From: an uncultured virus (IMG/VR IMGVR_UViG_3300025789_000021) | Lineage: Duplodnaviria; Heunggongvirae; Uroviricota; Caudoviricetes | Virus record (IMG/VR): IMGVR_UViG_3300025789_000021 | Length of the DNA: 64,000 nt | Direction: 5' to 3' (one strand) | Notes under the pieces: model-generated | Database searches by the model: none | The model's input: the letters and a program-made list of their open reading frames with translations, nothing else | Told to the model about the DNA's origin: nothing | Shown here: one piece after another, positions 1-64,000 of the stretch | Layout: each line of letters begins with the position of its first letter | Position numbering within the stretch: the stretch's first letter is position 1 | Position numbers and translations under genes: made by a program

Positions 1-166
1 AACGTAATGCAATGTTATCCCTTGGATGACAATTATGAACTACCAACCCAGTGGCTGAATTAACATAATATTGATCATCATCAGTTTCATGATTTGGCTT
101 CACTTCCATGTTATATACAAAACCATCATATTTTACTTTAGTGATTTCGTTAATTGTCGTCTTCAT
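1..166 (-). CDS. ugd: Split intein C-half (45 aa) fused to the C-terminal part of UDP-glucose 6-dehydrogenase; runs off the window edge; absent from the ORF track
   Basis: My translation from ATG 166 is MKTTINEITKVKYDGFVYNMEVKPNHETDDDQYYVNSATGLVVHN|CHPRDNIALR. It has intein block F (VYNMEV) and block G (VVHN/C). CHPRD completes the UGDH GGxC-x-P-K/R-D active-site motif. ATGA overlap with the upstream ORF stop. Confidence 0.92.
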   Translation of the reverse strand, partial: MKTTINEITKVKYDGFVYNMEVKPNHETDDDQYYVNSATGLVVHNCHPRDNIALR

Positions 167-1044
167 AATTTTTCCTTTAATGTTTTACATTTGTCTCCAT
201 GCCATCGTTTATAGTTGCCTTTATTGGTAACAATTCCACAATGATAACATAATTCTGTTTTCCCATTTAGTATTTGATTTTGTTTTTCACGTTCTTCTAC
301 TGTCCGGTTGACATTCCACAATTTAACTGCTTCTGATATCAGTCTACCTCGAATTTCTTTTTCTTCTTCTGTCAATCTATCATGATAATTCTGTGTAGCG
401 GCTGATAAATTATTACGATGTTTTATGCTTTCTTCTTCTGTTCTATTGGCATAGTATTCTTTTGATCCCATGGAAAGCAGTTCAGCGGTATGTTCACATA
501 TACCTTCCCACCAACCTTGGCGCATCAATTCATTCTTACGTTTTTCATCTGCTAACACTTGGCTTACTCCATTGGTTATCCAAGTTTTACCATAAGCATT
601 ATTTTTTTCTCCGGTCTCATTCCGAATATTATTCAATGACACTCTTTTACTATTTGGTGATCTCCCAATTGACCATCCTTGATCTTCCATAATATTAATC
701 AATGATAATTTAACACACACTTCAATATCGCCTTTTGACATCCATTTGGTGCCCAGAACAGTATATCTTCCATCAGCATAACTTCTATTAAAACTCATTG
801 GGCTGTTAACAGCATCCAATTCTTTTAGTATAATATTTTCACGTTGTCTTATGTATAATTGATCGCCTGTCTCTAATATTTCGCGAGACCATTGGTCCGG
901 ATTGGCAATAATCATTGGCTCAACTATATCACTTGAACATAGATATCCATCTTGTGGATGACAACCCTCGCGTGTGCGGGAACCAATATACCACATGCCG
1001 GTAGGTTTATATGTCCACTTATAAATGTATGCTATTGTTTTCAT
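163..1044 (-). CDS. Free-standing GIY-YIG (Seg-like) homing endonuclease
   Basis: N-terminal YIYKWT...WYIGSR...GY..SS motif and C-terminal CxxC...YKRWHGDKC module. Lies between the two ugd/intein halves. Confidence 0.8.
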   Translation of the reverse strand: MKTIAYIYKWTYKPTGMWYIGSRTREGCHPQDGYLCSSDIVEPMIIANPDQWSREILETGDQLYIRQRENIILKELDAVNSPMSFNRSYADGRYTVLGTKWMSKGDIEVCVKLSLINIMEDQGWSIGRSPNSKRVSLNNIRNETGEKNNAYGKTWITNGVSQVLADEKRKNELMRQGWWEGICEHTAELLSMGSKEYYANRTEEESIKHRNNLSAATQNYHDRLTEEEKEIRGRLISEAVKLWNVNRTVEEREKQNQILNGKTELCYHCGIVTNKGNYKRWHGDKCKTLKEKL

Positions 1045-1066
1045 CAATATATTTATTATTTAATAT

Positions 1067-2137
1067 TCATGTAAACTTATCAATGACAAACAACTTATCG
1101 GTGTGCAGCACTTCGTCAGCCCTAGTCAACATATGCACTCCATCTCGTTCAATAGGAAGTAGATGATTGTCAGTGACAATCAAATCACCAATGAAAGTGT
1201 TAAATTTGATCATCTCCCCACTGAATGGTGTTTTGGTTACCGCCTTGATTGTTTTTTGATCTGTCCTACTGCAGTCTGCGGTGGTAGATACAACCATAAA
1301 CTTATCGGTTGAATTAAATTTATCATATAATTCTTCCATAGTTATCATCTCGTCATTTACTGTTACCGTAAATGATGGGAGAACACACGCGCCGCCATCG
1401 CCCATTCCTGCAGTCATATAAGCCGGTCCAGTGATACGATAATTGGAACGTGCGAGAGCACCTGTGACCACATCAACGTTGATGTTACCATTTTTCTCGG
1501 CAACATCCTGAATCATATTGACAATTCCAACTTTTGCCGAAATAAAAGTATTGTAAAAAATCTTAATTGATTCTGCCTCATCCCATGTTCCTACTTCATA
1601 TCGTGGGTCATTTTGCATGAATGCCTCATAAAAATGAATCAGTTCGGCAGCATCACCTGTAATAGAACCATCTTCGGTGCCAATGATGACCATTTCTGGA
1701 TTAGCCATGTCCCATTTAATAGTTCCCATTGCGATAAGATATGGGTTATAAATGAAGCGCGCATTGGTAATGCAAGGGCGCAATTGATTGCGCACTGTTC
1801 CAGGAAGGACAGTGCTAATTAATACTACTAACTGATTCTTATTAACCCATTTATTAACTTCTTTGAGAATATCCGTCACAATGGTATAATCAAAATCTTT
1901 ATTAGGGAGGTGACTTGTTGGAGTTTCACCGCCATATATGGGGTTATGTGGTGTCGGTGCCGCAATGAAGATAATATCTCTTCCTGATACTGCTTCCTGA
2001 ATAGTATTACACATTGGAAACGTTGGAGTTCTTAATTCTACATCATAACCGACAACATCATAATAATCTGCCATTACTTCTGCGCAGTCTTGTCCGAGTT
2101 TTCCAACTCCAATCATTGCTACTTTTTTAATTGCCAT
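1067..2137 (-). CDS. ugd: UDP-glucose 6-dehydrogenase N-terminal part (aa 1-250) fused to split intein N-half (aa 251-356)
   Basis: Rossmann GVGKLG, ISTVLPGT, EAESIKIFYNTFISAK and GMGDGGA motifs, then intein block A (CVLPSFTVTV, Cys codon 1387-1385) and block B (IVTDNH). The ORF stops without a C-terminal HN. Confidence 0.92.
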   Translation of the reverse strand: MAIKKVAMIGVGKLGQDCAEVMADYYDVVGYDVELRTPTFPMCNTIQEAVSGRDIIFIAAPTPHNPIYGGETPTSHLPNKDFDYTIVTDILKEVNKWVNKNQLVVLISTVLPGTVRNQLRPCITNARFIYNPYLIAMGTIKWDMANPEMVIIGTEDGSITGDAAELIHFYEAFMQNDPRYEVGTWDEAESIKIFYNTFISAKVGIVNMIQDVAEKNGNINVDVVTGALARSNYRITGPAYMTAGMGDGGACVLPSFTVTVNDEMITMEELYDKFNSTDKFMVVSTTADCSRTDQKTIKAVTKTPFSGEMIKFNTFIGDLIVTDNHLLPIERDGVHMLTRADEVLHTDKLFVIDKFT

Positions 2138-2276
2138 TTTTTAATTCCTGTTCAAATTTTTCAATTTCTGATTCAAGGGCGGCGCGAAAGGCAGAAGTAA
2201 GTTCATAGATTACATGGTCCTCTCCATGAAGGGCGATCATATCTTGTATTACTTCCTTATCAATTTCAAACTTCAC
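2127..2276 (-). CDS. Small hypothetical protein (49 aa, GTG start), absent from the ORF track
   Basis: MKFEIDKEVIQDMIALHGEDHVIYELTSAFRAALESEIEKFEQELKNGN; AAGGA upstream; fills the gap and overlaps both neighbours. Confidence 0.6.
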   Translation of the reverse strand: MKFEIDKEVIQDMIALHGEDHVIYELTSAFRAALESEIEKFEQELKNGN

Positions 2277-2529
2277 TGATATCTTCCTTAATACTTTTTG
2301 GCGCGCTTACCTTATAAGTTCTAATGTTGGTAAGAATGTCTCTCATTTTTACTTCAATACTGTTGTCATCTGTATCAAGTGTAACCCGTGCTGCTGCTGT
2401 CGGTCCAAACACTCTAAGAATATCATTCATGATCGCATCGCAGGTTTCTTGTGAAATTTCTTCAAATAGATATTTTGTGATGATGGAATTTACAGCAGTA
2501 TCCATCTGTTCATGCATATTAAAGGTCAT
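2266..2529 (-). CDS. Hypothetical protein
   Basis: 87-aa ORF tightly packed in the minus-strand run. Confidence 0.65.
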   Translation of the reverse strand: MTFNMHEQMDTAVNSIITKYLFEEISQETCDAIMNDILRVFGPTAAARVTLDTDDNSIEVKMRDILTNIRTYKVSAPKSIKEDISEV

Positions 2530-2530
2530 G

Positions 2531-3031
2531 TTATTTTTCTCGCCCCAACATGTTTAGATGAGTATTGATCACTTCTTTATCTTTTGCCTGCTTTGTTAAC
2601 ATAATACTAATTTCTTTTTTTCGCAGGACTTTCCAGTCCTTTTTTTGTTTTGGAATCTTAACTACACACGGCTTGCTGATATTGGTAGCATGGTTCCGAA
2701 TGCGAGCAGCCAGATGTTCCAGTTTAGATGCTAACCAGTCATAGAAACGAACACGAAGACAATTGTTCTTGTCCGTAATAGAATCAAACTTTTGAAAAAG
2801 ATTGCGATTGAAGGCAACATTTTTAGTCAGTTGGAGCTTTTCTTTTAGTTTCTCTACTTTACGCTCAAGTTCAAGCAAAATGGAGGTCTCAGTTATGGCC
2901 TTGGTCTTGTTATCTGCCGGTAAATCAGCGACCAGCGTTCTCTGTTGTTCCAATCTGGTAATGAGTGCAGTCAATTCAACCTCAAGTGCTGGAATTTCCT
3001 CCACATCATAATGTGTGTATTTTAATGTCAT
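2531..3031 (-). CDS. Hypothetical coiled-coil protein
   Basis: 166 aa with heptad-like Leu/Glu/Lys pattern and GGAG upstream. Confidence 0.7.
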   Translation of the reverse strand: MTLKYTHYDVEEIPALEVELTALITRLEQQRTLVADLPADNKTKAITETSILLELERKVEKLKEKLQLTKNVAFNRNLFQKFDSITDKNNCLRVRFYDWLASKLEHLAARIRNHATNISKPCVVKIPKQKKDWKVLRKKEISIMLTKQAKDKEVINTHLNMLGREK

Positions 3032-3087
3032 GTTATTTCTCCGAAACTTATAGTTACTTATTTCAGAACATGAACCATATATTTTTT

Positions 3088-3285
3088 TTAACTTTCTCTA
3101 ATCACATCAAAAATATCACCCCATTCAAAGTCAACCTCATACTGTTGGTAAAGAAATTTCCCTACCATACGACAATATGCGACCTTAAAGGGATATATGA
3201 GCTTCCCACTGATTGAACTGCGAAACCACCTTGGCCTCATCGGCATCCAATCTTGAATTAATATAATGTCACCTCGCGAATTCAT
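3088..3285 (-). CDS. Hypothetical protein
   Basis: ATG 3285 overlaps the upstream TGA (ATGA). Confidence 0.6.
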   Translation of the reverse strand: MNSRGDIILIQDWMPMRPRWFRSSISGKLIYPFKVAYCRMVGKFLYQQYEVDFEWGDIFDVIRES

Positions 3286-3689
3286 GAATATTTCAGCGTC
3301 AAACAAACCCAAGCCCGGTAAGCATCGCGTTCGTTATAAAATTTCCAAGTTGTGCGTCCACAAAAATTTTCGCGATAACAATCTGCATTTATCAGCATCG
3401 TTACTTCATTTTCCCACTCTATCGCCTCATTCGTATGACCAAGATTATAGTTGGTAGTAATTTTATAGCTGGTGATTTTATGGTTTTGAAAGCGAGCGCC
3501 TTTGCCATTATGATGGCGGTGAACACTTTTGATCATGGTGAAATATGTTGATGTCTGTAGTGTTTTATCCGTGTTTGACATTTTTGTTTTCCGTAAGGTA
3601 TGTTGAGGATTTCTTATGAGTCCGCGAGTAAATACAGCGGGCGCATGCCAAGGATATGAGCCGCTGCCAATATAGTATCTACCGCTCAT
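3282..3689 (-). CDS. Small hypothetical protein of the F-x-L-(R/K)-(W/Y)-S family
   Basis: Ends FYNERDAYRAWVCLTLKYS; ATGA-coupled; the true start may be the internal MSNTDK. Confidence 0.6.
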   Translation of the reverse strand: MSGRYYIGSGSYPWHAPAVFTRGLIRNPQHTLRKTKMSNTDKTLQTSTYFTMIKSVHRHHNGKGARFQNHKITSYKITTNYNLGHTNEAIEWENEVTMLINADCYRENFCGRTTWKFYNERDAYRAWVCLTLKYS

Positions 3690-3910
3690 AAATATTTCAA
3701 GTTAAACCACATTTCCTGTTGGTCGCTTTCAAACTCAAAATCAACGTTGAAACTATGTCTATCATAATCAAGCGAAACCGTAACATCATGTATCTCATCA
3801 GCAAGATATGACAAGAGATATCTTCTCATTTCATGCTGTAGGTCCGGGTTCATCGCTCTACCTTTAAACACTAACATTAGATCATCAGTAATACTGGCTG
3901 GAATATTCAT
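3686..3910 (-). CDS. Small hypothetical protein, same family
   Basis: Ends FESDQQEMWFNLKYL; ATGA-coupled. Confidence 0.7.
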   Translation of the reverse strand: MNIPASITDDLMLVFKGRAMNPDLQHEMRRYLLSYLADEIHDVTVSLDYDRHSFNVDFEFESDQQEMWFNLKYL

Positions 3911-4125
3911 AACACCCTCAACAGAAATGCAGTAAACTCTTGTTCAGAGTCAAACGTAACAGTGATACCTTTACCGGATAGACTTAGTTTGCACGTATAG
4001 TAATCATTCCACACCTGTCCCCAGGTGTTGATACTGGTGTTTTCTCGTTCTGTCCACCCTTTAAGGTATGCTTTTTTATACCAGTCTGGTTCTTCACCTA
4101 TTAGGAAAGTTACTTGGTATGTCAT
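3907..4125 (-). CDS. Small hypothetical protein, same family
   Basis: Ends FDSEQEFTAFLLRVL; ATG 4125 lies in an ATGA overlap. Confidence 0.7.
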   Translation of the reverse strand: MTYQVTFLIGEEPDWYKKAYLKGWTERENTSINTWGQVWNDYYTCKLSLSGKGITVTFDSEQEFTAFLLRVL

Positions 4126-4556
4126 GACCATCGCAACGTGAACCACGTATAGTCACTTTCTTCCTTAAAGGCAAAGAACATAATATCTGCCCCGGCAGCG
4201 ATGTTTACAAAGTAATCTCCGTTATGGTCTTGTCTAACGCGATGCCATTCATTACGCCACTTACCTTGACAGTGCTGCTCACACCATTCTACCATATCAT
4301 CTATTTCATCAAATTGAAAGTTGTTAGATGCGCTGGGCCGCAATAAAGAGCGTCTTGGTGACGACTTATAGTAACTGGATGGCACCGCCCAAACAGAAGA
4401 ATACCCATGATAAACCTGACTCACCAGATAGTGCTGGGCATTGTAATCGGGATCATATTTAAGTTCGTATTCGCGCCAAGTTTTGCAATCATAATTTTCA
4501 AGAAAGCGTTTTTCGCGCCATCCTTTCCACCGTGCCTTGAGTTCGCTAAGATTCAT
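4122..4556 (-). CDS. Small hypothetical protein, same family
   Basis: Contains EWCEQH and ends FKEESDYTWFTLRWS; ATG 4556 lies in an ATGA overlap. Confidence 0.75.
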   Translation of the reverse strand: MNLSELKARWKGWREKRFLENYDCKTWREYELKYDPDYNAQHYLVSQVYHGYSSVWAVPSSYYKSSPRRSLLRPSASNNFQFDEIDDMVEWCEQHCQGKWRNEWHRVRQDHNGDYFVNIAAGADIMFFAFKEESDYTWFTLRWS

Positions 4557-4900
4557 GACCACCTCAATAAAAACCAAGCGACATCGTTCTCATTCCTGAT
4601 ATAGATATAATAAATGCCGATATACCAAGAACCATGTTCAAAATTTTGTTCGCACCATTTCCATATTTCATGATAATCCTCAGGATCAAGTTCAGAATAC
4701 CAACCGCCATCTCGTCCTTCTATCCACTGATTCTTGTCAGCTATAATACCAAGATCATCAGTCCATCCTTCTGGATGTCCCGGATCATAGCGAAATTCTG
4801 GTTTAACTTTTTTCACTGGAGGCATTGTCCATTTTGTTTTCAGTTTTACAACTTTAGAGTTTAATCTAATCTTTGTAATTTCAAATTTAACACCAGTCAT
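4553..4900 (-). CDS. Small hypothetical protein, same family
   Basis: Contains KWCEQN and ends IRNENDVAWFLLRWS; ATG 4900 lies in an ATGA overlap. Confidence 0.75.
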   Translation of the reverse strand: MTGVKFEITKIRLNSKVVKLKTKWTMPPVKKVKPEFRYDPGHPEGWTDDLGIIADKNQWIEGRDGGWYSELDPEDYHEIWKWCEQNFEHGSWYIGIYYIYIRNENDVAWFLLRWS

Positions 4901-5220
4901 GACCACCTCAACAAGAAAAACGTTAAATCTGATTCACGTGAAAAATGGTATTCTCCATTCACATAAGATGCGCCAGCTTCCTTTAGGCGATTGCGCAAGT
5001 CATCAATAATGTTAATGAGTTTTATATTCGGATGCATCTCGCGCGAACGCTGCCGATCTTCCAGTATGAATGTTTGAAAATTATAAAATGCTTGCTTATG
5101 ATTATCATCATCAATTACATATAAATTATTAAGACACCACTTTTCAATGAATGGGATTGCCCACTTATCAGCAGGATTAAGATCAATTTTGTGTTTAGCG
5201 GACATTATGACAGATTCCAT
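4897..5220 (-). CDS. Small hypothetical protein, same family
   Basis: Contains KWC and ends FSRESDLTFFLLRWS. Confidence 0.7.
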   Translation of the reverse strand: MESVIMSAKHKIDLNPADKWAIPFIEKWCLNNLYVIDDDNHKQAFYNFQTFILEDRQRSREMHPNIKLINIIDDLRNRLKEAGASYVNGEYHFSRESDLTFFLLRWS

Positions 5221-5287
5221 ATAGGCTACAGTGATATTTTTCTCACCGTATACCTTTTATGCAACACAGTCAAGTGTTATTTTGAAA

Positions 5288-6352
5288 TTATACCTCTAGA
5301 GTGACGTATGTCAATGTTACCGTAACAGGATTTGTGCTGCCGCTGTTATTGTAAATTTTGAGATACATATTTGTAGTCACAGGGCTTTCTGCATTGAACC
5401 CGAATGCTGCGGGAGTAAAGAATGTAGTAACATTGGTTCCAGTCGTAATGGACTGACCAATTACACCACTTCCCGCCGTTGGTGGAGTTCCGATTGCTCT
5501 GCTGCTATCAGCACTTTGTGCGGCTGCACTGGTGTATACTACGACCCATGCGCCAACCGATGCAGTGATGCTGTATAACGCATATCCTTTGGCTGCTGTT
5601 ACTGTTGCAGTGGCGCTTGCTTGATATGCAAGCGAAGCGGTAGTGGTTGCTACGGTTGTGCGGCTTGATAATCCAGTCACTGTTCCAGCAAGAGGAATTG
5701 CCACACCATTTGCATACATATAGTTATCGCACTTGATACCATACGTGCCTCCAGAAGGTAATTGAATTCCTCCTGACACAAAATTTAATGCAGTTGCTCC
5801 TGCCCCACCGGCACCACCAGAAATGTTCCATACGCCAGTCAGTGTTCCCGATGTAGTTGCGCTTCCTGTAGTAATATTGGCTGAAGTCAGAGTCCCCGTA
5901 ACATTTGCATTTGCTAATTTGACATTTGCTAAGTTTGCGCTAGTAGATACAGTGAGATATCCACTATTTAAAGTTCCAGTTGTGGCAGTTCCGGATGTTG
6001 ATAAATTTGAAGTATTAACATTTCCGGTTACGGTAATGTTTCCAAAAGTCGTGCTACCAGAAGACGTTGATGTTAGTGATAGCCAACTGGATGCACTAGT
6101 TACTCCCGTAACTGGACAAACATACATTGTGTTATTGTTGGTATTAAACCAAAGCTGTCCTTGGATGGGATTTGGCGGTGGAGTGTTTGCGGCAAAATTT
6201 TCCAACATTTGAACAAAGTTAGTATCAATTGCTTGACCATAACCTGAATAATTTCTTCCCGGTAAACCGAGAGAGGTGCTGGTAGTATTAATTGTTCCAT
6301 CTTGGATGGTGGTAAGGACAGTTCCGTTACTGTTTAAAATTGTATATGCCAT
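5288..6352 (-). CDS. Tail fibre / baseplate-attached structural protein
   Basis: N-terminal DGTIN.TSTSLGLPGR.Y.GYGQ..DTNFV...ENFA...PP.NP..GQ.W domain shared with 6778-10092; Thr/Ser/Gly-rich body. Confidence 0.7.
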   Translation of the reverse strand: MAYTILNSNGTVLTTIQDGTINTTSTSLGLPGRNYSGYGQAIDTNFVQMLENFAANTPPPNPIQGQLWFNTNNNTMYVCPVTGVTSASSWLSLTSTSSGSTTFGNITVTGNVNTSNLSTSGTATTGTLNSGYLTVSTSANLANVKLANANVTGTLTSANITTGSATTSGTLTGVWNISGGAGGAGATALNFVSGGIQLPSGGTYGIKCDNYMYANGVAIPLAGTVTGLSSRTTVATTTASLAYQASATATVTAAKGYALYSITASVGAWVVVYTSAAAQSADSSRAIGTPPTAGSGVIGQSITTGTNVTTFFTPAAFGFNAESPVTTNMYLKIYNNSGSTNPVTVTLTYVTLEV

Positions 6353-6398
6353 CTTTAATTCACTCCGATGTTCTATTTATCTTGTTTTTATTCATTAT

Positions 6399-6776
6399 TT
6401 AGAGTTTTTTGTTTGGAACATCTGGCCATATAACATTATCGGGATTGTCATATGTTTGTGGAATGTCACGCAGTTTCTGTCTATATATGGCATATGCTAA
6501 CGTGTCTCCCGGATAATCCGGCATTTGAGTAAAATCACTATTTTTCAATAATTCATTTCTTTTTTTTCGCACGGATTCCCATGTTTTAGTAATTATTCTA
6601 TCAACAACGATCAACTCATCGTTAACTAGTTTAATTTCCTTATTGCCATTATTAATTTCACTAAGCAATCTATCATATTGATCATTTGATAACTTAACTG
6701 CATCGTCTGGAAATTTTGGATACACTAGTTCGTCTGTATAGAATCCCTTCTCGGAAGGACTATAATAATATGTCAT
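6399..6776 (-). CDS. Tail fibre assembly chaperone (Tfa-like)
   Basis: YYYSPS..GFY start and RNELL..SDFTQMPD...YRQKLRDIP...VIWP end; directly downstream of a fibre gene. Confidence 0.8.
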   Translation of the reverse strand: MTYYYSPSEKGFYTDELVYPKFPDDAVKLSNDQYDRLLSEINNGNKEIKLVNDELIVVDRIITKTWESVRKKRNELLKNSDFTQMPDYPGDTLAYAIYRQKLRDIPQTYDNPDNVIWPDVPNKKL

Positions 6777-6777
6777 A

Positions 6778-9700
6778 TTAATATCCGAATGCTACCCACC
6801 TATAACCATAACCGTTATTACCACCAGATGATGCCTGATAGAATATAGTACAATAAGTGTTCCCGATGTATGGTACCTGAACCCACATATCATTGCCAGC
6901 ATCCGCATTTCCTCTATCAACGGCTACCACAGATAATACCATATTAGGAAATGCTATTGGATATGTTACCGTGACTCCGCCTTCTCCGGAATGATAAGTT
7001 TCATCATTTCCCCATTGCATTATGAGACCGTTTGGAAGTTTTGTCCAGCCACCTTTGGTACCACCATAAAATAAACCAGAATTACCTTGTGCATTGAAGT
7101 TTTCAGTCCATGCACTTAAGGACACGAAATTGTTTGGATTAGTGGCATTATATGGAGTGAAGCCCAAAGCGGTTGTTACTTGTGGTCCGGTTATCGTATT
7201 TACTACGCCTGCCGTCCCTGCATATACGGCATTTGTTGCAGATGAAACAGTTCCTGTGACATTTGCGCCAGTGATATTTGCTAATCCTGCGCCGTTACCG
7301 TAAAATGTACCAGCAGTTGATAGATTTCCGCTCCATATCAAGTTTGCAGTTGCTGAAGAATTTGATAGCCAATAACCCCACTGAGTGGTGGCAGTGCTAT
7401 CAGTTATTTGGAAATATGCATTGCCTGATGTTGCATTTGCGCGTAATCTTAATCCACCTGTTGTTCCTCCACTATTTGGCGTAGTTGTGTCAACCGTATT
7501 GGAAGACACCAATCCAGATAGTGTTCCTAGCGATGTAATATTTGGCTGTGCTGCTATTGCTACTGTACCATATACTAACGTAGCAAATAAATTGCCTGCA
7601 GAAATGTTTCCGTTTACTGATAAATTTGTAAGTGTTCCAACAGATGTGATGTTCGGTTGTGCACCTGTAGATACCGTGCTGGCAACACTGGCAGATGAAA
7701 CAGTTCCTGTGACATTCGCACCTGCGACTGAGTTTGCAACGGCAGCATAAGAAACAGTTCCTGTGACATTCGCACCTGCGACTGAGTTTGCAACGGCAGC
7801 ATAAGAAACAGTTCCTGTGACATTCGCACCAGTAATTGAAGTCAGACCAGAACCATTGCCATAATGATTTCCGTTGAGATTTGCTCCGGTAATATTTCCA
7901 TTTACGGACAATAAAGTCAATGTTCCAACAGATGTAATGTTCGGCTGTGCTGCTGTCGTTACGGTTCCTGCGGTTGTTGCAGAGGCTGCTAAACCTGCAC
8001 TGGTTGCATATGCCGCATTTGCAACCGTTCCTGTAACATTCGCACCATTAATTGATGAAATGGCCGCACCGTTCCCGGACAGATTACCAAAGAAGTTCCC
8101 GTTAATATTTGCTCCGGTAATATTTCCATTTACGGACAATGAAGTCAATGTTCCAACAGATGTGATGTTCGGCTGAGCATTTGTTGTTACAGTTCCTGCG
8201 GTTGTTGCAGAGGTTGCTATGGTTGCGCTTGGTACTGCTCCAATCACATTAGCGCCCGACACGCTACCAGCAGATGTCGCATATGCTGCATTAGCAACTG
8301 TACCACTCACGCTTGCTGCTAAAATGTATGATATTCCAGAACCATTGCCACTGAATGATCCAGCCGTATAAATTGTGCCATTAACCGCAAGAGAATTCAA
8401 CGTGCCTACCGTGACCAGATTTGTTGCTGTAGTAATATTTGGCTGTGATGCATTGGTGACAGTGTTTGCAGTAGTAGCATTGACACCAGCGGTTAGTGAT
8501 CCTGCTTGTGATGCATAGGTTGCATTTGCTACCGGTCCAGATACGTTTGCGCCTGCGACTGAGTTTGCAACAGCAGCATAAGGAACCGTCCCCGTAACAT
8601 TCGCACCATTGATGTTAGTTAATCCTGCACCATTACCAAAATGATTTCCGTTGAGATTTGCTCCGGTAATATTTCCTGAAACCACTAACCCAGTTAATGT
8701 ACCAACAGATGTAATGTTTGGCTGAGCATTTGCAGTAACTGTAACAGCAGTGGATGCTCCTGCTCCACCTACTAATTGCTGGGCATATAGGGCATAGTTT
8801 GCATTTGCAACCGTACCGATGACATTAGGACCGGACAGTGAATTTAATCCAGAACCATTACCATTGACAGTTGCGCCTGAAATTGCCCCGGATACAGATA
8901 AAGATTGTAACGTGCCCAACGAAGTAATATTTGGCTGCGCTGGAGTTGTTAATGTTCCGTTTAGGTATGTTCCTGATAGTAAATTAGCGCCAGCAATTTG
9001 TGAAGAAATTCCACTCATAGTAATACTTCCGTTTGATGCAAACGTAAGTTGAGTAAATGAATTACTTACTTGTGTAATGTTTGGCTGTGAACTTACAGAT
9101 ACCGTCGCAGCGTATCCAGTTGTGTTTTGGTTAAGAGTCGCGACATATGACGGCTGAATTGGGCTTCCCTGCCACACACCAGTTGTGATGGTCCCGATTG
9201 ATGCGAGATTAGTTGCAGATGTAATGTTCGGTTGTGCACCCACAGATACTGTATTGGCAACATTGGCATTGGGCACATATCCGGTTACATTTGCGCCAGT
9301 AATTGATGAAAGTGCGGAACCATTACCTAAAAGATAATTTGCAGTAATATTACCGTTTGCGTTAATAGTGCCATTGCCAAACAGTGTATTGGAGGATACA
9401 TTCCCTACAGTCAAACTAGACAGAGTTCCAACAGACGTAATATTTGGCTGAGCATGTGTTGTTAATGTTCCAGTAAAATATGTAGCAGTCGCAGAATTTC
9501 CTAATGTGGCATTGCCTGAGGTAATGTTTCCATTTGCATCAATTCCGAAAATCTTATTAACACCAATTCCATTATTGTAGAAATTTATACCATCGGATGT
9601 TCCAACACTGATTCTTCCATTAGCTACAACATAATCAACTACAATGCCGTCAGAGAACAAACCAGTATATGCACCATTTGCAGATATACCTTGGGTGATG

Positions 9701-10092
9701 TTAGCATATCCAGACAGAAATGTATTGTTTGCATACACATTATTTGTTAAGTTTAAATTGTTTGCAGAAAAACTTCCTGAATGTCCAAGATTTCCATTGG
9801 AGTCAAAAGTTGAAAGGACCATCCAGTTAGATGTGGTGGCTTCATTGTCAATCGGAGATACACGCATGACGGCATTACCGGTATCATACCAAAACTGACC
9901 TCTGAGCGGATTTGCCGGAGGAGAACTGTTTGCAAAATTTTCAGTTACGTGCACAAAGTTCGTGTCAAATACTTGTCCATATCCCGGATATAATCTGCCG
10001 GGAAGACCAAGCGACGTTGAGGTGACATTAATAGTACCATCTGAAATGCTACATAGTGTTGTTCCGTCACTCTTATAGATAATATATGACAT
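6778..10092 (-). CDS. Long tail fibre protein
   Basis: Many QPNITSVGTL and GANVTGTV repeats; C-terminal GWTKLPNGLIMQWG...VTYPIAFP...WVAFGY tip domain typical of Mu S / P2 H-type fibres. Confidence 0.85.
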   Translation of the reverse strand: MSYIIYKSDGTTLCSISDGTINVTSTSLGLPGRLYPGYGQVFDTNFVHVTENFANSSPPANPLRGQFWYDTGNAVMRVSPIDNEATTSNWMVLSTFDSNGNLGHSGSFSANNLNLTNNVYANNTFLSGYANITQGISANGAYTGLFSDGIVVDYVVANGRISVGTSDGINFYNNGIGVNKIFGIDANGNITSGNATLGNSATATYFTGTLTTHAQPNITSVGTLSSLTVGNVSSNTLFGNGTINANGNITANYLLGNGSALSSITGANVTGYVPNANVANTVSVGAQPNITSATNLASIGTITTGVWQGSPIQPSYVATLNQNTTGYAATVSVSSQPNITQVSNSFTQLTFASNGSITMSGISSQIAGANLLSGTYLNGTLTTPAQPNITSLGTLQSLSVSGAISGATVNGNGSGLNSLSGPNVIGTVANANYALYAQQLVGGAGASTAVTVTANAQPNITSVGTLTGLVVSGNITGANLNGNHFGNGAGLTNINGANVTGTVPYAAVANSVAGANVSGPVANATYASQAGSLTAGVNATTANTVTNASQPNITTATNLVTVGTLNSLAVNGTIYTAGSFSGNGSGISYILAASVSGTVANAAYATSAGSVSGANVIGAVPSATIATSATTAGTVTTNAQPNITSVGTLTSLSVNGNITGANINGNFFGNLSGNGAAISSINGANVTGTVANAAYATSAGLAASATTAGTVTTAAQPNITSVGTLTLLSVNGNITGANLNGNHYGNGSGLTSITGANVTGTVSYAAVANSVAGANVTGTVSYAAVANSVAGANVTGTVSSASVASTVSTGAQPNITSVGTLTNLSVNGNISAGNLFATLVYGTVAIAAQPNITSLGTLSGLVSSNTVDTTTPNSGGTTGGLRLRANATSGNAYFQITDSTATTQWGYWLSNSSATANLIWSGNLSTAGTFYGNGAGLANITGANVTGTVSSATNAVYAGTAGVVNTITGPQVTTALGFTPYNATNPNNFVSLSAWTENFNAQGNSGLFYGGTKGGWTKLPNGLIMQWGNDETYHSGEGGVTVTYPIAFPNMVLSVVAVDRGNADAGNDMWVQVPYIGNTYCTIFYQASSGGNNGYGYRWVAFGY
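7697..7830. repeat. Exact 54-bp tandem repeat (about 2.5 copies) within the fibre gene
   Basis: gaaacagttcctgtgacattcgcacc... starts at 7697, 7751 and 7805; encodes GANVTGTVSYAAVANSVA. Confidence 0.9.
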
Positions 10093-10107
10093 TTACTTAT
10101 CCTGTTA

Positions 10108-10728
10108 TTAAATTGTCACCAAGTTGGTAAGAGCCTGAATTCTGACAGTATAATCTATCTGAATTTGCCTATTCAATGACTTTTGTACTGGGTGAAATAC
10201 TACGTGAGTTAACAATTGAGTTATAGGATTTCCGTTACTGTCAGTTCCATAATTTGCCAGTAGACCCAATTCATCAAATGTATATTCTGACACTAATGCG
10301 GTGCTATTGTCAAACGCCTGCTGTCCGGATGGTTCACCATAATCAAGTAGGCACTGTACCAGAATATCTGTATACAAATTGCCAGTAGTATGATATACAG
10401 TCATCTTATTTCTAGTTGGGTCTAGATTAAAAACACTAGTATCATCTACGATTTTAGCATAAGTCTGATTATACAGGCCAGCATTTAACCCAGTTGTATT
10501 TGGTGGAAGATAAGTGATGACCCCAGTTTCATCTACTGCTGCCGCGCCATTACCAAATGCCATTTGGTAAATCTGACCATAACCGCGATCACTGAGTGAA
10601 TTTGCAAGAGCAAGGCTCATCGTCTCGTAATTGATTGCATTTTTTTTATCTACAAAAACTTCACCGGAGTTGGGATCAAAGATTTTAATAAAGCCTTCAA
10701 CTTTATATTGTAGGTTGACAACTGACAT
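10108..10728 (-). CDS. Virion structural protein (baseplate / fibre attachment, putative)
   Basis: 206 aa between baseplate and fibre genes; C-terminal FDELGL...LTHVVFHPVQKS motif. Confidence 0.6.
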   Translation of the reverse strand: MSVVNLQYKVEGFIKIFDPNSGEVFVDKKNAINYETMSLALANSLSDRGYGQIYQMAFGNGAAAVDETGVITYLPPNTTGLNAGLYNQTYAKIVDDTSVFNLDPTRNKMTVYHTTGNLYTDILVQCLLDYGEPSGQQAFDNSTALVSEYTFDELGLLANYGTDSNGNPITQLLTHVVFHPVQKSLNRQIQIDYTVRIQALTNLVTI

Positions 10729-10868
10729 TAGTCATCCCCTCTTTTTTGCAATATAACTTCGTTAGAGTTAGGATCAAAGATTTTTACGCTGGAGGAAAAA
10801 TAAATTCCCCCAAACTCGTTTGGTTTTCCTGATTTTTGATTATTAGGATTATTTTCTGTGTTTTTCAT
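10728..10868 (-). CDS. Small protein (46 aa), absent from the ORF track
   Basis: MKNTENNPNNQKSGKPNEFGGIYFSSSVKIFDPNSNEVILQKRGDD; TAATG overlap with the next gene; alternative start at 10883. Confidence 0.65.
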   Translation of the reverse strand: MKNTENNPNNQKSGKPNEFGGIYFSSSVKIFDPNSNEVILQKRGDD

Positions 10869-10883
10869 CTGACTATTTATCAT

Positions 10884-13800
10884 TTAAGTTATATCCACTT
10901 CTAAGAATGTTGCAGGAATAGTTTGACTAATCTGCAATGGATCACCAAGTGTTGGGTTGTATACATATGAATTCCATGTCTGGTTATAGTAAGTATCTGG
11001 CAATTTGTTTGCTGACAATATGCTGAATACATCAGCATATTCCGGAATATATACCTGTGCGCCTGTGCCATTTGCCCCACGCTGCAATCCACCAAGTGTA
11101 TTAGTTACAGTATTGACAATACTGAATTTAATTTGTTCACCATTAATATATATAGTGTTGCCTATCAATGTAGTTATTGTCAGTGAGTTGCCCGCGTTAA
11201 TATAACTGCCAGTATTAATTACTAGTTCTGGTGCCAAACCAATGATCGTGATTTGATAGTTAGAACTACTTATATACTTTCTAGTAGTATTGTTATATAC
11301 AGAAATACCGGTAATGAGTGTTTTATCTACACCAGTCAATCCTATAGTATAAACGCCGCCACTTGCTGCCGGAACTATTGATGTCTGAGTAACACTATTA
11401 GTTACTGCACGGTAATCTTGTATATAAACCAAATCACTTTCTTGATATAATGGCTGAGTCAACCAAGTTCTTGATAGGTTATTTGCTCTATATACTGATG
11501 CCTGACCTAACTCATTAATGAAGTTCATATAGATTTCACCATTCGGCGTTGCAGTCGGAATCATATTAGTCATAATTACGGCTGATCCTGATGTAATGCT
11601 CGTCAGAATTCCAACTTCATTTGATGGATACAATCTGAGGCTTGATGAGGGGACTCTATACCCATTAATGGTAATCCATAGACGATCAGGATTATTCTGT
11701 TCCCACTGAGTTACGTTAACCACACCAGTTGCATCAGACAGGGTTACGTTTGTGCCATACTGTGAATATGCTACACTGAATTGAGTTGGACTATAAATTG
11801 TGCTTACGTAATATACTGTTCCCTGAATCAATCCACCAAGAATATTTGTGCCATCTGCTGAACCTGTTGCAGTAAACACTACAGGAGTTCCATAATCAAG
11901 AGTAGCAGTGCTCGCCACGGTGATTACATTACTGTTTCCACCACTTGAAACCGAAGTTGATGACGTTGTAGTATCAACTAGATAATAAGAACCTGCTACC
12001 CAAGTGTATCCCCCGCTTATGTAGGATGATATTTGTGTTACTGGGTTATTGACTGCATTTAATGCAGCACTGAATGGAGTAGTATACAAGTCAAATACAT
12101 TGGTATTAATTATTCTTGCATAATATTCGTTTCCATTAAGTTGATTTGATCCTACTGTCCCATCAATTCTGATTAATTGATTTTCTGTAAAGTAGTTGGT
12201 ACCGTTTGTGGTTACACGAACGGCTGGTGTTCCTCCAACAGTTACTAGCATTTCACCAGTGGCAGTAGTCACAGCAAACACGCTTCCCGGTACACCATTA
12301 ACGGCAGTTGCAGAAATTCTGAATGCGGTAGAACTCACTATACTTTGAACAAAATACACAGTTCCATCTGTAGCTATTCCCCCAAAACTAGTTCCTTGGA
12401 AAGTAACTGGTTGACCAACCACGAATCCGGAAGTACTAACAACTGTGATATTATTGGTACCAGAAGTTGTTGCGTTAGATGCCGTCACCGCATATGGAGA
12501 AGTAATATTATTTGAAATACTTACGATCTGACTAACAATATTTGAATTTGTCGCAGTAATTGTTTGAGTATTTAAATATTGTCTTCTAGTATCATTAAAT
12601 GTAGTGACTCCTATTTCTGACCCGTTTGATGGCGCAGAATTAAATGTAATTGTGTCGGCACTTGGATCAATTGTATAAGTGGACGGCGATGCTCGTAGTC
12701 CATTAACTTCTACAATTGCGTTAGATGGATTGCCTGCGCCAACATAGTTAGACAAAGCAAATTGCGTCTGAGAACCAGTTCCAGTAAACAATTGAGTTTC
12801 AGGTACTGTATATCCATACTGGATTGGTAACGTCTGACCAAATAATGAATATACCAGATAATCAGAATTATTTGTATAATTTCCTGTTGAGAAAATTATC
12901 ATTGCAGAAGTTCCATTTGGTTGGATACCAAAGGCATAATCATATGTTACGAACGTTGCGCCGCCTTGTTGAGTAGTCAGCGATAATACTGGACCCGATG
13001 GAGTTGCGGATATAGTAAAGGTTGTGCTACTTAATATCTGTGCCACATAATATCTTTGTAGAGGAACAATGTCAGGTCCAAACATATTTGCACTGAAGGT
13101 GATAGGCGTATTGACTACCATTCTAGAAGTTGAATTTGTTGTTATGGCGTTAGTTCCAGTAGTAGTGTTAGTAACGATATCTGTGCCACCAGCAATTAAT
13201 TTCGTACCATTATGATAAATTATTGGCGATGTCCATGTCAATCCCGTTCCTGCCTGAACAATTACATACATGGTTCCTGTTGCATCAGTGACATCTAAAA
13301 TGGGACCAGGCTGTCCAGTAGCCGAATTGAACGATGCGGATATGGTTATTGTATTGGTTGCTTTACTAATACTCTTTACATAATATACAGTGTCTGGATT
13401 AATTCCACCAAAAGTTATCCCTTCAAATGTTATTGGTGAATTAAGAGACAGATTTGATAAATTATTGCATAGAATTCCATTACCATTACTGATAGTCTGA
13501 GTTGCAATGGTATCAATATCATATGTACCCGGCTGTATTACACCACTTCCTTGATAGATTGGCGCACTGTAATTACAGTCTACATAGATTTCATTAAATC
13601 CGGATACCGGATCAACCCGAATAGGATCAACATTGCTATTTGATTTAATCAATTGGTTACCATTTCCTACTTCATATACATCTAAGCGAATCGTTTCAGT
13701 AATAGGATATGGAAGCGGGTTAGTAAGAGTAAAGGTCTTATTAATCCAATTAACCGTATAATCAATGCCATTATTTAATGTTGTTCCTAGTCCGGATGCT

Positions 13801-16800
13801 ACACCCACTGTCTGTACAAAGATTTGTGCAGGGAAATGAGCGATTCCAGCAAAACTATATGTCGCCTGTGTTCCGGAGGTTGGGACAAGATTCTTGGACA
13901 CCACATTATACCCAGAGTGACCGTATTGTTCAATGTTCCAATCGGTTCCCGGACGAGTTGCGACCGTCATCGCAACGTTATCTGTTACTACTCCCGGAAC
14001 CAATTCTTCGGGACCGTATCCATACTGGAATGGTGCACCCTGAACATCATATGTTGGTACAGGCAGTCCAGTATTATTAAATGGCTGATCCTGTAATACC
14101 GTATCCAATGGATACTGTAGTGATGGCTGGAATTCATTACCATAGTAAATTGAGTTAGGATACGTGACTCCATCAAATAACTGAGTTAAGTCAACACCCG
14201 GCATATTTGTTGTAGGGGCATAATAACCAATTACTCTATCCATTGCATTCAATCGTGGATCATCAGAGTCAAGAATTTGCCATTTACCTATTACAAAGTT
14301 TTTGTCATTATTTGAAACAACGCAGATGTATACTCTGCCGTTAAATTTAACAATTGATTGATTAAAGAAGAATGGTTCAGGCAAGAATGCAAAACTTCCA
14401 GCTTTGGCAATAGTGAAGTTTGTGTTTGCAGTTGATGTAACCGTAATGGCGCTTCCACCCGGAATTGTTGTTACCTGAATTTGAGTGCTGTTAAGAATTG
14501 CAGAAATATAATATGTCAAGTATGGAGAGATATTAGAAACTGCAGTACTAGTATTACCAGTAAACACAACTGCATCATTAACACTAAATTTAGAAGTATC
14601 AGAAATTGTCAATGAATTATTTGATACAGTGACCGAATTTACAGTATCAATCGTAAATCCACCAAAACCAAGATTTATTCCACTTACCGGCACAGTCATT
14701 GATGGGTTAGCATATACTTCAACTTGATTTGGGGATATCACTTTTAAGTAGCATGTCAGTGATGGATATGGCACGATTCCAGAACAGATTACGCTCGTGA
14801 TTCCTCCAGAAGAGTTAATATTATTAACCTGCAATACTGCATCATTTAATGGCGTTGTTCCACCAAGGACCGTTCCACTGATTGTAATAGTATTGTTTAG
14901 CGCAAACCCTGATCCAGCACTAGTGATTATCGCCCTGTATCCACCTAAAATATACGACATATCAAATGTAGGAGTTGAAGTTATGTATTGATTCAACACC
15001 GAACCCGTTGTGGAGTTGCTTAAAGTTACTGGTGGGCCACCCGCAGTTGCAGAAACAGTAATATATGGATCACCAACCCCTGTCATAGTACCATTGTCTG
15101 TAGTTAGTGTGAGAGTTGCACCACCTTTAGTCAAAGACACAGTAAAGTGAGTTGAATCGGCAATGCTAGATACAAAATACTGCTTGCCAGTTAAGATGCC
15201 ACCAAGTCCCTGTCCAGAAAATACGATTGACATGCCAACATACATATATGATGTGTCGTCGCCCGTTAGTAGATTTCCGTCAGATGATGTTCCGGTAACA
15301 TTTACTTGAATATTATTCACCCCGGTTTGACCAGAATATGTCAATACATAATATGTAGTATTAGATGAAAGACCACCAATGGCAGTTGCAAACTGAATTG
15401 GCATATTAACATAGAACAAATCAGTCCCACCAGAAACAGAATCAATAGCAACAATATTATTACCGTTAGCAACGGTTGCATTTACGTTTCTCTGAATCAG
15501 ATTTCCAACAATACCGCTAGTAATATTCGGATATTGACCAGATGTTCCGTACAGTGTAAATTTTTGACCATTTATTTGTCCGGGACTTACTGGCAGCGAC
15601 ACGTTCATGGTCATTGCACCAGTATCCGTAGTTAATTGAACACTATCAATTTGGTCGGTAATCAATGCTGTTCCAGTTGCATTTGACAACGTAAGGATAG
15701 AACCATTAATATACTGGGAAATCTGCATCGTTGTACCACTGAGAATATTACTTACATAGTAAGTAGTACCTGCCACAATTCCACCAAATGCGGTTACAGG
15801 GCTTCCCGAAATAGTCATTTGCGTAAAGATAATCGGATCGTTTACATTAAATTGGAATGTGCTTCCCACAGTGATGACATTAGTACTAGATGCTGTTGAT
15901 GTCATTGTAGTAGTCAGCGGGTTTTCATTTGCAGAAATTGTAAATGTCTGTTGATCAATTACTGTGCTAATATAATAAACTTGATTTTCTACGACTCCTC
16001 CAATCACACCGTCACTGAAAAATACTGGAAGATTTTGATAGAAACTGCTTGTTCCACCAGTTCCAATAACACTAGTTGGGACAGTCAGATAATTGGTTCC
16101 TGAGGTAGTATTAGTAACAGTCAATATTCCGGGATAATTTATATCAAGAACCGCAGTATCAACAATCTGAGCAGTCAGACATGTCATTGGTATTGAGCCT
16201 ATGGTTGCCGTAGTTAAAGAAACTACGGAACCATTTTGTGTTGCGGAGACTGTAAATGCAGTTTCACTTATTACTTGCGCAACATAATATTCTTGATTGG
16301 CCACTAATCCACCAATCACTGCACCATTAAACTGGACCGGCATACCGACATAAAATCCAATTGTCGTTCCCGAGGCATTTGGTTCAGGATTAGATGGGTT
16401 GTTATTATTGTCTTGTGGAATTAAGGTGATAGCATTATTGCTACTGCTTGTGCCACTAACATATCTAATGGTTGATGACCAATCAGTTTGTCTATTATTA
16501 GCCACGCTAACAATTTCAAATACTGCGCCTTGTGCCGATGCCAAGATTCCAGAAATAGATGGATTGACGCTTTCTAATTGAATGGAAGAACTTGATACTT
16601 GGTTAATATTCAAGTAGTTTCCAGCAAAGAATGATCCATAATACTCACCGGCTTTCCAATCAATTACTTGAGATTTGTAAGTTGTTCTGTCAAACTTAAC
16701 GGTAATATTATTTTCTCTTATAGGATAAGATGTTGAAATGGCATATGCCCGTGCACCTAAGTTAAAACTTAAAGTGTTGGTTGTTCCCTTATCATATATC

Positions 16801-19800
16801 TGAATTCTATTTTTATCATTTATAGCATCGCGATATGAAGAATACAATGCAATAACAGAGGTTGGGTTCGTCTGTAACACATTTACATAATACCATTCGT
16901 TATCTGATAGCAGTCCGATACCAACCTTATCAGCGCCAGCCTTATATTGGATTACGTTACCTGTCTGTAAGTTAGGTGCATAAACAACCACAGTATGTAA
17001 TAAAGAGTTGATTGCAGTATTGGTAAATGAAATTGTTGTTGACGGATCAATTACAATTTCTGGTGTGATGGCATAGCCCTCACCCGGATTAATTACATCA
17101 ATATTTAATACGGAATCAATGCCCATAACCGCTTGTAGTTGTGCGGGAACTGTTGGAGGCGGATAAAGGGTTGTATCAATATATGCCGTTACCTTTGGAG
17201 TATTTACATATCCTGCGCCACCGTTCAATAGAACTACCGGAGGAAGATTTATTGTGATTTTTGCGCCCGGAAAATGATTGGACACTGTAGTTCCATTATA
17301 TCCTCTTGTTAGACCAGCAATAAGATTCAGTGACGTATCAACCGCACTATATTGAATCTGTTCATTGTCAATAGTTAGAATACCATTAATAGGAAAACCA
17401 TTGGCATTTTCAACTATCATGCTATTTGACTTTAAATCCATATATGAAGTTAATGTAGTCATCAAGTAGTCTGGCTGACCGGTCAATGATACTCCATAGT
17501 TCTGTTTCCATTGAGTATATGGTGCAGTTGACCAAATGCTGTCAGTATTAGCATATTCATATTCATTACTTGGTAAACCATACACAATCTGGGGAGATAT
17601 AAATTTTTGATAAGTGCTATTATATTGTGCAGGAAGGTCAAAATCTGTCAGATTTCCTACATAATCTTCATTTCCTTTATAATCATATAAGAAATCTTTG
17701 ATCAATACATGATATGGTTTAGTTTCATTAATATAGCCACTCAAGAAATCAAAATTATCTGTTACATAATTTTCATATGGCAGAAGTTCACGAAGAGTGT
17801 GCTGTACATCAAGTAATGATGTTTTATTTAACCATGGCAAGAAATTTTGGGATTCTACAGTTTCACTCTGAATGTATTCAAACATCAGAATTAGGCTTGA
17901 ATTTCTATACTGAAGTAAGTCTTCAGTAAAGATTTGTTCATTTAGTGCGCGGATAATATAATATGTCTCTTGACTTGGATAGTCGTCATATACGCCAGTA
18001 TCAAAGAAGTTTCCATCCCATCCAAACTGACCGCTTGCATAATCCCACAATGTAGAATTAAACTGAATGGTACCATTCTGAAGTCCGACACGAGTCCATA
18101 CACCATTACCATCATAGCGATAAGTTTCAGTATTACCATTTTTACTTTGTAATACAGTAACAATAGTTCCTGAAGATACATTTAATGTTTTTAGATCAGC
18201 ATAATATGGAACCTGATAAAGCGATTTGGTATTATTGTCGTATCCAGCAGCCCACCAATTTGTATATGACCAATAATCTGACGTAGTGTAATATTCACCT
18301 GAGGCAAACAAAAACGTAGAGTCCGGTCTTAGTTCAGCGATGGGATATTGAATTAAAATACTATTAGCATATGTTAAATAGTTGTTAAGTGCTAAAAATC
18401 TGTCATAAAAGAAACTTTGTCTTGGATGGGACATTACGCCAGACTGCACCGCAAGTGGCAAGAATGGGTCAGGAACAACTGCTCCGGATTTATCACATCC
18501 GGAAAATGAATACAATAACCTTTCATACAATGCAGTAGGAATTCCTGTATAATTAAAATTATTTCCAAATGTCGCGACTGTTGTCTGTCTTTTCACTATA
18601 GGAGGAAAACCGGTCAGGAAACTTTTAGGATCGCCCTGATTAATAAGTGCAAATTCTTCATGTGAGACGTCTTGTGCCTTTGCAGTTGAATATCCGATAT
18701 GAAATATTGAATCTTTTCCGTTAAAAAATGTAGATGCATTATAAAGCCCAATCGTGTTTGGAGACAATGGGGCAACAAATGGAATACCGGACGCAGACGG
18801 ATTTGCAATATATGTGGATACAATTGAATCTGATAATGATTTATTTCTCTGATCAAATATAATATTAGTGTTGCGTACCCAGAAATAATAAACTGGAGAA
18901 ACAACGTTTGAAGAATTCAATACGCTTGCAACGCAATATTTATTGATATCATATACGCTGCCTGAACCACTATATTTATTTGGCGGAGAGAAACTTGCTA
19001 CCCAAGTATATACTGCGACATCTGAACCCGGAAATACCGATCCCCAATATTTACTATTGTATGTTACATCATTTTGGTGATAGTTTACCCATCGGATATT
19101 AGTTACATCCAACCAAAGCTGACCGACTTGTGCAGTGCCCCACATGTTACCATTGTTATTAGCAAGATTGCTATTGTATGATGCAGGGTCAACGCTTGTA
19201 ACGTAATCCAGATTTTCGCGGGCTGCACCAAGCAACTTGCCCTGTAATGGGTCCATGTAATCAAAGTTTACAAGGGTCTGGTTGCTTGTTGCACTGTAAA
19301 GTTGTGAGTTCTGAATGGAGTTGATATCAACCACTGGTGCAGAATTTCTATATACGGACCAGACTGGAACACCTGTTGGGTTTGTATATACCAGAACTTG
19401 ACCATTATTTACACCAGTCAAGAAGTTTGGAGTTCCAATAACAATTGTGTTATCGTTAATATCAAGAGCAGTACCATACATAGGCGAGTTACCATATGAT
19501 GTTGAATTGTCATTGACACTCTGAGCGTACACATATTGTCCCGGTGTTGTCAAGCTTTCATTATAATCAGCAAGATACTGGAAGAGATAGACTGCGCCTG
19601 CATTTGGATATGAATCAACAAATTGAGTTGCATTATTATCAAATACGGTATCGTTGCTTAAATTAAAAGCATCTACAAAATCAAATAACGTGCCTTCGTA
19701 ACGAGTGTCAGTTGGTGCTGAAACCACCATATTATTGAACGCGTCAATTTTAATACTAGTACCAAATTGTGTTGGACCAGAAGCATATGGACACTGTAGT

Positions 19801-22800
19801 ACTTGTGTTTCTGTGTATGGCTGGAAGCCCAATTCAGAAAATGCAGTAGTATTAAATGCAGTGATTACTAACTTTTTATTAACTGGCGCAATTGCACTAT
19901 CAATGCACTGAATAATAATATTATTATTACTAGTGGCAGCAGCCTGAATATTAATCAAACCTGAGGTATTAATTGCATTAGCAACCTGAATTGCCGTCCA
20001 TCCAGAAGAAAGATTTACCGCATATCCGTTGATCAGAACTGTTGTTGAAGAAACAATATTACATCCAGTAGTCCCAACGACAACACCATACTTGGCACCA
20101 CCATTTGAAAACTTATAAACTGCTCCTTCTTGACCATTAATGTCACTTATTTCAAATGGCGATCCAACAAGAATATCAGAACCGCTATTAGCATTTGCGA
20201 CAGCATAACCAAAGTGAATTCCTGTTCGGTCATGATAATTGGAATTAAATGTCTGAGCTAAGAAAAACTTACTGTCATTGACATTTAAAATATCACCAGC
20301 ATTTAAATTACTATAATAATATAAGTTGGTGCCAATTATTGCATAGTTACTATCATCAACAATCGTGCCGTTAACAGATACATACAGTGGTGTCACTTGA
20401 ACATAAACATTTACGCCAGTTAATGACACACTATTTAAATCTACTACAGTTGTGGTAATACGGCTTGTTTTTATCGTAATATTGTTACCTGATATAGAAG
20501 CGATGTAGTATACTCGCGCGGCATTGATACCAGTTCCAGCCAATGACGCACCAGTGAAGGCTATTGGGGTATTTACGGCATATGCACTCATGCTCGTGCT
20601 GCATGTGATTGTATCATTGGATGAGTTTGTAGCACTAGCAGTAATAGTAGCGGTCGCGACAGGAGTCCAAGCCAACGGGAACACTGATGTCTGGTTAGGA
20701 ACTTGACCTGATTGCACTTGGAAATTCTGTTCAGTGCGATTCAATACAGACACTTGTCCCCAATCTTCAATAGTCATGCTATAATTTTTGAGTGGCGCTC
20801 CAGCAATCAATATGCTACCGTCTTGATTGGTTGAAAGAGAGGCGCTGAAATTATCCCCCGAAGTATACCCATAGGTTGATCCAGTGATTTCACTTGCATA
20901 GCGATATGTTACTTGAGTTGCGGTACCTGATCCAGTGCCCGCTCCAGTGGCAATAAAGGTGATTCCGACCGCATTATATGAAGCGCCAATTGCCGTGAAA
21001 TCTGTTGAACCAAGTTCGGTAATTACATAAGTCTGGCCTGTATTAAAATATCCAGCCTGCAAAGGAATATTGTCTCTACGATAAACGTAGATGTTGTTGT
21101 TTGTAATATCGGAAATGTAAATCCAGTTTGCATCACCAGAAATTGCTACTGCACTGCCCCAGTTGGTTACCCCACCCGGCGCTGTGATGGCACTCTGATA
21201 TTGAATCAGGTTGTCACCTAATGGACTATTATTAAGTGTATAAATGAATACCTCAGGCGTTCCTGTGGGCTGAGATACGACATAGATATCGTTTGATGCG
21301 GAATACGAAATTTCAGAACCAAATGATGTTCCGTTAGTAATTGTCTGGTAAATTTCATATTCTTGAGTTAATGAATTGAGTACATATCTATAGACATTTC
21401 CTGCGGCAGCATCGCCAACAAGATATCCGATATCAGGAGTGTAGGCAACTGCTGAACCAAATGTGGAGGTTGATACCGGTTGATTAAGAAGTGTGTTCTG
21501 CATAACATAGTTGTTAGCTTTAAGCAATACCGCCCAATTACCATCAACATTGTTATCTACCCATACCAAATTATCAATGAAGTCTGCCTGAGTGAGATTT
21601 AGATTTCCAATATCGGATGGATTAGTTACACGATGTGACTTAAATGTCAACCCGATACCTAATCCCTGAATTGAATTTTGTGTAGTATTATTAAGGTTTA
21701 AATTAATTACCGCTTCATATATACTTGGAACATCAATGACAATATAATAACCATTTACGTTAGATGCAAAATTCACAATAGACAAAGACTGCAATCTAGC
21801 CAAATTGTGAGGAGCACTAAAAGTTAATGTTACGGTAGAATTGTTATTATTACGAACCTGTAATATCTGTCCGACAACCTCCCAAGAATAAACTCCCCAA
21901 TCCTGCATAAAGTTTGCCAACCATGCATATTGTCCGACATAAAAATTCTGAATTGGCACTATAGCGCCACTGGAATTGGTTGCACGGGGAAGACCTGCAT
22001 AATAGTAAGATGCTAGTGTTATATCGTTGAAGTTTACAAACCCAGCATTTGGGTATGTGTTATTCACTGAAGGATTAGAGGTTACAGGCAAAAAATTAGG
22101 AGAGGAAATAGGAGTACCATAGTTGTACAGCGTATTCAATGGAATCTCTTGCATTGCGCCGTTAGTATTAATGGTTCCGTCTGTTAAACTTACAATTGAT
22201 GGGTCTCCCGTCATGTCACGAGCATTGATGGAAAAATCAATAAAATTATTATTTAGAGTTCCGCCAAATTTTCCGGACAGTATTGACCATATTTCATTGA
22301 CTGAATAGTTGATGCCACCAGTTGGTAAATTTGCACCTTCAAATGCACTTACTGAATTTAAAGTTCCTTTATTAATAATCAGATTCTGATAAACCTGAAC
22401 TTGAGCAACATTAGTTAAATCAAGCAATGCCAAATAATCTCTTGGTCGGTAGCCAATCAGTGAATACCCAAGTGTGTCGGCATCATCATGAAGGTTTGCT
22501 TGATTGATATCATAAAATAATGTGCTTTCATATGCCCTCGTTGATGGATTTGAAAGCATGCCAATTTGGATTGCTTCGTAATTGGTCAATTTCCACTGAG
22601 ATGGATTAAATTGAGTTGCAGGATTTACCACAACTTGTGCCTGATAATAATTGTTCTTATAAAGCACTACCGAACCCCGCGTATATTTCACTGCTGGGTC
22701 CCATTCTTGCACATTATCCTGATTGAGAATAAATCCACCAGCATACATTGTCCCGTTCCATTCAGCCGATTTTTCTCCACGAAGGAAAATGCGGTCTTGT

Positions 22801-25800
22801 CTTAGTCCGGTCACTAAGTTATAGATTACGTCATTGAATAATGTAAAATTATTAAACACAATACCGTGCTCAAAGTTACTGATATCAAATTGTCCGTATG
22901 CCATAGCATCGCCAACATTTTGTGTTTTAACACTAAACAAATTGTTATTACGAAATATTGCTAAATCTTTATTTTCAATAGGATAAAGATTTTGATTCAG
23001 GATGAAATTTTGGTCCTGAATGGTCAACGGTTGAACCAGTAGATTCTGTGGACTAATTTCCAATAAGCCTGCTGCAGGATTCAATGTAATAATGCTGCCA
23101 ATATTCCATCCAGTCTGTGCCCAATAAAGAAACTCTTGGATCATTTGCGTCCAAGTTACTTGTATGCCATTCTGAATGTCATTAAATAACATTCCTTGTG
23201 TTTCAAGATATTTACCATAACACATTAAAAATTGCGCAAGGTCTTGTGCATTGTAGAATTTTGTCCCATATGGGACGATATCTGTTTGAGTGGCAGAATA
23301 ATTTCTATATAAATTTACGGAAATATTTTGAACTGTAAGATTAGTTGTTCCTTTTCCTATCAATGGATTCGCAATGGTAAAATAAGCATAAAGTTGTGAA
23401 TTCCCATATACTGTCCAGTACCCATCATTCTGCTGCACTATGACGCCACTATACATTATTCTGTCTGACGGTTGATTATTGTACAGTAGAATTTTGTAAC
23501 TTTCGTCTGGAATTAATAATGACGAATTGTTACTGTTAGGTGATCCTTTTTCTACATAAAACTGTAGTAAATTTTTATCACTAAATCCGGCTAAACGATA
23601 AACCAGTCTTACATCCAAATTATTCAGCAACGTAGTAGTGTCAGCAGTAGCATCAATTCCCTGCTGCTTCTGATAATCTACAATCCAGTTAATATAACTT
23701 GTTTTAGCAGTACCATTACCATATATTTCAATATTGGATAGTACTAAGTGACTTCTGTTATTAACGAGATATTGGTTAAAATCAGAATTATATTGGTAGT
23801 TGTCCAAGTCGACTCCCAAGTTGAAAAATTCAGCAGGACGAGTCAGAGCGTAAATTTTCATAAGGTCAAATGGATAAGTTGAACTGCGACGATATGAAAA
23901 TTCTGTTGGAGCATCATCTCCTACAGCCCAGTCTTTTTGGAAAGTGCTTGGGTTGTAGTTTCCAATAATTGATTGAAATGGTGAAAGCAATGTGCCATTC
24001 GTGTCAACTGGAATTATTTTTGACAGTCCGGGGCGGGCAAATTCCGTATTGATATACGGATTGCCATTGTTCCATATATAACCTGCTTCAAGATCACCCC
24101 AAAGAATACCATTATCGCTTGTATATGGTAGTGGACCATAGCGCGTTGTCCACCATGTTGGTTCATTGGCAAATCCGAGCATTTCCCAAGGAGTTTGATC
24201 AGGAGTTGTTGTATCGTAAAAGTATTCATACACTCCTCTCCAATATCCTTGTTGAATAGGAGCATTATTCAGTCTATTTGCTGAATTAGTATAATTATAT
24301 GTTAGAGTATTACTGCTATTATAATATTGCGTCTTGTAATCTAAACGATTCTGTCCAACCCAATTTAGGAACAATGGACTATAGATAGACATGAAGTCTT
24401 TATAGCTATATGTTGGATTTCTAAAGAAACCGGGTACGATTTCAAATTTTGAAATTGGAATCTTGGTGCTTAATTTCAAATTATTAAACACTCTGTTTTC
24501 AAATTCAAATAATGCCTGATCTCTGAAATCGGTGAGTACACCCAGAATCTGATCATAAGTTCCATAAAGTTTAGTATATGATCCATCGTGTCCCTTTATG
24601 AACCATGTCGGATTTGTGTAATTAGAGTCCAATACAATGGCAGGCTGAAATGCAGGGTATAGTCCCAGTTTTGTAGGAGTATTTGGCGCATATGATCCAT
24701 ATGTTTGATTATACTCTTTAATAATAATTTGATCCCCTGCCTGTAGGTTAATCAACACTTCTAATGATGGTGAATCCGTATTAATTACGTAATCGACGCC
24801 AGACAACAATTGCTTTTCAACGGTAACGCCAGTAATATTGGTAATATGATAAACCAATACTCCATTATAGTTCGCAGTTGCAAAATTATATATTTGACTT
24901 AGTGGATAAAATGTACTACTTGACAAATTATTAAATGTGTATGTATTTGACACGTATGGCGTCTGAGACGGCAGCATGTCTGACCAAAAGAATGACTGGT
25001 CGCGGGTTTTTGCAGCAGTGATTTTTTGCAATGCCACATCTAAAATTTGTGAAGGCGTATAACGCTGTACATAGTCAGTGTTCTGAACGGTATTAACAAT
25101 CAACTGTTTATATGTAATGTATTCACGGCTGTTATACAGAAGAGCATCAAATATATTATATCTAGGTGAGCGAAGGAATGCTCCCGGCAAGACAAGAGAG
25201 GCAGAATTCTGAATAATCTTCGTTCCATATGGCAAAAGATTACCTAAATCTCTGTAATTGTTGGCTCCAAAAATTGGACCCGTTGTGTTTGGGGCATTAA
25301 TGTATATGTCTTGATATTGGTCGCGAATATCACCCATATTAACGATGGCTAAATCTTCGTTAAATGGATTATTATTTAAGTTGATTGGTATATCATAATA
25401 AGCCAAGTTACTTACTTGGTCACTAAGTACCAGAATTTGTATTACAGTTTTTGCAGTCGGAACATTTGCAAGTGTTATAGTAGTTGTAGTAGGACCAACA
25501 CTAACAGTATAGTTGTTTGGGTTTACATATGTGTTATTTATGTATACTTTGATCGTTGGCCAACCGGGATTATCTGATGTTGGTTCACTGAGAGCAGCAA
25601 CATCACATACAAATGATGTAGTTGTGTTAACCAATGGATCAAAATTGTAATTAAATACTTGATACTGCACACTGTCAGCGATTGCAGTTTGCCAACCTAG
25701 CTGTTTTACTTCCATGGCAATATCAGTATAATTATATACGTAACCAATATTTACCTTTTCTGTAATTGGGGTAGTGCCATTAATATACGAAAATGTGTCA

Positions 25801-28670
25801 TTGTTCAATGACACATCAAAGCTGATGTCACCAATATTATTAATGTTACTGTATCTTACTGGGAATCCAAGTATTGCATCATTGGAACCGGACCCAATTC
25901 CATATGCAAAAAGTTTACACCCTGCAAAAGAAGTTCCCGGATAAATGGTCGGATCACTAAGTGAAATTCCGTTCTTATCAAAAATGTCAAAAAGTGGTGG
26001 CTGATTTACGTATATCTTTTGTTGTCCCTGATCCCATGTGTTACCGTTATACACATAAGTTAAGCCATGGTTATAGTAGCCGCGCGAAATTACTGTTTGC
26101 TCTTCTGCTAAGCAGACACCATCTTCTGCAACGGTTAATGTAATTACGGGTCTGGAACCTTGGGAAATTTGTGAAAACTCTGCTACGTAAATTTTATTTC
26201 TGACCTGTGGATCAGCGTCATTTGCGAAAATAACACGAGCATTGGGGAATAATGCATAATTACTTACGTCAAGTTCTGATGCAAAAATTGACACATTTGA
26301 TCCGGCAGAAACATTCTGTGGGAATTCCCATGTAACTGTCAACGTCAGTGTTGTCGTGCCAGTAATGTTAGTGATTTGAGAATTTACTGGTAACAGTCCC
26401 GATGAGTCTGCAATAAACATTAAATCAATTAATGATCCAGTAACAGCACTAGCTGGAACAGTAATTGTTGTTGACGTTGCGGCAGTTACTGCAGCGATGG
26501 TGGCACTATATGAACTATACGTCTGAATATCTGGATAATAGTTATATGTATTTGCAACCTGAGTAAAGGCATTAGTCACTCTGGTGTCAATGTAGTCAAC
26601 TGCCGACTTTCCTACGATCCCTGAATTAAATAATTTAAGATTTGGATAAAATTCAATGATAGGACGTTTTGCTCTATTGGTAGAATTAGCATAAGTGGTA
26701 ATGATATTTGAATCATTATTGTATTTTGCAGCCGCACTAATTACGTCAGTGTGAAACCAACGATTGCTTCGTGACCAAGCATTTCTACTGATTGAGCCAC
26801 GAGCAATCGTGATGTAATCTTGAAGAGCGGGGACATTTAATTCGCCGTCATAATTAAGATCATCAAATCCATCTGAATCAAATGGAATATATTCTTCTTG
26901 AGTAAAACTTTCTGGACATACTAATTGATTAAACGGTATTAGTTCAATAGCAGTACCAACTCCTTGAACATAGTACTGTCCTTGCAGGTAATTTGTTGGA
27001 ATAACATTTCCATTAAAATTAACTAATAGTCCGTTAGTAAATACTACTCCATTTGGAGAAGTATAAGTCTTTTGACCAATAATATCTGTAGTTACGTCAA
27101 TTGTTGCATTTAAGTTCGCATCAATAATTTTAATAACACCAACATCATTTGGATTGGTACCGTCCTGATAATACAATGTACTGAGTGGCGCGGTGACATA
27201 TGGTACTGGATTAATATAACTTATATTGTTAGAATCAACGCTCCGATAAAAAGGAACGTTAGTATATTCTTTACCATATTTTGGAACAATGTTAGTGTTC
27301 AATGGCACCGTAGAGGTCGGGAATAAGCGAATCAATGGATTATTTGGATCACCGACATAATTTATAGTATAGAAGTTTTGGGGTACGTTTGAGTAGAAGC
27401 CTTCTTCCCATAGCCCCTGATTTACATTCAATGTCATCTGACCAGCCGCTGGAGTTAACGTGATGTTATTGCCTCCAATCTTATCGGTTATGGTAAACTG
27501 CGTAGAATTTAAAATTGAGTTCACATAATATACCTGACCAGCAGTTACTCCACCAAAAATGGGAAAACTGCCTGAGGTAGAGAAAGTTACTGTATTATTA
27601 ACCGTTAGCATACTGGTGCTGCCAGTCGCTAAAGTAAAGGATGTGTTATCACATGATGCGATTTGAAGCGTAACAGGAGGCACTACCAATCTAGGATCAG
27701 TCCCAGTATTATCATCATAAAGGGTTTCATCATAATATTCTGATGTATAGCCAATTTCATTAGTGATTGATGGGTTATAGAATAATACTGTAAGTCCCTC
27801 TAGAGAAGTTACTCCGTCAATTCCAGCAAAATTTTTAACCAACTGTCCCTCAACTTGGCTGAATGACAGATTGCTTACTAAGTCAACACTAGTGCTATTT
27901 GAAAAAACGTACTGGTCTTGAGCATTCGCCTGTGGAACAGTAAAGATAACATATCCATTACTTGCTCCATTATTCTCAACGCCATAAACATTACGCGTAT
28001 AAAGTGTTGGCTGTGTGGGAGAATATCCCGTTACACCCGGTTGTCCCTGAATCCAAAAATTTGATTCTTGATTGACTTTAAAAGTATATGTTCCACCTCT
28101 AAGCAACGTGATCTGTGGATTAATTGATCCTACATTAGAAATTCCAGCAGAAATTTCATATCCATTTTGGAGATATGTTACATTGTAGTCTTGCACGGTG
28201 TATACTGTTGCAGCAGCGACTGTCACCGGAGGAGGGCCTTCAGGTAACCAATAATATTGAGTATAATTTATAAGTTTATCAAGATCAGTAAAAGAATCCC
28301 ATGAGTAAAATTGACTAGTGAACAACTTACTGTTGTCATCGGTTACACCATCTGCCAATTTAAGAGCATCAATCATGCCGGGATAAGTGATAAAGTCGGT
28401 TGCTGTTCCGGACGTTGACGTTATGGAAGTGTTCGGGGCCGTTAAGACGACACCTGGTGCTAATTGATAATTACTACGAGTTGCTGTGGTTTCTGGAATA
28501 TAATTATCCGTGGCATTGATACCGTATCCAAATTTACTACCGACATATCCTTGCATTTTCATTAAGCTAGGAGGATTAACTATCTGATCTAACGTCGCCG
28601 CCAGAAATTGAGCATTTGTCGGTGTTTGAAAATATTCTGGTAGAAAATTAAGAGTTCTAATTTTTGCCAT
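10884..28670 (-). CDS. Giant virion structural protein (5928 aa), baseplate wedge-associated
   Basis: Uninterrupted 17.8-kb ORF directly after the gp6-like gene; repeated GG-x5-YYV-x7-F-x-(V/I)S modules and FG-x-A(V/I)A propeller-like repeats. Confidence 0.8.
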   Translation of the reverse strand: MAKIRTLNFLPEYFQTPTNAQFLAATLDQIVNPPSLMKMQGYVGSKFGYGINATDNYIPETTATRSNYQLAPGVVLTAPNTSITSTSGTATDFITYPGMIDALKLADGVTDDNSKLFTSQFYSWDSFTDLDKLINYTQYYWLPEGPPPVTVAAATVYTVQDYNVTYLQNGYEISAGISNVGSINPQITLLRGGTYTFKVNQESNFWIQGQPGVTGYSPTQPTLYTRNVYGVENNGASNGYVIFTVPQANAQDQYVFSNSTSVDLVSNLSFSQVEGQLVKNFAGIDGVTSLEGLTVLFYNPSITNEIGYTSEYYDETLYDDNTGTDPRLVVPPVTLQIASCDNTSFTLATGSTSMLTVNNTVTFSTSGSFPIFGGVTAGQVYYVNSILNSTQFTITDKIGGNNITLTPAAGQMTLNVNQGLWEEGFYSNVPQNFYTINYVGDPNNPLIRLFPTSTVPLNTNIVPKYGKEYTNVPFYRSVDSNNISYINPVPYVTAPLSTLYYQDGTNPNDVGVIKIIDANLNATIDVTTDIIGQKTYTSPNGVVFTNGLLVNFNGNVIPTNYLQGQYYVQGVGTAIELIPFNQLVCPESFTQEEYIPFDSDGFDDLNYDGELNVPALQDYITIARGSISRNAWSRSNRWFHTDVISAAAKYNNDSNIITTYANSTNRAKRPIIEFYPNLKLFNSGIVGKSAVDYIDTRVTNAFTQVANTYNYYPDIQTYSSYSATIAAVTAATSTTITVPASAVTGSLIDLMFIADSSGLLPVNSQITNITGTTTLTLTVTWEFPQNVSAGSNVSIFASELDVSNYALFPNARVIFANDADPQVRNKIYVAEFSQISQGSRPVITLTVAEDGVCLAEEQTVISRGYYNHGLTYVYNGNTWDQGQQKIYVNQPPLFDIFDKNGISLSDPTIYPGTSFAGCKLFAYGIGSGSNDAILGFPVRYSNINNIGDISFDVSLNNDTFSYINGTTPITEKVNIGYVYNYTDIAMEVKQLGWQTAIADSVQYQVFNYNFDPLVNTTTSFVCDVAALSEPTSDNPGWPTIKVYINNTYVNPNNYTVSVGPTTTTITLANVPTAKTVIQILVLSDQVSNLAYYDIPINLNNNPFNEDLAIVNMGDIRDQYQDIYINAPNTTGPIFGANNYRDLGNLLPYGTKIIQNSASLVLPGAFLRSPRYNIFDALLYNSREYITYKQLIVNTVQNTDYVQRYTPSQILDVALQKITAAKTRDQSFFWSDMLPSQTPYVSNTYTFNNLSSSTFYPLSQIYNFATANYNGVLVYHITNITGVTVEKQLLSGVDYVINTDSPSLEVLINLQAGDQIIIKEYNQTYGSYAPNTPTKLGLYPAFQPAIVLDSNYTNPTWFIKGHDGSYTKLYGTYDQILGVLTDFRDQALFEFENRVFNNLKLSTKIPISKFEIVPGFFRNPTYSYKDFMSIYSPLFLNWVGQNRLDYKTQYYNSSNTLTYNYTNSANRLNNAPIQQGYWRGVYEYFYDTTTPDQTPWEMLGFANEPTWWTTRYGPLPYTSDNGILWGDLEAGYIWNNGNPYINTEFARPGLSKIIPVDTNGTLLSPFQSIIGNYNPSTFQKDWAVGDDAPTEFSYRRSSTYPFDLMKIYALTRPAEFFNLGVDLDNYQYNSDFNQYLVNNRSHLVLSNIEIYGNGTAKTSYINWIVDYQKQQGIDATADTTTLLNNLDVRLVYRLAGFSDKNLLQFYVEKGSPNSNNSSLLIPDESYKILLYNNQPSDRIMYSGVIVQQNDGYWTVYGNSQLYAYFTIANPLIGKGTTNLTVQNISVNLYRNYSATQTDIVPYGTKFYNAQDLAQFLMCYGKYLETQGMLFNDIQNGIQVTWTQMIQEFLYWAQTGWNIGSIITLNPAAGLLEISPQNLLVQPLTIQDQNFILNQNLYPIENKDLAIFRNNNLFSVKTQNVGDAMAYGQFDISNFEHGIVFNNFTLFNDVIYNLVTGLRQDRIFLRGEKSAEWNGTMYAGGFILNQDNVQEWDPAVKYTRGSVVLYKNNYYQAQVVVNPATQFNPSQWKLTNYEAIQIGMLSNPSTRAYESTLFYDINQANLHDDADTLGYSLIGYRPRDYLALLDLTNVAQVQVYQNLIINKGTLNSVSAFEGANLPTGGINYSVNEIWSILSGKFGGTLNNNFIDFSINARDMTGDPSIVSLTDGTINTNGAMQEIPLNTLYNYGTPISSPNFLPVTSNPSVNNTYPNAGFVNFNDITLASYYYAGLPRATNSSGAIVPIQNFYVGQYAWLANFMQDWGVYSWEVVGQILQVRNNNNSTVTLTFSAPHNLARLQSLSIVNFASNVNGYYIVIDVPSIYEAVINLNLNNTTQNSIQGLGIGLTFKSHRVTNPSDIGNLNLTQADFIDNLVWVDNNVDGNWAVLLKANNYVMQNTLLNQPVSTSTFGSAVAYTPDIGYLVGDAAAGNVYRYVLNSLTQEYEIYQTITNGTSFGSEISYSASNDIYVVSQPTGTPEVFIYTLNNSPLGDNLIQYQSAITAPGGVTNWGSAVAISGDANWIYISDITNNNIYVYRRDNIPLQAGYFNTGQTYVITELGSTDFTAIGASYNAVGITFIATGAGTGSGTATQVTYRYASEITGSTYGYTSGDNFSASLSTNQDGSILIAGAPLKNYSMTIEDWGQVSVLNRTEQNFQVQSGQVPNQTSVFPLAWTPVATATITASATNSSNDTITCSTSMSAYAVNTPIAFTGASLAGTGINAARVYYIASISGNNITIKTSRITTTVVDLNSVSLTGVNVYVQVTPLYVSVNGTIVDDSNYAIIGTNLYYYSNLNAGDILNVNDSKFFLAQTFNSNYHDRTGIHFGYAVANANSGSDILVGSPFEISDINGQEGAVYKFSNGGAKYGVVVGTTGCNIVSSTTVLINGYAVNLSSGWTAIQVANAINTSGLINIQAAATSNNNIIIQCIDSAIAPVNKKLVITAFNTTAFSELGFQPYTETQVLQCPYASGPTQFGTSIKIDAFNNMVVSAPTDTRYEGTLFDFVDAFNLSNDTVFDNNATQFVDSYPNAGAVYLFQYLADYNESLTTPGQYVYAQSVNDNSTSYGNSPMYGTALDINDNTIVIGTPNFLTGVNNGQVLVYTNPTGVPVWSVYRNSAPVVDINSIQNSQLYSATSNQTLVNFDYMDPLQGKLLGAARENLDYVTSVDPASYNSNLANNNGNMWGTAQVGQLWLDVTNIRWVNYHQNDVTYNSKYWGSVFPGSDVAVYTWVASFSPPNKYSGSGSVYDINKYCVASVLNSSNVVSPVYYFWVRNTNIIFDQRNKSLSDSIVSTYIANPSASGIPFVAPLSPNTIGLYNASTFFNGKDSIFHIGYSTAKAQDVSHEEFALINQGDPKSFLTGFPPIVKRQTTVATFGNNFNYTGIPTALYERLLYSFSGCDKSGAVVPDPFLPLAVQSGVMSHPRQSFFYDRFLALNNYLTYANSILIQYPIAELRPDSTFLFASGEYYTTSDYWSYTNWWAAGYDNNTKSLYQVPYYADLKTLNVSSGTIVTVLQSKNGNTETYRYDGNGVWTRVGLQNGTIQFNSTLWDYASGQFGWDGNFFDTGVYDDYPSQETYYIIRALNEQIFTEDLLQYRNSSLILMFEYIQSETVESQNFLPWLNKTSLLDVQHTLRELLPYENYVTDNFDFLSGYINETKPYHVLIKDFLYDYKGNEDYVGNLTDFDLPAQYNSTYQKFISPQIVYGLPSNEYEYANTDSIWSTAPYTQWKQNYGVSLTGQPDYLMTTLTSYMDLKSNSMIVENANGFPINGILTIDNEQIQYSAVDTSLNLIAGLTRGYNGTTVSNHFPGAKITINLPPVVLLNGGAGYVNTPKVTAYIDTTLYPPPTVPAQLQAVMGIDSVLNIDVINPGEGYAITPEIVIDPSTTISFTNTAINSLLHTVVVYAPNLQTGNVIQYKAGADKVGIGLLSDNEWYYVNVLQTNPTSVIALYSSYRDAINDKNRIQIYDKGTTNTLSFNLGARAYAISTSYPIRENNITVKFDRTTYKSQVIDWKAGEYYGSFFAGNYLNINQVSSSSIQLESVNPSISGILASAQGAVFEIVSVANNRQTDWSSTIRYVSGTSSSNNAITLIPQDNNNNPSNPEPNASGTTIGFYVGMPVQFNGAVIGGLVANQEYYVAQVISETAFTVSATQNGSVVSLTTATIGSIPMTCLTAQIVDTAVLDINYPGILTVTNTTSGTNYLTVPTSVIGTGGTSSFYQNLPVFFSDGVIGGVVENQVYYISTVIDQQTFTISANENPLTTTMTSTASSTNVITVGSTFQFNVNDPIIFTQMTISGSPVTAFGGIVAGTTYYVSNILSGTTMQISQYINGSILTLSNATGTALITDQIDSVQLTTDTGAMTMNVSLPVSPGQINGQKFTLYGTSGQYPNITSGIVGNLIQRNVNATVANGNNIVAIDSVSGGTDLFYVNMPIQFATAIGGLSSNTTYYVLTYSGQTGVNNIQVNVTGTSSDGNLLTGDDTSYMYVGMSIVFSGQGLGGILTGKQYFVSSIADSTHFTVSLTKGGATLTLTTDNGTMTGVGDPYITVSATAGGPPVTLSNSTTGSVLNQYITSTPTFDMSYILGGYRAIITSAGSGFALNNTITISGTVLGGTTPLNDAVLQVNNINSSGGITSVICSGIVPYPSLTCYLKVISPNQVEVYANPSMTVPVSGINLGFGGFTIDTVNSVTVSNNSLTISDTSKFSVNDAVVFTGNTSTAVSNISPYLTYYISAILNSTQIQVTTIPGGSAITVTSTANTNFTIAKAGSFAFLPEPFFFNQSIVKFNGRVYICVVSNNDKNFVIGKWQILDSDDPRLNAMDRVIGYYAPTTNMPGVDLTQLFDGVTYPNSIYYGNEFQPSLQYPLDTVLQDQPFNNTGLPVPTYDVQGAPFQYGYGPEELVPGVVTDNVAMTVATRPGTDWNIEQYGHSGYNVVSKNLVPTSGTQATYSFAGIAHFPAQIFVQTVGVASGLGTTLNNGIDYTVNWINKTFTLTNPLPYPITETIRLDVYEVGNGNQLIKSNSNVDPIRVDPVSGFNEIYVDCNYSAPIYQGSGVIQPGTYDIDTIATQTISNGNGILCNNLSNLSLNSPITFEGITFGGINPDTVYYVKSISKATNTITISASFNSATGQPGPILDVTDATGTMYVIVQAGTGLTWTSPIIYHNGTKLIAGGTDIVTNTTTGTNAITTNSTSRMVVNTPITFSANMFGPDIVPLQRYYVAQILSSTTFTISATPSGPVLSLTTQQGGATFVTYDYAFGIQPNGTSAMIIFSTGNYTNNSDYLVYSLFGQTLPIQYGYTVPETQLFTGTGSQTQFALSNYVGAGNPSNAIVEVNGLRASPSTYTIDPSADTITFNSAPSNGSEIGVTTFNDTRRQYLNTQTITATNSNIVSQIVSISNNITSPYAVTASNATTSGTNNITVVSTSGFVVGQPVTFQGTSFGGIATDGTVYFVQSIVSSTAFRISATAVNGVPGSVFAVTTATGEMLVTVGGTPAVRVTTNGTNYFTENQLIRIDGTVGSNQLNGNEYYARIINTNVFDLYTTPFSAALNAVNNPVTQISSYISGGYTWVAGSYYLVDTTTSSTSVSSGGNSNVITVASTATLDYGTPVVFTATGSADGTNILGGLIQGTVYYVSTIYSPTQFSVAYSQYGTNVTLSDATGVVNVTQWEQNNPDRLWITINGYRVPSSSLRLYPSNEVGILTSITSGSAVIMTNMIPTATPNGEIYMNFINELGQASVYRANNLSRTWLTQPLYQESDLVYIQDYRAVTNSVTQTSIVPAASGGVYTIGLTGVDKTLITGISVYNNTTRKYISSSNYQITIIGLAPELVINTGSYINAGNSLTITTLIGNTIYINGEQIKFSIVNTVTNTLGGLQRGANGTGAQVYIPEYADVFSILSANKLPDTYYNQTWNSYVYNPTLGDPLQISQTIPATFLEVDIT

Positions 28671-31600
28671 TTATAGGTATCCTATTTGTAATAATGATGG
28701 GCTTAATGCGGGCACAACTTGTATTGAATTAGCAATTGCAGCATTTGTGAAAATTTCATATGGTAAACAAGTTATTTCATATAGATATCCGAATGGCTTA
28801 GATGGATCATTTGAGACTAACACCGCAGAACTGATTAAATCACCACACTGTGCATGCAGATATGCGCTCAATTCTGAAAAATAGAAAGTAGCTCCAAAAT
28901 TCCAATTATTAATATCAAAATAATTATTTATTGCCGTTAATACAGCACTTCTTATTTCACTGTTGCTTGCACTGGTGTTTGACGCCGGTACTACATTAAT
29001 AGTTCCCTGCAGGGCTGGTTCGGCTTTTGGTCCAAACAGTGGCTTAAAAACAACACTATTGAGTATTACAGAATCAGATAGCATTTTATAATCTTGCAAT
29101 TTTGGATAATTTTGTGACAATTCGTTTATAGTAGGCAATGGTGGTTTTGGAATAGTGTTTGTTGTATCCTGAATCCAATTGGTATACGAAGTATAATAAT
29201 CCTGCGTAACTACGTATAGATCAATGATATTAGTAGTTACAGGATCAATTCTAGTAGTATTATTTGAATTGTGTCTATATTGAAACGCCAAACCTTGACG
29301 ACCCGGTAGCATTGAATATTGAACCTGAGGAACCATTGTATAAAATTGTGTCAGAACTGTTGGGTCTTGGTATGATTTATAAAAATTATTCTCAGAATAT
29401 GCGTAGAACAACTGTCCCTGAGGGTATTGATATTTAACAACTTCAATTTGAGAAAGAGTTGGGTATTGATATACCACAGACGACGATGGAATAATATACT
29501 TAACCGTTAAGTTGAGTGGGTCAATGACTGTTTCAAAAAAAGTATATACTCCGATGTTAGAACTGCCATTTGAATATCCAGTTATTTTATTGAAAAAATC
29601 TGGATTAAGTATGAGATTGCCATTATTAATATCTGTAGCAGAGACCCTTACTTGAAAATCATTGATATATCCATCACTTTGAACTGGCTGTCCAGTGACA
29701 TTGATTGGCGTATTCTGCCCTAAGGGCTGGCTAGAATTAAAGCCAGCATTAATCCCTAAAACATTAATAAAATCTTGAAGAATCTTGCCGGAATATGGGT
29801 CATATATTACAGAATTAGTATCAAATGTAAATCTGGTATCTGATACTGATCCAAAATAATATGCTAATGATTTATATGTAATACTATATGTGTTAGTGTT
29901 AGCATCAGCAGTAAACTGCACGAATGCATTTGGATCATTGTAAGTTGAAATTGACCATCTTTCTTGGTTAATCAGAAGCGAATTATTAAACACTAAAGTA
30001 AAATTCTGTTTTAATTCCATTCTGATGATACATTCTTGAATGATTGTAGTTGGTATGATATTACCAAACACTGGTATTACTGATGTTAGGATAGCACCAT
30101 TTGGAACATATCCACTTAGTGTTACCGGTCCTGCTCCGTTAGCAAAATTACCAATACCATTATTGCTGCCATCACCGATTACATTAAGAATAGTTGCCCA
30201 GATATACGTGCTATCCCCAGAACCAGGTATCCCCGCGACCAAACGAGCATTATGATCAAAATAGTAACCCGGTGGTGAATCAAATCGACAGATAGCACCG
30301 GTAGTGACATACTTTACGTTTGTTGAAGAATATACACCAATTGACAATGGATTTACTGCGCTTACTCCATTGATGTAATTATATAAATATCCAGTTTCTG
30401 ATCCGGCGTTAACTGTACTTGCATTCCAATAAACAGTTCCATCATTTGTGGAAGAATTGATTGCATATCTAGTACAATTCTGAATATAATATTGGTTTGC
30501 TTCATTTAGCCTTAAAACATTTGCTAAGCTATTTGTGAAGAAGGTAATAATGTCACTGGTGTTACTCACAACAAGGGATAAGAAACCATTACTATCATCT
30601 TGATACAATGCGCCATCCGACCCGTAAGAATTTATACTAGAGTATTTTCCAGTTGGATCAAGTAAATCTAAATTCTTTGATACACCAACTGATGATCTGT
30701 TGATTGCGGTTGATTTAATAATCGAACTATACAGTGTATATGGGAAATTGCTATAGTCTTCACCATTAACCATACGATTTTGACTATAGTAACGAAGTGG
30801 GGCGCGCTGTTTAATATCATTTAATGTTTCGCGCGCTTGTGCATTGGTAACCGTTGTGGTAAGTGCTAACCCTACGGTAAGAGTTTGTGGCGTACCTGTA
30901 TTGTCAATATAAGTGAAGGCTACCGATATGCCTGACATTTCACTTGGATCAATTGTATATGTTAGCGCATTCCCATAACGTACATATGCTCGGAAGTTGC
31001 CGACCGGAATATTAGAAAATACACCGTCACCAAATACATAACTAACAGCATCATTTGTTCCAGACTGAACCGAAAAAATAAGACGTTTAGATGATTCTGT
31101 TTGTAAATGTGCATTAGCATATACGTTTTCTACTTGAATCCATGGAGTTCTTGTGCCATTATTGTTAAACTGATACAACCAAGTGTCTGTATTATTGATA
31201 TTTTCAATTGATCCTATTGGGACAATTTGGTTTGAAATTGCTTGAGATAAATTAAAATCAAAATTTTGTATAGTTCCCTGTTTAAAATAGAAGAAAAAAC
31301 CAGTATTTGGACTGCCATATCCTCGCATGTCATTTCGATATAACATATTGAACTGTCCAGATGGTGCTGGTGGAATTTCATAAATATAATCTTCGTTTAA
31401 TGAAGTGACACTCACTAATTCAAAATTTGTGTTTTGTCCATTTACGGATGACGTAAAGGGAATTATTGGAAGAGATGTTGGTGTTATCTGTATTGCATAT
31501 TCGCTAGTAGTGACACCGAGAATATTTTTTACATTTCCCGGTTTGCCGATACTTTGTACTGGAATCAATGTCGCGTTGAATATCGTGTTCATTTGGTTTA

Positions 31601-32057
31601 ACCAATTAGGGTTCGCCGGATCGTTCCATAAAACTGGAACGTTGCTCAAGTTCATACCGTCAATATCAGTGATATTTTGCGTCGTAGATACACTAACAAC
31701 CTTCAAATACCCCTGACCGGCTAGATTACGTTTTGGTACATAATTAACTAAGTTGGCCAATTTAATTACAGAATCTCGACGCTGTGCGGTATCAATAAAA
31801 TTTTCGCGCGCGTTTAGATCAGACCTAAACGCAAGACCCTGACCCATAAATGCCATGACGTCCAATAATGCAATGAATTCCGAAGATTCAATATAATCAT
31901 TGAATGTTTCCGGATAGTATACCTGCAAATAATCTATGAAACTCTTACGTAAGGTTTCATAGTCATAACTTTTAAAGTCAGCTTGGTTGAATGTCTGATA
32001 TAATGATTGCCAATCATTCGCTCCAAACAATGCAGATTTTCTTGAACTAGTTGCCAT
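28671..32057 (-). CDS. gp6: Baseplate wedge subunit (T4 gp6-like)
   Basis: DFKSYDYETLR, ARENFIDTAQRRDSV..LA..VNYVP, FGDGVF and ETLNDIK.RAP..Y.SQNRMV..EDY motifs. Confidence 0.85.
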   Translation of the reverse strand: MATSSRKSALFGANDWQSLYQTFNQADFKSYDYETLRKSFIDYLQVYYPETFNDYIESSEFIALLDVMAFMGQGLAFRSDLNARENFIDTAQRRDSVIKLANLVNYVPKRNLAGQGYLKVVSVSTTQNITDIDGMNLSNVPVLWNDPANPNWLNQMNTIFNATLIPVQSIGKPGNVKNILGVTTSEYAIQITPTSLPIIPFTSSVNGQNTNFELVSVTSLNEDYIYEIPPAPSGQFNMLYRNDMRGYGSPNTGFFFYFKQGTIQNFDFNLSQAISNQIVPIGSIENINNTDTWLYQFNNNGTRTPWIQVENVYANAHLQTESSKRLIFSVQSGTNDAVSYVFGDGVFSNIPVGNFRAYVRYGNALTYTIDPSEMSGISVAFTYIDNTGTPQTLTVGLALTTTVTNAQARETLNDIKQRAPLRYYSQNRMVNGEDYSNFPYTLYSSIIKSTAINRSSVGVSKNLDLLDPTGKYSSINSYGSDGALYQDDSNGFLSLVVSNTSDIITFFTNSLANVLRLNEANQYYIQNCTRYAINSSTNDGTVYWNASTVNAGSETGYLYNYINGVSAVNPLSIGVYSSTNVKYVTTGAICRFDSPPGYYFDHNARLVAGIPGSGDSTYIWATILNVIGDGSNNGIGNFANGAGPVTLSGYVPNGAILTSVIPVFGNIIPTTIIQECIIRMELKQNFTLVFNNSLLINQERWSISTYNDPNAFVQFTADANTNTYSITYKSLAYYFGSVSDTRFTFDTNSVIYDPYSGKILQDFINVLGINAGFNSSQPLGQNTPINVTGQPVQSDGYINDFQVRVSATDINNGNLILNPDFFNKITGYSNGSSNIGVYTFFETVIDPLNLTVKYIIPSSSVVYQYPTLSQIEVVKYQYPQGQLFYAYSENNFYKSYQDPTVLTQFYTMVPQVQYSMLPGRQGLAFQYRHNSNNTTRIDPVTTNIIDLYVVTQDYYTSYTNWIQDTTNTIPKPPLPTINELSQNYPKLQDYKMLSDSVILNSVVFKPLFGPKAEPALQGTINVVPASNTSASNSEIRSAVLTAINNYFDINNWNFGATFYFSELSAYLHAQCGDLISSAVLVSNDPSKPFGYLYEITCLPYEIFTNAAIANSIQVVPALSPSLLQIGYL

Positions 32058-32107
32058 TATTAACTCTCTTTATAAATATATTTATCATTGATAAAAAGAG
32101 GGTTTTG

Positions 32108-32557
32108 TTATTGTTGATATGCAGAATTGGTATTTTGATTGAAAAAAATTGTCAAGTTCTGGGGATTATTGAACGGAGTAATGGCTAACATTACTTCTAG
32201 TAGGATTCCATTTTCAGATGGGTAAGCCTGTATACTATTAATAATCATTCTTGGGTCTAAGCTCGCGACCCTTCTGATTTCATTCAATATAGCTTGTTGT
32301 GTATTTGAACTATTTGGTTCAAATATGAAATCCCAAATGTTTGTTCCATATGCAGGTTGACCGACTTTTGATCCCTTTCGTATATTAAGTGCATTCAGTA
32401 AATCTTGAACTACAAGCTGCTCGTCATACAATACAAATTTCTTTCCTGAAACCAAGGGACGAAGAAATGAGCCAGTCCCGTTATCTGCCCCATTTGGAAC
32501 ATTAGTGGTTTGTGGTCTGTTTGCATTAATTGAGCTATATCCGATATAAGTTGACAT
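32108..32557 (-). CDS. gp25: Baseplate wedge subunit (gp25/GpW-like)
   Basis: LVVQDLLNALNIRKG.K...P.YGT.IWDFIFEP...DPR motif; likely start ATG 32557. Confidence 0.85.
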   Translation of the reverse strand: MSTYIGYSSINANRPQTTNVPNGADNGTGSFLRPLVSGKKFVLYDEQLVVQDLLNALNIRKGSKVGQPAYGTNIWDFIFEPNSSNTQQAILNEIRRVASLDPRMIINSIQAYPSENGILLEVMLAITPFNNPQNLTIFFNQNTNSAYQQ

Positions 32558-32573
32558 GGTATTATTTATCTCC

Positions 32574-35500
32574 TCACGAACTAGTAATATCTGGCGGTGA
32601 TAATATATTTGGTCCCGTAATTCCAGATAGCGAATTATTAATATCAGCCTCATTAGGCGTTACTGATGACTGTAATGCTAACAACGAGTCTGAAGTCAAT
32701 GATTTCGCAGTTTGATTTATAGTAGCTACCGAAATACCCTGAGCATCATATGTAAGTGATTTTAAATCACTTACTGTTGAATTAATTGAACTTCCGATGC
32801 TACTTGATGTCAAGTCCGGTGCAACAGATTGCGCCGTTGAACCGATGAATAACTTATTAGTATTACTAATAACATCCAGCGATTTTGATAAGGAATTATT
32901 ATATGATTGTCCAGTAACAGAATTTAAAACACTCCCAAGCGTTGATGATATAGATTGTGTTGCGTCAGATGCTGTTGTAGTTGCAACACTAGTAGCATCA
33001 AGTGCATTATTAGCATTTGTTAGTGCATCAAGTTGATCTAACGATGATTTATACGCAGAGTCATTGACTAGTGTTATATATGCTTGATATGCCTGTTCAA
33101 TAGCAGGATCGCCATCGGGTAGATTTTGCTCAACTTTGTAATATGCATCCAAAGCATCTTGAATTTTAACCTGATATTGCGTTACTTGATCTTGAATTTT
33201 ATAGGCAGAATCTGCCTGATCAACAATTTGCTGATAAGCATCTTCTGCCCCAGATGGAATCTCACCAACCAAGCTGGGTGGCGGTATACCATTATCACCA
33301 AGAATATTTGTCATTTGTGCAGTTATTGTACTGCGGTCGGTAGTGTTAAATCCTACTGACGGTAGTTTTATTGATGATGTCCCACCAGCTATACTTGAAA
33401 TAGCTGATTGTAGTTGTGCTATAGCGCCAACCGACAGTCCTGCGCTTGCAAGTGCTGTCAGTCCATTGGCCTGTGATTGTAAACTTGAGACTAAAGAAGA
33501 TATTCCGCTTGACGGCAAATTCATGCCCATTGCGGCAGACTGTGCTTGATTAATCAAGCTGGTTAATTGTCCTGTTCCCGGTATAGAGTTTATTACTCCC
33601 TTTGCACGATTCAGGACTGATGCTACTGTATTGATGCCTCCCGGCAAATTGGATACTCCGGAGGCAGTGGCAGCGGAAAGTGATGCTGATGATCCTTGTT
33701 GTATTATTGACGCCGATGATGATAGAGAATTATAATCGCTTGAATTTGATGATGATGCCCCTGCAAGACTACTAATAGTATTAATTGCGGAAGTAACTCC
33801 TCCAATTGTCGGATTTAATGGTGACGAAATTGTTGATCGTTTGGTTATGTTGCCAGAAATTGTGTTTGCAATTGCAGTAATACCCCCAATGGTGGTAGTA
33901 ATAGAACTTGAACTCAATCCAGTCAATGAAGCAGACGTTGATAAGGCATTATTTACTTGATTAATTGATCCTGTCACCCCAGCAATGCTATTATTAATTA
34001 ATCCGGATACAGCATTCACTGATCCTAGCGCATTCGCTAAGGATGATGGTGAAGGGTTATTAGGAGATAGTCCCGTAACATTCCCGGCAATAGAACTTAA
34101 TGTGGATAATCCTGACTGCGATGGTATACCAGCTAATCCACTCAGTAATGATCCTCCCAGTTGAGTAGATTGGCTTGCAACCGTAGCTACTTTAGCTGCA
34201 TTTGCTTTGGCTATGGCATTTAAATTTTGTGGTATATTTGCTTGTAATGGAGTGAATGAATTTACAATGGCTTTAAATGCTGATGCTGATACTCCATCTG
34301 CCAAACTTAATAATCCGGACAAGTTAGGAGAATTACCCATCGCAGTTAGTGCGCTCGCTATACCACCTAACCCACCGATAGCCGTTGATGCAAAAACTGC
34401 GGCTGCACCACCAGAACCTATTGCGCTTAATGCACTCTGTACTTGATTCACTGATCCGTAGATTGCTCCACTAGCACTGTTAACTGCACCAGAAGCCGTA
34501 CCACTTATTGACCCTGCGGCACCTGATAATGCGTTGGATACCCCTGACAGCGCGCTGGATGCTCCATTTAATGATGTTAGTGCAGTTCCCGTTTTTCCAG
34601 TTACCTGTTGAATTGCTGCCAAGGTGGCATCTATTCCAACGGTAGACCCTGCTTGCACTAAGCCTGCTACTTGAGTAGCAGACTCGGTGCCAGATATTAC
34701 ACCGGCCATACCCAGTGCTGTTTGTGCTTGTTGCATGGTAGTGACTACCGCTGAAGCCTGTGCGGTTGGGTTTGATACCAAGTTTATCAAATTTTCTGCA
34801 CCGGATGTGCCAGTAAATATTGATGATGGCATTGCCTGTGTAATATTGGCTCCAGAATTTACGAGACTATTAATTAACGTATCTGATCCTGGTTTTATTA
34901 TTCCTGCACTTGCCAATTGGGATGGTGTAAGAGCAAATGAACCTATTGCGGCGACATTTCCGCTATCTGTGGCAACTACAGCAGAACCAAGTGTTACAGC
35001 AGAATTTAATGGGCCGTTTGATGCTGCCGTTGCTACAGCGGCAATCATTGCATTAGTGGTATCAGAATCAATTGCACCTGAGATTGCATTTACTGATGGC
35101 GCAGAAGATATTGTTGCTATATTTGGTGGTTTTGCTGCCGGAGGATCGCCTGCTAATGCTGGGGTATTACTGGTGAGTCCGGGAGTTCCTCCTTGTCCAC
35201 CGCCTGATAGTGCTGCTTGATTGGTTTGTTGAACAGATGGATTCGGTGATGATGGGAGATTTGATCCTGCATCCATACTATTCTTTATATCAACTCCTTG
35301 ACCGGCATTTGCCCATGGGGCATGGGATGGTGCTCGCGAAGCAATAGTTAATAGCTTACCGGGGGCGGCGGCGAAACCTTTATCTGGATCATGTAATGTA
35401 TCAGTCTGAGCAATTAGCGGAATAATTGGAACTTCTTCTGGATTTGTACTTGGTGAACCGCTGTTTAAATTAACCTTTGACCCATTAATATATGTATCAC

Positions 35501-36698
35501 CAGCGCCGACTAGCGAGGCTTCTGCGCCAGAACTAAATGCAATTGCATCCTTTATTTTAGCTGTAAACTTTTGCAAAGAAGTTATCAGAAAGTCTTGACC
35601 TGAACGAAATTTAGTTTTTTCTTCAGAGTTGAATTGTATATTTTTAGCTTGTACTCTAAAATTTTCCATTGCCTGAATATTAACATCGCGGTCGGCGTGA
35701 AGGTTGATATCACCCTGTGTTCTCATATTAACAGAGTTTGTGGTAAATATATCTACTGTTCCTTCTTTACCCAATTCAATATATGATTGTCCATTTGAAT
35801 GTAATAACATTAATGTTTGACCATCATCACTCATCATCAATTGATGACCCAAAGATGTCCGTATATGTATACCTTGGTCTTTTCCAACAACGTCACCATC
35901 GTCCATTGTAATGCTATGTCCCGTTCTCCGAGACACTACTTGTAGTTGCTGTGGGTTTGCAGTTGCTAAATTTTGTGGTAGAGTAGCGTCATCATACCCT
36001 CCACTATAAATTGGTCTACCGGGCGAATTAACACCCCACCCAACACGACTGGGAGACTCGCGAGAAGCACTTGATGATTTTGGTCCGCGCACTGTGTCTC
36101 TTACTGTTCCCTGTTGCGTATGGATCGCTGCTGAATAGCTATGAACTGGTCTGGGTGTGGAATTAAATTCTGCACTATCAGTTGTTGCAGCGTCATTGGT
36201 ATTCATATTAGTCACGGGTAGACGAGTAGAACCGCCTAAACTGTTTGCTTCACCATTATTGGCAACAATATTATCTGATGTACCAATTGATGGGATGGAG
36301 TGCATCGCCTCTGCGTCATGAGCAACTCCAATGTAATATCCATAATTTACGTCGCCATTAATAAAAATTACGACGACTTTACTGCCGATTTCAGGAGGAG
36401 AATTTGTTTGACCAAATGAACTAGGGTTATTTTTATATGAACCCGTCCCCGTATTACCCCCGGATGCTCCTGTAGTTCCGCCAAATGGACTCAGGTAACT
36501 TACTGTTAGCCAATTTGATGAATCATCCGAGTCTTCTGGCGTTTTGTCACCGAGAAGAACTCTGATTCTTCCTGAATTATTTGGATCAATATTATCCTTA
36601 ACCGTTGCAAGGATAGGATACATTTTGGTGTCACCACCACCCACACTTGGATTAGCTGATTTTAGTTTACCTTTTAATTTTGAAATATTTTGTGCCAT
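32574..36698 (-). CDS. Baseplate hub / central spike (gp5/VgrG-like) with a long Ala/Ser/Gly-rich extension
   Basis: OB-fold V.DN.DP..SGRIRV, PPEIGS.V.V.F.NGD, RTSLGHQ..M.D and beta-helix repeats ending in KVNLNSG. Confidence 0.75.
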   Translation of the reverse strand: MAQNISKLKGKLKSANPSVGGGDTKMYPILATVKDNIDPNNSGRIRVLLGDKTPEDSDDSSNWLTVSYLSPFGGTTGASGGNTGTGSYKNNPSSFGQTNSPPEIGSKVVVIFINGDVNYGYYIGVAHDAEAMHSIPSIGTSDNIVANNGEANSLGGSTRLPVTNMNTNDAATTDSAEFNSTPRPVHSYSAAIHTQQGTVRDTVRGPKSSSASRESPSRVGWGVNSPGRPIYSGGYDDATLPQNLATANPQQLQVVSRRTGHSITMDDGDVVGKDQGIHIRTSLGHQLMMSDDGQTLMLLHSNGQSYIELGKEGTVDIFTTNSVNMRTQGDINLHADRDVNIQAMENFRVQAKNIQFNSEEKTKFRSGQDFLITSLQKFTAKIKDAIAFSSGAEASLVGAGDTYINGSKVNLNSGSPSTNPEEVPIIPLIAQTDTLHDPDKGFAAAPGKLLTIASRAPSHAPWANAGQGVDIKNSMDAGSNLPSSPNPSVQQTNQAALSGGGQGGTPGLTSNTPALAGDPPAAKPPNIATISSAPSVNAISGAIDSDTTNAMIAAVATAASNGPLNSAVTLGSAVVATDSGNVAAIGSFALTPSQLASAGIIKPGSDTLINSLVNSGANITQAMPSSIFTGTSGAENLINLVSNPTAQASAVVTTMQQAQTALGMAGVISGTESATQVAGLVQAGSTVGIDATLAAIQQVTGKTGTALTSLNGASSALSGVSNALSGAAGSISGTASGAVNSASGAIYGSVNQVQSALSAIGSGGAAAVFASTAIGGLGGIASALTAMGNSPNLSGLLSLADGVSASAFKAIVNSFTPLQANIPQNLNAIAKANAAKVATVASQSTQLGGSLLSGLAGIPSQSGLSTLSSIAGNVTGLSPNNPSPSSLANALGSVNAVSGLINNSIAGVTGSINQVNNALSTSASLTGLSSSSITTTIGGITAIANTISGNITKRSTISSPLNPTIGGVTSAINTISSLAGASSSNSSDYNSLSSSASIIQQGSSASLSAATASGVSNLPGGINTVASVLNRAKGVINSIPGTGQLTSLINQAQSAAMGMNLPSSGISSLVSSLQSQANGLTALASAGLSVGAIAQLQSAISSIAGGTSSIKLPSVGFNTTDRSTITAQMTNILGDNGIPPPSLVGEIPSGAEDAYQQIVDQADSAYKIQDQVTQYQVKIQDALDAYYKVEQNLPDGDPAIEQAYQAYITLVNDSAYKSSLDQLDALTNANNALDATSVATTTASDATQSISSTLGSVLNSVTGQSYNNSLSKSLDVISNTNKLFIGSTAQSVAPDLTSSSIGSSINSTVSDLKSLTYDAQGISVATINQTAKSLTSDSLLALQSSVTPNEADINNSLSGITGPNILSPPDITSS

Positions 36699-36703
36699 AT
36701 TTT

Positions 36704-39433
36704 TTATCCATATGCTCCAGCACCACCGAATCCACCAGTAAGTATGTCAGAATTAGAAGGTATGTTTTGTGGAGGGTCTTTTACGGTTCCAGTAGTCTTA
36801 GTTGTAGATTTTGTTTTTTTAGGTGCTTTACCCGTTTTGTTAGCTCCAATTAACTCCGCCAAATTAGTGGCACCGTTCATTTGAATTTCTTGTTCAAATA
36901 CACCATTATTAAACATGCTAGTAACAGATGTTACATAGTATGGCATGCCTTGTATTAAGGGATTTCCATAAACATCGGTAGCTTGTGCAAGTTCTTTGGG
37001 AATAGGAAAGAAATATATACTATCATTTAAACTCATTGTGCCAGACGTATTATCATAATCAATAGCTTCTACTATATCCACTTCAATTATTACCTGAGAT
37101 GCTTGTGAATTAATTTGATGTTTTTTTGATTGATAATACTTTGAATATACAGCATCTGGGGAGTTCGCATTCGGATTTATCAAGAAATCAGGATCACCAA
37201 AAATTTTTAGATGTGCTTTAGTATATGCACCAGAATTATTTAAAGACGTAATATAATCATTTTGCGATTCTAGCGCCGGTCCTTTCCCGCCTGTTCTAGA
37301 TTCGCTGGTTTGTTTTCCCGGCACCCGAGGAGTATCGGTAGGATCACTAATATCCGGTGAACTAGTACCATCACTATTTTGTTTTGTTTTATCCGTCTCA
37401 TCTGGAATTTGAGTAACAGTCTGAATATAATCATTATCAAATGCCAATGAAAATTCTTTTACTTCTGTGTTTTTACCAGTATACCAGTATTTATATCGTT
37501 TATATGGACCTGGATAAGTTGTTCCAGTTTTCTTATTTGCATATATACTATCATTTACTGGAGTATCATACTCCGTAATTACATAGCATATATCATACGC
37601 CCATGATTTCGTTTTATTATCCCATTGAGGATTTGTTACTTGAGGAGTAACATTAAACCAACTTATTTGTGGATTGTTCCCTCCGGGCTGCTGATTTAAA
37701 TCGCCTTTGTCAGGATTAGCTTGGATATCACTATCATAAATAACCTTTAGTGCATCTCTTAAATAACTGCTTTGTTGAATAATATTGTTGATTCCTTGCA
37801 ACAATGCCATCCCATGTCCAATATGAATTGTTCTGGATTTGTTGTTTGGTTTAGCTTTAGCTGCAGTTTTAGGATTAGATGCTTTTGTACTAGTTGCACC
37901 ACTACCGGCCCATTTTGATTTATCCAAGTCAGCAGGAGAAACAATAGTTGCATTCTGAATTCTTTCTGTTCCCGGTTCCCATCTGATGGAATAATTGTTT
38001 CCAATCGTTCTGCTGTTATTTTTTACTTGTTTTTTATGTGCTTTTGTTTGATTGGCCATCAATTGGTTTATCGCATCGGAGACCGTGTTTGCTGTTATTG
38101 ACTGAGTATCGAGTGTAGTGCCATTGGCAGTACCTAATCCCACACTGTGTCCAGTTGGCGTGGCTGCGAAATGATATCGTGCAGGGCTACCATCCAAGGT
38201 GAATTTCATACGATTAATAGTTAAATCAATATAATATTGAAAAGTATCCACTGGATCGGCATTTACTCCACTTGGGTCAAGTATACCACCATCAAAAGGG
38301 GAATTACTTAGCATTATGTTCCCATTAGCATCATATCCTATGAATTCAATTCCCAACACATAGTGAAATCTTAATGCATTGTTAGGTAATGATATGCCAG
38401 ATTTTGAGTTCTTCTTAGCCTGTTTGCCTAGTGTTTCGCAAGTCTTTCTTAACTTAGTACCAAAAGAAAATCCATATGGTTCAACAATGTCAAAAGTTAT
38501 TGTGTGTTCCTGTGCTGATGCTCCAGTACCTTTTGAGCTAATAATACTCTCTATCTTTAAATTATCAATATAATAATCAAGATCAAAATATGGAGCGCGA
38601 GTAGCGTTTTGATTATTAACTCCTCCAGACTGAGCTAATAAAAATGCCCCCTGATTGTCCTTGAGATTTGGGTTATCCGGATTTGAACTATTATTTACTG
38701 CATCTCTTAGTGCATTTACATTCTTATTCCCACTCTTTACGAATGCGGTATATGCATCCGGACTTAATATATATAAACTTAGTATGTAGTTATAACTTGA
38801 AAATTGTCCTAATGGATTTTGCAATCTTTTACCCGGTAAAGTATTATCGCTTCCATTATTGTTTACTGTCGTGACATTTTCAGCATTGCTATAGTTGAAT
38901 TCTGGTAGTAATTCTTCATCTCTTGGCAATGCTGGAACATCCGTTGGAGGTATAATTGGTCCATTTGCGTCTGGAATAGTACCGGCAGGATTTGATGAAA
39001 TGTCACCACTGTCATCATTTACTGAACCGGTCGCGGATGGAGGAGGAGGCGCGAGTGGTGTTTCCATTGGGGGCACTAAAGGTGCGGGTTTTAGAGTTTG
39101 TGTTTGGTCAATCAATGCTCGTAAATCACTGTTACCATTACTGGTTAGATAATTACTAGCATCAGTTGCGGCGGCCAAAATTTGCTGTGCTGATTGTATT
39201 TGTTCTGGAGTAGATGCTGGATTGTTAATGACTCTTTGCGCGTCTCTAATTTTTCTGTTTAACTGATCCTGTGCTTCGCTTAACGCAGCACCAGTATTGT
39301 ATCCAGATGGTTCAAAAACAGAAGCAAACGTTTGTCCAGTGGAACTATCAGCCACTGTTATCGTAATTGATCCGGAAGAATCTACTGAATATCTGATATA
39401 AGTATTGCCTACTGTTACAGTATTACTTGCCAT
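36704..39433 (-). CDS. Baseplate hub / tail protein (putative, gp27-like position)
   Basis: 909 aa between gp53-like and gp5-like genes; FDIVEPYG and LKIFGDP motifs. Confidence 0.55.
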   Translation of the reverse strand: MASNTVTVGNTYIRYSVDSSGSITITVADSSTGQTFASVFEPSGYNTGAALSEAQDQLNRKIRDAQRVINNPASTPEQIQSAQQILAAATDASNYLTSNGNSDLRALIDQTQTLKPAPLVPPMETPLAPPPPSATGSVNDDSGDISSNPAGTIPDANGPIIPPTDVPALPRDEELLPEFNYSNAENVTTVNNNGSDNTLPGKRLQNPLGQFSSYNYILSLYILSPDAYTAFVKSGNKNVNALRDAVNNSSNPDNPNLKDNQGAFLLAQSGGVNNQNATRAPYFDLDYYIDNLKIESIISSKGTGASAQEHTITFDIVEPYGFSFGTKLRKTCETLGKQAKKNSKSGISLPNNALRFHYVLGIEFIGYDANGNIMLSNSPFDGGILDPSGVNADPVDTFQYYIDLTINRMKFTLDGSPARYHFAATPTGHSVGLGTANGTTLDTQSITANTVSDAINQLMANQTKAHKKQVKNNSRTIGNNYSIRWEPGTERIQNATIVSPADLDKSKWAGSGATSTKASNPKTAAKAKPNNKSRTIHIGHGMALLQGINNIIQQSSYLRDALKVIYDSDIQANPDKGDLNQQPGGNNPQISWFNVTPQVTNPQWDNKTKSWAYDICYVITEYDTPVNDSIYANKKTGTTYPGPYKRYKYWYTGKNTEVKEFSLAFDNDYIQTVTQIPDETDKTKQNSDGTSSPDISDPTDTPRVPGKQTSESRTGGKGPALESQNDYITSLNNSGAYTKAHLKIFGDPDFLINPNANSPDAVYSKYYQSKKHQINSQASQVIIEVDIVEAIDYDNTSGTMSLNDSIYFFPIPKELAQATDVYGNPLIQGMPYYVTSVTSMFNNGVFEQEIQMNGATNLAELIGANKTGKAPKKTKSTTKTTGTVKDPPQNIPSNSDILTGGFGGAGAYG

Positions 39434-39434
39434 T

Positions 39435-39764
39435 TTATACTCCCAAAACTTCTCTCAATGTAGCCAGAGTAGGTATATATATCCCCGTGCCTGCTGTAAA
39501 TTTAAAGTATGGATCGGGTCCTAAGGTATTAGGATTTCTCCCAGCAAACACCCACCAAAGTTTTGAATCGTTATACAAATCATATGCTAATAAATCAGGT
39601 CTATATTCATATGTTTGAGTTATAATCATATATACGTCCGTAGGATTCAGTGGAATAGTCCTATATACCAGTAAATCCAAATATTTATTATTAATTATAT
39701 CTGTATTATAGTAAGGGCTTGAAGCAGGGTATATTACCTGATTAGATGATTTTGTAGAACTCAT
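39435..39764 (-). CDS. gp53: Baseplate wedge protein (gp53/LysM-like)
   Basis: YEYRPDLLAYDLYNDSKLWWVF motif; ATG 39764 lies in a TAATG overlap. Confidence 0.8.
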   Translation of the reverse strand: MSSTKSSNQVIYPASSPYYNTDIINNKYLDLLVYRTIPLNPTDVYMIITQTYEYRPDLLAYDLYNDSKLWWVFAGRNPNTLGPDPYFKFTAGTGIYIPTLATLREVLGV

Positions 39765-41740
39765 TACCAAATTCCCGTATTGATACTATTTTGCTCATTA
39801 ATGGATGGAAACAATCTTCCACTTGAATAATCCCTGAGACTAAATTTGTTTGAAATATCATTTCTACTGACCATGGGAACAGCGATGATTTGCATTTGTA
39901 TTTTTGTCGGTACCCAAGTGGTAGGAACATTTGCCGTTTTTGGTGTAGCAGGAAATACTGGAGGTGCACCAATACCCCCTTTACTGACATTTGCAGGAAG
40001 GCGACTTGCACTCTGACTTCCACCCCCGGTTGTTCTTTTATTATTTACGATAGATTCAGGAATTCCTGCGGCAGAAGGCGCAGTTGTCATGATGTAATCC
40101 ACATCTGGTGGCAAAACGTACCCAAATGACTGTATTGCTAATGGATGATTATCAAACTGCCAGCCACCGAAACCGTGTAGATAGCACAATGGGGGAGGAG
40201 TTCCATTTTTCGGATTATCATCCTGTCCATAAAACATTTTAGTAACTGATTTAAAAAAATGAATAACCGCCAACAAATAATTGGCTTCAAATGTGTCTTG
40301 TGCAGTAAACTCTGCAGTTATATTTATAGAATCAACGTAGCTACTTTTGTATTGATATATTCTATAGTTACTGTGTGTCAGTGTTTGTGGTTGATAGTCT
40401 GCTGCATAATTTACACTAATACCTGGTGTATACGGAAATATAACTCCGTTTGTTTGTACTAAGGGTTCTAATATACCCGGTTCAGAAGCCATATACAAGT
40501 AGTCAGCATCTGATGCTAAAGTAAGACGTACTCGCCAATCTACTGCTGATGTATAATTGCTTTGGACTTGTGCCGTTGCTTGTCCCTGTGTGGTGGCCTT
40601 AAGTCCCGTAGGCGCAGTTACTGTCAAGGAACCATCTGGGTTTGTTGTCGCTGCATTTCCTGGCCCGGTATACGTATATCCTAATTGATCTGCACGTGCT
40701 CGCTGATCTCCCGGACTCAAAGATGCTACTTGTTCCGGTGTTAAATTTGGATCATATATATCTGAAATATCATTACCTAGCGGTAAAGGTATATTTTGTG
40801 GTTCCTGAATAGGTGGAGGCGGTGGATCACTCAATGCAGCATCATTGATTTGTCCTATTGGTGTTGATTCAGCTATGGTTACTACGGGTTCTGGTGTTTT
40901 TGTTAAATCATTATTAATATTGAGTGCAGCATCATTGATTTGTCCTATTGGTGTTGATTCAGCTATGGTTACTACGGGTTCTGGTGTTTTTGTTAAATCA
41001 TTATTAATATTGAGTGCAGCATCATTGATTTGTCCTATTGGTGTTTGAATGATGGAATTATCCGGATTAGGTGCTCCGCCTTCATCAGGATTCCATGGCA
41101 CCGGTTCAGAAATTATTGCTGGGCCTGGTAACATGGACGAATCGGTTAATGTTAATACCTTGACTATAGAAGTTTGATTAGCTATTTCATCTTGTGCGAT
41201 TGTTTGTTGCGCTTCAACATTACTGTTTCCGACTCTGCTTGTGTTGTAAGCATCTAATTCTTTGGGATCGATCGGTGGCGCGCCGTAATAGATTTGACCT
41301 GTATCAGGATTTACTTTCTGATAATTGGCAAGTCCGTCTATCTGATCTGGTGGGATGTTAGTTGTTTGCGCCTCAATTAATTGTGGTGGATTACCAGATG
41401 AAGACAGTGAATTTGGATCAGTACCGGACGTTGCTTGTGTTATTATGGATTTATTTACAGATTGAGCAGCTATACCTAAATTTGAAATAACAGATAAGGC
41501 TTGCTCTTTTGGGAGATTTATAATGGATTGTCCGATTTGTATTGTTGATGTGGCACTGCTTATACCAGTGGTACTGTCCGGGGGATTGGTAACAGTTATA
41601 TTTGATATATCATTTTCAGAAAGACCAGATATGGTTTGTCCATTAATTGTTACTGCATATGTAGTTGGTGCAGAATCAGGGTCTGGAGTTGTGCCAGTTA
41701 TAGTCGCTGTTGGGGTTATATATCTGGTTGCAGTTGGCAT
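39764..41740 (-). CDS. Baseplate / tail-tube initiator protein (gp48/gp54-like C-terminal domain) with low-complexity N-terminus
   Basis: DWRVRL...GVIFPYTP...LTHSNY...PPPLCYLHGFG; first gene of the baseplate operon. Confidence 0.6.
   Translation of the reverse strand: MPTATRYITPTATITGTTPDPDSAPTTYAVTINGQTISGLSENDISNITVTNPPDSTTGISSATSTIQIGQSIINLPKEQALSVISNLGIAAQSVNKSIITQATSGTDPNSLSSSGNPPQLIEAQTTNIPPDQIDGLANYQKVNPDTGQIYYGAPPIDPKELDAYNTSRVGNSNVEAQQTIAQDEIANQTSIVKVLTLTDSSMLPGPAIISEPVPWNPDEGGAPNPDNSIIQTPIGQINDAALNINNDLTKTPEPVVTIAESTPIGQINDAALNINNDLTKTPEPVVTIAESTPIGQINDAALSDPPPPPIQEPQNIPLPLGNDISDIYDPNLTPEQVASLSPGDQRARADQLGYTYTGPGNAATTNPDGSLTVTAPTGLKATTQGQATAQVQSNYTSAVDWRVRLTLASDADYLYMASEPGILEPLVQTNGVIFPYTPGISVNYAADYQPQTLTHSNYRIYQYKSSYVDSINITAEFTAQDTFEANYLLAVIHFFKSVTKMFYGQDDNPKNGTPPPLCYLHGFGGWQFDNHPLAIQSFGYVLPPDVDYIMTTAPSAAGIPESIVNNKRTTGGGSQSASRLPANVSKGGIGAPPVFPATPKTANVPTTWVPTKIQMQIIAVPMVSRNDISNKFSLRDYSSGRLFPSINEQNSINTGIW
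40835..41045. repeat. Exact 90-bp tandem repeat (about 2.3 copies)
   Basis: tgcagcatcattgatttgtcctattggtgtt starts at 40835, 40925 and 41015; encodes TPIGQINDAALNINNDLTKTPEPVVTIAES. Confidence 0.9.
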
Positions 41741-41771
41741 AATTTTCCTTTGATAAATACTTTCCTAATTG

Positions 41772-41777
41772 TATTTA
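41772..41777 (-). promoter_or_regulatory. Late (gp55-type) promoter core TAAATA for the baseplate operon
   Basis: TAAATA recurs before structural genes: minus strand 6374, 10874, 32079, 41772, 48696; plus strand 48682, 53344, 55179, 55485, 59603, 61684, 62871. Resembles T4 TATAAATA. Confidence 0.7.
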
Positions 41778-41810
41778 TCGCACAAAAATACCCGATTTTT
41801 TACCCATAAC

Positions 41811-41842
41811 TGTTGCATTAATGCAACATATTGTGGTATAAT
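41811..41842 (+). promoter_or_regulatory. Sigma70-like promoter for the late sigma gene with an overlapping 18-bp palindrome
   Basis: TTGCAT 41813-41818, extended -10 TGGTATAAT ending at 41842, palindrome TGTTGCATTAATGCAACA at 41811-41828. Confidence 0.65.
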
Positions 41843-41866
41843 TATTGTTAACGTAAAGGAACACAC

Positions 41867-42772
41867 GTGGCAACAACACCAATCACAAAACCGACTAAGA
41901 AGGTAAATTATCTAAACAATCGCGACATTCTTAAAGAAATACACAAAAGCAAGACTACCTATTGCTATTTCACTGATCCAGAATATCATGCATATGATCT
42001 GATCATTGATGCTCCTGAAAGTTCAATTGAATTTGCTCTTGAGTATGCATTAAAGCCCGAACAGGTTCAGTCCGCAAAGACATCACGAGCGGCAAGATTA
42101 ACATTAGAGTCGGGTGAAAAAATTCTCCCTGAATCAATTCCAACAGAGGATTTAGTATTTCGTGTGATGACTTGGGACCACATTCCTGTTTCACAGAAGC
42201 AACCAAGAAAAACAAACCGAAAGAAAACTGCAAAAGATATCATTGTATTTGATGAAGATGAAGGCGAAGATTTCTCTGATTTAGAAGATAAGACCACTAA
42301 AGGTGAAGTAGACGACATGGTTCATGTCAAAGTAAACTTTCCACCATTCCAACATTTTAAACTTGATGAAACAAATACGTTCAGATGTGTAGGTAAGTCT
42401 CATTGGGTTGATGGGTTGGAGAATGGACATTTCTCAAAGGATCATGGCAACATCACCAATAAACTGGCGAGAATGTATATGATGCTATGTGAAAAGTATG
42501 CAATGAAGTTTAACTGGCGTGGATATACATACAACGATGAAATGAAAGCCAGTGCGGTCCTACAATTGACTTATGTTGGACTCAGATTTAACGAAGCGAA
42601 ATCAGCTAATCCATTTGCTTATTATACCGCTGCTATCACAAATAGTTTCTGCCGAGTGCTAAACACCGAAAAGCGTAACCAAAATATCCGCGATGACATC
42701 TTGGAAATTAATGGGCTGAACCCTTCGTTCTCGCGACAGATGAGGGAAAATAAAACAACAGTTTTGGACTAA
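41867..42772 (+). CDS. gp55: Late transcription sigma factor (T4 gp55-like)
   Basis: NYLNNRDIL..I, NWRGYTYNDEM...A.LQL, FNEAKSANPFAYYT..ITNSF motifs; precedes gp47/gp46 as in T4-like phages. Confidence 0.85.
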   Translation: MATTPITKPTKKVNYLNNRDILKEIHKSKTTYCYFTDPEYHAYDLIIDAPESSIEFALEYALKPEQVQSAKTSRAARLTLESGEKILPESIPTEDLVFRVMTWDHIPVSQKQPRKTNRKKTAKDIIVFDEDEGEDFSDLEDKTTKGEVDDMVHVKVNFPPFQHFKLDETNTFRCVGKSHWVDGLENGHFSKDHGNITNKLARMYMMLCEKYAMKFNWRGYTYNDEMKASAVLQLTYVGLRFNEAKSANPFAYYTAAITNSFCRVLNTEKRNQNIRDDILEINGLNPSFSRQMRENKTTVLD

Positions 42773-42786
42773 GTGAATGATAATGT

Positions 42787-42815
42787 TTGCTTTTTTCAAT
42801 GACTTATAGTATAGT
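42787..42815 (+). promoter_or_regulatory. Sigma70-like promoter
   Basis: TTGCTT-N17-TATAGT just before the gp47 start. Confidence 0.5.
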
Positions 42816-42823
42816 TAGAACAT

Positions 42824-43840
42824 ATGAAAAACCTATTCAAAAAAGCAGCAGTGTTCACTGATATACATTTCGGACTAAAGAGTAACAGCCTACAGCACAA
42901 TCAAGATTGCGCAGATTTCGTTGATTGGTTTATATCAAAGGCAAAAGAGGAGGGGTGTGAAACATGTTTGTTTCTTGGTGATTGGAATCATCATAGAGCA
43001 AGTATAAACATTCACACCCTTCAATTTGGGTTACGTGCTTTAGAAAAATTAAACAATGCATTTGAGCGTGTTTTATTCATTCCGGGAAACCATGATCTTT
43101 ATTACCGTGATCGCAGAGACATTCACTCGGTAGAGTGGGCATCACATCTTCCCAATATCACAATCGTTAATGATTGGTTTTGTGAAGGGAATGTTGTCAT
43201 TGCGCCATGGCTTGTTGGTGATGATTATAAGAAGTTACCAAAATTAAAAGGCAAATATATGTTTGGGCACTTTGAACTGCCAAACTTCTACATGAACGCA
43301 ATGGTTCAAATGCCTGATCATGGAGAACTTAACTTAGACCATATTCAGCAATTTGATAAAGTATTCTCCGGTCACTTTCATAAGAGACAGGCAAGAAGGA
43401 ACGTATGGTACATTGGAAACGCGTTTCCCCATAACTATGCGGACGCTGGTGACGATGCCAGAGGAATGATGGTACTTGAGTGGGGAGAAGAGCCTGAGTT
43501 TCATGCATGGCCACAACAGCCGCTATTCAGAGTATACAAACTCAGTGACGTTCTGGACAATCCTGATGGGTTACTTCTTCCTAAGACAAACGTTCGTGTC
43601 CATCTTGACATTGACATTTCATATGAAGAGGCGAACTTCATTAGAGAAACTCTGATACCAACACATAATCTTCGTGAAATGTCGCTCATTCCAATAAAGA
43701 ATAGCGAGCACATTCAAGATTTAGAAACAGGTGAACTTAAGTTTGAATCAGTTGATCAAATAATTGTTGACCAAATTACCGCCATAGAGAGCGATTTCTA
43801 TGATTCTAAACTTCTGTTGGCTATTTATGAGTCAATATGA
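42824..43840 (+). CDS. gp47: Recombination endonuclease subunit (gp47/Mre11/SbcD-like)
   Basis: Metallophosphoesterase motifs TDIHFG, LGD, GNHD, GH and SGHFH. Confidence 0.92.
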   Translation: MKNLFKKAAVFTDIHFGLKSNSLQHNQDCADFVDWFISKAKEEGCETCLFLGDWNHHRASINIHTLQFGLRALEKLNNAFERVLFIPGNHDLYYRDRRDIHSVEWASHLPNITIVNDWFCEGNVVIAPWLVGDDYKKLPKLKGKYMFGHFELPNFYMNAMVQMPDHGELNLDHIQQFDKVFSGHFHKRQARRNVWYIGNAFPHNYADAGDDARGMMVLEWGEEPEFHAWPQQPLFRVYKLSDVLDNPDGLLLPKTNVRVHLDIDISYEEANFIRETLIPTHNLREMSLIPIKNSEHIQDLETGELKFESVDQIIVDQITAIESDFYDSKLLLAIYESI

Positions 43841-43944
43841 TTCTTTAGTTTCCATCCGTATGCGCGATTTCTCTTTCCTTTACCGATATAATATGGGGTA
43901 AGATCAGATTTACGCAGGTATGCATAAACGTAATAAATATTCAT
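43825..43944 (-). pseudogene. Truncated GIY-YIG homing endonuclease remnant (39 codons)
   Basis: My translation MNIYYVYAYLRKSDLTPYYIGKGKRNRAYGWKLKNHIDS*; AAGGAG Shine-Dalgarno upstream. Confidence 0.75.
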
Positions 43945-44029
43945 TGCTGATAGCTCCTTCTTAGCAATTAGAGTGGGTGGGGATTGCAGTCCCGTGACTC
44001 ACATTTATTTATATATTTAACAAAAACCA

Positions 44030-44058
44030 TTGATTTATACCTAACAGGATGTTATAAT
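44030..44058 (+). promoter_or_regulatory. Sigma70-like promoter for gp46
   Basis: TTGATT-N17-TATAAT, ending 6 nt before ATG 44065. Confidence 0.65.
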
Positions 44059-44064
44059 ACTATC

Positions 44065-46152
44065 ATGTCAATCATTCTCAAAAATATAACCCTTCGTAAC
44101 TTCCTTTCAATTGGAGCAGTTACCCAAGCAGTAAATTTTGACAGCAAAGAATTAACTCTTATCATGGGTCAAAATTTAGACCTTGGAGGAGATGGTGCAA
44201 GAAATGGAACGGGCAAAACCACTCTGATACAAGGGCTGGCTTATGTTCTATTTGGTTCACCAATTAATAGCATTCGTAAAGATAACCTTATCAACCGCAC
44301 CAATGGTAAAGGTATGATGGCTACTCTTGAATTTAGTGCTAATGGGATTGACTATAAGATTGAACGAGGAAGAAAACCAAACATCCTTAGGTTCTTCGTG
44401 AATAATAGTTTACAAGAGCATAAAGACGATTCCGCTCAAGGTGAAAACAAGGAAACTCAGGCTGCAATTGAGCGCGCTATCGGTATGTCATCCGATATGT
44501 TCAAGCATATTGTTGCTTTGAATACGTATTCAGAGCCATTCCTTGCCCTTGGTTCAGGACCACAAAGAGATATTATTGAACAGTTGCTTGGTATTACCTT
44601 GTTGTCCGAAAAGGCTAAAGCCATAAAGGATAAACTGAATGTCAATAAAGATAATATCCAGCAAGAAGAATTCAAGGTCAAGGCTATTGAAGAAGCAAAC
44701 AAAAGAGTTCAGGAACAAATTGAAAGCCTAAAACGTAGACAGTCTTTGTGGATCAAGAAACATGAGGCAGATTTAAATAGTCTTGTAACAGACTATGATG
44801 AACTAAGCAAGATTGATATTGAGGCGGAATTACAATCTCATAAAGACTTCTCTGTATATCAAGAAAAAAAGAAAAAGCAAGATGCAATCAGTGCGCTCGT
44901 CGCTAGACAAGTAGCATGGAAGCAAAAGCAGTCCAAGGATATTGCTGCTCTTCAAAGCACATATGATGCTCTGAGTCATATTGATATTGATGCGGAATTA
45001 CAAGCCCACAAGTCCGTTGCCGAATGGAAGCATAAAAAGGCTGATGCCGATAAGTTCAACTTGACAAAGGCGAATCTAGAAAAGAATATTATTCGCGAAA
45101 CCGGAATCATCAAGAAACTTTCAGAAGAAATTGCAACTTTGGAAAGTAACAGGTGCTATGCATGTGGTCAAGATTTTCATGATGAAAATCATGTAACCGT
45201 TTTGGACGATAAAAAGGCATTGCTTGCTTCTGCACAGAACGATCTTACCCAAAACCAAAATGATTTAGAAAAAATAAAAAATGCATTAAATGATTTGAAT
45301 TTGGGTAAACAGCCATCCACTCATTATAAGACTGAATCCGAGGCGATCAAACACAGTTCCGAACTTGAAAACATTCAAAATAAAATTGCTTCTAAAAACC
45401 ATGAGACCGATCCCTATGCTGAGCAAATTACAGAAAATGATACCTTAGAAGCCCTCGGACCCGTTCCAAAGACTATATACGATACTGAAGCGCAGGCGAT
45501 TGAACATAGATCAACCGTGCATAACCTGCTGCAACAGATTGAACGTAAGGTAGCAGAAGTTGATCCCTATGCTGAGCAGGTTATTGAAATGGAATCTAAA
45601 GCATTACAAGAAATTGATTTTGAAAAGATCAACGAGTTGTCACGTTATGGTGATCACTTGAAGTTTCTCATGGACCTATTGACCAGTAAAGACTCATTTA
45701 TTCGTAAGAAGATCATTGATCAAAACTTGTCCTATTTAAACGCAAGACTTACTCATTATCTGGATAAAATGGGACTGCCCCATACTGTTATCTTCAAGAA
45801 TGACTTGTCGGTTGAAATTACTGAACTCGGGCGTGAGTTGGATTTTGATAATTTATCACGCGGTGAGCGGAACCGACTGATTCTTGGTCTTTCGTTTGCA
45901 TTTAGAGATGTGTGGGAAAACTTGTATCGTCCTATTAATACTTTGTTCATTGACGAATTGATTGACTCGGGCTTAGACTCTATAGGAGTTGAAAACGCAA
46001 TGGCTGTTCTCAAAGAAATGTCTCGTAACCGCAACAAGTCAATCTGGCTCGTTTCACACAGAGAAGAACTTGCAGGGCGTGTTCCAAGTGTTCTCAAGGT
46101 TGTCAAGGAGGCTGGGTTCACCTCATATTCCACATCAACCGATATAGAATAA
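44065..46152 (+). CDS. gp46: Recombination ATPase (gp46/Rad50/SbcC-like)
   Basis: Walker A NGTGKT, zinc hook CYAC, signature LSRGE, Walker B LFIDE, LVSH; likely start ATG 44065. Confidence 0.93.
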   Translation: MSIILKNITLRNFLSIGAVTQAVNFDSKELTLIMGQNLDLGGDGARNGTGKTTLIQGLAYVLFGSPINSIRKDNLINRTNGKGMMATLEFSANGIDYKIERGRKPNILRFFVNNSLQEHKDDSAQGENKETQAAIERAIGMSSDMFKHIVALNTYSEPFLALGSGPQRDIIEQLLGITLLSEKAKAIKDKLNVNKDNIQQEEFKVKAIEEANKRVQEQIESLKRRQSLWIKKHEADLNSLVTDYDELSKIDIEAELQSHKDFSVYQEKKKKQDAISALVARQVAWKQKQSKDIAALQSTYDALSHIDIDAELQAHKSVAEWKHKKADADKFNLTKANLEKNIIRETGIIKKLSEEIATLESNRCYACGQDFHDENHVTVLDDKKALLASAQNDLTQNQNDLEKIKNALNDLNLGKQPSTHYKTESEAIKHSSELENIQNKIASKNHETDPYAEQITENDTLEALGPVPKTIYDTEAQAIEHRSTVHNLLQQIERKVAEVDPYAEQVIEMESKALQEIDFEKINELSRYGDHLKFLMDLLTSKDSFIRKKIIDQNLSYLNARLTHYLDKMGLPHTVIFKNDLSVEITELGRELDFDNLSRGERNRLILGLSFAFRDVWENLYRPINTLFIDELIDSGLDSIGVENAMAVLKEMSRNRNKSIWLVSHREELAGRVPSVLKVVKEAGFTSYSTSTDIE

Positions 46153-46190
46153 AAAAAATACGTGCGTTGGTAAAAGAGATAAATCAGTAT

Positions 46191-46760
46191 ATGACATCAC
46201 CACAGAAAGCAAAAGGCTCTTCATTTGAACGCGAAGTAGCAAAATTCTTATCCGAAACATACAACGAAAGTTTTATCAGAGCGCCGGGTTCAGGTGCGTA
46301 TGTGGGCGGCAAGAATCAAGCTCGTAAGGAGTTCCTTCATGAGGGACAGGTTCGCAGTTTCAAGGGTGATATCGTGCCGGGACAGTCTTTTACAAAATTC
46401 AACGCAGAATGCAAATCTTATGCAGATTTCCCATTTCATCAGTTATTAACTGGCAATTGCAAAGTATTTGATACTTGGATTGAACAGCTTATGGCAGTGG
46501 CAGACGAAGGCGATTGTAACATTCTATTCATGAAGTTTAATCGTAAAGGTCGTTATGTAGCCGTTCAAGCTAAGTATACATGGATAACCGATTATTTCAC
46601 TTACTATAGTTCACCTACAGTAGGTGATTGGATATTCATTGAATTTGACCATTTTTTTAAAAACAACAAAGACTTATTTAAATCATATTCAAGCTCAACA
46701 TCCAGCACCGCAGACACCATGTCAGAACCCCCATCTAATATTCTCACCCTAAACATTTAA
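46191..46760 (+). CDS. PD-(D/E)xK nuclease, Holliday junction resolvase-like
   Basis: KAKGSSFEREVA...GDI...ECK motif; likely start ATG 46191. Confidence 0.7.
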   Translation: MTSPQKAKGSSFEREVAKFLSETYNESFIRAPGSGAYVGGKNQARKEFLHEGQVRSFKGDIVPGQSFTKFNAECKSYADFPFHQLLTGNCKVFDTWIEQLMAVADEGDCNILFMKFNRKGRYVAVQAKYTWITDYFTYYSSPTVGDWIFIEFDHFFKNNKDLFKSYSSSTSSTADTMSEPPSNILTLNI

Positions 46761-46799
46761 TCTAATATCTAGCCCATTTAAACCTAACACAAAACCAAC

Positions 46800-47270
46800 C
46801 CCACATTGATGTCTGGTGTACGTTCGTAGACCCTCCTTGAGGAAGCAGGATTTAAACCCCCTGTAGTCCGGATTCTGGAGTATGCCTGACCGAGAGGTCA
46901 GTGCCAGATTCAACATAGTCTGGTGGATGTTGATAGTAATATCAACCGCAAAACACTACACATCAATTGGTGTGTTGATTTGTGTTTAGGAATACCGACA
47001 GGGCAATCGTTAGTAGACGAACCCTGAATGAGTCTGTACCCTGTTTATCTCGTGGGAACAGAACATGCGTTGCCGAGGGGTCGGAAAGACCGATAGCCTC
47101 ACTACACCTCCATAAATACCTTACAGGGCAACCGGTGGCGGTCAACAGCGATTAAAAGGCTAGTTGACCGGGAGAGAGATAATAATGAATGACGGCCATG
47201 GCAAGTTGTAAATTAGTAGTGCTTTCTTACGGAAGCACTACTATGTCTTCAAACCGGCAATGCTATTTAA
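46800..47270 (+). ncRNA. Candidate large structured non-coding RNA of unknown class
   Basis: No credible ORF, GC-richer than its surroundings, about ten hairpins plus long-range helices, GNRA loops on the + strand (see findings). Confidence 0.65.
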
Positions 47271-47343
47271 GAAGCACCTAAATGATCATTACTCTTCTTA
47301 AGAATAATAAAAAATAATCTAAAAAAATCAATTCTGAAAGAAA

Positions 47344-47413
47344 TGAAAACGAACAAAGTGAGTTTTCAGATGAACGAAGTTCATCAATCATATTGAAACA
47401 ATTGATGAACTTC
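47344..47413. repeat. Cluster of overlapping inverted repeats between convergent units
   Basis: TGAAAAC/GTTTTCA; GATGAAC-GAA-GTTCATC; 13-bp GAAGTTCATCAAT/ATTGATGAACTTC. Confidence 0.7.
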
Positions 47414-47436
47414 TTATGGATTCCGGATAGAAATAA

Positions 47437-47667
47437 TTAGAAGAATGGCATTTGAGTTTTTTTAGTAACTTCGAGATTGCCATCAATTACTTCTTGTATT
47501 GCACCCCTCTCAGATTCAGACATATTGAGAATATCTTCGTATGATACCCCACCACGCATATACCAAGACAGCGTTAATGCTGATTTCTTTACTGCCGCGA
47601 CATCCTTTTCATATCCTTCTAGCAGCTTTCTAATCTCTTCGGGCTTAGAGTTTAGAAGCCTTACACG
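47437..47667 (-). CDS. Start-less ORF (76 codons), probable -1 frameshift extension of the upstream chaperone (gp51-like position)
   Basis: RVRLLNSKPEEIRKLLEGYEKDVAAVKKSALTLSWYMRGGVSYEDILNMSESERGAIQEVIDGNLEVTKKTQMPFF*; entered through T TTT TTC at 47673-47667. Confidence 0.75.
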   Translation of the reverse strand, partial: RVRLLNSKPEEIRKLLEGYEKDVAAVKKSALTLSWYMRGGVSYEDILNMSESERGAIQEVIDGNLEVTKKTQMPFF

Positions 47668-48644
47668 AAAAAATCTGATGGATTTAAAGTAAATGGTTGA
47701 GTGTATTCATGGTTACATTGTGGGCATTGCATGTTGAGAGGTTTAATTTCTCCTGCTTCCTTCAGTGAAGCATTATAATCTCTAAGTTTAACAAATAAAT
47801 TTCTATCACAATTTTTTAAAAAATCAAGAATGAAAGTTTTATCTGTTACCTTTGTAGCAGGAGTTTGAATATACTCAATAGTAGATGATAATAGTTCAAG
47901 AGTTAATGTTGTAATTTTTTCTAGCGCAGCATGACTTTTTTCGTCTCTTTCTTTTGCGTCTTCAATCATGGTAATACTTGAAAACTCTCTCTGAATTTCA
48001 AATTGCTTCAATGAAACATCGTTTATTTCTCTATACGTGAGTGGTCTAAACTTTACATTTAGGTCTCCCGTATCATACAATGTGTTATAATCTGACACAC
48101 CAAGAGTTGATAACATTCCCATGAGATTTACGCCAAATTTGGTTTCTTCGTCGCATCCGGGACAAGTAGTTTCAATTTCCATGTCTCCTGAACTACCCGC
48201 TGCTTTAATACCAATTAAAATTGCATCCAAATCAACATTAGTAACTGACCATGGGTCCTTGATATTTGGAATACAACTTCTAATCAATTCCGCAACGGCA
48301 GAACCGTTAAACAATGCATCAGGTGTTCTTGCCGTAATCTCGTCAATTGCAGTCATTGGGTATACTGGAAGTTCTCCCGTTTCTGGCATATCAATTGCAC
48401 CAACAGGATACCCTATGCCACCACTCGGTAATTTAATATGAACAGTTGGTCTTCTAAAATATTGACGAAGTGGGTTAACATCTGATGGTGGTACTTGTGT
48501 TGGATTCATCGTCTGTGGTATAGGTGAATTTACAAATTGATCTGTTGTGTTTGTAGGTAGATCATTATAAATTGGAGTGAATCCGGCTACTGGGATTCCC
48601 ATATTTGTATTCTGGGTAGGTGGAATAGGAATGTTATTGTCCAT
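47661..48644 (-). CDS. Baseplate hub / tail assembly chaperone (gp26-like)
   Basis: IKLPSGG..YP, VYPMTAIDEI, two CPxC motifs and a C-terminal DFF; adjacent to the tape measure gene. Confidence 0.75.
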   Translation of the reverse strand: MDNNIPIPPTQNTNMGIPVAGFTPIYNDLPTNTTDQFVNSPIPQTMNPTQVPPSDVNPLRQYFRRPTVHIKLPSGGIGYPVGAIDMPETGELPVYPMTAIDEITARTPDALFNGSAVAELIRSCIPNIKDPWSVTNVDLDAILIGIKAAGSSGDMEIETTCPGCDEETKFGVNLMGMLSTLGVSDYNTLYDTGDLNVKFRPLTYREINDVSLKQFEIQREFSSITMIEDAKERDEKSHAALEKITTLTLELLSSTIEYIQTPATKVTDKTFILDFLKNCDRNLFVKLRDYNASLKEAGEIKPLNMQCPQCNHEYTQPFTLNPSDFFV

Positions 48645-48738
48645 TTTTTTAATTTCCTCAAAATGATGGTTTTAGAAATGCTAAATACATAAGAGTATTT
48701 ATTGTACAAAAATACCAAAATATATTTAGGTTGAGATA

Positions 48739-51700
48739 ATGGATATTGATCCAAATTTGTTGGAAGATTTCAATGAGCAATTGCGACAGATGACTGACCT
48801 TATGGGACAGAATAATTCTGTTATGTCTTCGTATTTAAAGAGTCTTAATGATCTTACATCATCTACATCTGACAGTACAAATGCTACGCAAAAAAATACT
48901 ACTGCCAATAATAACGCATCACAGGCAGCACAAGACTTGGCAAATGCTGAAGAGTATTCTGCAAGAAAGATAAAAGAGGCACAAGCTAATCTTGAACTTT
49001 CATTTAGGTATGCATCCACTGGATTATTAGGGTTTGGTAGTGCGGCACTCAGTGGTAAAGAAGGGTTAGAAAAATATTCTGGATCATTAACTAATGCCGG
49101 AGTTGCTGCATCTAAGATTGCTGAAAACTTTGGACTACTAGGCACAGCAGTTGGCTTAGCTATCCAAGCACTTACTAAATTTGGCGCTGATGCGTTAAAA
49201 TTAGTAGATCAAACTACAAATTTTAGAGACGAATTAGCAAAATCTACTGGTGTTGTTACTACCTCTTTAGAAAATATTGACCGATTCTCACGGGAAGCGA
49301 AATTTTCTGGAGAAAGAATGGCTATTCTTCAGAAAGCTACCAGTGGTCTAGGAACAAGTCTTACTGCGTTAGGTGGTTCTGCCGATCAGGGTGCCACCCA
49401 ATTTATGAAAATGGCCTCATTGGGCAAAGATGCTGACGAAACCCGTAAACGATTTGGTATGATGGGCATCTCACAAGAACGCTTAATAGACATGCAATCC
49501 AAATATATAGATTTGCAGGGTAAATCGGGTTCCGCATATGCATTGCAGCACATGACAATGGGACAATTACAGAAACAGTCATTAGAATACGTAGAAAATT
49601 TAGCGCGAATGTCATCACTAACTGGTGAAAGTGCTGATAAATTACAATCCGACCGAGATTCTCTTGCTTCCACCCAAGCAGTGCAATTGGGACGCCGCCG
49701 AGAAATGCTTGATTTACAAGAAATAGGTAAGACTCAAGGAATTAAATCACAGGCATATCAAGATAAATTAAAAGAAGTCAATGATCACGAAAAAATGTTG
49801 AGTTCATTGTCTGATAGATTTGGCGCAAAACAGGCTGCTGCTCTTGGTGAATATATGTATCAAGGCATCAGTAAAAATAATGCATCACAAGTAGTTGGCT
49901 CTCCGGAAGTATTAACAGCCATAGATCGTGCTAAATCTGGTCAATTGTCTCCGGATCAGTTTGATTCAGCAGCAGTAAATGCAAGAAATGCTGCTGAAAA
50001 TAGATTTGCATACAATCCTGGTGTAATGTACGGGGATAATCCGGAAAATTTAGGTTTTGATTTAGATACACTTAAGAAATCCAATATTGGCTTAAGTGAT
50101 AAAAATGCTGAGCAGACGAAAAAAGAATACGATGATCGCGTAAAATTAATAACTGATACAAATAAAAACCCAATGGCATCTGGTGATGAAGATTTAAAGA
50201 GGCGCGAAAGAAATTTACAATCTTCTTATCAAGAGGGATTGGAAAAATTGATACACTTATTAGGTCCTCTTGGCTTAACGGGAGCAACTTTAGCGGCTAC
50301 AGCCGCATTGTGGGGACTTAGTGGCGCAGCGGTGTTGGGCATTGGTCGCGGTGGATTGTTTGGAAGTATTGGTAATAGACTTTTTGGTAATATGGGCGTA
50401 AAAGCCGCAGGCGCAGCAGAGGGGATCGGTGGAGCAGCAGAGGGGATCGGTGGAGCAGCAGAGGGGATCGGTGGAGCAGGATTATTAGCATCTGGTGCAG
50501 AAATGGAAGCAGGTGGTGTTGCCGCAGATGCCACTGGTGTTGGGGCACCAGTTGGGATAGGAATGAATATTCTGGGTGCGGGCATGATGCTTGGTGGTGC
50601 TGGATTAATGGCATATAATTGGCTAACAGGAAGTGGCGATAATTCATCAGCACAACCAACAACGGCATCCACATCAGATCAAGAAACTCCTCAAACCCCC
50701 GATATAACACGTGATAACGATAACCAAGATAGTGGAGGGAGTGTTGATCAATCCGCTATAGACGCAAGAATGCAAAATACCAGTGGAGGAGGACTGATAG
50801 CAGCATTCAGACGTTTGAATGAGTCTATAAATCGTCTCACACAAAGCGTAGATACGCTGTCAGAGCGGTATGGACAAGATAAAACCGAAGAAGAAGGAGG
50901 AGGAGGAGGAGGAGGAGCAGGAGGAGGAACACCAGCCGGTAACAGTGCAAATGCAGCCGAAGCAATGAAATTTTTTATTGGACAAGGATGGACAAAAAAT
51001 CAAGCTGCTGGGATAGTAGGAAATCTACAGCAAGAATCTGGTGCCAATCTTGATCCAAACATTAGTAATAGTATTGGTATGTATGGTATTGCTCAATGGG
51101 ATACTTCCAGAAGAAAAGAATTTGAGAAAATTTATGGTAAATCAATATATGGTTCTAGCTTTGAAGACCAACTGAAATATGTACAATACGAGCTAACAAA
51201 TGGAAATCGTAAGGCAGCAGGGGATAGATTAAAACAAGCATCAAATGTAAATGATGCAGCGTCAATAGTTACTCGTTTATATGAAGGTGCGGCAGGACAG
51301 GATGATGCTAAAAGAATTGCTAATGCCCAAGCTCTTGCACAAAATACAGATACTAAACAAACAAATTTTGGCGGATTGTTTGGTGGTCTGCCCGGAATCG
51401 GAGGAGGATTTGGTTCAGAATATAACATAGACCCCGCAAATGCTGCACAATATATTAATTTTAGTGGGGCATCAGGTGGACTGCAAAACCTTAATGGACT
51501 CCAACCAAATGTAAAAGCTGCACTAATAAGAGCAGCGCAGCAGTATTATCAACAAACAGGTAGAAAACTAACACTAAACAGCGGCGCGCGCTCACTTCAG
51601 GATCAACAGCGTTTATGGGACAATAGAGCTAATAATCCAAATCCAGTTGCGCCTCCTAATCCAAATTCACCTCACGTGAGAGGTTCTGCCGTGGATATTG

Positions 51701-53340
51701 CTGAGTACAATAATCCTGCTGCATTAAATGCGTTACATTCTGCGGGCTTATATCAAACAGTAAGAGGTGATCCCGTACACTTTGCTTTACAAGCAGCTAA
51801 CGGTGGTTTGTTCTCTGGTCCAGACTCTGGTTATCCCGCACTATTACACGGCACAGAAATGATTGTTCCAGTAGACAATGCTCAGCATAGGGCAGGTAGC
51901 AAACTAGAAGAACTTAACAATTACACTAAATCGGAAACATTAAAGCAATTTAGTAAAGTTGCTGATCCTGACACGACAAGACAGATGAAAGATTTGATGA
52001 ATAGGAATTCATCTGTTTCAGGTCAGGGCGGAACACAGATTTATGATCCAGCCGCAGATAGAAATCTAAGATTAGCTACTGATGATAACAATCTTCTTAA
52101 AGAAATACGAGACGGCATCAACAAAATGCACGGTATTACTAACAAAAATGCAACTGAAAAAGCATCTAAAAAAAGTAAATCTACAGGTAGCAAAAATAAA
52201 TCTGGAAAAGGCTATTTTGAACGGCATCCAACGAGAGCAGGTCCTGCTGCATATCTAGGTACTAAATTGCTCAGCCCGTTTCTCAGTAAAATTTCCTCTG
52301 CTACTGGTAAAGTTTTTTCTGCTGCTAAATCTAAATTAGGTTCCCTGAGCGAAATGCTTTTTGGAAAAACTATCAAGCCTATCCCGGCAGAAGGAAGAGT
52401 AATAGATGGTGTTCGTGTTGGTGGAGGATTTAGAGCAGAAGCAACTCCTAATAGTCCATTAGGCAAGGCATTATTACAAAAAGAAGCAGAAGAATCAAAA
52501 GGGCTTTTACCTAAATTAGCTGAAAGAATTAGTACATTAACAAAAACCTCATTTGCAAGATTATCTGGCGCGGGAGAAAGCGTAAGCTTAGCAGCAAGTA
52601 AAGCATTTGAACCCATAACCCGAATGGCTAGTAAAATAACAGGACCTGTCGGGAAGTTAGTAGCGAAAGCTGGCGGCGGACTTGCTGGCGGAATATCTGG
52701 TATTTTCTCGGGATACGAAGAATATTCTGCTGATAAAAAGAAAGGTAATTCAACTAAAACTTCACTCAAAAAAGCTGGCACAGTTGGAACAGGTGCGGCA
52801 GTGGGTGCAGGCATTGGTGAATTAGCAGGCGGGACACTTGGATCATTGATTGGACCTGTTGGCACCGTACTTGGCGCTACTGCCGGTGGTGCAATAGGTA
52901 GTTGGCTAGGAGAAAAGGGCGGCAAACTACTCGCTGATTATATGGTAAAGGATGATGCTAAGAAAAAAGCTACAGTGCATCCAATAAAGCATCCAATAAA
53001 GCATGAAGAAAATTCTGAATATATTAGAGATTTCAAAATACAACGTCAGCCCAGACTTCAATTGGCTGTTGCAACGCCATCTTTTGATAATTCTATAAAT
53101 TCATATAGCCCTGCCAATACGTCTAGTAAAATCGGTAGGGAACAAAATACTCCACATAATATTGAACAGCATCGTCCTCAGGAGTATGTACAAAATCAAC
53201 AAAATAATGAAACTTCAAGACATTTTGAAAAACTTAATGGAACAATGGAATCACAGTCTGCTAAGATAGATTATCTACACCGAGCGCAACAGGAAACTAA
53301 TAATCACTTAGCTGCAATATATCGTCATATACGTGAGTGA
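48739..53340 (+). CDS. Tape measure-like protein with tail lysozyme and M15 peptidase domains
   Basis: Helical Ala/Gly-rich body; GWTKNQAAGIVGNLQQES..GIAQW (phage tail lysozyme type); SGARS..DQQRLW...SPH..G.AVD...DPVH (M15 zinc peptidase). Confidence 0.8.
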   Translation: MDIDPNLLEDFNEQLRQMTDLMGQNNSVMSSYLKSLNDLTSSTSDSTNATQKNTTANNNASQAAQDLANAEEYSARKIKEAQANLELSFRYASTGLLGFGSAALSGKEGLEKYSGSLTNAGVAASKIAENFGLLGTAVGLAIQALTKFGADALKLVDQTTNFRDELAKSTGVVTTSLENIDRFSREAKFSGERMAILQKATSGLGTSLTALGGSADQGATQFMKMASLGKDADETRKRFGMMGISQERLIDMQSKYIDLQGKSGSAYALQHMTMGQLQKQSLEYVENLARMSSLTGESADKLQSDRDSLASTQAVQLGRRREMLDLQEIGKTQGIKSQAYQDKLKEVNDHEKMLSSLSDRFGAKQAAALGEYMYQGISKNNASQVVGSPEVLTAIDRAKSGQLSPDQFDSAAVNARNAAENRFAYNPGVMYGDNPENLGFDLDTLKKSNIGLSDKNAEQTKKEYDDRVKLITDTNKNPMASGDEDLKRRERNLQSSYQEGLEKLIHLLGPLGLTGATLAATAALWGLSGAAVLGIGRGGLFGSIGNRLFGNMGVKAAGAAEGIGGAAEGIGGAAEGIGGAGLLASGAEMEAGGVAADATGVGAPVGIGMNILGAGMMLGGAGLMAYNWLTGSGDNSSAQPTTASTSDQETPQTPDITRDNDNQDSGGSVDQSAIDARMQNTSGGGLIAAFRRLNESINRLTQSVDTLSERYGQDKTEEEGGGGGGGAGGGTPAGNSANAAEAMKFFIGQGWTKNQAAGIVGNLQQESGANLDPNISNSIGMYGIAQWDTSRRKEFEKIYGKSIYGSSFEDQLKYVQYELTNGNRKAAGDRLKQASNVNDAASIVTRLYEGAAGQDDAKRIANAQALAQNTDTKQTNFGGLFGGLPGIGGGFGSEYNIDPANAAQYINFSGASGGLQNLNGLQPNVKAALIRAAQQYYQQTGRKLTLNSGARSLQDQQRLWDNRANNPNPVAPPNPNSPHVRGSAVDIAEYNNPAALNALHSAGLYQTVRGDPVHFALQAANGGLFSGPDSGYPALLHGTEMIVPVDNAQHRAGSKLEELNNYTKSETLKQFSKVADPDTTRQMKDLMNRNSSVSGQGGTQIYDPAADRNLRLATDDNNLLKEIRDGINKMHGITNKNATEKASKKSKSTGSKNKSGKGYFERHPTRAGPAAYLGTKLLSPFLSKISSATGKVFSAAKSKLGSLSEMLFGKTIKPIPAEGRVIDGVRVGGGFRAEATPNSPLGKALLQKEAEESKGLLPKLAERISTLTKTSFARLSGAGESVSLAASKAFEPITRMASKITGPVGKLVAKAGGGLAGGISGIFSGYEEYSADKKKGNSTKTSLKKAGTVGTGAAVGAGIGELAGGTLGSLIGPVGTVLGATAGGAIGSWLGEKGGKLLADYMVKDDAKKKATVHPIKHPIKHEENSEYIRDFKIQRQPRLQLAVATPSFDNSINSYSPANTSSKIGREQNTPHNIEQHRPQEYVQNQQNNETSRHFEKLNGTMESQSAKIDYLHRAQQETNNHLAAIYRHIRE
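50413..50479. repeat. Exact 21-bp tandem repeat, three copies (AAEGIGG)
   Basis: gcagcagaggggatcggtgga at 50413, 50434 and 50455. Confidence 0.9.
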
Positions 53341-53374
53341 TACTAAATAGTCTATAACTAAGAGAAATAGGTTC

Positions 53375-55171
53375 ATGGCATATAAAAAGAAATTTGTAAA
53401 TAAGAGCGGGGTTTCTTCGCCAATCTCTGGTGCAAACAGTAATGCAGGCGCTTGGAATGGCTCGCCCGGTCAAAACGGAATGCCAACTGGTGGCTGGAAC
53501 AACGATGACTTTGGGTATAAGAACTACATGTCTAGGCTTCCAGAAGTCTACACAGGTCACCCAAATAGAGTTGAACGTTACAATCAGTATGAAATGATGG
53601 ATGTTGATGCTGAAATCAACGCCTGTTTAGACATTCTTGCTGAATTTTCTACTCAGCGCAATGAACATAACAAGACTCCATTTGAAATTGAATTTAAAGA
53701 TGATCCAACTCCCCACGAAGTAGAATTGCTTACTAAACAGTTGCAACAGTGGTCAAAACTAAATGAATTTGACGTTCGCATGTTCAAGGTATTCAGAAAC
53801 GTGGTAAAGTATGGCGATCAGGTTTTCGTGCGTGACCCAGAAACATTTAAATTATTTTGGATTGACATGGTTAAGGTTATCAAGGTCATTGTTAATGAAT
53901 CCGAAGGTAAGAAACCAGAACAATATGTAATTAAAGACATCAATATCAATTTACAAAACCTCAGCGCGGCACAGAAGACTAATACTGACTTTGCTGCTAA
54001 TCCCGCAACTGGTCTTGGTGGTTCTGGTGGAGGAACCAATACTCCATATACTGTTCCAGCAATGCCTTACAATACCTCTGGATCAAGATTTACTCTTGGA
54101 CAGTCTGAATCGGCAATTGATGCTAAGCACGTAGTTCACCTATCATTGACAGAAGGACTTGATCGTTTCTGGCCATTTGGGCAGTCTATTCTTGAAAACA
54201 TCTTCAAGGTTTACAAGCAAAAAGAACTGCTTGAAGATGCAGTCCTTATCTATCGTGTTCAAAGAGCACCAGAACGAAGAGTATTTAAAATTGACGTAGG
54301 TAATATGCCATCACACATGGCAATGGCATTTGTTGATCGCGTCAAGAATGAAATTCACCAAAGACGTATTCCTTCTGTTTATGGTGGATCATCTGTAGTT
54401 GACGCAAGTTATAATCCACTCTCAATGAACGAAGATTATTTCTTTCCAGTTACAGCAGAAGGTCGCGGTTCAACTGTTGATATTCTTCCGGGTGGACAGA
54501 ATCTTGGTGAAATTGATGACTTGAAATATTTTAATAATCGTCTTGCGCGTGGTCTCCGTGTTCCAAGCTCATATCTACCAACTGGACCCGATGATAATAC
54601 TACTCCAATGAATGACGGGCGTGTTGGCACAGCGATGATTCAGGAATTTAGATTTAACCAATACTGTGAACGACTGCAAAATTATATTTGTTTGAAATTG
54701 GATGAAGAGTTTAAACTTTTCCTCCGTTGGAGAGGATTTAATATTGATCCCGGTTTATTTGGTATTAAATTTAACGCACCACAAAATTTTGCGTCATATC
54801 GTCAATCAGAAATGGATAGTGCTCGCGTTTCAACTTTTGCAACAATGGAATCCTTTCCGTATATATCAAAACGCTTTGCTCTTGAAAGATTCTTAGGTCT
54901 TACCGAAGAAGAAATTAAGAAAAATGAAAAGATGTGGAATGAAGAAAATGCTGATGATATGCTTAATGAACCACAAGGTTCTGATTTGAGAAACATTGGT
55001 ATATCTACTGGTGATTTCCAAGCAGATTCAGATACGGCAGATCAGATTGACCAAGCATCGCAACAAGGACCAGAAAGTGAAATGGGAGTAGCTGGGCCAG
55101 TTGCGTCCGATGTTGGTGGTGCAGTTGCCGCAGGCGGCGGCGCAGCCGCTGGTCCATTGGGGAATAGTTAA
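53375..55171 (+). CDS. gp20: Portal protein (T4 gp20-like)
   Basis: LLEDAVLIYRVQRAPERRVFKIDVGNMP, EDYFFP...GRGS.V..LPGGQNLGEIDD..YF motifs. Confidence 0.95.
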   Translation: MAYKKKFVNKSGVSSPISGANSNAGAWNGSPGQNGMPTGGWNNDDFGYKNYMSRLPEVYTGHPNRVERYNQYEMMDVDAEINACLDILAEFSTQRNEHNKTPFEIEFKDDPTPHEVELLTKQLQQWSKLNEFDVRMFKVFRNVVKYGDQVFVRDPETFKLFWIDMVKVIKVIVNESEGKKPEQYVIKDININLQNLSAAQKTNTDFAANPATGLGGSGGGTNTPYTVPAMPYNTSGSRFTLGQSESAIDAKHVVHLSLTEGLDRFWPFGQSILENIFKVYKQKELLEDAVLIYRVQRAPERRVFKIDVGNMPSHMAMAFVDRVKNEIHQRRIPSVYGGSSVVDASYNPLSMNEDYFFPVTAEGRGSTVDILPGGQNLGEIDDLKYFNNRLARGLRVPSSYLPTGPDDNTTPMNDGRVGTAMIQEFRFNQYCERLQNYICLKLDEEFKLFLRWRGFNIDPGLFGIKFNAPQNFASYRQSEMDSARVSTFATMESFPYISKRFALERFLGLTEEEIKKNEKMWNEENADDMLNEPQGSDLRNIGISTGDFQADSDTADQIDQASQQGPESEMGVAGPVASDVGGAVAAGGGAAAGPLGNS

Positions 55172-55189
55172 TCAGGGATAAATAGTTAT

Positions 55190-55432
55190 ATGAAACTAAA
55201 TGAAATGTTTGCACCACCAATAAATGGTTTACAGGATGTCAACTCTGACAATAGCAGACCCGCGTGGAGAACATCCCGTAAAACTAAATTAACATTAACG
55301 CAAATACGTAAACTACGCCGTATGTTAGATTTAAGAAATTACGAGCGTAAAAAACACTTAGAAAAAGTGCGTAAACAATATGGTGCTAAGCCAGAAGTCG
55401 GAGCAAGTATGGCTCCTCCAGCAATTGCATAA
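55190..55432 (+). CDS. Small basic head-region protein
   Basis: 80 aa, RKTKLTL.QIRKLR; located between portal and scaffold genes. Confidence 0.7.
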   Translation: MKLNEMFAPPINGLQDVNSDNSRPAWRTSRKTKLTLTQIRKLRRMLDLRNYERKKHLEKVRKQYGAKPEVGASMAPPAIA

Positions 55433-55525
55433 TCATAAAAATCAAAAAACACACACTTATTGAGTTGTTTTCTTGCATATGGGTTAAATATATTCACAAA
55501 GCCATTTGTATCAGGAGACAATTTA

Positions 55526-56371
55526 ATGGATATTAGAAAATACGAAAAGTTGATCAATTTAGTTATCAACGAAGACCAAGCAGCAGCAGACGCACTTTTC
55601 CACGAAATCGTAGTTGAAAAATCACGCGAAATCTTTGAATCAATCATGGCTGACGAAGACATGATGGACGAAGGTATGGGTGGACAAGTTGGCGATATGC
55701 TTGACGAAATTAATGCCGAAGAAGCAGGTGTCACCGAAGAAGAAGATATTGACTTTGATCAGGACATGGAAATGGACGACATGGACGACATGGACGGCAT
55801 TGATATGGATGATGAACACGAAGACGACATGGGACACATGGAACATGAAGAAATTGAAGATGCCGTAATTCGCATTGAAGACAAACTTGACCAGTTGATG
55901 GCTGAATTTGAAGACATCATGGGCGGCGACAAAATGGACCACATGGATGATGAAGACGAAGATGCTGACATGGGAGACGATGATCAGGACTTTGGTAACG
56001 ACGAAGAAGAACCAATGATGGAAAACGTCAATCTTCATAAAGTTTCAGTAACTCACGGCGACAACGGTCAAAACACCAAGTCTACTGTAGCATTTAACTC
56101 AGGCCAATCAGGAATGGACAGTCGTCCAGTTAAGTTCTCTGGCGATGCAGAATCAGTCCCTACCAGCCCTAAGAAGCCAAGTGATTACTTGACCAAAGGC
56201 GAAGGAAATCTTCCGGGCGCAGGAAATTTCAAAAACGTACCGGGAAAGAATAATTTCAAAGAAAAGGGCGACACTGCACCTAAGCCAAAGCATGGTGATG
56301 ATGGATCAAACTTCCGTAGTCCAGTAGCAGAATCACGTAATCGTGCTCCTACTCGTAGACCACAGCGTTAA
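55526..56371 (+). CDS. Acidic prohead core / scaffolding-type protein
   Basis: Very Asp/Glu/Met-rich; AGGAG before ATG 55526; sits in the gp67/68 position. Confidence 0.65.
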   Translation: MDIRKYEKLINLVINEDQAAADALFHEIVVEKSREIFESIMADEDMMDEGMGGQVGDMLDEINAEEAGVTEEEDIDFDQDMEMDDMDDMDGIDMDDEHEDDMGHMEHEEIEDAVIRIEDKLDQLMAEFEDIMGGDKMDHMDDEDEDADMGDDDQDFGNDEEEPMMENVNLHKVSVTHGDNGQNTKSTVAFNSGQSGMDSRPVKFSGDAESVPTSPKKPSDYLTKGEGNLPGAGNFKNVPGKNNFKEKGDTAPKPKHGDDGSNFRSPVAESRNRAPTRRPQR

Positions 56372-56515
56372 TAGGAATCTGAAAGCAGATGGCTTTGCTG
56401 TATCAGAGAAATGAGAAACAGACAACCGCTAAGTCGGGGCTGTTTACGAGTGAATGGGTCCGTATTAATACGGACCCATATGCTCTATCTGATCAGAAAT
56501 CAAAGGAAATTTACA

Positions 56516-57157
56516 ATGATTCCTAATAGAAAAATATTACAAGAATTCTTGTCACCGTTAGCATCAAACACGATAATTGAATCGGTTGATACAGGTAACG
56601 GAAAAAATTTATACATGAAGGGTATATTCATTCAGGGAAACGTCAAGAACGCAAATGAAAGAATATATCCAGTTGAAGAAATCAACAGAGCAGTCAGAAC
56701 ACTAAACGAACAAATAACCAATGGATATTCTGTTTTAGGTGAAGTTGACCATCCTGATGATCTTAAAATTAACCTAGACCGCGTTAGTCACTGCATTACC
56801 ACTATGGATATGGATGGACCAAACGGCGTAGGTAAATTAAAAATTCTCCCAACTCCAATGGGTGATCTTGTCAAGACAATGTTGGAGTCGGGTGTCAAGC
56901 TAGGTGTATCAAGTCGTGGTTCGGGTAACGTAAGCGACATGGATGGCCGCGTCAGTGATTTTGAAATAATCACTGTAGATATTGTTGCACAACCAAGTGC
57001 TCCAAACGCATATCCCAAGGCAATTTATGAAGGACTTCTGAATATGAAGTACGGACATAAGGCACTTGAGATTGCCAAAGAAGCACAAGGCAACAAACAA
57101 GTACAGAGATACCTTGCTGAGGAAGTAAAACGCCTCATCAATGATCTTAAATTATAA
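56516..57157 (+). CDS. gp21: Prohead protease (gp21-like)
   Basis: GIFIQ..VKNAN.RIYP, LGEVDHP, LGVSSRGSG and DIVAQPSAPNAYP; AAGGA before ATG 56516. Confidence 0.93.
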   Translation: MIPNRKILQEFLSPLASNTIIESVDTGNGKNLYMKGIFIQGNVKNANERIYPVEEINRAVRTLNEQITNGYSVLGEVDHPDDLKINLDRVSHCITTMDMDGPNGVGKLKILPTPMGDLVKTMLESGVKLGVSSRGSGNVSDMDGRVSDFEIITVDIVAQPSAPNAYPKAIYEGLLNMKYGHKALEIAKEAQGNKQVQRYLAEEVKRLINDLKL

Positions 57158-57169
57158 AGGGGACTAAGC

Positions 57170-58276
57170 ATGCTAGATGCCATAAAGCCATTACTAGAAA
57201 GCGGTCTTATCAACGAAGACGTAGGCAGAGAATTAAACGAAGCCTGGGAATCTAAGTTGAATGAAGCCCGTAATCAAGTTCGTGCAGAACTTCATGAAGA
57301 ATTTGCACAACGCTATGAACACGATAGAATGGTTATGGTAGAATCCCTTGATAAGATGATTACCGCTCATCTCGCAGATGAAATTTCAGAATTCGCATCT
57401 GAGAGAGCAGCAATGAATGAAGACAGAGTAAAAAATCAAATTAAACTGCGTGAAAGTGCAACTAAGTTCAATGATTTCATGGTTACTAAATTAGCCGAAG
57501 AAATTCGTGAACTTCGTTCAGATCGTAAAGTTCAGATGGAAAATCAGAAGAAGTTGGAACAATTTATTGTTCATGCTTTGGCTCGTGAAATCAAAGAATT
57601 TGCTATTGATAGAGAAGCAGTTGTTGAAGCAAAAGTCAAGCTCGTTGCTGAAGGTCGCCAACAAATTGAAGCACTTAAGGACAAATTCGTTACTGAAAGT
57701 GCCAAGAAAGTCAGCACCATGGTTGGAAATCACCTCAAGGGTGAACTATCACAACTAAAAGAAGACATTAAAATCGCAAGAGAAAACAATTTCGGTCGCA
57801 AGATTTTCGAATCCTTCGCAAGTGAATTCTCAGTAACTTATCTAAATGATAAGGCTGAAACTCGCAAGGTAATGAATGCTCTTGTAGCAAAAGACCGTCA
57901 ACTTGCAGAAGCCAAATCTCAGTTGCAGAAAGCAGCTAAGATCGTTGAAAGCAAGGAACGTGAAGTTCGCATTATTAAGGAATCAACTCAACGTGAGAAG
58001 ACAATGGAAGACCTATTGTCAACTCTCAATGACGAAAAAGCCTCAGTAATGAGAAGTTTACTTGAAAGCGTTCAGACACCTAAATTGAAGAACGCATTCG
58101 ACAAATATTTACCAGCGGTACTTAATACCGGTTCAACACAAAAGGCCCAAAAGACCTCATTGACTGAATCCGTTATTGCAGAGGCAACTGGTAATAAAAC
58201 TGTCCAGAAACCAATTGAGATTGATACATACGAAAAAGATAACGTAATCGATCTTAAGCGCCTGGCAGGGCTATAA
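57170..58276 (+). CDS. gp22: Prohead core scaffold (gp22-like)
   Basis: Coiled-coil, Glu/Lys-rich protein between protease and major capsid genes. Confidence 0.8.
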   Translation: MLDAIKPLLESGLINEDVGRELNEAWESKLNEARNQVRAELHEEFAQRYEHDRMVMVESLDKMITAHLADEISEFASERAAMNEDRVKNQIKLRESATKFNDFMVTKLAEEIRELRSDRKVQMENQKKLEQFIVHALAREIKEFAIDREAVVEAKVKLVAEGRQQIEALKDKFVTESAKKVSTMVGNHLKGELSQLKEDIKIARENNFGRKIFESFASEFSVTYLNDKAETRKVMNALVAKDRQLAEAKSQLQKAAKIVESKEREVRIIKESTQREKTMEDLLSTLNDEKASVMRSLLESVQTPKLKNAFDKYLPAVLNTGSTQKAQKTSLTESVIAEATGNKTVQKPIEIDTYEKDNVIDLKRLAGL

Positions 58277-58301
58277 TAAAGACATATTAGGAGATATAAA
58301 C

Positions 58302-59498
58302 ATGTCAAAAGTACTATTAGAAAGCCGTTGGGGCGAAACAAAAGATGCTCTGCTTGAAGGCTTAAAGGGCAATCGTCGCTCAACAATGGGTGTTATCCTT
58401 GAAAATACTAAAAAGCAGTTGCTTGCAGAATCTTCTGCTGGCACGACTACTGCTGGTAATATCGCAACTCTAAACCGCGTTATTCTTCCAGTTATTCGCC
58501 GTGTTATGCCAACTGTTATTGCAAACGAACTCGTAGGCGTTCAGCCAATGACTGGTCCAGTTGGACAGATTCACACTCTTCGTGTTCGTTACGCTCAGTC
58601 ATTGACTGACAACTCAGCAGCACAGACTTCGGTCGTTGCTGGTGAAGAAGCACTTTCACCATTCAAGATCGCGCAGGCATATTCCCGCGTACCAGCAGCA
58701 ACTACAAGCACTAATTATTACACTGGTGCGGACACTGCTTCACTTGAAGGCGACGGTGGTAAGCAGATCAGCGTACAAATCCTCAGACAGGCTGTTGAAG
58801 CCAAGTCACGTAAATTGCAAGCACGTTGGACTTTTGAAGCTGCTCAGGACGCTCAATCACAACACGGGATTGACGTTGAAGCAGAAATCATGGCAGCACT
58901 TGCACAGGAAATTACTGCTGAAATCGATCAGGAAATCTTGCTTTCATTGGCAACTCTTGCATCAACTGAATACACCTTCAACCAAGCAACTGTTTCAGGT
59001 ACTGCTACTTACGTTGGTGACGAACATGCTGCTCTTGCTGTTCTTATCAACCGCGTTGCAAACTTGATCGCACAGCGCACTCGTCGCGGTGCAGGTAATT
59101 GGGCTGTTGTTTCACCAGCATCATTGACTGTTCTTCAATCAGCAACTACTTCTGCATTTGCACGTACAACAGAAGGTACATTTGAAGCTCCAACTAACAC
59201 CAAGTTCGTTGGTACTTTGAATGGTGCAATGCGCGTATTCGTTAACTCATATGCACCTGACACTCAGCCAGTATTGGTTGGTTATAAGGGTTCATCTGAA
59301 ACTGACGCAGCAGCGTTCTATTGCCCATACATTCCGTTGATGTCATCTGGCGTTGTCCTTGATCCGTCAACTTTCGAACCAGTCGTAAGCTTTATGACGC
59401 GCTACGGATATATCGAGCTTACCAACACTGCCTCAAGTTTTGGGAATGCTGCGGATTACGTTGGAGAAATTGCGGTCCAAAATTTGACGTTCCAATAA
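58302..59498 (+). CDS. gp23: Major capsid protein (gp23-like)
   Basis: GVQPMTGPVGQI, VEAKSRKL.A.WT.E.AQD, EI..EIDQEI, AFYCPYIPL and FMTRYG motifs. Confidence 0.97.
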   Translation: MSKVLLESRWGETKDALLEGLKGNRRSTMGVILENTKKQLLAESSAGTTTAGNIATLNRVILPVIRRVMPTVIANELVGVQPMTGPVGQIHTLRVRYAQSLTDNSAAQTSVVAGEEALSPFKIAQAYSRVPAATTSTNYYTGADTASLEGDGGKQISVQILRQAVEAKSRKLQARWTFEAAQDAQSQHGIDVEAEIMAALAQEITAEIDQEILLSLATLASTEYTFNQATVSGTATYVGDEHAALAVLINRVANLIAQRTRRGAGNWAVVSPASLTVLQSATTSAFARTTEGTFEAPTNTKFVGTLNGAMRVFVNSYAPDTQPVLVGYKGSSETDAAAFYCPYIPLMSSGVVLDPSTFEPVVSFMTRYGYIELTNTASSFGNAADYVGEIAVQNLTFQ

Positions 59499-59537
59499 GT
59501 TTAACACAACTTATTACGAAAGTAAAGCAAAAAAATG

Positions 59538-59574
59538 GAAAAGGAGAGAAGAAATTCTCTCCTTTTCTTTTGTT
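59538..59574 (+). terminator. Intrinsic terminator after the major capsid gene
   Basis: 13-bp stem GAAAAGGAGAGAA-GAAA-TTCTCTCCTTTTC followed by a T-rich tail. Confidence 0.85.
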
Positions 59575-59613
59575 TATAATTGACAAATGCTGCTGACTAT
59601 GATAAATAAAAGT

Positions 59614-60414
59614 ATGAAACATTTTATTTACAAAACAACTCACAAAAACGGCAAATACTATATTGGCAGACATAGCACCGACAACATAGAAGATGGTTAT
59701 GTTGGGTCAGGTAAATGGCCATTGTCCATTAAAGATAAATCATCACTGACTCGTGAAATATTGGAGTTTGTTGATGATTTTGACACGCTGGTTAAACGTG
59801 AAGGCGAATATCTCACAGAACATTATGGTAAACCCAATTGCATGAATAATAACATTGATCCCATTGGATTTGATTCCGGTGATAATAATCCGATGCGAAA
59901 TCCCGAGATAGCGGCAAAGATATCCGGAGATAATCACTGGCTAAAGCGAAATCCGGAAAGAAAAGAAGATTTTAGGAACCAACAGCTTAATAGGGTTAAA
60001 GACGGGAGTCACAATTTTTTGGGAAACGATAATCCAAACAAAGATGGAAGAAACGCCAAATTGGCATATGAACGTGGAACACACAATACCTTGACTAACA
60101 ACCCATCAACCGTAAATGCTACTAATGGGACACACCATTGGCAAGATGGTAAAAGTCCAAACTACCAAGGAAAACTTAATAAAAGGTTAGTTGAAGAAGG
60201 TCGTCATAATTTCCTTGGTCCGGAGTTGAATCAGAAACGGATTGATGAAGGAAATCATAATCTTGTTGGATCAGACACGAATCTTAAAATGTTAGCCGAA
60301 GGTAAACATCCATCACAACAAAAGAAAACCTGTGAACATTGTGGAAAAACTGCGAGTGTTGGGATGTATAAACGTTGGCACGGTGATAACTGTAAGAACA
60401 ATAAGGACAAGTGA
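59614..60414 (+). CDS. Free-standing GIY-YIG (Seg-like) homing endonuclease
   Basis: FIYKTT...YYIGRHST...DGYVGSG, repeated G.HN(F/L) motifs, C-terminal CEHC...YKRWHGDNC. Confidence 0.82.
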   Translation: MKHFIYKTTHKNGKYYIGRHSTDNIEDGYVGSGKWPLSIKDKSSLTREILEFVDDFDTLVKREGEYLTEHYGKPNCMNNNIDPIGFDSGDNNPMRNPEIAAKISGDNHWLKRNPERKEDFRNQQLNRVKDGSHNFLGNDNPNKDGRNAKLAYERGTHNTLTNNPSTVNATNGTHHWQDGKSPNYQGKLNKRLVEEGRHNFLGPELNQKRIDEGNHNLVGSDTNLKMLAEGKHPSQQKKTCEHCGKTASVGMYKRWHGDNCKNNKDK

Positions 60415-60416
60415 AT

Positions 60417-60581
60417 ATGAATGAAGAAGAGCCAATCAACGAATATAAAAAGGAACCACAGATGCTCACTAAAGAGTTCTGTGAAGAATTGGTGCGGAGA
60501 GGAAAAGAAAATATAGAAAAATCTACACAAGCACTTAAGGAACTATATCAAGAACTGGGAATTTCGGATGAAGATCAATGA
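60417..60581 (+). CDS. Small hypothetical protein (54 aa), absent from the ORF track
   Basis: MNEEEPINEYKKEPQMLTKEFCEELVRRGKENIEKSTQALKELYQELGISDEDQ; AAGGA upstream; fills the gap. Confidence 0.55.
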   Translation: MNEEEPINEYKKEPQMLTKEFCEELVRRGKENIEKSTQALKELYQELGISDEDQ

Positions 60582-60864
60582 AATTACTGAAAAGAATATG
60601 GTTTGGAAAAATCTTATGGAGTTTGACTTTGACTTTGATACAGAATATAACAATGCAGAAAATTTCTCACGAATAGTACTTAAGGTTAAACACCGAAACA
60701 AATATCAGATAGCACATGAGTTAATGGATCACTTCAATAGCCGCGCCAAAGATTTCATTGATGCTAACCCATTTGATCCTACTGACCCAGATATCATTGC
60801 GCTACAAAATAAAGTGAGAAAGATGATTGCCAATTTGAATCAACTTGCTACGCAACTTATTTAA
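60568..60864 (+). CDS. Hypothetical protein with MKINEI leader
   Basis: 98-aa ORF in the plus-strand run. Confidence 0.65.
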   Translation: MKINEITEKNMVWKNLMEFDFDFDTEYNNAENFSRIVLKVKHRNKYQIAHELMDHFNSRAKDFIDANPFDPTDPDIIALQNKVRKMIANLNQLATQLI

Positions 60865-60877
60865 AGGAAAAGATGAA

Positions 60878-61132
60878 ATGAAAGACAATGAGTGTGTTGA
60901 AATCCTTGAAGACGGAACAGTATATTACTTTGATCTGGATGTATGCAACAGAGAAGCAGAAAAGGCAATTGAAGAACTTCACATGAAAGAAGGAGTACTT
61001 CCAAACTTTGACTATACTTCATCAATTTTCACTCTCTTTATAAGTTCCATTCAAATCCTTAGTCAGTCTGGCTGGACAACGGATGAATTACTACAGGAAG
61101 TTCTGAACCATTCAGAAGCCGAAGATGAGTAA
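60878..61132 (+). CDS. Hypothetical acidic protein
   Basis: AAGGA before ATG 60878; TAATG overlap with the next gene. Confidence 0.65.
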   Translation: MKDNECVEILEDGTVYYFDLDVCNREAEKAIEELHMKEGVLPNFDYTSSIFTLFISSIQILSQSGWTTDELLQEVLNHSEAEDE

Positions 61133-61686
61133 TGAAAATCAGTGAAATGACAATGAGAGGACCAGACCTCTCAAAACAGGCAGAACAATTTGTACAAAAC
61201 AATAAAGACCAATGGTATAAAAATGGTAAACATGTAGCAGACATTGAAGACTTTAAAGTCTTACATGATGGTAGTAACTATTATTCATTGTGGGATGATA
61301 CAGCTTTCGTGGCATGTTGTTCGCTAACAGACGAGAACACCGTAGATAACGTTTATGTTAGTCCAGATTACAGAGGCAAGAAGATTTTGTCAATGTTATT
61401 GTGGTTTTTTAAGACCAGACTAAATCGTTCACCATTAATTTTGGGTAGTGTTCATTCTAAGGATATGCAGGAAGTTATCAAGGGACTATCACGTTTTAAC
61501 AAATACTGGCACAATGTGAATACCGGAGAGAATGCGCCTTTTAGTATAGACACACTGGATAAATTTTATAGCTATGTAGAGGTCACACCATGGCGTCTCG
61601 TATTGGAAAATGACGGTGAGTTTAACTGGCCGATGTATAATGGTGGTGGATTTGTTAAGGAGGCATATGAGCCATACATAGACTAA
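61132..61686 (+). CDS. GNAT-like acetyltransferase (putative) with MKISEM leader
   Basis: VDNVYVSPDYRGKKI resembles GNAT motif A. Confidence 0.5.
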   Translation: MKISEMTMRGPDLSKQAEQFVQNNKDQWYKNGKHVADIEDFKVLHDGSNYYSLWDDTAFVACCSLTDENTVDNVYVSPDYRGKKILSMLLWFFKTRLNRSPLILGSVHSKDMQEVIKGLSRFNKYWHNVNTGENAPFSIDTLDKFYSYVEVTPWRLVLENDGEFNWPMYNGGGFVKEAYEPYID

Positions 61687-61693
61687 ATACATC

Positions 61694-62254
61694 ATGCGTA
61701 TATCAGAACTCCTCACAGAATCAGAAATCTTGGATGAAATCAGTCGTCCTCATTTAATGGATGCAAGAGATATTCTTAGAAGAGCCGGATACAAACAATT
61801 AGGTTCCGGAACCTTTGCATATGTATACGCTAAACAGGATGCTCCAAATTGTCTTAAACTATTTGTAGCAAAGGACACGGCCTATATTGAATTTATTAAT
61901 CTTGCAATGAGTAATCCCAATCCGCACTTTCCTAAGTTTAAAGGTAAGTTGATGAAGATAACAAATCATTACTACGCCATTCAAATGGAAAGATTATCTC
62001 CCATTGACTATGTAGAAATGCGTACTATGATGTACGCAATTGACAATTATACCTCTGATATTTACTATAGTGGCAAGGCAAGTGATGCTTCTTTAGCAAA
62101 CATGGAAGAAGTTGAAAAGAAGCAGCCGGGAATTACTAAAGCTTGCGAGGCTATAGCAACAACCATCACGCGTGGAAGATCGTTAGATATGCACCGTGGA
62201 AACTTCATGATGCGTGGAAATGTTCTGGTTATTACTGATCCGGTGGCATGTTAA
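61694..62254 (+). CDS. Minimal protein-kinase-like protein
   Basis: LGSGTFAYVY (Gly loop), CLKL (catalytic Lys), IQMERL, DMHRGNFM (catalytic loop), ITDP. Confidence 0.75.
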   Translation: MRISELLTESEILDEISRPHLMDARDILRRAGYKQLGSGTFAYVYAKQDAPNCLKLFVAKDTAYIEFINLAMSNPNPHFPKFKGKLMKITNHYYAIQMERLSPIDYVEMRTMMYAIDNYTSDIYYSGKASDASLANMEEVEKKQPGITKACEAIATTITRGRSLDMHRGNFMMRGNVLVITDPVAC

Positions 62255-62255
62255 T

Positions 62256-62825
62256 ATGAAAATAACAGAACTCCTCACAGAATCAGAGATATTGGACGAA
62301 ATAAGCCGACCAAAACGTTCAGAAGCACATAATATTCTTATGAATGCAGGCTATGAAATGTTGGGTTATGGAATATTTGCTAATGTGTATGCTAAGCCCG
62401 GTGAAAATGGTGTCCTCAAACTTTTTGATTCCGAAGACGAAGCATATCAGAAATTTGTTTATATGGCAATGAGTAATCCCAATCCGCACTTTCCTAAGTT
62501 TAAAGGCAAGATGATGAAGATAACGGACGAATACTACGCGATTCGTATGGAAAAATTGACTCCTTTACCCGATACACCAGATACTGCATCATATGCAAAA
62601 AAGATTTCAGCATATGTTAAACTGATACAGAACAAATCGGGGCGAATACGATCTGATGCCGACGAATTGATAAGTGATATTGACGAGATTGAAAAAGAAC
62701 AGCCCGGAATTAAATATGCCTGTAATATGATTGGGAACAGGTTTAAAGAAGAAATCATAGACATTCACAACGATAATATCATGCTGCGAGGAAACATATT
62801 GGTTATAACTGATCCAGTTATCTAA
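62256..62825 (+). CDS. Minimal protein-kinase-like protein (tandem paralogue)
   Basis: LGYGIFANVY, VLKL, IRMEKL, DIHNDNIM, ITDP; likely start ATG 62256. Confidence 0.75.
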   Translation: MKITELLTESEILDEISRPKRSEAHNILMNAGYEMLGYGIFANVYAKPGENGVLKLFDSEDEAYQKFVYMAMSNPNPHFPKFKGKMMKITDEYYAIRMEKLTPLPDTPDTASYAKKISAYVKLIQNKSGRIRSDADELISDIDEIEKEQPGIKYACNMIGNRFKEEIIDIHNDNIMLRGNILVITDPVI

Positions 62826-62901
62826 CCGTTTCGCGATTGTCTTTGCACTTCCTTAAATTTATACTAAGGCTAAATACAGTATAAGATAATGGAAGCAATA
62901 C

Positions 62902-64000
62902 ATGACATCACAGCCCTTTAACTCATTGAGTGGTTATACAGCAGGAATTCCTCCAGTAAGAATAGTAGATGGCAACGGAAATGTTGTTACCAACGTCTTT
63001 ACTTCTGGAAACGTTGCCGCTGGTGCCTTCTATTCTAATGATTATTTTTTAGCAAATGGTGCACCCTTTTCGGCTCCTGCTGGAGGCTCAAATACACAGA
63101 TTCAATTTAATAATAATGGAATAAGTGGTGGTATTCCAAGCGTTACGTGGAATGGAAGTAAAATAAGTTTAGGTAACGTATCTAATGTTTCAATTGGTGG
63201 TGGTCTTAACGGCTATTTTTTACAGACTGATGGTTCTGGAAATCTAACATGGTCTCTCGGAGGAAGTGGAGGAAATGGATCACCGGGTGGTTCTAACACA
63301 CAAGTCCAGTTTAATCAAAATGGTGCATTTGCTGGTGCTTCCGGGTTCACATATAATACGAATAATAACACACTTTCTGTCACAGGAATAATAAATGCAG
63401 CAAATCTTGTTGCAACAAACATAAACACAACCGGAAATATCGTTAGTAACTATTTTTCTGGCAATGGGGCAGGACTTACTGGAATTACAACACAATATGC
63501 AAATTACGTAACATCAAATTCCCAGCCAAACATTACCAGCACTGGAACGCTAACAAACCTTTCAGTTTCAGGAAATATCATATCTTCACAGTATGTGAGT
63601 GCGGCAAATATCCAAACGGGTGGACAGACACAGACCGGAACATTAGTAGTTACCAATAATACTACCTTAAACGGCACTACGATTGGTCTTGGGCAGATAA
63701 ACTTTACGAACTCGCCAAATATTTCACTCGGTCCAATCTCAAATTTGCATATTTCTGGTGGTCTTAATGGCTATGTTCTCACTACCGATGGATTAGGCAA
63801 TTTAAGTTGGGAAGTCGGCGGCGGGGGCGGCGGGGGAAACACTTCTCCCGGTGGGTCAAACTCACAGGTCCAGTTCAATTCAAATGGATTGTTTGGTGGA
63901 AGCCCATATCTTACATATGATAATTTTGCGCATGCTCTTACCGTTGGTGGAAACTTAATTGCAAATGCATTACAAATTGGTTCTGGTGTATATGAATTCT
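62902..64000 (+). CDS. Fibre-like virion structural protein, truncated by the window end; absent from the ORF track
   Basis: Starts MTSQPFNSLSGYTAGIPP and appears open to the edge; three GGSN(T/S)Q(I/V)QFN repeats, GY(F/V)L.TDG.GNL.W repeats and a QPNIT motif; TAAATA at 62871. Confidence 0.75.
   Translation, partial: MTSQPFNSLSGYTAGIPPVRIVDGNGNVVTNVFTSGNVAAGAFYSNDYFLANGAPFSAPAGGSNTQIQFNNNGISGGIPSVTWNGSKISLGNVSNVSIGGGLNGYFLQTDGSGNLTWSLGGSGGNGSPGGSNTQVQFNQNGAFAGASGFTYNTNNNTLSVTGIINAANLVATNINTTGNIVSNYFSGNGAGLTGITTQYANYVTSNSQPNITSTGTLTNLSVSGNIISSQYVSAANIQTGGQTQTGTLVVTNNTTLNGTTIGLGQINFTNSPNISLGPISNLHISGGLNGYVLTTDGLGNLSWEVGGGGGGGNTSPGGSNSQVQFNSNGLFGGSPYLTYDNFAHALTVGGNLIANALQIGSGVYEF

What the first reader, a model, noticed from the sequence alone, without database searches (positions are those of the whole stretch)
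1..2137. Fractured ugd gene: naturally split intein at the catalytic cysteine, with a homing endonuclease gene between the halves
Seen: ORF 1067-2137 is UGDH up to GMGDGGA, then switches to an intein N-half (C251-T356, 106 aa, block A CVLPS, block B TDNH) and stops. An ORF missing from the track starts at 166 and encodes a 45-aa intein C-half ending VVHN, followed by CHPRDNIALR. Trans-splicing would rebuild GMGDGGA-CHPRD, so the +1 nucleophile is the enzyme's catalytic Cys and neither half should be active before splicing. A separate GIY-YIG gene (163-1044) sits between them, ATGA-coupled to the C-half. Known: this layout occurs in phage replication and nucleotide-metabolism genes. I am not aware of it in a nucleotide-sugar dehydrogenase, though I cannot search for it. 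Inference: a new split-intein pair of possible protein-engineering value, and splicing-gated UDP-glucuronate synthesis.
Basis: partly seen in the sequence, partly recalled or inferred. Interest (0 to 1): 0.92.

Follow-up and report, generated by a model that had tools for sequence, protein, structure and literature searches.

The report
Mobile split intein, phage sugar dehydrogenase
A large freshwater phage carries a sugar-nucleotide dehydrogenase gene in two pieces that a self-splicing protein element must rejoin at the active-site cysteine; the layout is a known kind, but this copy is still jumping between phages and appears to have swapped the DNA-cutting gene that drives it.

Summary
Confirmed, on the minus strand. 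ugd-N plus a 106-aa intein N-half (2137-1067), a GIY-YIG-fold endonuclease gene (1044-163), then a 45-aa intein C-half plus the UGDH C-part, which identical contigs complete to 191 aa. Intact relatives place the break at GG[AS]|CHPRD, the catalytic Cys (71 of 80 loci). It is a fractured gene as in Dassa 2009. Contiguous inteins at this same UGDH site are published for haloarchaea, so only the split form is new; I found no paper on it. This scan reported the family at least 8 times on other DNA. Added here: (1) recent homing: L003 shares the cassette at 99% but the extein at 81%; one sample holds the empty allele with an identical C-flank. (2) The allele exists in four states: split with PD-(D/E)XK-like nuclease (14), with GIY-YIG (2), without nuclease (5), and contiguous (1 cluster). 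The GIY-YIG form nests among PD-(D/E)XK forms, which suggests a nuclease swap. Splicing, cleavage and substrate are untested. The Glu161 base is Tyr throughout this subfamily, so UDP-glucuronate is not established, and 'gating' is a by-product, not shown regulation.

The parts
1388..2137 (-). UGDH-family N-extein, residues 1-250 (Rossmann GxGxxG, STV Thr, K193/N197 of IKIFYN, ends GMGDGGA)
   Evidence: Pfam PF03721, PF00984; TIGR03026 E 4.7e-27; PDB UGDH hits; motif positions
1067..1387 (-). Intein N-half, 106 aa (C251-T356; block A CVLPS, block B TDNH) and stop TGA
   Evidence: TIGR01445 E 2.6e-4, below cut-off; family profile hits only inteins at E<0.01; block B Thr and His invariant in 13 of 13
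1045..1066 (-). 22-nt spacer with two overlapping T4 late-promoter-like TAAATA sites
   Evidence: TAAATA within 75 nt after the IntN end in 11 of 11 nuclease-bearing alleles examined; [ACT]TAAATA background 0.028 per 60 nt; motif named in PMC2677866 section 14. Function inferred.
163..1044 (-). Free-standing GIY-YIG-fold (Seg-like) putative homing endonuclease, 293 aa
   Evidence: phrog_314 E 3e-11; model pLDDT 88.6; Foldseek top 3 I-TevI, prob 1.00, E 1.7e-3; VIA Z 7.8, rmsd 2.9, 80 aligned, top 4 rows GIY-YIG nucleases; 10 of 94 alignment members hit SegE_GIY-YIG
32..166 (-). Intein C-half, 45 aa (MKTT...VVHN); start codon overlaps the endonuclease stop (ATGA), AAGGA upstream
   Evidence: TIGR01443 above cut-off; alignment of 16 C-halves; junction sequences
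1..31 (-). Start of the C-extein (Cys+1 = catalytic Cys; CHPRDNIALR); 146 aa in full, completed in L002/L004
   Evidence: phrog_9148; PF03720 E 1.1e-3, below cut-off
32..1387 (-). Whole mobile cassette IntN-endonuclease-IntC, 1356 nt
   Evidence: A contig of run X20 skips exactly these 1356 nt; identity step at the cassette edge in L003 and in L095/L160

Best explanation
A selfish, mobile split-intein cassette in the UGDH-family gene of a T4-like freshwater myophage. The N-gene makes extein(250)-IntN(106). A late-type promoter in the spacer (or read-through) expresses the endonuclease and, by ATGA coupling, IntC(45)-extein(146). The intein halves assemble a Hint domain and splice by the class-1 route (Cys1 thioester, attack by Cys+1, Asn cyclisation), giving a 396-aa, about 44 kDa enzyme whose catalytic Cys is the freed +1 residue. 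In mixed infection the GIY-YIG nuclease cuts an empty ugd allele near the GGA|CHP site and repair copies in the 1356-nt cassette. The ancestral driver of this intein allele was a PD-(D/E)XK-like nuclease; this lineage replaced it with a GIY-YIG gene, directly or through a nuclease-less stage. Shown by sequence: anatomy, site, catalytic-Cys identity, folds, allele states, recent transfer. Inferred: splicing, DNA cleavage, promoter use, order of nuclease exchange, substrate.
For: Site: 71 of 80 best viral loci read intact through GG[AS]CHPRD, 9 are split at this bond. Splicing residues Cys1, block B TxxH, terminal HN and Cys+1 present. Intein halves under purifying selection: L094/L095 IntN dN 0.039 vs dS 0.50, IntC 0.010 vs 0.24. 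Complex model: score 0.72, best of 3 controls 0.00; the mark was reached by 51 of 78 solved complexes and 2 of 108 mismatched pairs; runs share at least 81% of contacts, partner pLDDT at least 76; interface is IntN with IntC 1-47. Halves of a split intein can pass by likeness to solved structures, so this shows likeness only. Homing: L003 vs window, extein 599/741 (80.8%), IntN 317/321, spacer 22/22, nuclease 860/862, last upstream mismatch 21 nt before the site (Fisher p 3.5e-55); dS 1.11 vs 0.03. Independent case L095/L160: extein dS 2.35, IntN 0.03, mismatches up to -1 and from +6. The window's extein nests among intact alleles, behind a starred 99 branch, apart from 15 other split alleles. 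Run X20 has a contig that skips the 1356 nt and matches the C-extein over 468 nt with 0 differences, beside a contig with the filled junction. Swap: GIY pair nests among PD-flanked alleles, sister group L087 at 92/87, all deeper branches with known context PD-flanked or nuclease-less. Loss leaves remnants: L162 keeps the nuclease 3' end; L090 and L101 keep the last codons LGIKL* that supply the IntC start.
Against: No experiment. The window's IntN alone is under the TIGR01445 cut-off and has no Pfam hit. Both halves are net acidic (-6 and -3), unlike the opposite charges noted for other split inteins in PMC2677866; 3 of 10 pairs examined show a neutral or basic N with an acidic C. The Foldseek match is above E 0.001 and VIA Z is under 8. 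The empty-allele joint is one contig at depth 3.9 in 1 of 4 runs, with 27 letters on its short side, and a divergent N-extein contig ends at the same node, so the N-flank of the empty allele is ambiguous. The three nearest intein relatives (P0002-P0004) have no DNA context, and the branch joining L087 is not starred. Only 2 GIY alleles (7 contigs). The extein tree is a quick one with long rows.
Confidence: 0.85

Rival explanations
1. Independent fracture, not a swap: a contiguous mini-intein at this site was broken twice at the canonical point, once by a PD-(D/E)XK gene and once by a GIY-YIG gene.
For: A contiguous mini-intein of this clade exists (P0033, 449 aa; 5 cluster members, one on 12 contigs). 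Dassa's model starts from such an intein.
Against: P0033 branches far from the window; the window's intein sits inside a 97/90 clade of 37 rows in which all 17 with known context are split. P0033 has a Met where the split alleles start IntC (…NDVTMQINK…), which fits re-fusion equally well.
Confidence: 0.12
2. Domesticated switch: the phage uses splicing (late expression of the C-half, or Cys redox state) to time dehydrogenase activity.
For: Cys1 and the catalytic Cys+1 are both needed for splicing; the C-half lies behind a late-promoter-like motif, the N-half has none in 60 nt upstream; 5 alleles stay split after losing the nuclease.
Against: Nearest exteins L005 and L006 are intact; the empty allele occurs beside the filled one; the cassette moved recently. 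Precise loss of an intein from an active site is hard, which explains persistence without benefit (inference).
Confidence: 0.1
3. Non-covalent rescue or dead gene: the halves assemble without splicing, or the gene is a disrupted, dispensable auxiliary gene.
For: Precedent of Aeh1 NrdA assembling unspliced (PMC2677866 passages). Same-sign net charges.
Against: All splicing residues kept in 21 alleles; dN far below dS in both intein halves and both exteins in 9 pairs examined, except where the cassette is near-identical; an unspliced IntC would sit directly on the catalytic Cys.
Confidence: 0.06

Closest known systems
Fractured genes of Dassa et al. 2009 (gp41-1, gp41-8, IMPDH-1, NrdJ-1, NrdA-2; PMC2677866)
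   Same: Extein-IntN, short spacer, free-standing GIY-YIG or Vsr-like nuclease, IntC-extein, all on one strand; late promoter motif; nuclease/IntC overlap; a nuclease-less state (gp41-7).
   Different: Host list has no nucleotide-sugar enzyme ('UDP' 0 occurrences in the main text; supplements not read). Spacer here is 22 nt against 27-51, overlap 4 nt against 6-69. Here one allele shows four states, two unrelated nucleases and dated homing. In the sections I read (10, 14, 16) no nuclease exchange within one allele is described.
Contiguous 'udp' inteins of haloarchaea, methanococci and some bacteria (PMC4071816; PMC4760082 lists 10 in Euryarchaeota)
   Same: Same insertion bond, GGS|C...HN|CFPKD, with the catalytic Cys as +1 (8 N-junctions and 9 C-junctions seen).
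   Different: Contiguous, with a large internal domain; cellular hosts. Whether the phage intein descends from them was not tested.
T4 Seg / I-TevI GIY-YIG endonucleases
   Same: YIY-(10)-YIG, invariant Tyr19, Gly21, Glu69, near-invariant Arg23 and Asn86 in 94 sequences; fold closest to I-TevI catalytic domain.
   Different: No direct Pfam GIY-YIG hit; sits inside an intein gene; target not shown.
UDP-glucose 6-dehydrogenase (human, PMC3265891; TIGR03026)
   Same: Thr131, Lys220, Asn224, Cys276, Asp280 equivalents kept.
   Different: Glu161 equivalent is Tyr; about 395 aa; below all NCBIfam cut-offs; substrate unknown.

Membership tests
Fractured gene with split intein (Dassa 2009) | Host N-part fused in frame to IntN, then stop | tested here: met
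Fractured gene with split intein (Dassa 2009) | Free-standing endonuclease gene between the halves, same strand | tested here: met
Fractured gene with split intein (Dassa 2009) | IntC fused in frame to host C-part, start overlapping the nuclease end | tested here: met
Fractured gene with split intein (Dassa 2009) | Late promoter motif upstream of the nuclease | tested here: met
   TAAATA twice in the 22-nt spacer; 11 of 11 alleles
Fractured gene with split intein (Dassa 2009) | Hairpin over the nuclease translation start | tested here: inconclusive
   -12.0 kcal/mol fold of 70 nt that pairs the start region; no shuffle control
Class 1 intein | Cys1, block B TxxH, penultimate His, terminal Asn, Cys/Ser/Thr +1 | tested here: met
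   C251, T322/H325, H44-N45, Cys+1
Class 1 intein | Halves assemble into one Hint domain | tested here: inconclusive
   Model 0.72 vs best control 0.00 (mark reached by 51 of 78 solved, 2 of 108 mismatched pairs); may reflect likeness to solved inteins
Class 1 intein | Protein trans-splicing activity | not testable with these tools
   needs co-expression
GIY-YIG homing endonuclease | GIY-YIG fold and motif | tested here: met
   scores modest, but top hits of two programs agree
GIY-YIG homing endonuclease | Cassette transfer with boundaries at the insertion site | tested here: met
   L003; empty allele
GIY-YIG homing endonuclease | Site-specific cleavage of the empty allele | not testable with these tools
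   needs assay
UDP-glucose/GDP-mannose dehydrogenase family | NAD-binding, central and C-terminal domains | tested here: met
   PF03721 and PF00984 above cut-off; PF03720 only E 1.1e-3, below cut-off; phrog_9148
UDP-glucose 6-dehydrogenase proper (makes UDP-glucuronate) | Glu161 general base (NPEF motif) | tested here: not met
   NPYL here and in 70 of 74 distinct segments
UDP-glucose 6-dehydrogenase proper (makes UDP-glucuronate) | Catalytic Cys, Lys, Asn, Asp, Thr | tested here: met
Vsr-like / EDxHD nucleases of Dassa 2009 (for the relatives' nuclease) | Family motifs | tested here: inconclusive
   Relatives' nucleases hit Phage_endo_I, DUF7487, TnsA-like N weakly and phrog_945/22215; no direct comparison with the Vsr-like family

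The most novel reading that the evidence does not exclude
A single split-intein allele at the UGDH catalytic Cys acts as a reusable landing pad: the gap between the halves takes, loses and exchanges unrelated homing nucleases (PD-(D/E)XK-like, none, GIY-YIG) and can even re-fuse, and the GIY-YIG swap restarted homing that is now under way in a lake phage population, with filled and empty alleles side by side. This would be an undescribed step of split-intein evolution observable in one gene family.
Probability: 0.6. Interest if true: 0.65.

Novelty: new member of a known kind. Interest (0 to 1): 0.5.

Why it matters
It extends fractured genes from DNA and nucleotide metabolism to a phage sugar-pathway enzyme and gives, in one allele, nearly all stages of the Dassa model plus an apparent nuclease exchange. 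Filled and empty alleles with matching flanks make homing by a fractured-gene nuclease directly testable with a defined target. The 21 natural IntN/IntC pairs (23-57% identical to this one, apart from L003) are a panel for orthogonality screens. It is not a new mechanism, the site is known from contiguous archaeal inteins, and the scan has met the family before.

Tried and rejected
No host genome is held. Pfam found neither intein half nor the nuclease. Single-sequence fold of the nuclease failed (pLDDT 32.6); only residues 1-106 were then modelled. No family member in GTDB genome contigs (249 candidate stretches, none confirmed) or in 50,697 GenBank phage records; 18 records there match the N-extein, their state at the site was not opened. 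A search for long contiguous forms with P0033 residues 170-449 found none among 673 candidates, weak evidence. No RNA holder listed. No Rfam match near the locus, so no sign of an intron. No second intein of this family in the window. The nuclease search returned only this allele and L003, so no donor locus; the window's other Seg-like gene shares only short stretches. Charge complementarity not seen. Frameshift or assembly error rejected (identical contigs, three different frames, 21 alleles). Paper searches without a description of a split ugd intein: 1 paper; 2; 53, 30 listed; 0; 0; 2 listed; 5; 6 listed; subscription journals and InBase were not searchable. First intein tree dropped 18 proteins through a pattern slip; redone with all 47 rows. 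Supplement 1 of PMC4760082 could not be searched and the Dassa supplements were not read; either could list a ugd case.

Full report
Anatomy. ORF 2137-1067 is a UGDH-family protein to residue 250 (Pfam E 1.8e-14 and 5.1e-10) followed by 106 residues that match the intein N-terminal model weakly (E 2.6e-4, below cut-off). A profile of 13 family N-halves finds 7 PDB sequences at E<0.01, all inteins. The ORF from 166 matches the intein C-terminal model above cut-off. Contigs L002 and L004, 100% identical to the window over 7756 and 8137 nt, give the whole 191-aa protein: 45-aa IntC ending HN, then 146 aa of UGDH. The genome is a T4-like myophage: portal, protease, major head protein, baseplate, late sigma factor, SbcCD-like nuclease. 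Runs that hold the stretch are freshwater metagenomes.

The site. Of the 80 best viral loci (of 599 confirmed), 71 read intact through GG[AS]CHPRD and 9 are split at this bond. Intact L005 aligns this Cys with the GGSC Cys of solved UGDHs; PMC3265891 (search listing and passages) establishes Cys276 as nucleophile, Lys220 and Asp280 as helpers and Glu161 as the base for thioester hydrolysis. The phage protein keeps Cys, Lys, Asn, Asp and Thr but has Tyr for Glu161, as do 70 of 74 distinct segments, intact ones included. The enzyme is therefore a live but atypical family member, and its product is open.

The nuclease. No Pfam hit for the protein itself, but phrog_314. Its first 106 residues have 640 relatives at E<0.001; 93 of the 150 listed were aligned; 10 of the 94 rows hit SegE_GIY-YIG and 38 NUMOD3. 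The model (pLDDT 88.6) is closest to the I-TevI catalytic domain in Foldseek (prob 1.00, E 1.7e-3) and VIA-align (Z 7.8, rmsd 2.9 over 80; next three rows PD-T4-3, EndoII, UvrC). Scores are modest but concordant. TAAATA occurs in the spacer in 11 of 11 nuclease-bearing alleles and before 6 of 15 window genes checked.

The family. Scans with intein alignments and protein searches gave 21 distinct split alleles with DNA context: 2 with GIY-YIG (window, L003), 14 with a PD-(D/E)XK-like nuclease (L069, L071/L163, L072, L087, L089, L095, L160, L100, L123, L143, L150, and L103-L105 in a distant C[FL]PKD-type ugd lineage), and 5 with no nuclease (L090, L101, L148, L158, L162). L162 keeps the 3' end of the lost nuclease; L090 and L101 keep its last codons, which carry AGGA and the IntC start, as the model in PMC2677866 section 16 predicts. 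Of 34 proteins from the two searches, 33 end within about 40 residues of block B or of the N-half and one, P0033, is a contiguous mini-intein, with 5 cluster members.

Mobility. L003 differs from the window at 142 of 741 extein positions but at 6 of 1205 cassette positions, the last upstream mismatch lying 21 nt before the site; dS is 1.11 against 0.03. L003 ends inside the nuclease, so its right boundary is unseen. L095/L160 show the same pattern on both sides for the PD type. In a quick extein tree of 76 rows (58 intact, 18 split; L150/L151 left out, L162 and L103-L105 not captured), the window and L003 group with intact L005 and L006 (90) inside a starred branch of 47 intact rows, away from 15 other split alleles; intact rows were sampled by likeness to the window, so the tree says little about the other clade. 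Of 4 runs laid on L004 (of 24 listed), X20 has a contig that skips exactly the 1356-nt cassette and matches 468 nt of C-extein without a difference, and another contig with the filled junction; X14 and X19 show only diverged intact relatives. The joint is one low-depth contig with 27 letters on its short side, and two N-extein versions meet at that node.

Nuclease exchange. In a careful tree of 47 N-halves the GIY pair (100/98) groups with three context-less proteins (99/96), then with PD-flanked L087 (92/87, not starred), inside a 97/90 clade whose other members of known context are PD-flanked or nuclease-less; the deepest branches with context are PD-flanked. Parsimony favours PD as ancestral and GIY-YIG as a replacement. 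The root is by a chosen outgroup and P0033/P0034 join on long branches.

Assembly of the halves. The complex model scored 0.72 against a best control of 0.00 (mark reached by 51 of 78 solved complexes and 2 of 108 mismatched pairs; runs agree in at least 81% of contacts; partner pLDDT at least 76), with interleaved IntN/IntC strands. Solved split inteins exist, so this may be likeness. Against the usual picture, both halves are net acidic.

Known versus new. PMC2677866 (passages; sections 10, 14, 16) describes the layout in eight DNA and nucleotide enzymes, none a UDP-sugar enzyme. PMC2874743 (passages) and PMC4760082 (passages, part of supplement 2) list UDP-glucose dehydrogenase as an intein host. 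The supplement of PMC4071816 (one part and search hits) shows contiguous haloarchaeal inteins at the same bond. PMC5867893 and PMC7090010 (passages) added nothing. Eight searches found no split ugd intein. The scan's own notes report the family at least 8 times on other genomes, seen after my survey; none of the notes shown names a GIY-YIG form, though I saw only their short texts. The class-1 splicing steps and the names of I-TevI catalytic positions are recalled, not from a call.

Verdict. Real, well supported, a new member of a known kind. Interest comes from the dated homing, the empty allele and the apparent nuclease swap; it is capped by precedent for both layout and site and by the lack of any experiment.

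Noticed in passing
L150:1144-3318 (also L151, P0021, P0023, P0024): A second, contiguous intein of about 350 aa sits in the ugd N-half at K[VI]FYN|T, right after the catalytic Lys/Asn helix residues, in alleles that also carry the split intein: a doubly invaded active site. Internal nuclease looks LAGLIDADG-like by eye only.
   Followed up: partly
P0033 residues 235-401: Contiguous mini-intein of the same clade with a Met exactly where split alleles start IntC; may be a re-fused split intein.
   Followed up: partly
L103, L104, L105: The same intein and PD-type nuclease in a very distant, short ugd-like lineage with a roughly 60-70 aa C-extein and no C-terminal domain; P0028, a near copy of L105, is filed under a Bathyarchaeota assembly.
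   Followed up: partly
window 59587-60414 (+): A second Seg-like GIY-YIG gene right after the major capsid gene; shares the N-terminal motif and a C-terminal CxxC-GxYKRWHGDxCK module with the ugd nuclease.
   Followed up: partly
L072, L087, L090, L095, L101 downstream of ugd: In these relatives ugd is followed by genes that by eye resemble a 2OG-Fe(II) oxygenase and, in L072 and L090, an amidinotransferase, as in earlier scan notes; in the window's phage ugd stands outside such a cluster, followed by a small protein, a DNA methylase (PF01555 with an internal HTH) and an ATPase-GNAT fusion.
   Followed up: no
L012, L016, L022, L029, L034, L044 and others: Many intact phage ugd genes carry long C-terminal fusions (about 240-630 extra residues) of unknown domains.
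   Followed up: no
L133:1049-3783 and L136:1331-3840: Two further fractured genes with split inteins: a UvsW-like helicase with a nuclease gene between the halves, and a radical-SAM-like gene (host names by eye).
   Followed up: no
window 61694-62825 (+): Two tandem genes similar to T7-type protein kinase family phrog_15752.
   Followed up: no
window 10884-28670 (-): A single 5928-aa ORF among tail genes; not examined.
   Followed up: no

What the first reader, a model, noticed from the sequence alone, without database searches (positions are those of the whole stretch)
46800..47270. Candidate novel large structured RNA downstream of the recombination/resolvase operon
Seen: the largest gene-free gap in the window is GC-richer than its flanks and almost fully pairable. 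Hairpins: CTGACC-GAGA-GGTCAG (46886-46901), CCAGATT/AGTCTGG (46904-46923), GTTGATA-GTAA-TATCAAC (46929-46946), AAACAC/GTGTTT around ACACATC/GGTGTGT (46951-46987), CAGGG-TCGT/ACGA-CCCTG (46999-47026), CTGTTT/GAACAG (47041-47061), GAGG-GGTC-GGAAA-GACC-CCTC (47075-47100), CGGTCAAC-AGC/GCT-GTTGACCG (47139-47170) and a 13-bp stem at 47214-47243. Long-range helices GTAT-CCT/AGG-ATAC, CGGATTC/GAGTCTG (46869/47030) and GTTGCC/GGCAAC (47069/47127) close multibranch junctions. GNRA loops and G-U pairs work on the + strand, which points to RNA. I do not recognise tRNA, tmRNA, RNase P or intron hallmarks, and it interrupts no gene. Inference: an undescribed phage ncRNA, perhaps a ribozyme, a scaffold for the neighbouring nucleases, or a replication primer RNA.
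Basis: partly seen in the sequence, partly recalled or inferred. Interest (0 to 1): 0.85.

Follow-up and report, generated by a model that had tools for sequence, protein, structure and literature searches.

The report
New large structured RNA, jumbo phages
A stretch of about 400 to 470 bases between two genes of a giant freshwater T4-like phage folds into a conserved, doubly knotted RNA shape that is shared by more than a hundred related phage contigs and matches no catalogued RNA family, so it is probably a new kind of functional RNA whose job is still unknown.

Summary
The finding holds. Window 46761-47660 is the largest truly gene-free gap. It is GC-richer than its flanks and folds better than shuffles (z -4.61).

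- **Conservation:** All 25 of 25 related viral loci found through the upstream nuclease gene carry the element. A 20-nt core motif hit at least 119 viral contigs.
- **Structure:** On 87 unique homologs, a model of 75 pairs in 13 helices is 93.7% paired, against 34-43% when the partners are slid. 51 pairs show compensatory changes, and 0 of 500 shuffles reach the observed values.
- **Architecture:** A four-way junction is locked by two pseudoknots, with variable peripheral hairpins.
- **Strand:** G-U outnumbers A-C 255 to 92, which points to an RNA on the + strand.
- **Not coding**.
- **No known family:** No Rfam 15 family matches the window or recurs in 20 homologous loci.
- **Distribution:** One copy in each of 5 of 5 complete 333-364 kb genomes. 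None in three cultured relatives. None of 8 motif hits in bacterial genome contigs was confirmed.

Function and expression are untested. An odd triplicated strand suggests alternative pairings. I read it as a new RNA class of real interest.

The parts
46711..46724 (+). Upstream motif M1 (CAGACACCATGTCA). It is a mini hairpin with an ACCAN loop, lying inside the S/T-rich C-terminal tail of the nuclease ORF. It may be the 5' extension or a processing signal of the RNA.
   Evidence: Unique in the 64-kb window. Present within 170 nt upstream in 56 of 71 unique homologous loci, with more than one copy in 3. The stem is swapped GAC/GTC to GTC/GAC in L015. The tail is absent from 3 of 3 cultured homologs.
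46789..46814 (+). 5' leader. Nucleotide conservation starts here. The CATTG in it is complementary to r3.
   Evidence: Alignments. The leader-r3 complementarity reaches 5-11 bp in several lineages, but the self-versus-cross test shows no signal (5.15 vs 5.01).
46815..46832 (+). Ha, the first hairpin.
   Evidence: Different stem sequences in different lineages keep the hairpin. It was not counted formally because the two clades are aligned one column out of register, and RNAalifold gave nothing on that block.
46833..46880 (+). Hb/Hc extended hairpin. CTCC (46833-36) pairs with GGAG (46877-80). It has a nearly invariant internal loop (TTGA / GGATTCT) and a variable distal stem.
   Evidence: Hb 100% paired, with 2 of 4 pairs covarying. 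Hc 79-82% paired, with 5 of 7 pairs covarying. Invariant columns are listed.
46886..46988 (+). Hd, the variable arm. The conserved-position hairpin is 46886-46901. An 87-nt expansion of three hairpins (46902-46988) is specific to this lineage.
   Evidence: The expansion is absent from all but L004/L005. Other lineages carry other inserts at this point (L044, L059, L075). The base pair of Hd covaries (cols 145-252: AT31 GC26 CG11 GT9 TA4).
46993..47137 (+). Hm, a long-range helix: TACCG (46993-97) with CGGTG (47133-37). It closes a four-way junction of Hm, He, Hf and Hk.
   Evidence: Found by RNAalifold. 98.4% paired. The outer pair reads UA50 CG19 UG11 other7, and the four inner pairs are invariant. 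47120 covaries with the same column, so a triple or an alternative pair is possible.
46999..47026 (+). He hairpin: a 5-bp outer stem, an internal loop, and a 3-bp inner stem.
   Evidence: 99.8% and 100% paired. 5 of 8 pairs covary, for example GC49/CG30/UA7.
47028..47066 (+). Hf hairpin (47028-30 with 47064-66, and 47033-39 with 47056-62). Its loop forms PK1.
   Evidence: 10 of 10 pairs covary and the helix is 98.3% paired.
47045..47182 (+). PK1 pseudoknot: the Hf loop (47045-50) pairs with 47177-82.
   Evidence: UA53/CG30/AU4, GC51/AU36, CG63/UA22/UG2. 6 of 7 pairs covary. These are also top mutual-information pairs. G-U 25 against A-C 0.
47069..47132 (+). Hk helix: GTTGCC (47069-74) with GGCAAC (47127-32). 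It encloses Hg and a conserved single strand (ACTACA..., ...TTACAG).
   Evidence: Five pairs are invariant or nearly so. The sixth reads UA27 CG23 UG7 GA20 AG10.
47075..47100 (+). Hg, a variable hairpin.
   Evidence: The base pairs covary (AU38/GC35/GU13). Length varies from 0 to about 45 nt.
47108..47174 (+). PK2 pseudoknot: 47108-11 pairs with 47171-74.
   Evidence: 96.8% paired and 4 of 4 pairs covary (UA50/CG22/AU11/GC1). It is the second-highest mutual-information pair.
47139..47170 (+). Hh hairpin.
   Evidence: 9 of 11 pairs covary and the helix is 91.7% paired. G-U 109 against A-C 20.
47197..47212 (+). r2, the first copy of a direct repeat (...CATGGCAAG...).
   Evidence: It covaries by identity with r3. 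At least 5 bp are complementary to 47065-75 in 60 of 87 sequences.
47214..47243 (+). Hi, a nearly invariant hairpin of 9 to 13 bp.
   Evidence: 94.5% paired, with 3 of 9 pairs covarying. It occurs once per genome in 5 of 5 complete genomes.
47250..47265 (+). r3, the second copy of the direct repeat (...CCGGCAATG...). This is the last conserved block.
   Evidence: At least 5 bp are complementary to 47065-75 in 73 of 87 sequences. Identity with r2: self mean 5.62 against cross mean 4.92, with 0 of 5000 permutations reaching the self value.
47344..47413 (+). Two hairpins downstream, lying between the convergent transcription units. The first has the loop CGAACAAAGTGAG. The second is a strong 13-bp stem.
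   Evidence: Fold z -3.31. The loop motif is unique in the window. The hairpins are visible in the homologs printed. A strict regex for the loop motif finds it in 42 of 68 loci.

Best explanation
This is a gene for a stably folded non-coding RNA of a family not yet described. It is made from the + strand of an uncultured clade of 330-365 kb T4-like freshwater phages.

Shown:
- A core of about 385 nt (465 nt here, because of an 87-nt expansion) is conserved in sequence and in base pairing.
- It folds into a four-way junction of helices Hm, He, Hf and Hk.
- Two pseudoknots tie the Hf loop and the strand enclosed by Hk to the strand that follows hairpin Hh.
- Length variation is confined to peripheral arms (Hd, Hg).
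- Many junction nucleotides are invariant.

Inferred:
- It is transcribed together with the gp47/gp46/nuclease genes and may be cut out of that transcript. I infer this because it starts 30-50 nt after the nuclease stop codon, or even inside the ORF tail, and no convincing promoter of its own was found.
- It ends at or before two conserved hairpins that separate it from the convergent late gene.
- It works through its three-dimensional fold, as a trans-acting RNA.
- My preferred guess is a protein-binding or self-assembling particle with two alternative states. Three GGCAA-type strands (47127-32, r2, r3) compete for two TTGCC-type strands (47065-75 and the 5' leader).

My odds:
- real functional structured RNA: 0.9
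- new family: 0.85
- trans-acting particle rather than a ribozyme or a purely cis 3'-UTR element: about 0.5
For: - Synteny and conservation: 25 of 25 loci found through the nuclease protein carry the element. At least 119 viral contigs hold the core motif.
- Structure: 75 pairs are 93.7% paired, against 34-43% when slid. 51 pairs show changes on both sides (853 cells), and 0 of 500 shuffles reach any of the five measures. The top mutual-information pairs are almost all Watson-Crick partners of the model, including both pseudoknots.
- Strand: G-U 255 against A-C 92 overall. By helix: Hf 14:1, PK1 25:0, Hk 7:0, Hh 109:20.
- Thermodynamics: z -4.61 for the window and z -2.72 for a distant homolog, whose minimum-energy fold recovers Hm, He, Hf, Hk, Hg, Hh and Hi.
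- Not coding: the median longest stop-free stretch is 68 aa in a 389-nt element, and gap lengths are not multiples of three.
- Core gene behaviour: exactly one copy in each of 5 of 5 complete genomes.
- No known family.
- Alternative pairings: r2 and r3 covary by identity, and both complement 47065-75.
Against: - No expression data: no RNA run holding the locus was listed, so the transcript, its ends and its strand are inferred only.
- Minimum free energy alone does not separate the strands in the distant homolog (z -2.72 against -2.58).
- G-U and A-C counts are about equal in Hg (26:32) and Hi (17:19).
- Several helices (Hm inner pairs, Hk, Hb) are nearly invariant, so they say nothing for or against pairing.
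- The 87 sequences are related. The shuffle control does not correct for this; only the slide control does.
- The sequences were collected with a 20-nt motif, which forces invariance in that block.
- No protein partner, target or activity is indicated by any result.
- The pairing of the 3' region (r2, r3, leader) is unresolved, and the leader-r3 test gave no signal.
Confidence: 0.6

Rival explanations
1. It is a ribozyme. It either cuts itself out of the operon transcript or acts on another RNA. The duplicated r2/r3 strands would be substrate and product mimics that dock on the invariant strand 47065-75, used like an internal guide.
For: - The conservation pattern is typical of catalytic RNAs: invariant junction strands, a double pseudoknot, and variable peripheral arms.
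- r2 and r3 are both complementary to one invariant strand and covary by identity.
- The core order (5' strand of Hm, two hairpins, 5' strand of PK2, 3' strand of Hm, one hairpin, 3' strand of PK2) resembles the P3/P7 pseudoknot of group I introns. This comparison is my own, drawn from recalled knowledge of group I architecture.
Against: - No known ribozyme model matches.
- No cleavage or ligation site can be named.
- No assay was possible.
- The same conservation pattern fits protein-binding RNAs and the ornate RNAs of unknown function.
Confidence: 0.15
2. It is a cis-acting 3' end of the recombination-nuclease operon mRNA. In this reading the structured block protects the message from 3' exonucleases, or insulates convergent early and late transcription, and has no function in trans.
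For: - It sits directly after the last gene of a co-oriented gene row and before convergent late genes, followed by two strong hairpins.
- No clear promoter of its own was found.
- Conserved nucleotide motifs begin inside the ORF tail.
Against: - A terminator or stabiliser needs one or two hairpins, not a 385-nt junction with two covarying pseudoknots and dozens of invariant unpaired bases.
- Cultured relatives with the same nuclease gene do without it.
Confidence: 0.15
3. It is the RNA partner (scaffold, regulator or guide) of the PD-(D/E)XK nuclease encoded just upstream. This would be analogous to nuclease genes whose RNA overlaps their 3' end.
For: - Invariable adjacency: 25 of 25 loci, and all 87 aligned homologs follow the same ORF end.
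- RNA-linked motifs lie inside the ORF tail.
- RNA-bearing phages have an extra C-terminal tail of about 20 aa on the nuclease. The tail is absent in 3 of 3 cultured homologs that lack the RNA.
Against: - Gene order is conserved throughout T4-like core regions, so adjacency is weak evidence.
- The nuclease family works without any such RNA in other phages.
- No guide-like variable segment was seen.
- No binding test was possible.
Confidence: 0.07
4. It is a very divergent member of a known class (group I intron, RNase P RNA, tmRNA, GOLLD/ROOL), or it is a DNA-level element such as an origin or a recombination site.
For: - T4-like phages carry group I introns of similar size (recalled knowledge).
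- The pseudoknot order is loosely similar to that of group I introns.
- The - strand also folds better than shuffles (z -3.37).
Against: - No Rfam model matches, even at E up to 5-10, in 21 homologs.
- ARAGORN finds no tmRNA.
- The element interrupts no gene: a stop codon precedes it in the homologs and no ORF resumes after it.
- No spacer separates Hh from the 3' strand of PK2, where a group I intron has J8/7.
- The G-U against A-C asymmetry and the compensatory changes in pseudoknots argue for single-stranded RNA, not duplex DNA.
Confidence: 0.03

Closest known systems
GOLLD and ROOL RNAs (large ornate RNAs, often phage- or prophage-borne, of unknown function, shown to self-assemble; PMC12286853, of which I saw only the abstract in the search listing)
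   Same: Large, multi-helix, pseudoknotted and phage-encoded, with no known protein partner or function. Length variation is confined to peripheral arms.
   Different: No match to any Rfam 15 family, so none to a GOLLD or ROOL model if the library holds them (that it holds them is recalled, not checked by accession). This RNA is smaller (about 385-465 nt). It is found in T4-like jumbo phages, next to recombination genes rather than tRNAs (the tRNA association is recalled). Oligomerisation is untested.
Group I self-splicing introns of T4-like phages (Rfam Intron_gpI; the accession and the architecture are recalled)
   Same: Similar size and host type. A pseudoknot in which a long-range helix encloses two hairpins, and a second helix bridges to the strand after a third hairpin.
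   Different: No covariance-model match in 21 homologs. It interrupts no gene. An extra helix (Hk plus Hg) lies between the second hairpin and the pseudoknot strand. There is no joining strand where J8/7 would be. No conserved terminal G or U-G splice-site pair was found.
Candidate structured RNAs predicted from IMG/VR (PMC10690425; I read passages through 'find' and searched part of the supplements)
   Same: Same data source and same kind of evidence (covariation in viral intergenic regions).
   Different: Those candidates average 67 nt and are unnamed. Four 13-nt words of this core gave 0 hits in the 6 supplementary files that could be searched. 3 files could not be searched, so I cannot exclude that fragments of this RNA are among them.
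phi29 packaging RNA (recalled knowledge)
   Same: A phage-encoded, structured, trans-acting RNA that works through its fold.
   Different: No sequence or structural relation. T4-type packaging needs no RNA. The present RNA is more than twice as long.

Membership tests
Any Rfam 15 family (4227 models) | Covariance-model score at or above the family's gathering threshold | tested here: not met
   0 matches in the whole window. At E up to 10 on 46600-47700 there were only three weak, unrelated hits, none inside 46790-47265. 20 homologous loci at E up to 5 gave 5 unrelated hits and no family twice.
Group I intron | Match to the Intron_gpI covariance model | tested here: not met
   The model is absent (21 sequences in all).
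Group I intron | Interrupts a gene, so that flanking exons form one reading frame or one RNA | tested here: not met
   The nuclease ORF ends in a stop before the element in the window and in the homologs. AT-rich sequence with stops in all frames follows. Cultured homologs end about 20 aa before the window's stop.
Group I intron | P3-P7 pseudoknot with the P4-P6 domain, P8 and J8/7 | tested here: inconclusive
   The order of Hm, He, Hf, PK2 and Hh is similar. However, an extra helix intervenes and no J8/7 spacer exists. The group I architecture is recalled.
Group I intron | Guanosine-binding site and self-splicing activity | not testable with these tools
   Needs biochemistry.
tmRNA / tRNA | tRNA-like domain detected by ARAGORN or Rfam | tested here: not met
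   0 genes in the window. No Rfam hit.
RNase P RNA | Match to an RNase P covariance model | tested here: not met
Riboswitch or other 5' leader | Lies upstream of, and on the same strand as, the gene it controls | tested here: not met
   The next gene downstream is on the opposite strand (47661-48644, -).
Reverse-transcriptase-associated ncRNA (retron, DRT) | A reverse transcriptase gene in the same genome | tested here: not met
   PF00078 was found in 0 of 5 complete genomes that carry the RNA. The control genomes gave hits.
Large ornate RNAs of unknown function (a descriptive kind, not a homologous family) | More than 300 nt, many conserved helices and pseudoknots, conserved unpaired bases, not explained by a known class | tested here: met

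The most novel reading that the evidence does not exclude
This is a new class of large phage RNA that works as a machine in its own right, in one of three possible ways:
- a ribozyme;
- a self-assembling RNA particle;
- an RNA switch that controls or guides the neighbouring resolvase-type nuclease.

Its built-in toggle would be three interchangeable GGCAA strands competing for two TTGCC strands, which flips the 3' domain between two folds.
Probability: 0.2. Interest if true: 0.9.

Novelty: categorically new. Interest (0 to 1): 0.78.

Why it matters
Large RNAs with this degree of conserved tertiary architecture are rare. Historically they have turned out to be ribozymes, ribonucleoprotein cores or, recently, self-assembling RNA cages.

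Here a new one appears as a single-copy core gene of a whole clade of giant phages, with more than 85 distinct natural variants. That already gives enough covariation for a near-complete secondary structure, and a good starting point for cryo-EM or chemical probing.

It widens the short list of big phage RNAs beyond GOLLD and ROOL. It places one beside the recombination and repair genes of T4-like phages. It also offers a concrete puzzle, the triplicated competing strands, that can be tested with simple mutants.

The label 'categorically new' applies at the level of RNA family. The kind 'large ornate phage RNA of unknown function' exists already, and the function here is unknown.

Tried and rejected
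- **Expression:** The look-up of sequencing runs listed 24 freshwater DNA runs and no RNA holder.
- **Cultured phages, DNA level:** blastn of the locus against 50,697 phage records gave no match.
- **Cultured phages, model R1:** the nearest cultured phages by the nuclease protein are Salicola SCTP-2, Pseudomonas PA5oct and Sinorhizobium Phosso. None has a gap after the gene. Model R1 found nothing in their whole genomes, nor with filters off on the three loci (best E 0.065, a fragment).
- **Bacterial genomes:** the core motif hit 8 contigs, and 0 of 8 were confirmed by R1. By my own arithmetic about 17 chance hits are expected in that collection.
- **Reverse transcriptase:** 0 of 5 genomes.
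- **Hi-like hairpins elsewhere as operator sites:** only the one copy in each of 5 genomes.
- **Promoters:**
  - TATAAATA (recalled T4 late consensus) is not enriched and none lies near the RNA.
  - The sigma-70 scans are at chance level (7 found against 6.2 expected; 24 against 18.1).
  - The NTAAATAC-like motifs before late genes are not found just upstream of the RNA.
- **Upstream word:** the window's word at 46789-46802 is not repeated in the window.
- **Leader-r3 terminal helix:** self 5.15 against cross 5.01, so no signal.
- **Ha:** RNAalifold on its alignment block gave no structure because of a one-column register shift between clades. Ha was left out of the formal count.
- **Earlier findings of this scan:** nothing by place or by sequence.
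- **Literature:**
  - Three full-text searches found no description of this RNA.
  - A 2026 jumbo-phage review has no occurrence of 'structured RNA', 'ncRNA' or 'ribozyme' ('find' only).
  - The Minerva preprint concerns RT-linked arrays ('find' only).
- **Rows dropped before alignment A1:** 13 loci without the upstream anchor or too short were dropped, and exact duplicates were collapsed.
- **Pfam on the ORF at 59587-60411:** no family.

Full report
**Context.** The window is part of a T4-like phage genome.
- The + strand carries a late sigma factor (gp55-like, 41867-42772), SbcD/gp47-like (42824-43840), SbcC/gp46-like (43984-46152) and a PDDEXK_15 nuclease (46167-46760).
- After the gap comes a convergent gp26-like baseplate hub gene (47661-48644, - strand), then a tail lysozyme and a gp20-type portal.
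- The nearest held record is an 81.6-kb viral contig, G001.
- Relatives include complete genomes of 333-364 kb, so this is a jumbo phage.
- All 24 listed sequencing runs that hold the locus are labelled freshwater metagenome.

**The observation.**
- Between 46760 and 47661 no ORF exceeds 60 aa.
- GC is 0.455-0.50 inside, against 0.27-0.34 on either side.
- The + strand of 46800-47270 folds to -162.5 kcal/mol, z -4.61. The - strand gives z -3.37.
- The only other long gap (60415-61131) holds three small ORFs and is not structured (z +1.31).

**Relatives.**
- The nuclease protein retrieved 25 viral loci, and blastn found the downstream element in 25 of 25 at 67-85% nucleotide identity.
- I dropped 13 loci that were too short or lacked the upstream anchor, and collapsed duplicates. 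That left 87 distinct sequences, which were aligned as A1.
- The median element length is 389 nt. The window is longer because 46902-46988 (three hairpins) is an insertion shared only with L004/L005.
- Other lineages carry different insertions at the same arm or after the GGAG of Hb.

**Structure.**
- A scan for complementary covariation and a mutual-information scan, together with RNAalifold on the core, gave the model listed under 'parts'.
- Counted on A1, the model has 75 pairs in 13 helices.
- 93.7% of 6320 cells are paired, against 33.9-43.0% when the 3' partners are slid by 1-3 columns.
- 51 pairs have changes on both sides (853 cells).
- 0 of 500 shuffles reach the observed value on any of the five measures.
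- Helix Hm (46993-97 with 47133-37) closes a four-way junction with He, Hf and Hk.
- PK1 joins the Hf loop (47045-50) to 47177-82. PK2 joins 47108-11, which lies inside the loop closed by Hk, to 47171-74.
- Both pseudoknots rank among the strongest covarying pairs.
- 47120 covaries with the same column as the outer pair of Hm, so a base triple or an alternative pair is possible.
- Ha clearly changes sequence while staying a hairpin. It was not counted because the alignment is out of register there.

**Strand and coding.**
- Within the model, G-U cells outnumber A-C cells 255 to 92. The asymmetry is strong in Hf (14:1), PK1 (25:0), Hk (7:0) and Hh (109:20). There is none in Hg and Hi.
- This favours an RNA read from the + strand. 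Folding energy alone does not decide the strand in a distant homolog.
- The element is not coding. The longest stop-free stretch has a median of 68 aa, and gap runs are mostly not multiples of three.

**What it is not.**
- No Rfam 15 family reaches threshold in the window.
- Permissive scans of the locus and of 20 homologous loci give only scattered unrelated hits.
- ARAGORN finds no tRNA or tmRNA.
- It interrupts no gene.
- The genomes that carry it have no reverse transcriptase (0 of 5).
- Three literature searches and look-ups in three papers found no description of it.
- The IMG/VR catalogue of candidate structured RNAs lists short unnamed motifs (mean 67 nt). I could search only part of its supplements, with no hit.

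**Distribution.**
- Covariance model R1 (206 positions of the core) finds exactly one copy in each of 5 of 5 complete genomes and one in the window.
- It finds none in Salicola phage SCTP-2, Pseudomonas phage PA5oct or Sinorhizobium phage Phosso, the closest cultured phages by the nuclease protein.
- It confirms none of the 8 motif hits in representative bacterial genomes.
- The RNA is therefore a single-copy core gene of one uncultured clade.

**Unexplained features.**
- *Direct repeat.* Two segments flanking hairpin Hi, r2 (about 47197-47212) and r3 (about 47250-47265), are direct repeats that change together across lineages (GGCAAT, AGTAAT, GCAAGTA, GTTGAA, TGCATGT and others).
  - The mean longest shared word is 5.62 within a sequence against 4.92 between sequences. 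0 of 5000 permutations reach the within-sequence value, though relatedness inflates this.
  - Both repeats are complementary to the nearly invariant strand 47065-75: r3 in 73 of 87 sequences and r2 in 60 of 87, at 5 bp or more.
  - That strand also forms Hk with 47127-32.
  - In several lineages the repeats are also complementary to the 5' leader, but that test shows no covariation signal.
  - So three GGCAA-type strands compete for two TTGCC-type strands. The simplest reading is a pair of alternative folds, but I cannot say which is native.
- *Upstream motifs.* Conserved nucleotide motifs lie upstream, inside the nuclease ORF's S/T-rich tail. M1 is found in 56 of 71 loci and is unique in the window. 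M2 is found in 23 of 71. That tail is missing from the three cultured homologs.
- *Downstream hairpins.* Two conserved hairpins follow at 47344-47413.
- Together these suggest that the RNA is made as the 3' end of the operon transcript and then perhaps trimmed. This is inference only.

**Mechanism.**
- What is shown is a conserved, compact, pseudoknotted fold with invariant junction nucleotides and tolerated peripheral expansions.
- That pattern is the signature of RNAs that act through their three-dimensional shape.
- I commit to a trans-acting folded RNA particle with two conformational states as the most likely reading. I give this about 0.5, given that the RNA is real.
- The rivals are a ribozyme (0.15), a purely cis 3'-UTR element (0.15), a partner of the adjacent nuclease (0.07) and a divergent known class or DNA element (0.03).
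- None of these could be tested here because no RNA data and no cultured host exist.

**Verdict.** It is a new RNA family of substantial interest, with its structure largely solved by covariation and its function open.

Noticed in passing
window 47344-47413: A pair of hairpins lies between the RNA and the convergent gp26-like gene. The first has a conserved loop (CGAACAAAGTGAG in the window). The second is a 13-bp stem, which drew a spurious mir-3047 hit (E 0.027). The loop motif is unique in the window and recurs downstream of the RNA in relatives.
   Followed up: partly
L149 (Sinorhizobium phage Phosso) 1487-2500: A 1-kb stretch upstream of Phosso's homologous nuclease gene is unannotated and has no ORF above 74 aa. 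It folds better than shuffles (z -3.76, 20 shuffles). By eye it contains a similar twin-hairpin motif with GCGAA-type loops. Model R1 does not match it.
   Followed up: partly
window 46700-46760: The nuclease ORF carries an S/T-rich C-terminal tail of about 20 aa that is absent from 3 of 3 cultured homologs. The nucleotide-level motif M1 (46711-24) sits in it. The tail may be RNA or regulatory sequence read through by the ORF.
   Followed up: partly
window 41752-41779, 48681-48704, 53342-53350: NTAAATAC-like words stand on the appropriate strand before late genes (the divergent pair at 48645-48738, the portal gene, and the 39764-41740 / 41867 pair). They are probably this clade's late promoter. 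The exact T4 word TATAAATA is not enriched (5 found, 7.4 expected).
   Followed up: partly
window 10884-28670 (- strand): A single ORF of 5928 aa lies among structural genes. It was not analysed.
   Followed up: no
A1 columns 115-140 (L006, L007, L008, L013, L019, L021, L080, L089, L139): One sublineage carries an extra hairpin of about 24 nt (CCGAAGGTGCATTCCTTCAAA-like) inserted right after the GGAG of helix Hb. L044, L059/L108 and L075 have 40-60 nt inserts in arm Hd. So expansions occur at two fixed points.
   Followed up: no
window 60415-61131: The second-longest 'gap' between ORFs of 100 aa or more is filled by three co-oriented small ORFs (56, 98 and 95 aa) and is not structured (z +1.31). 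The ORF before it (59587-60411) has no Pfam match.
   Followed up: yes
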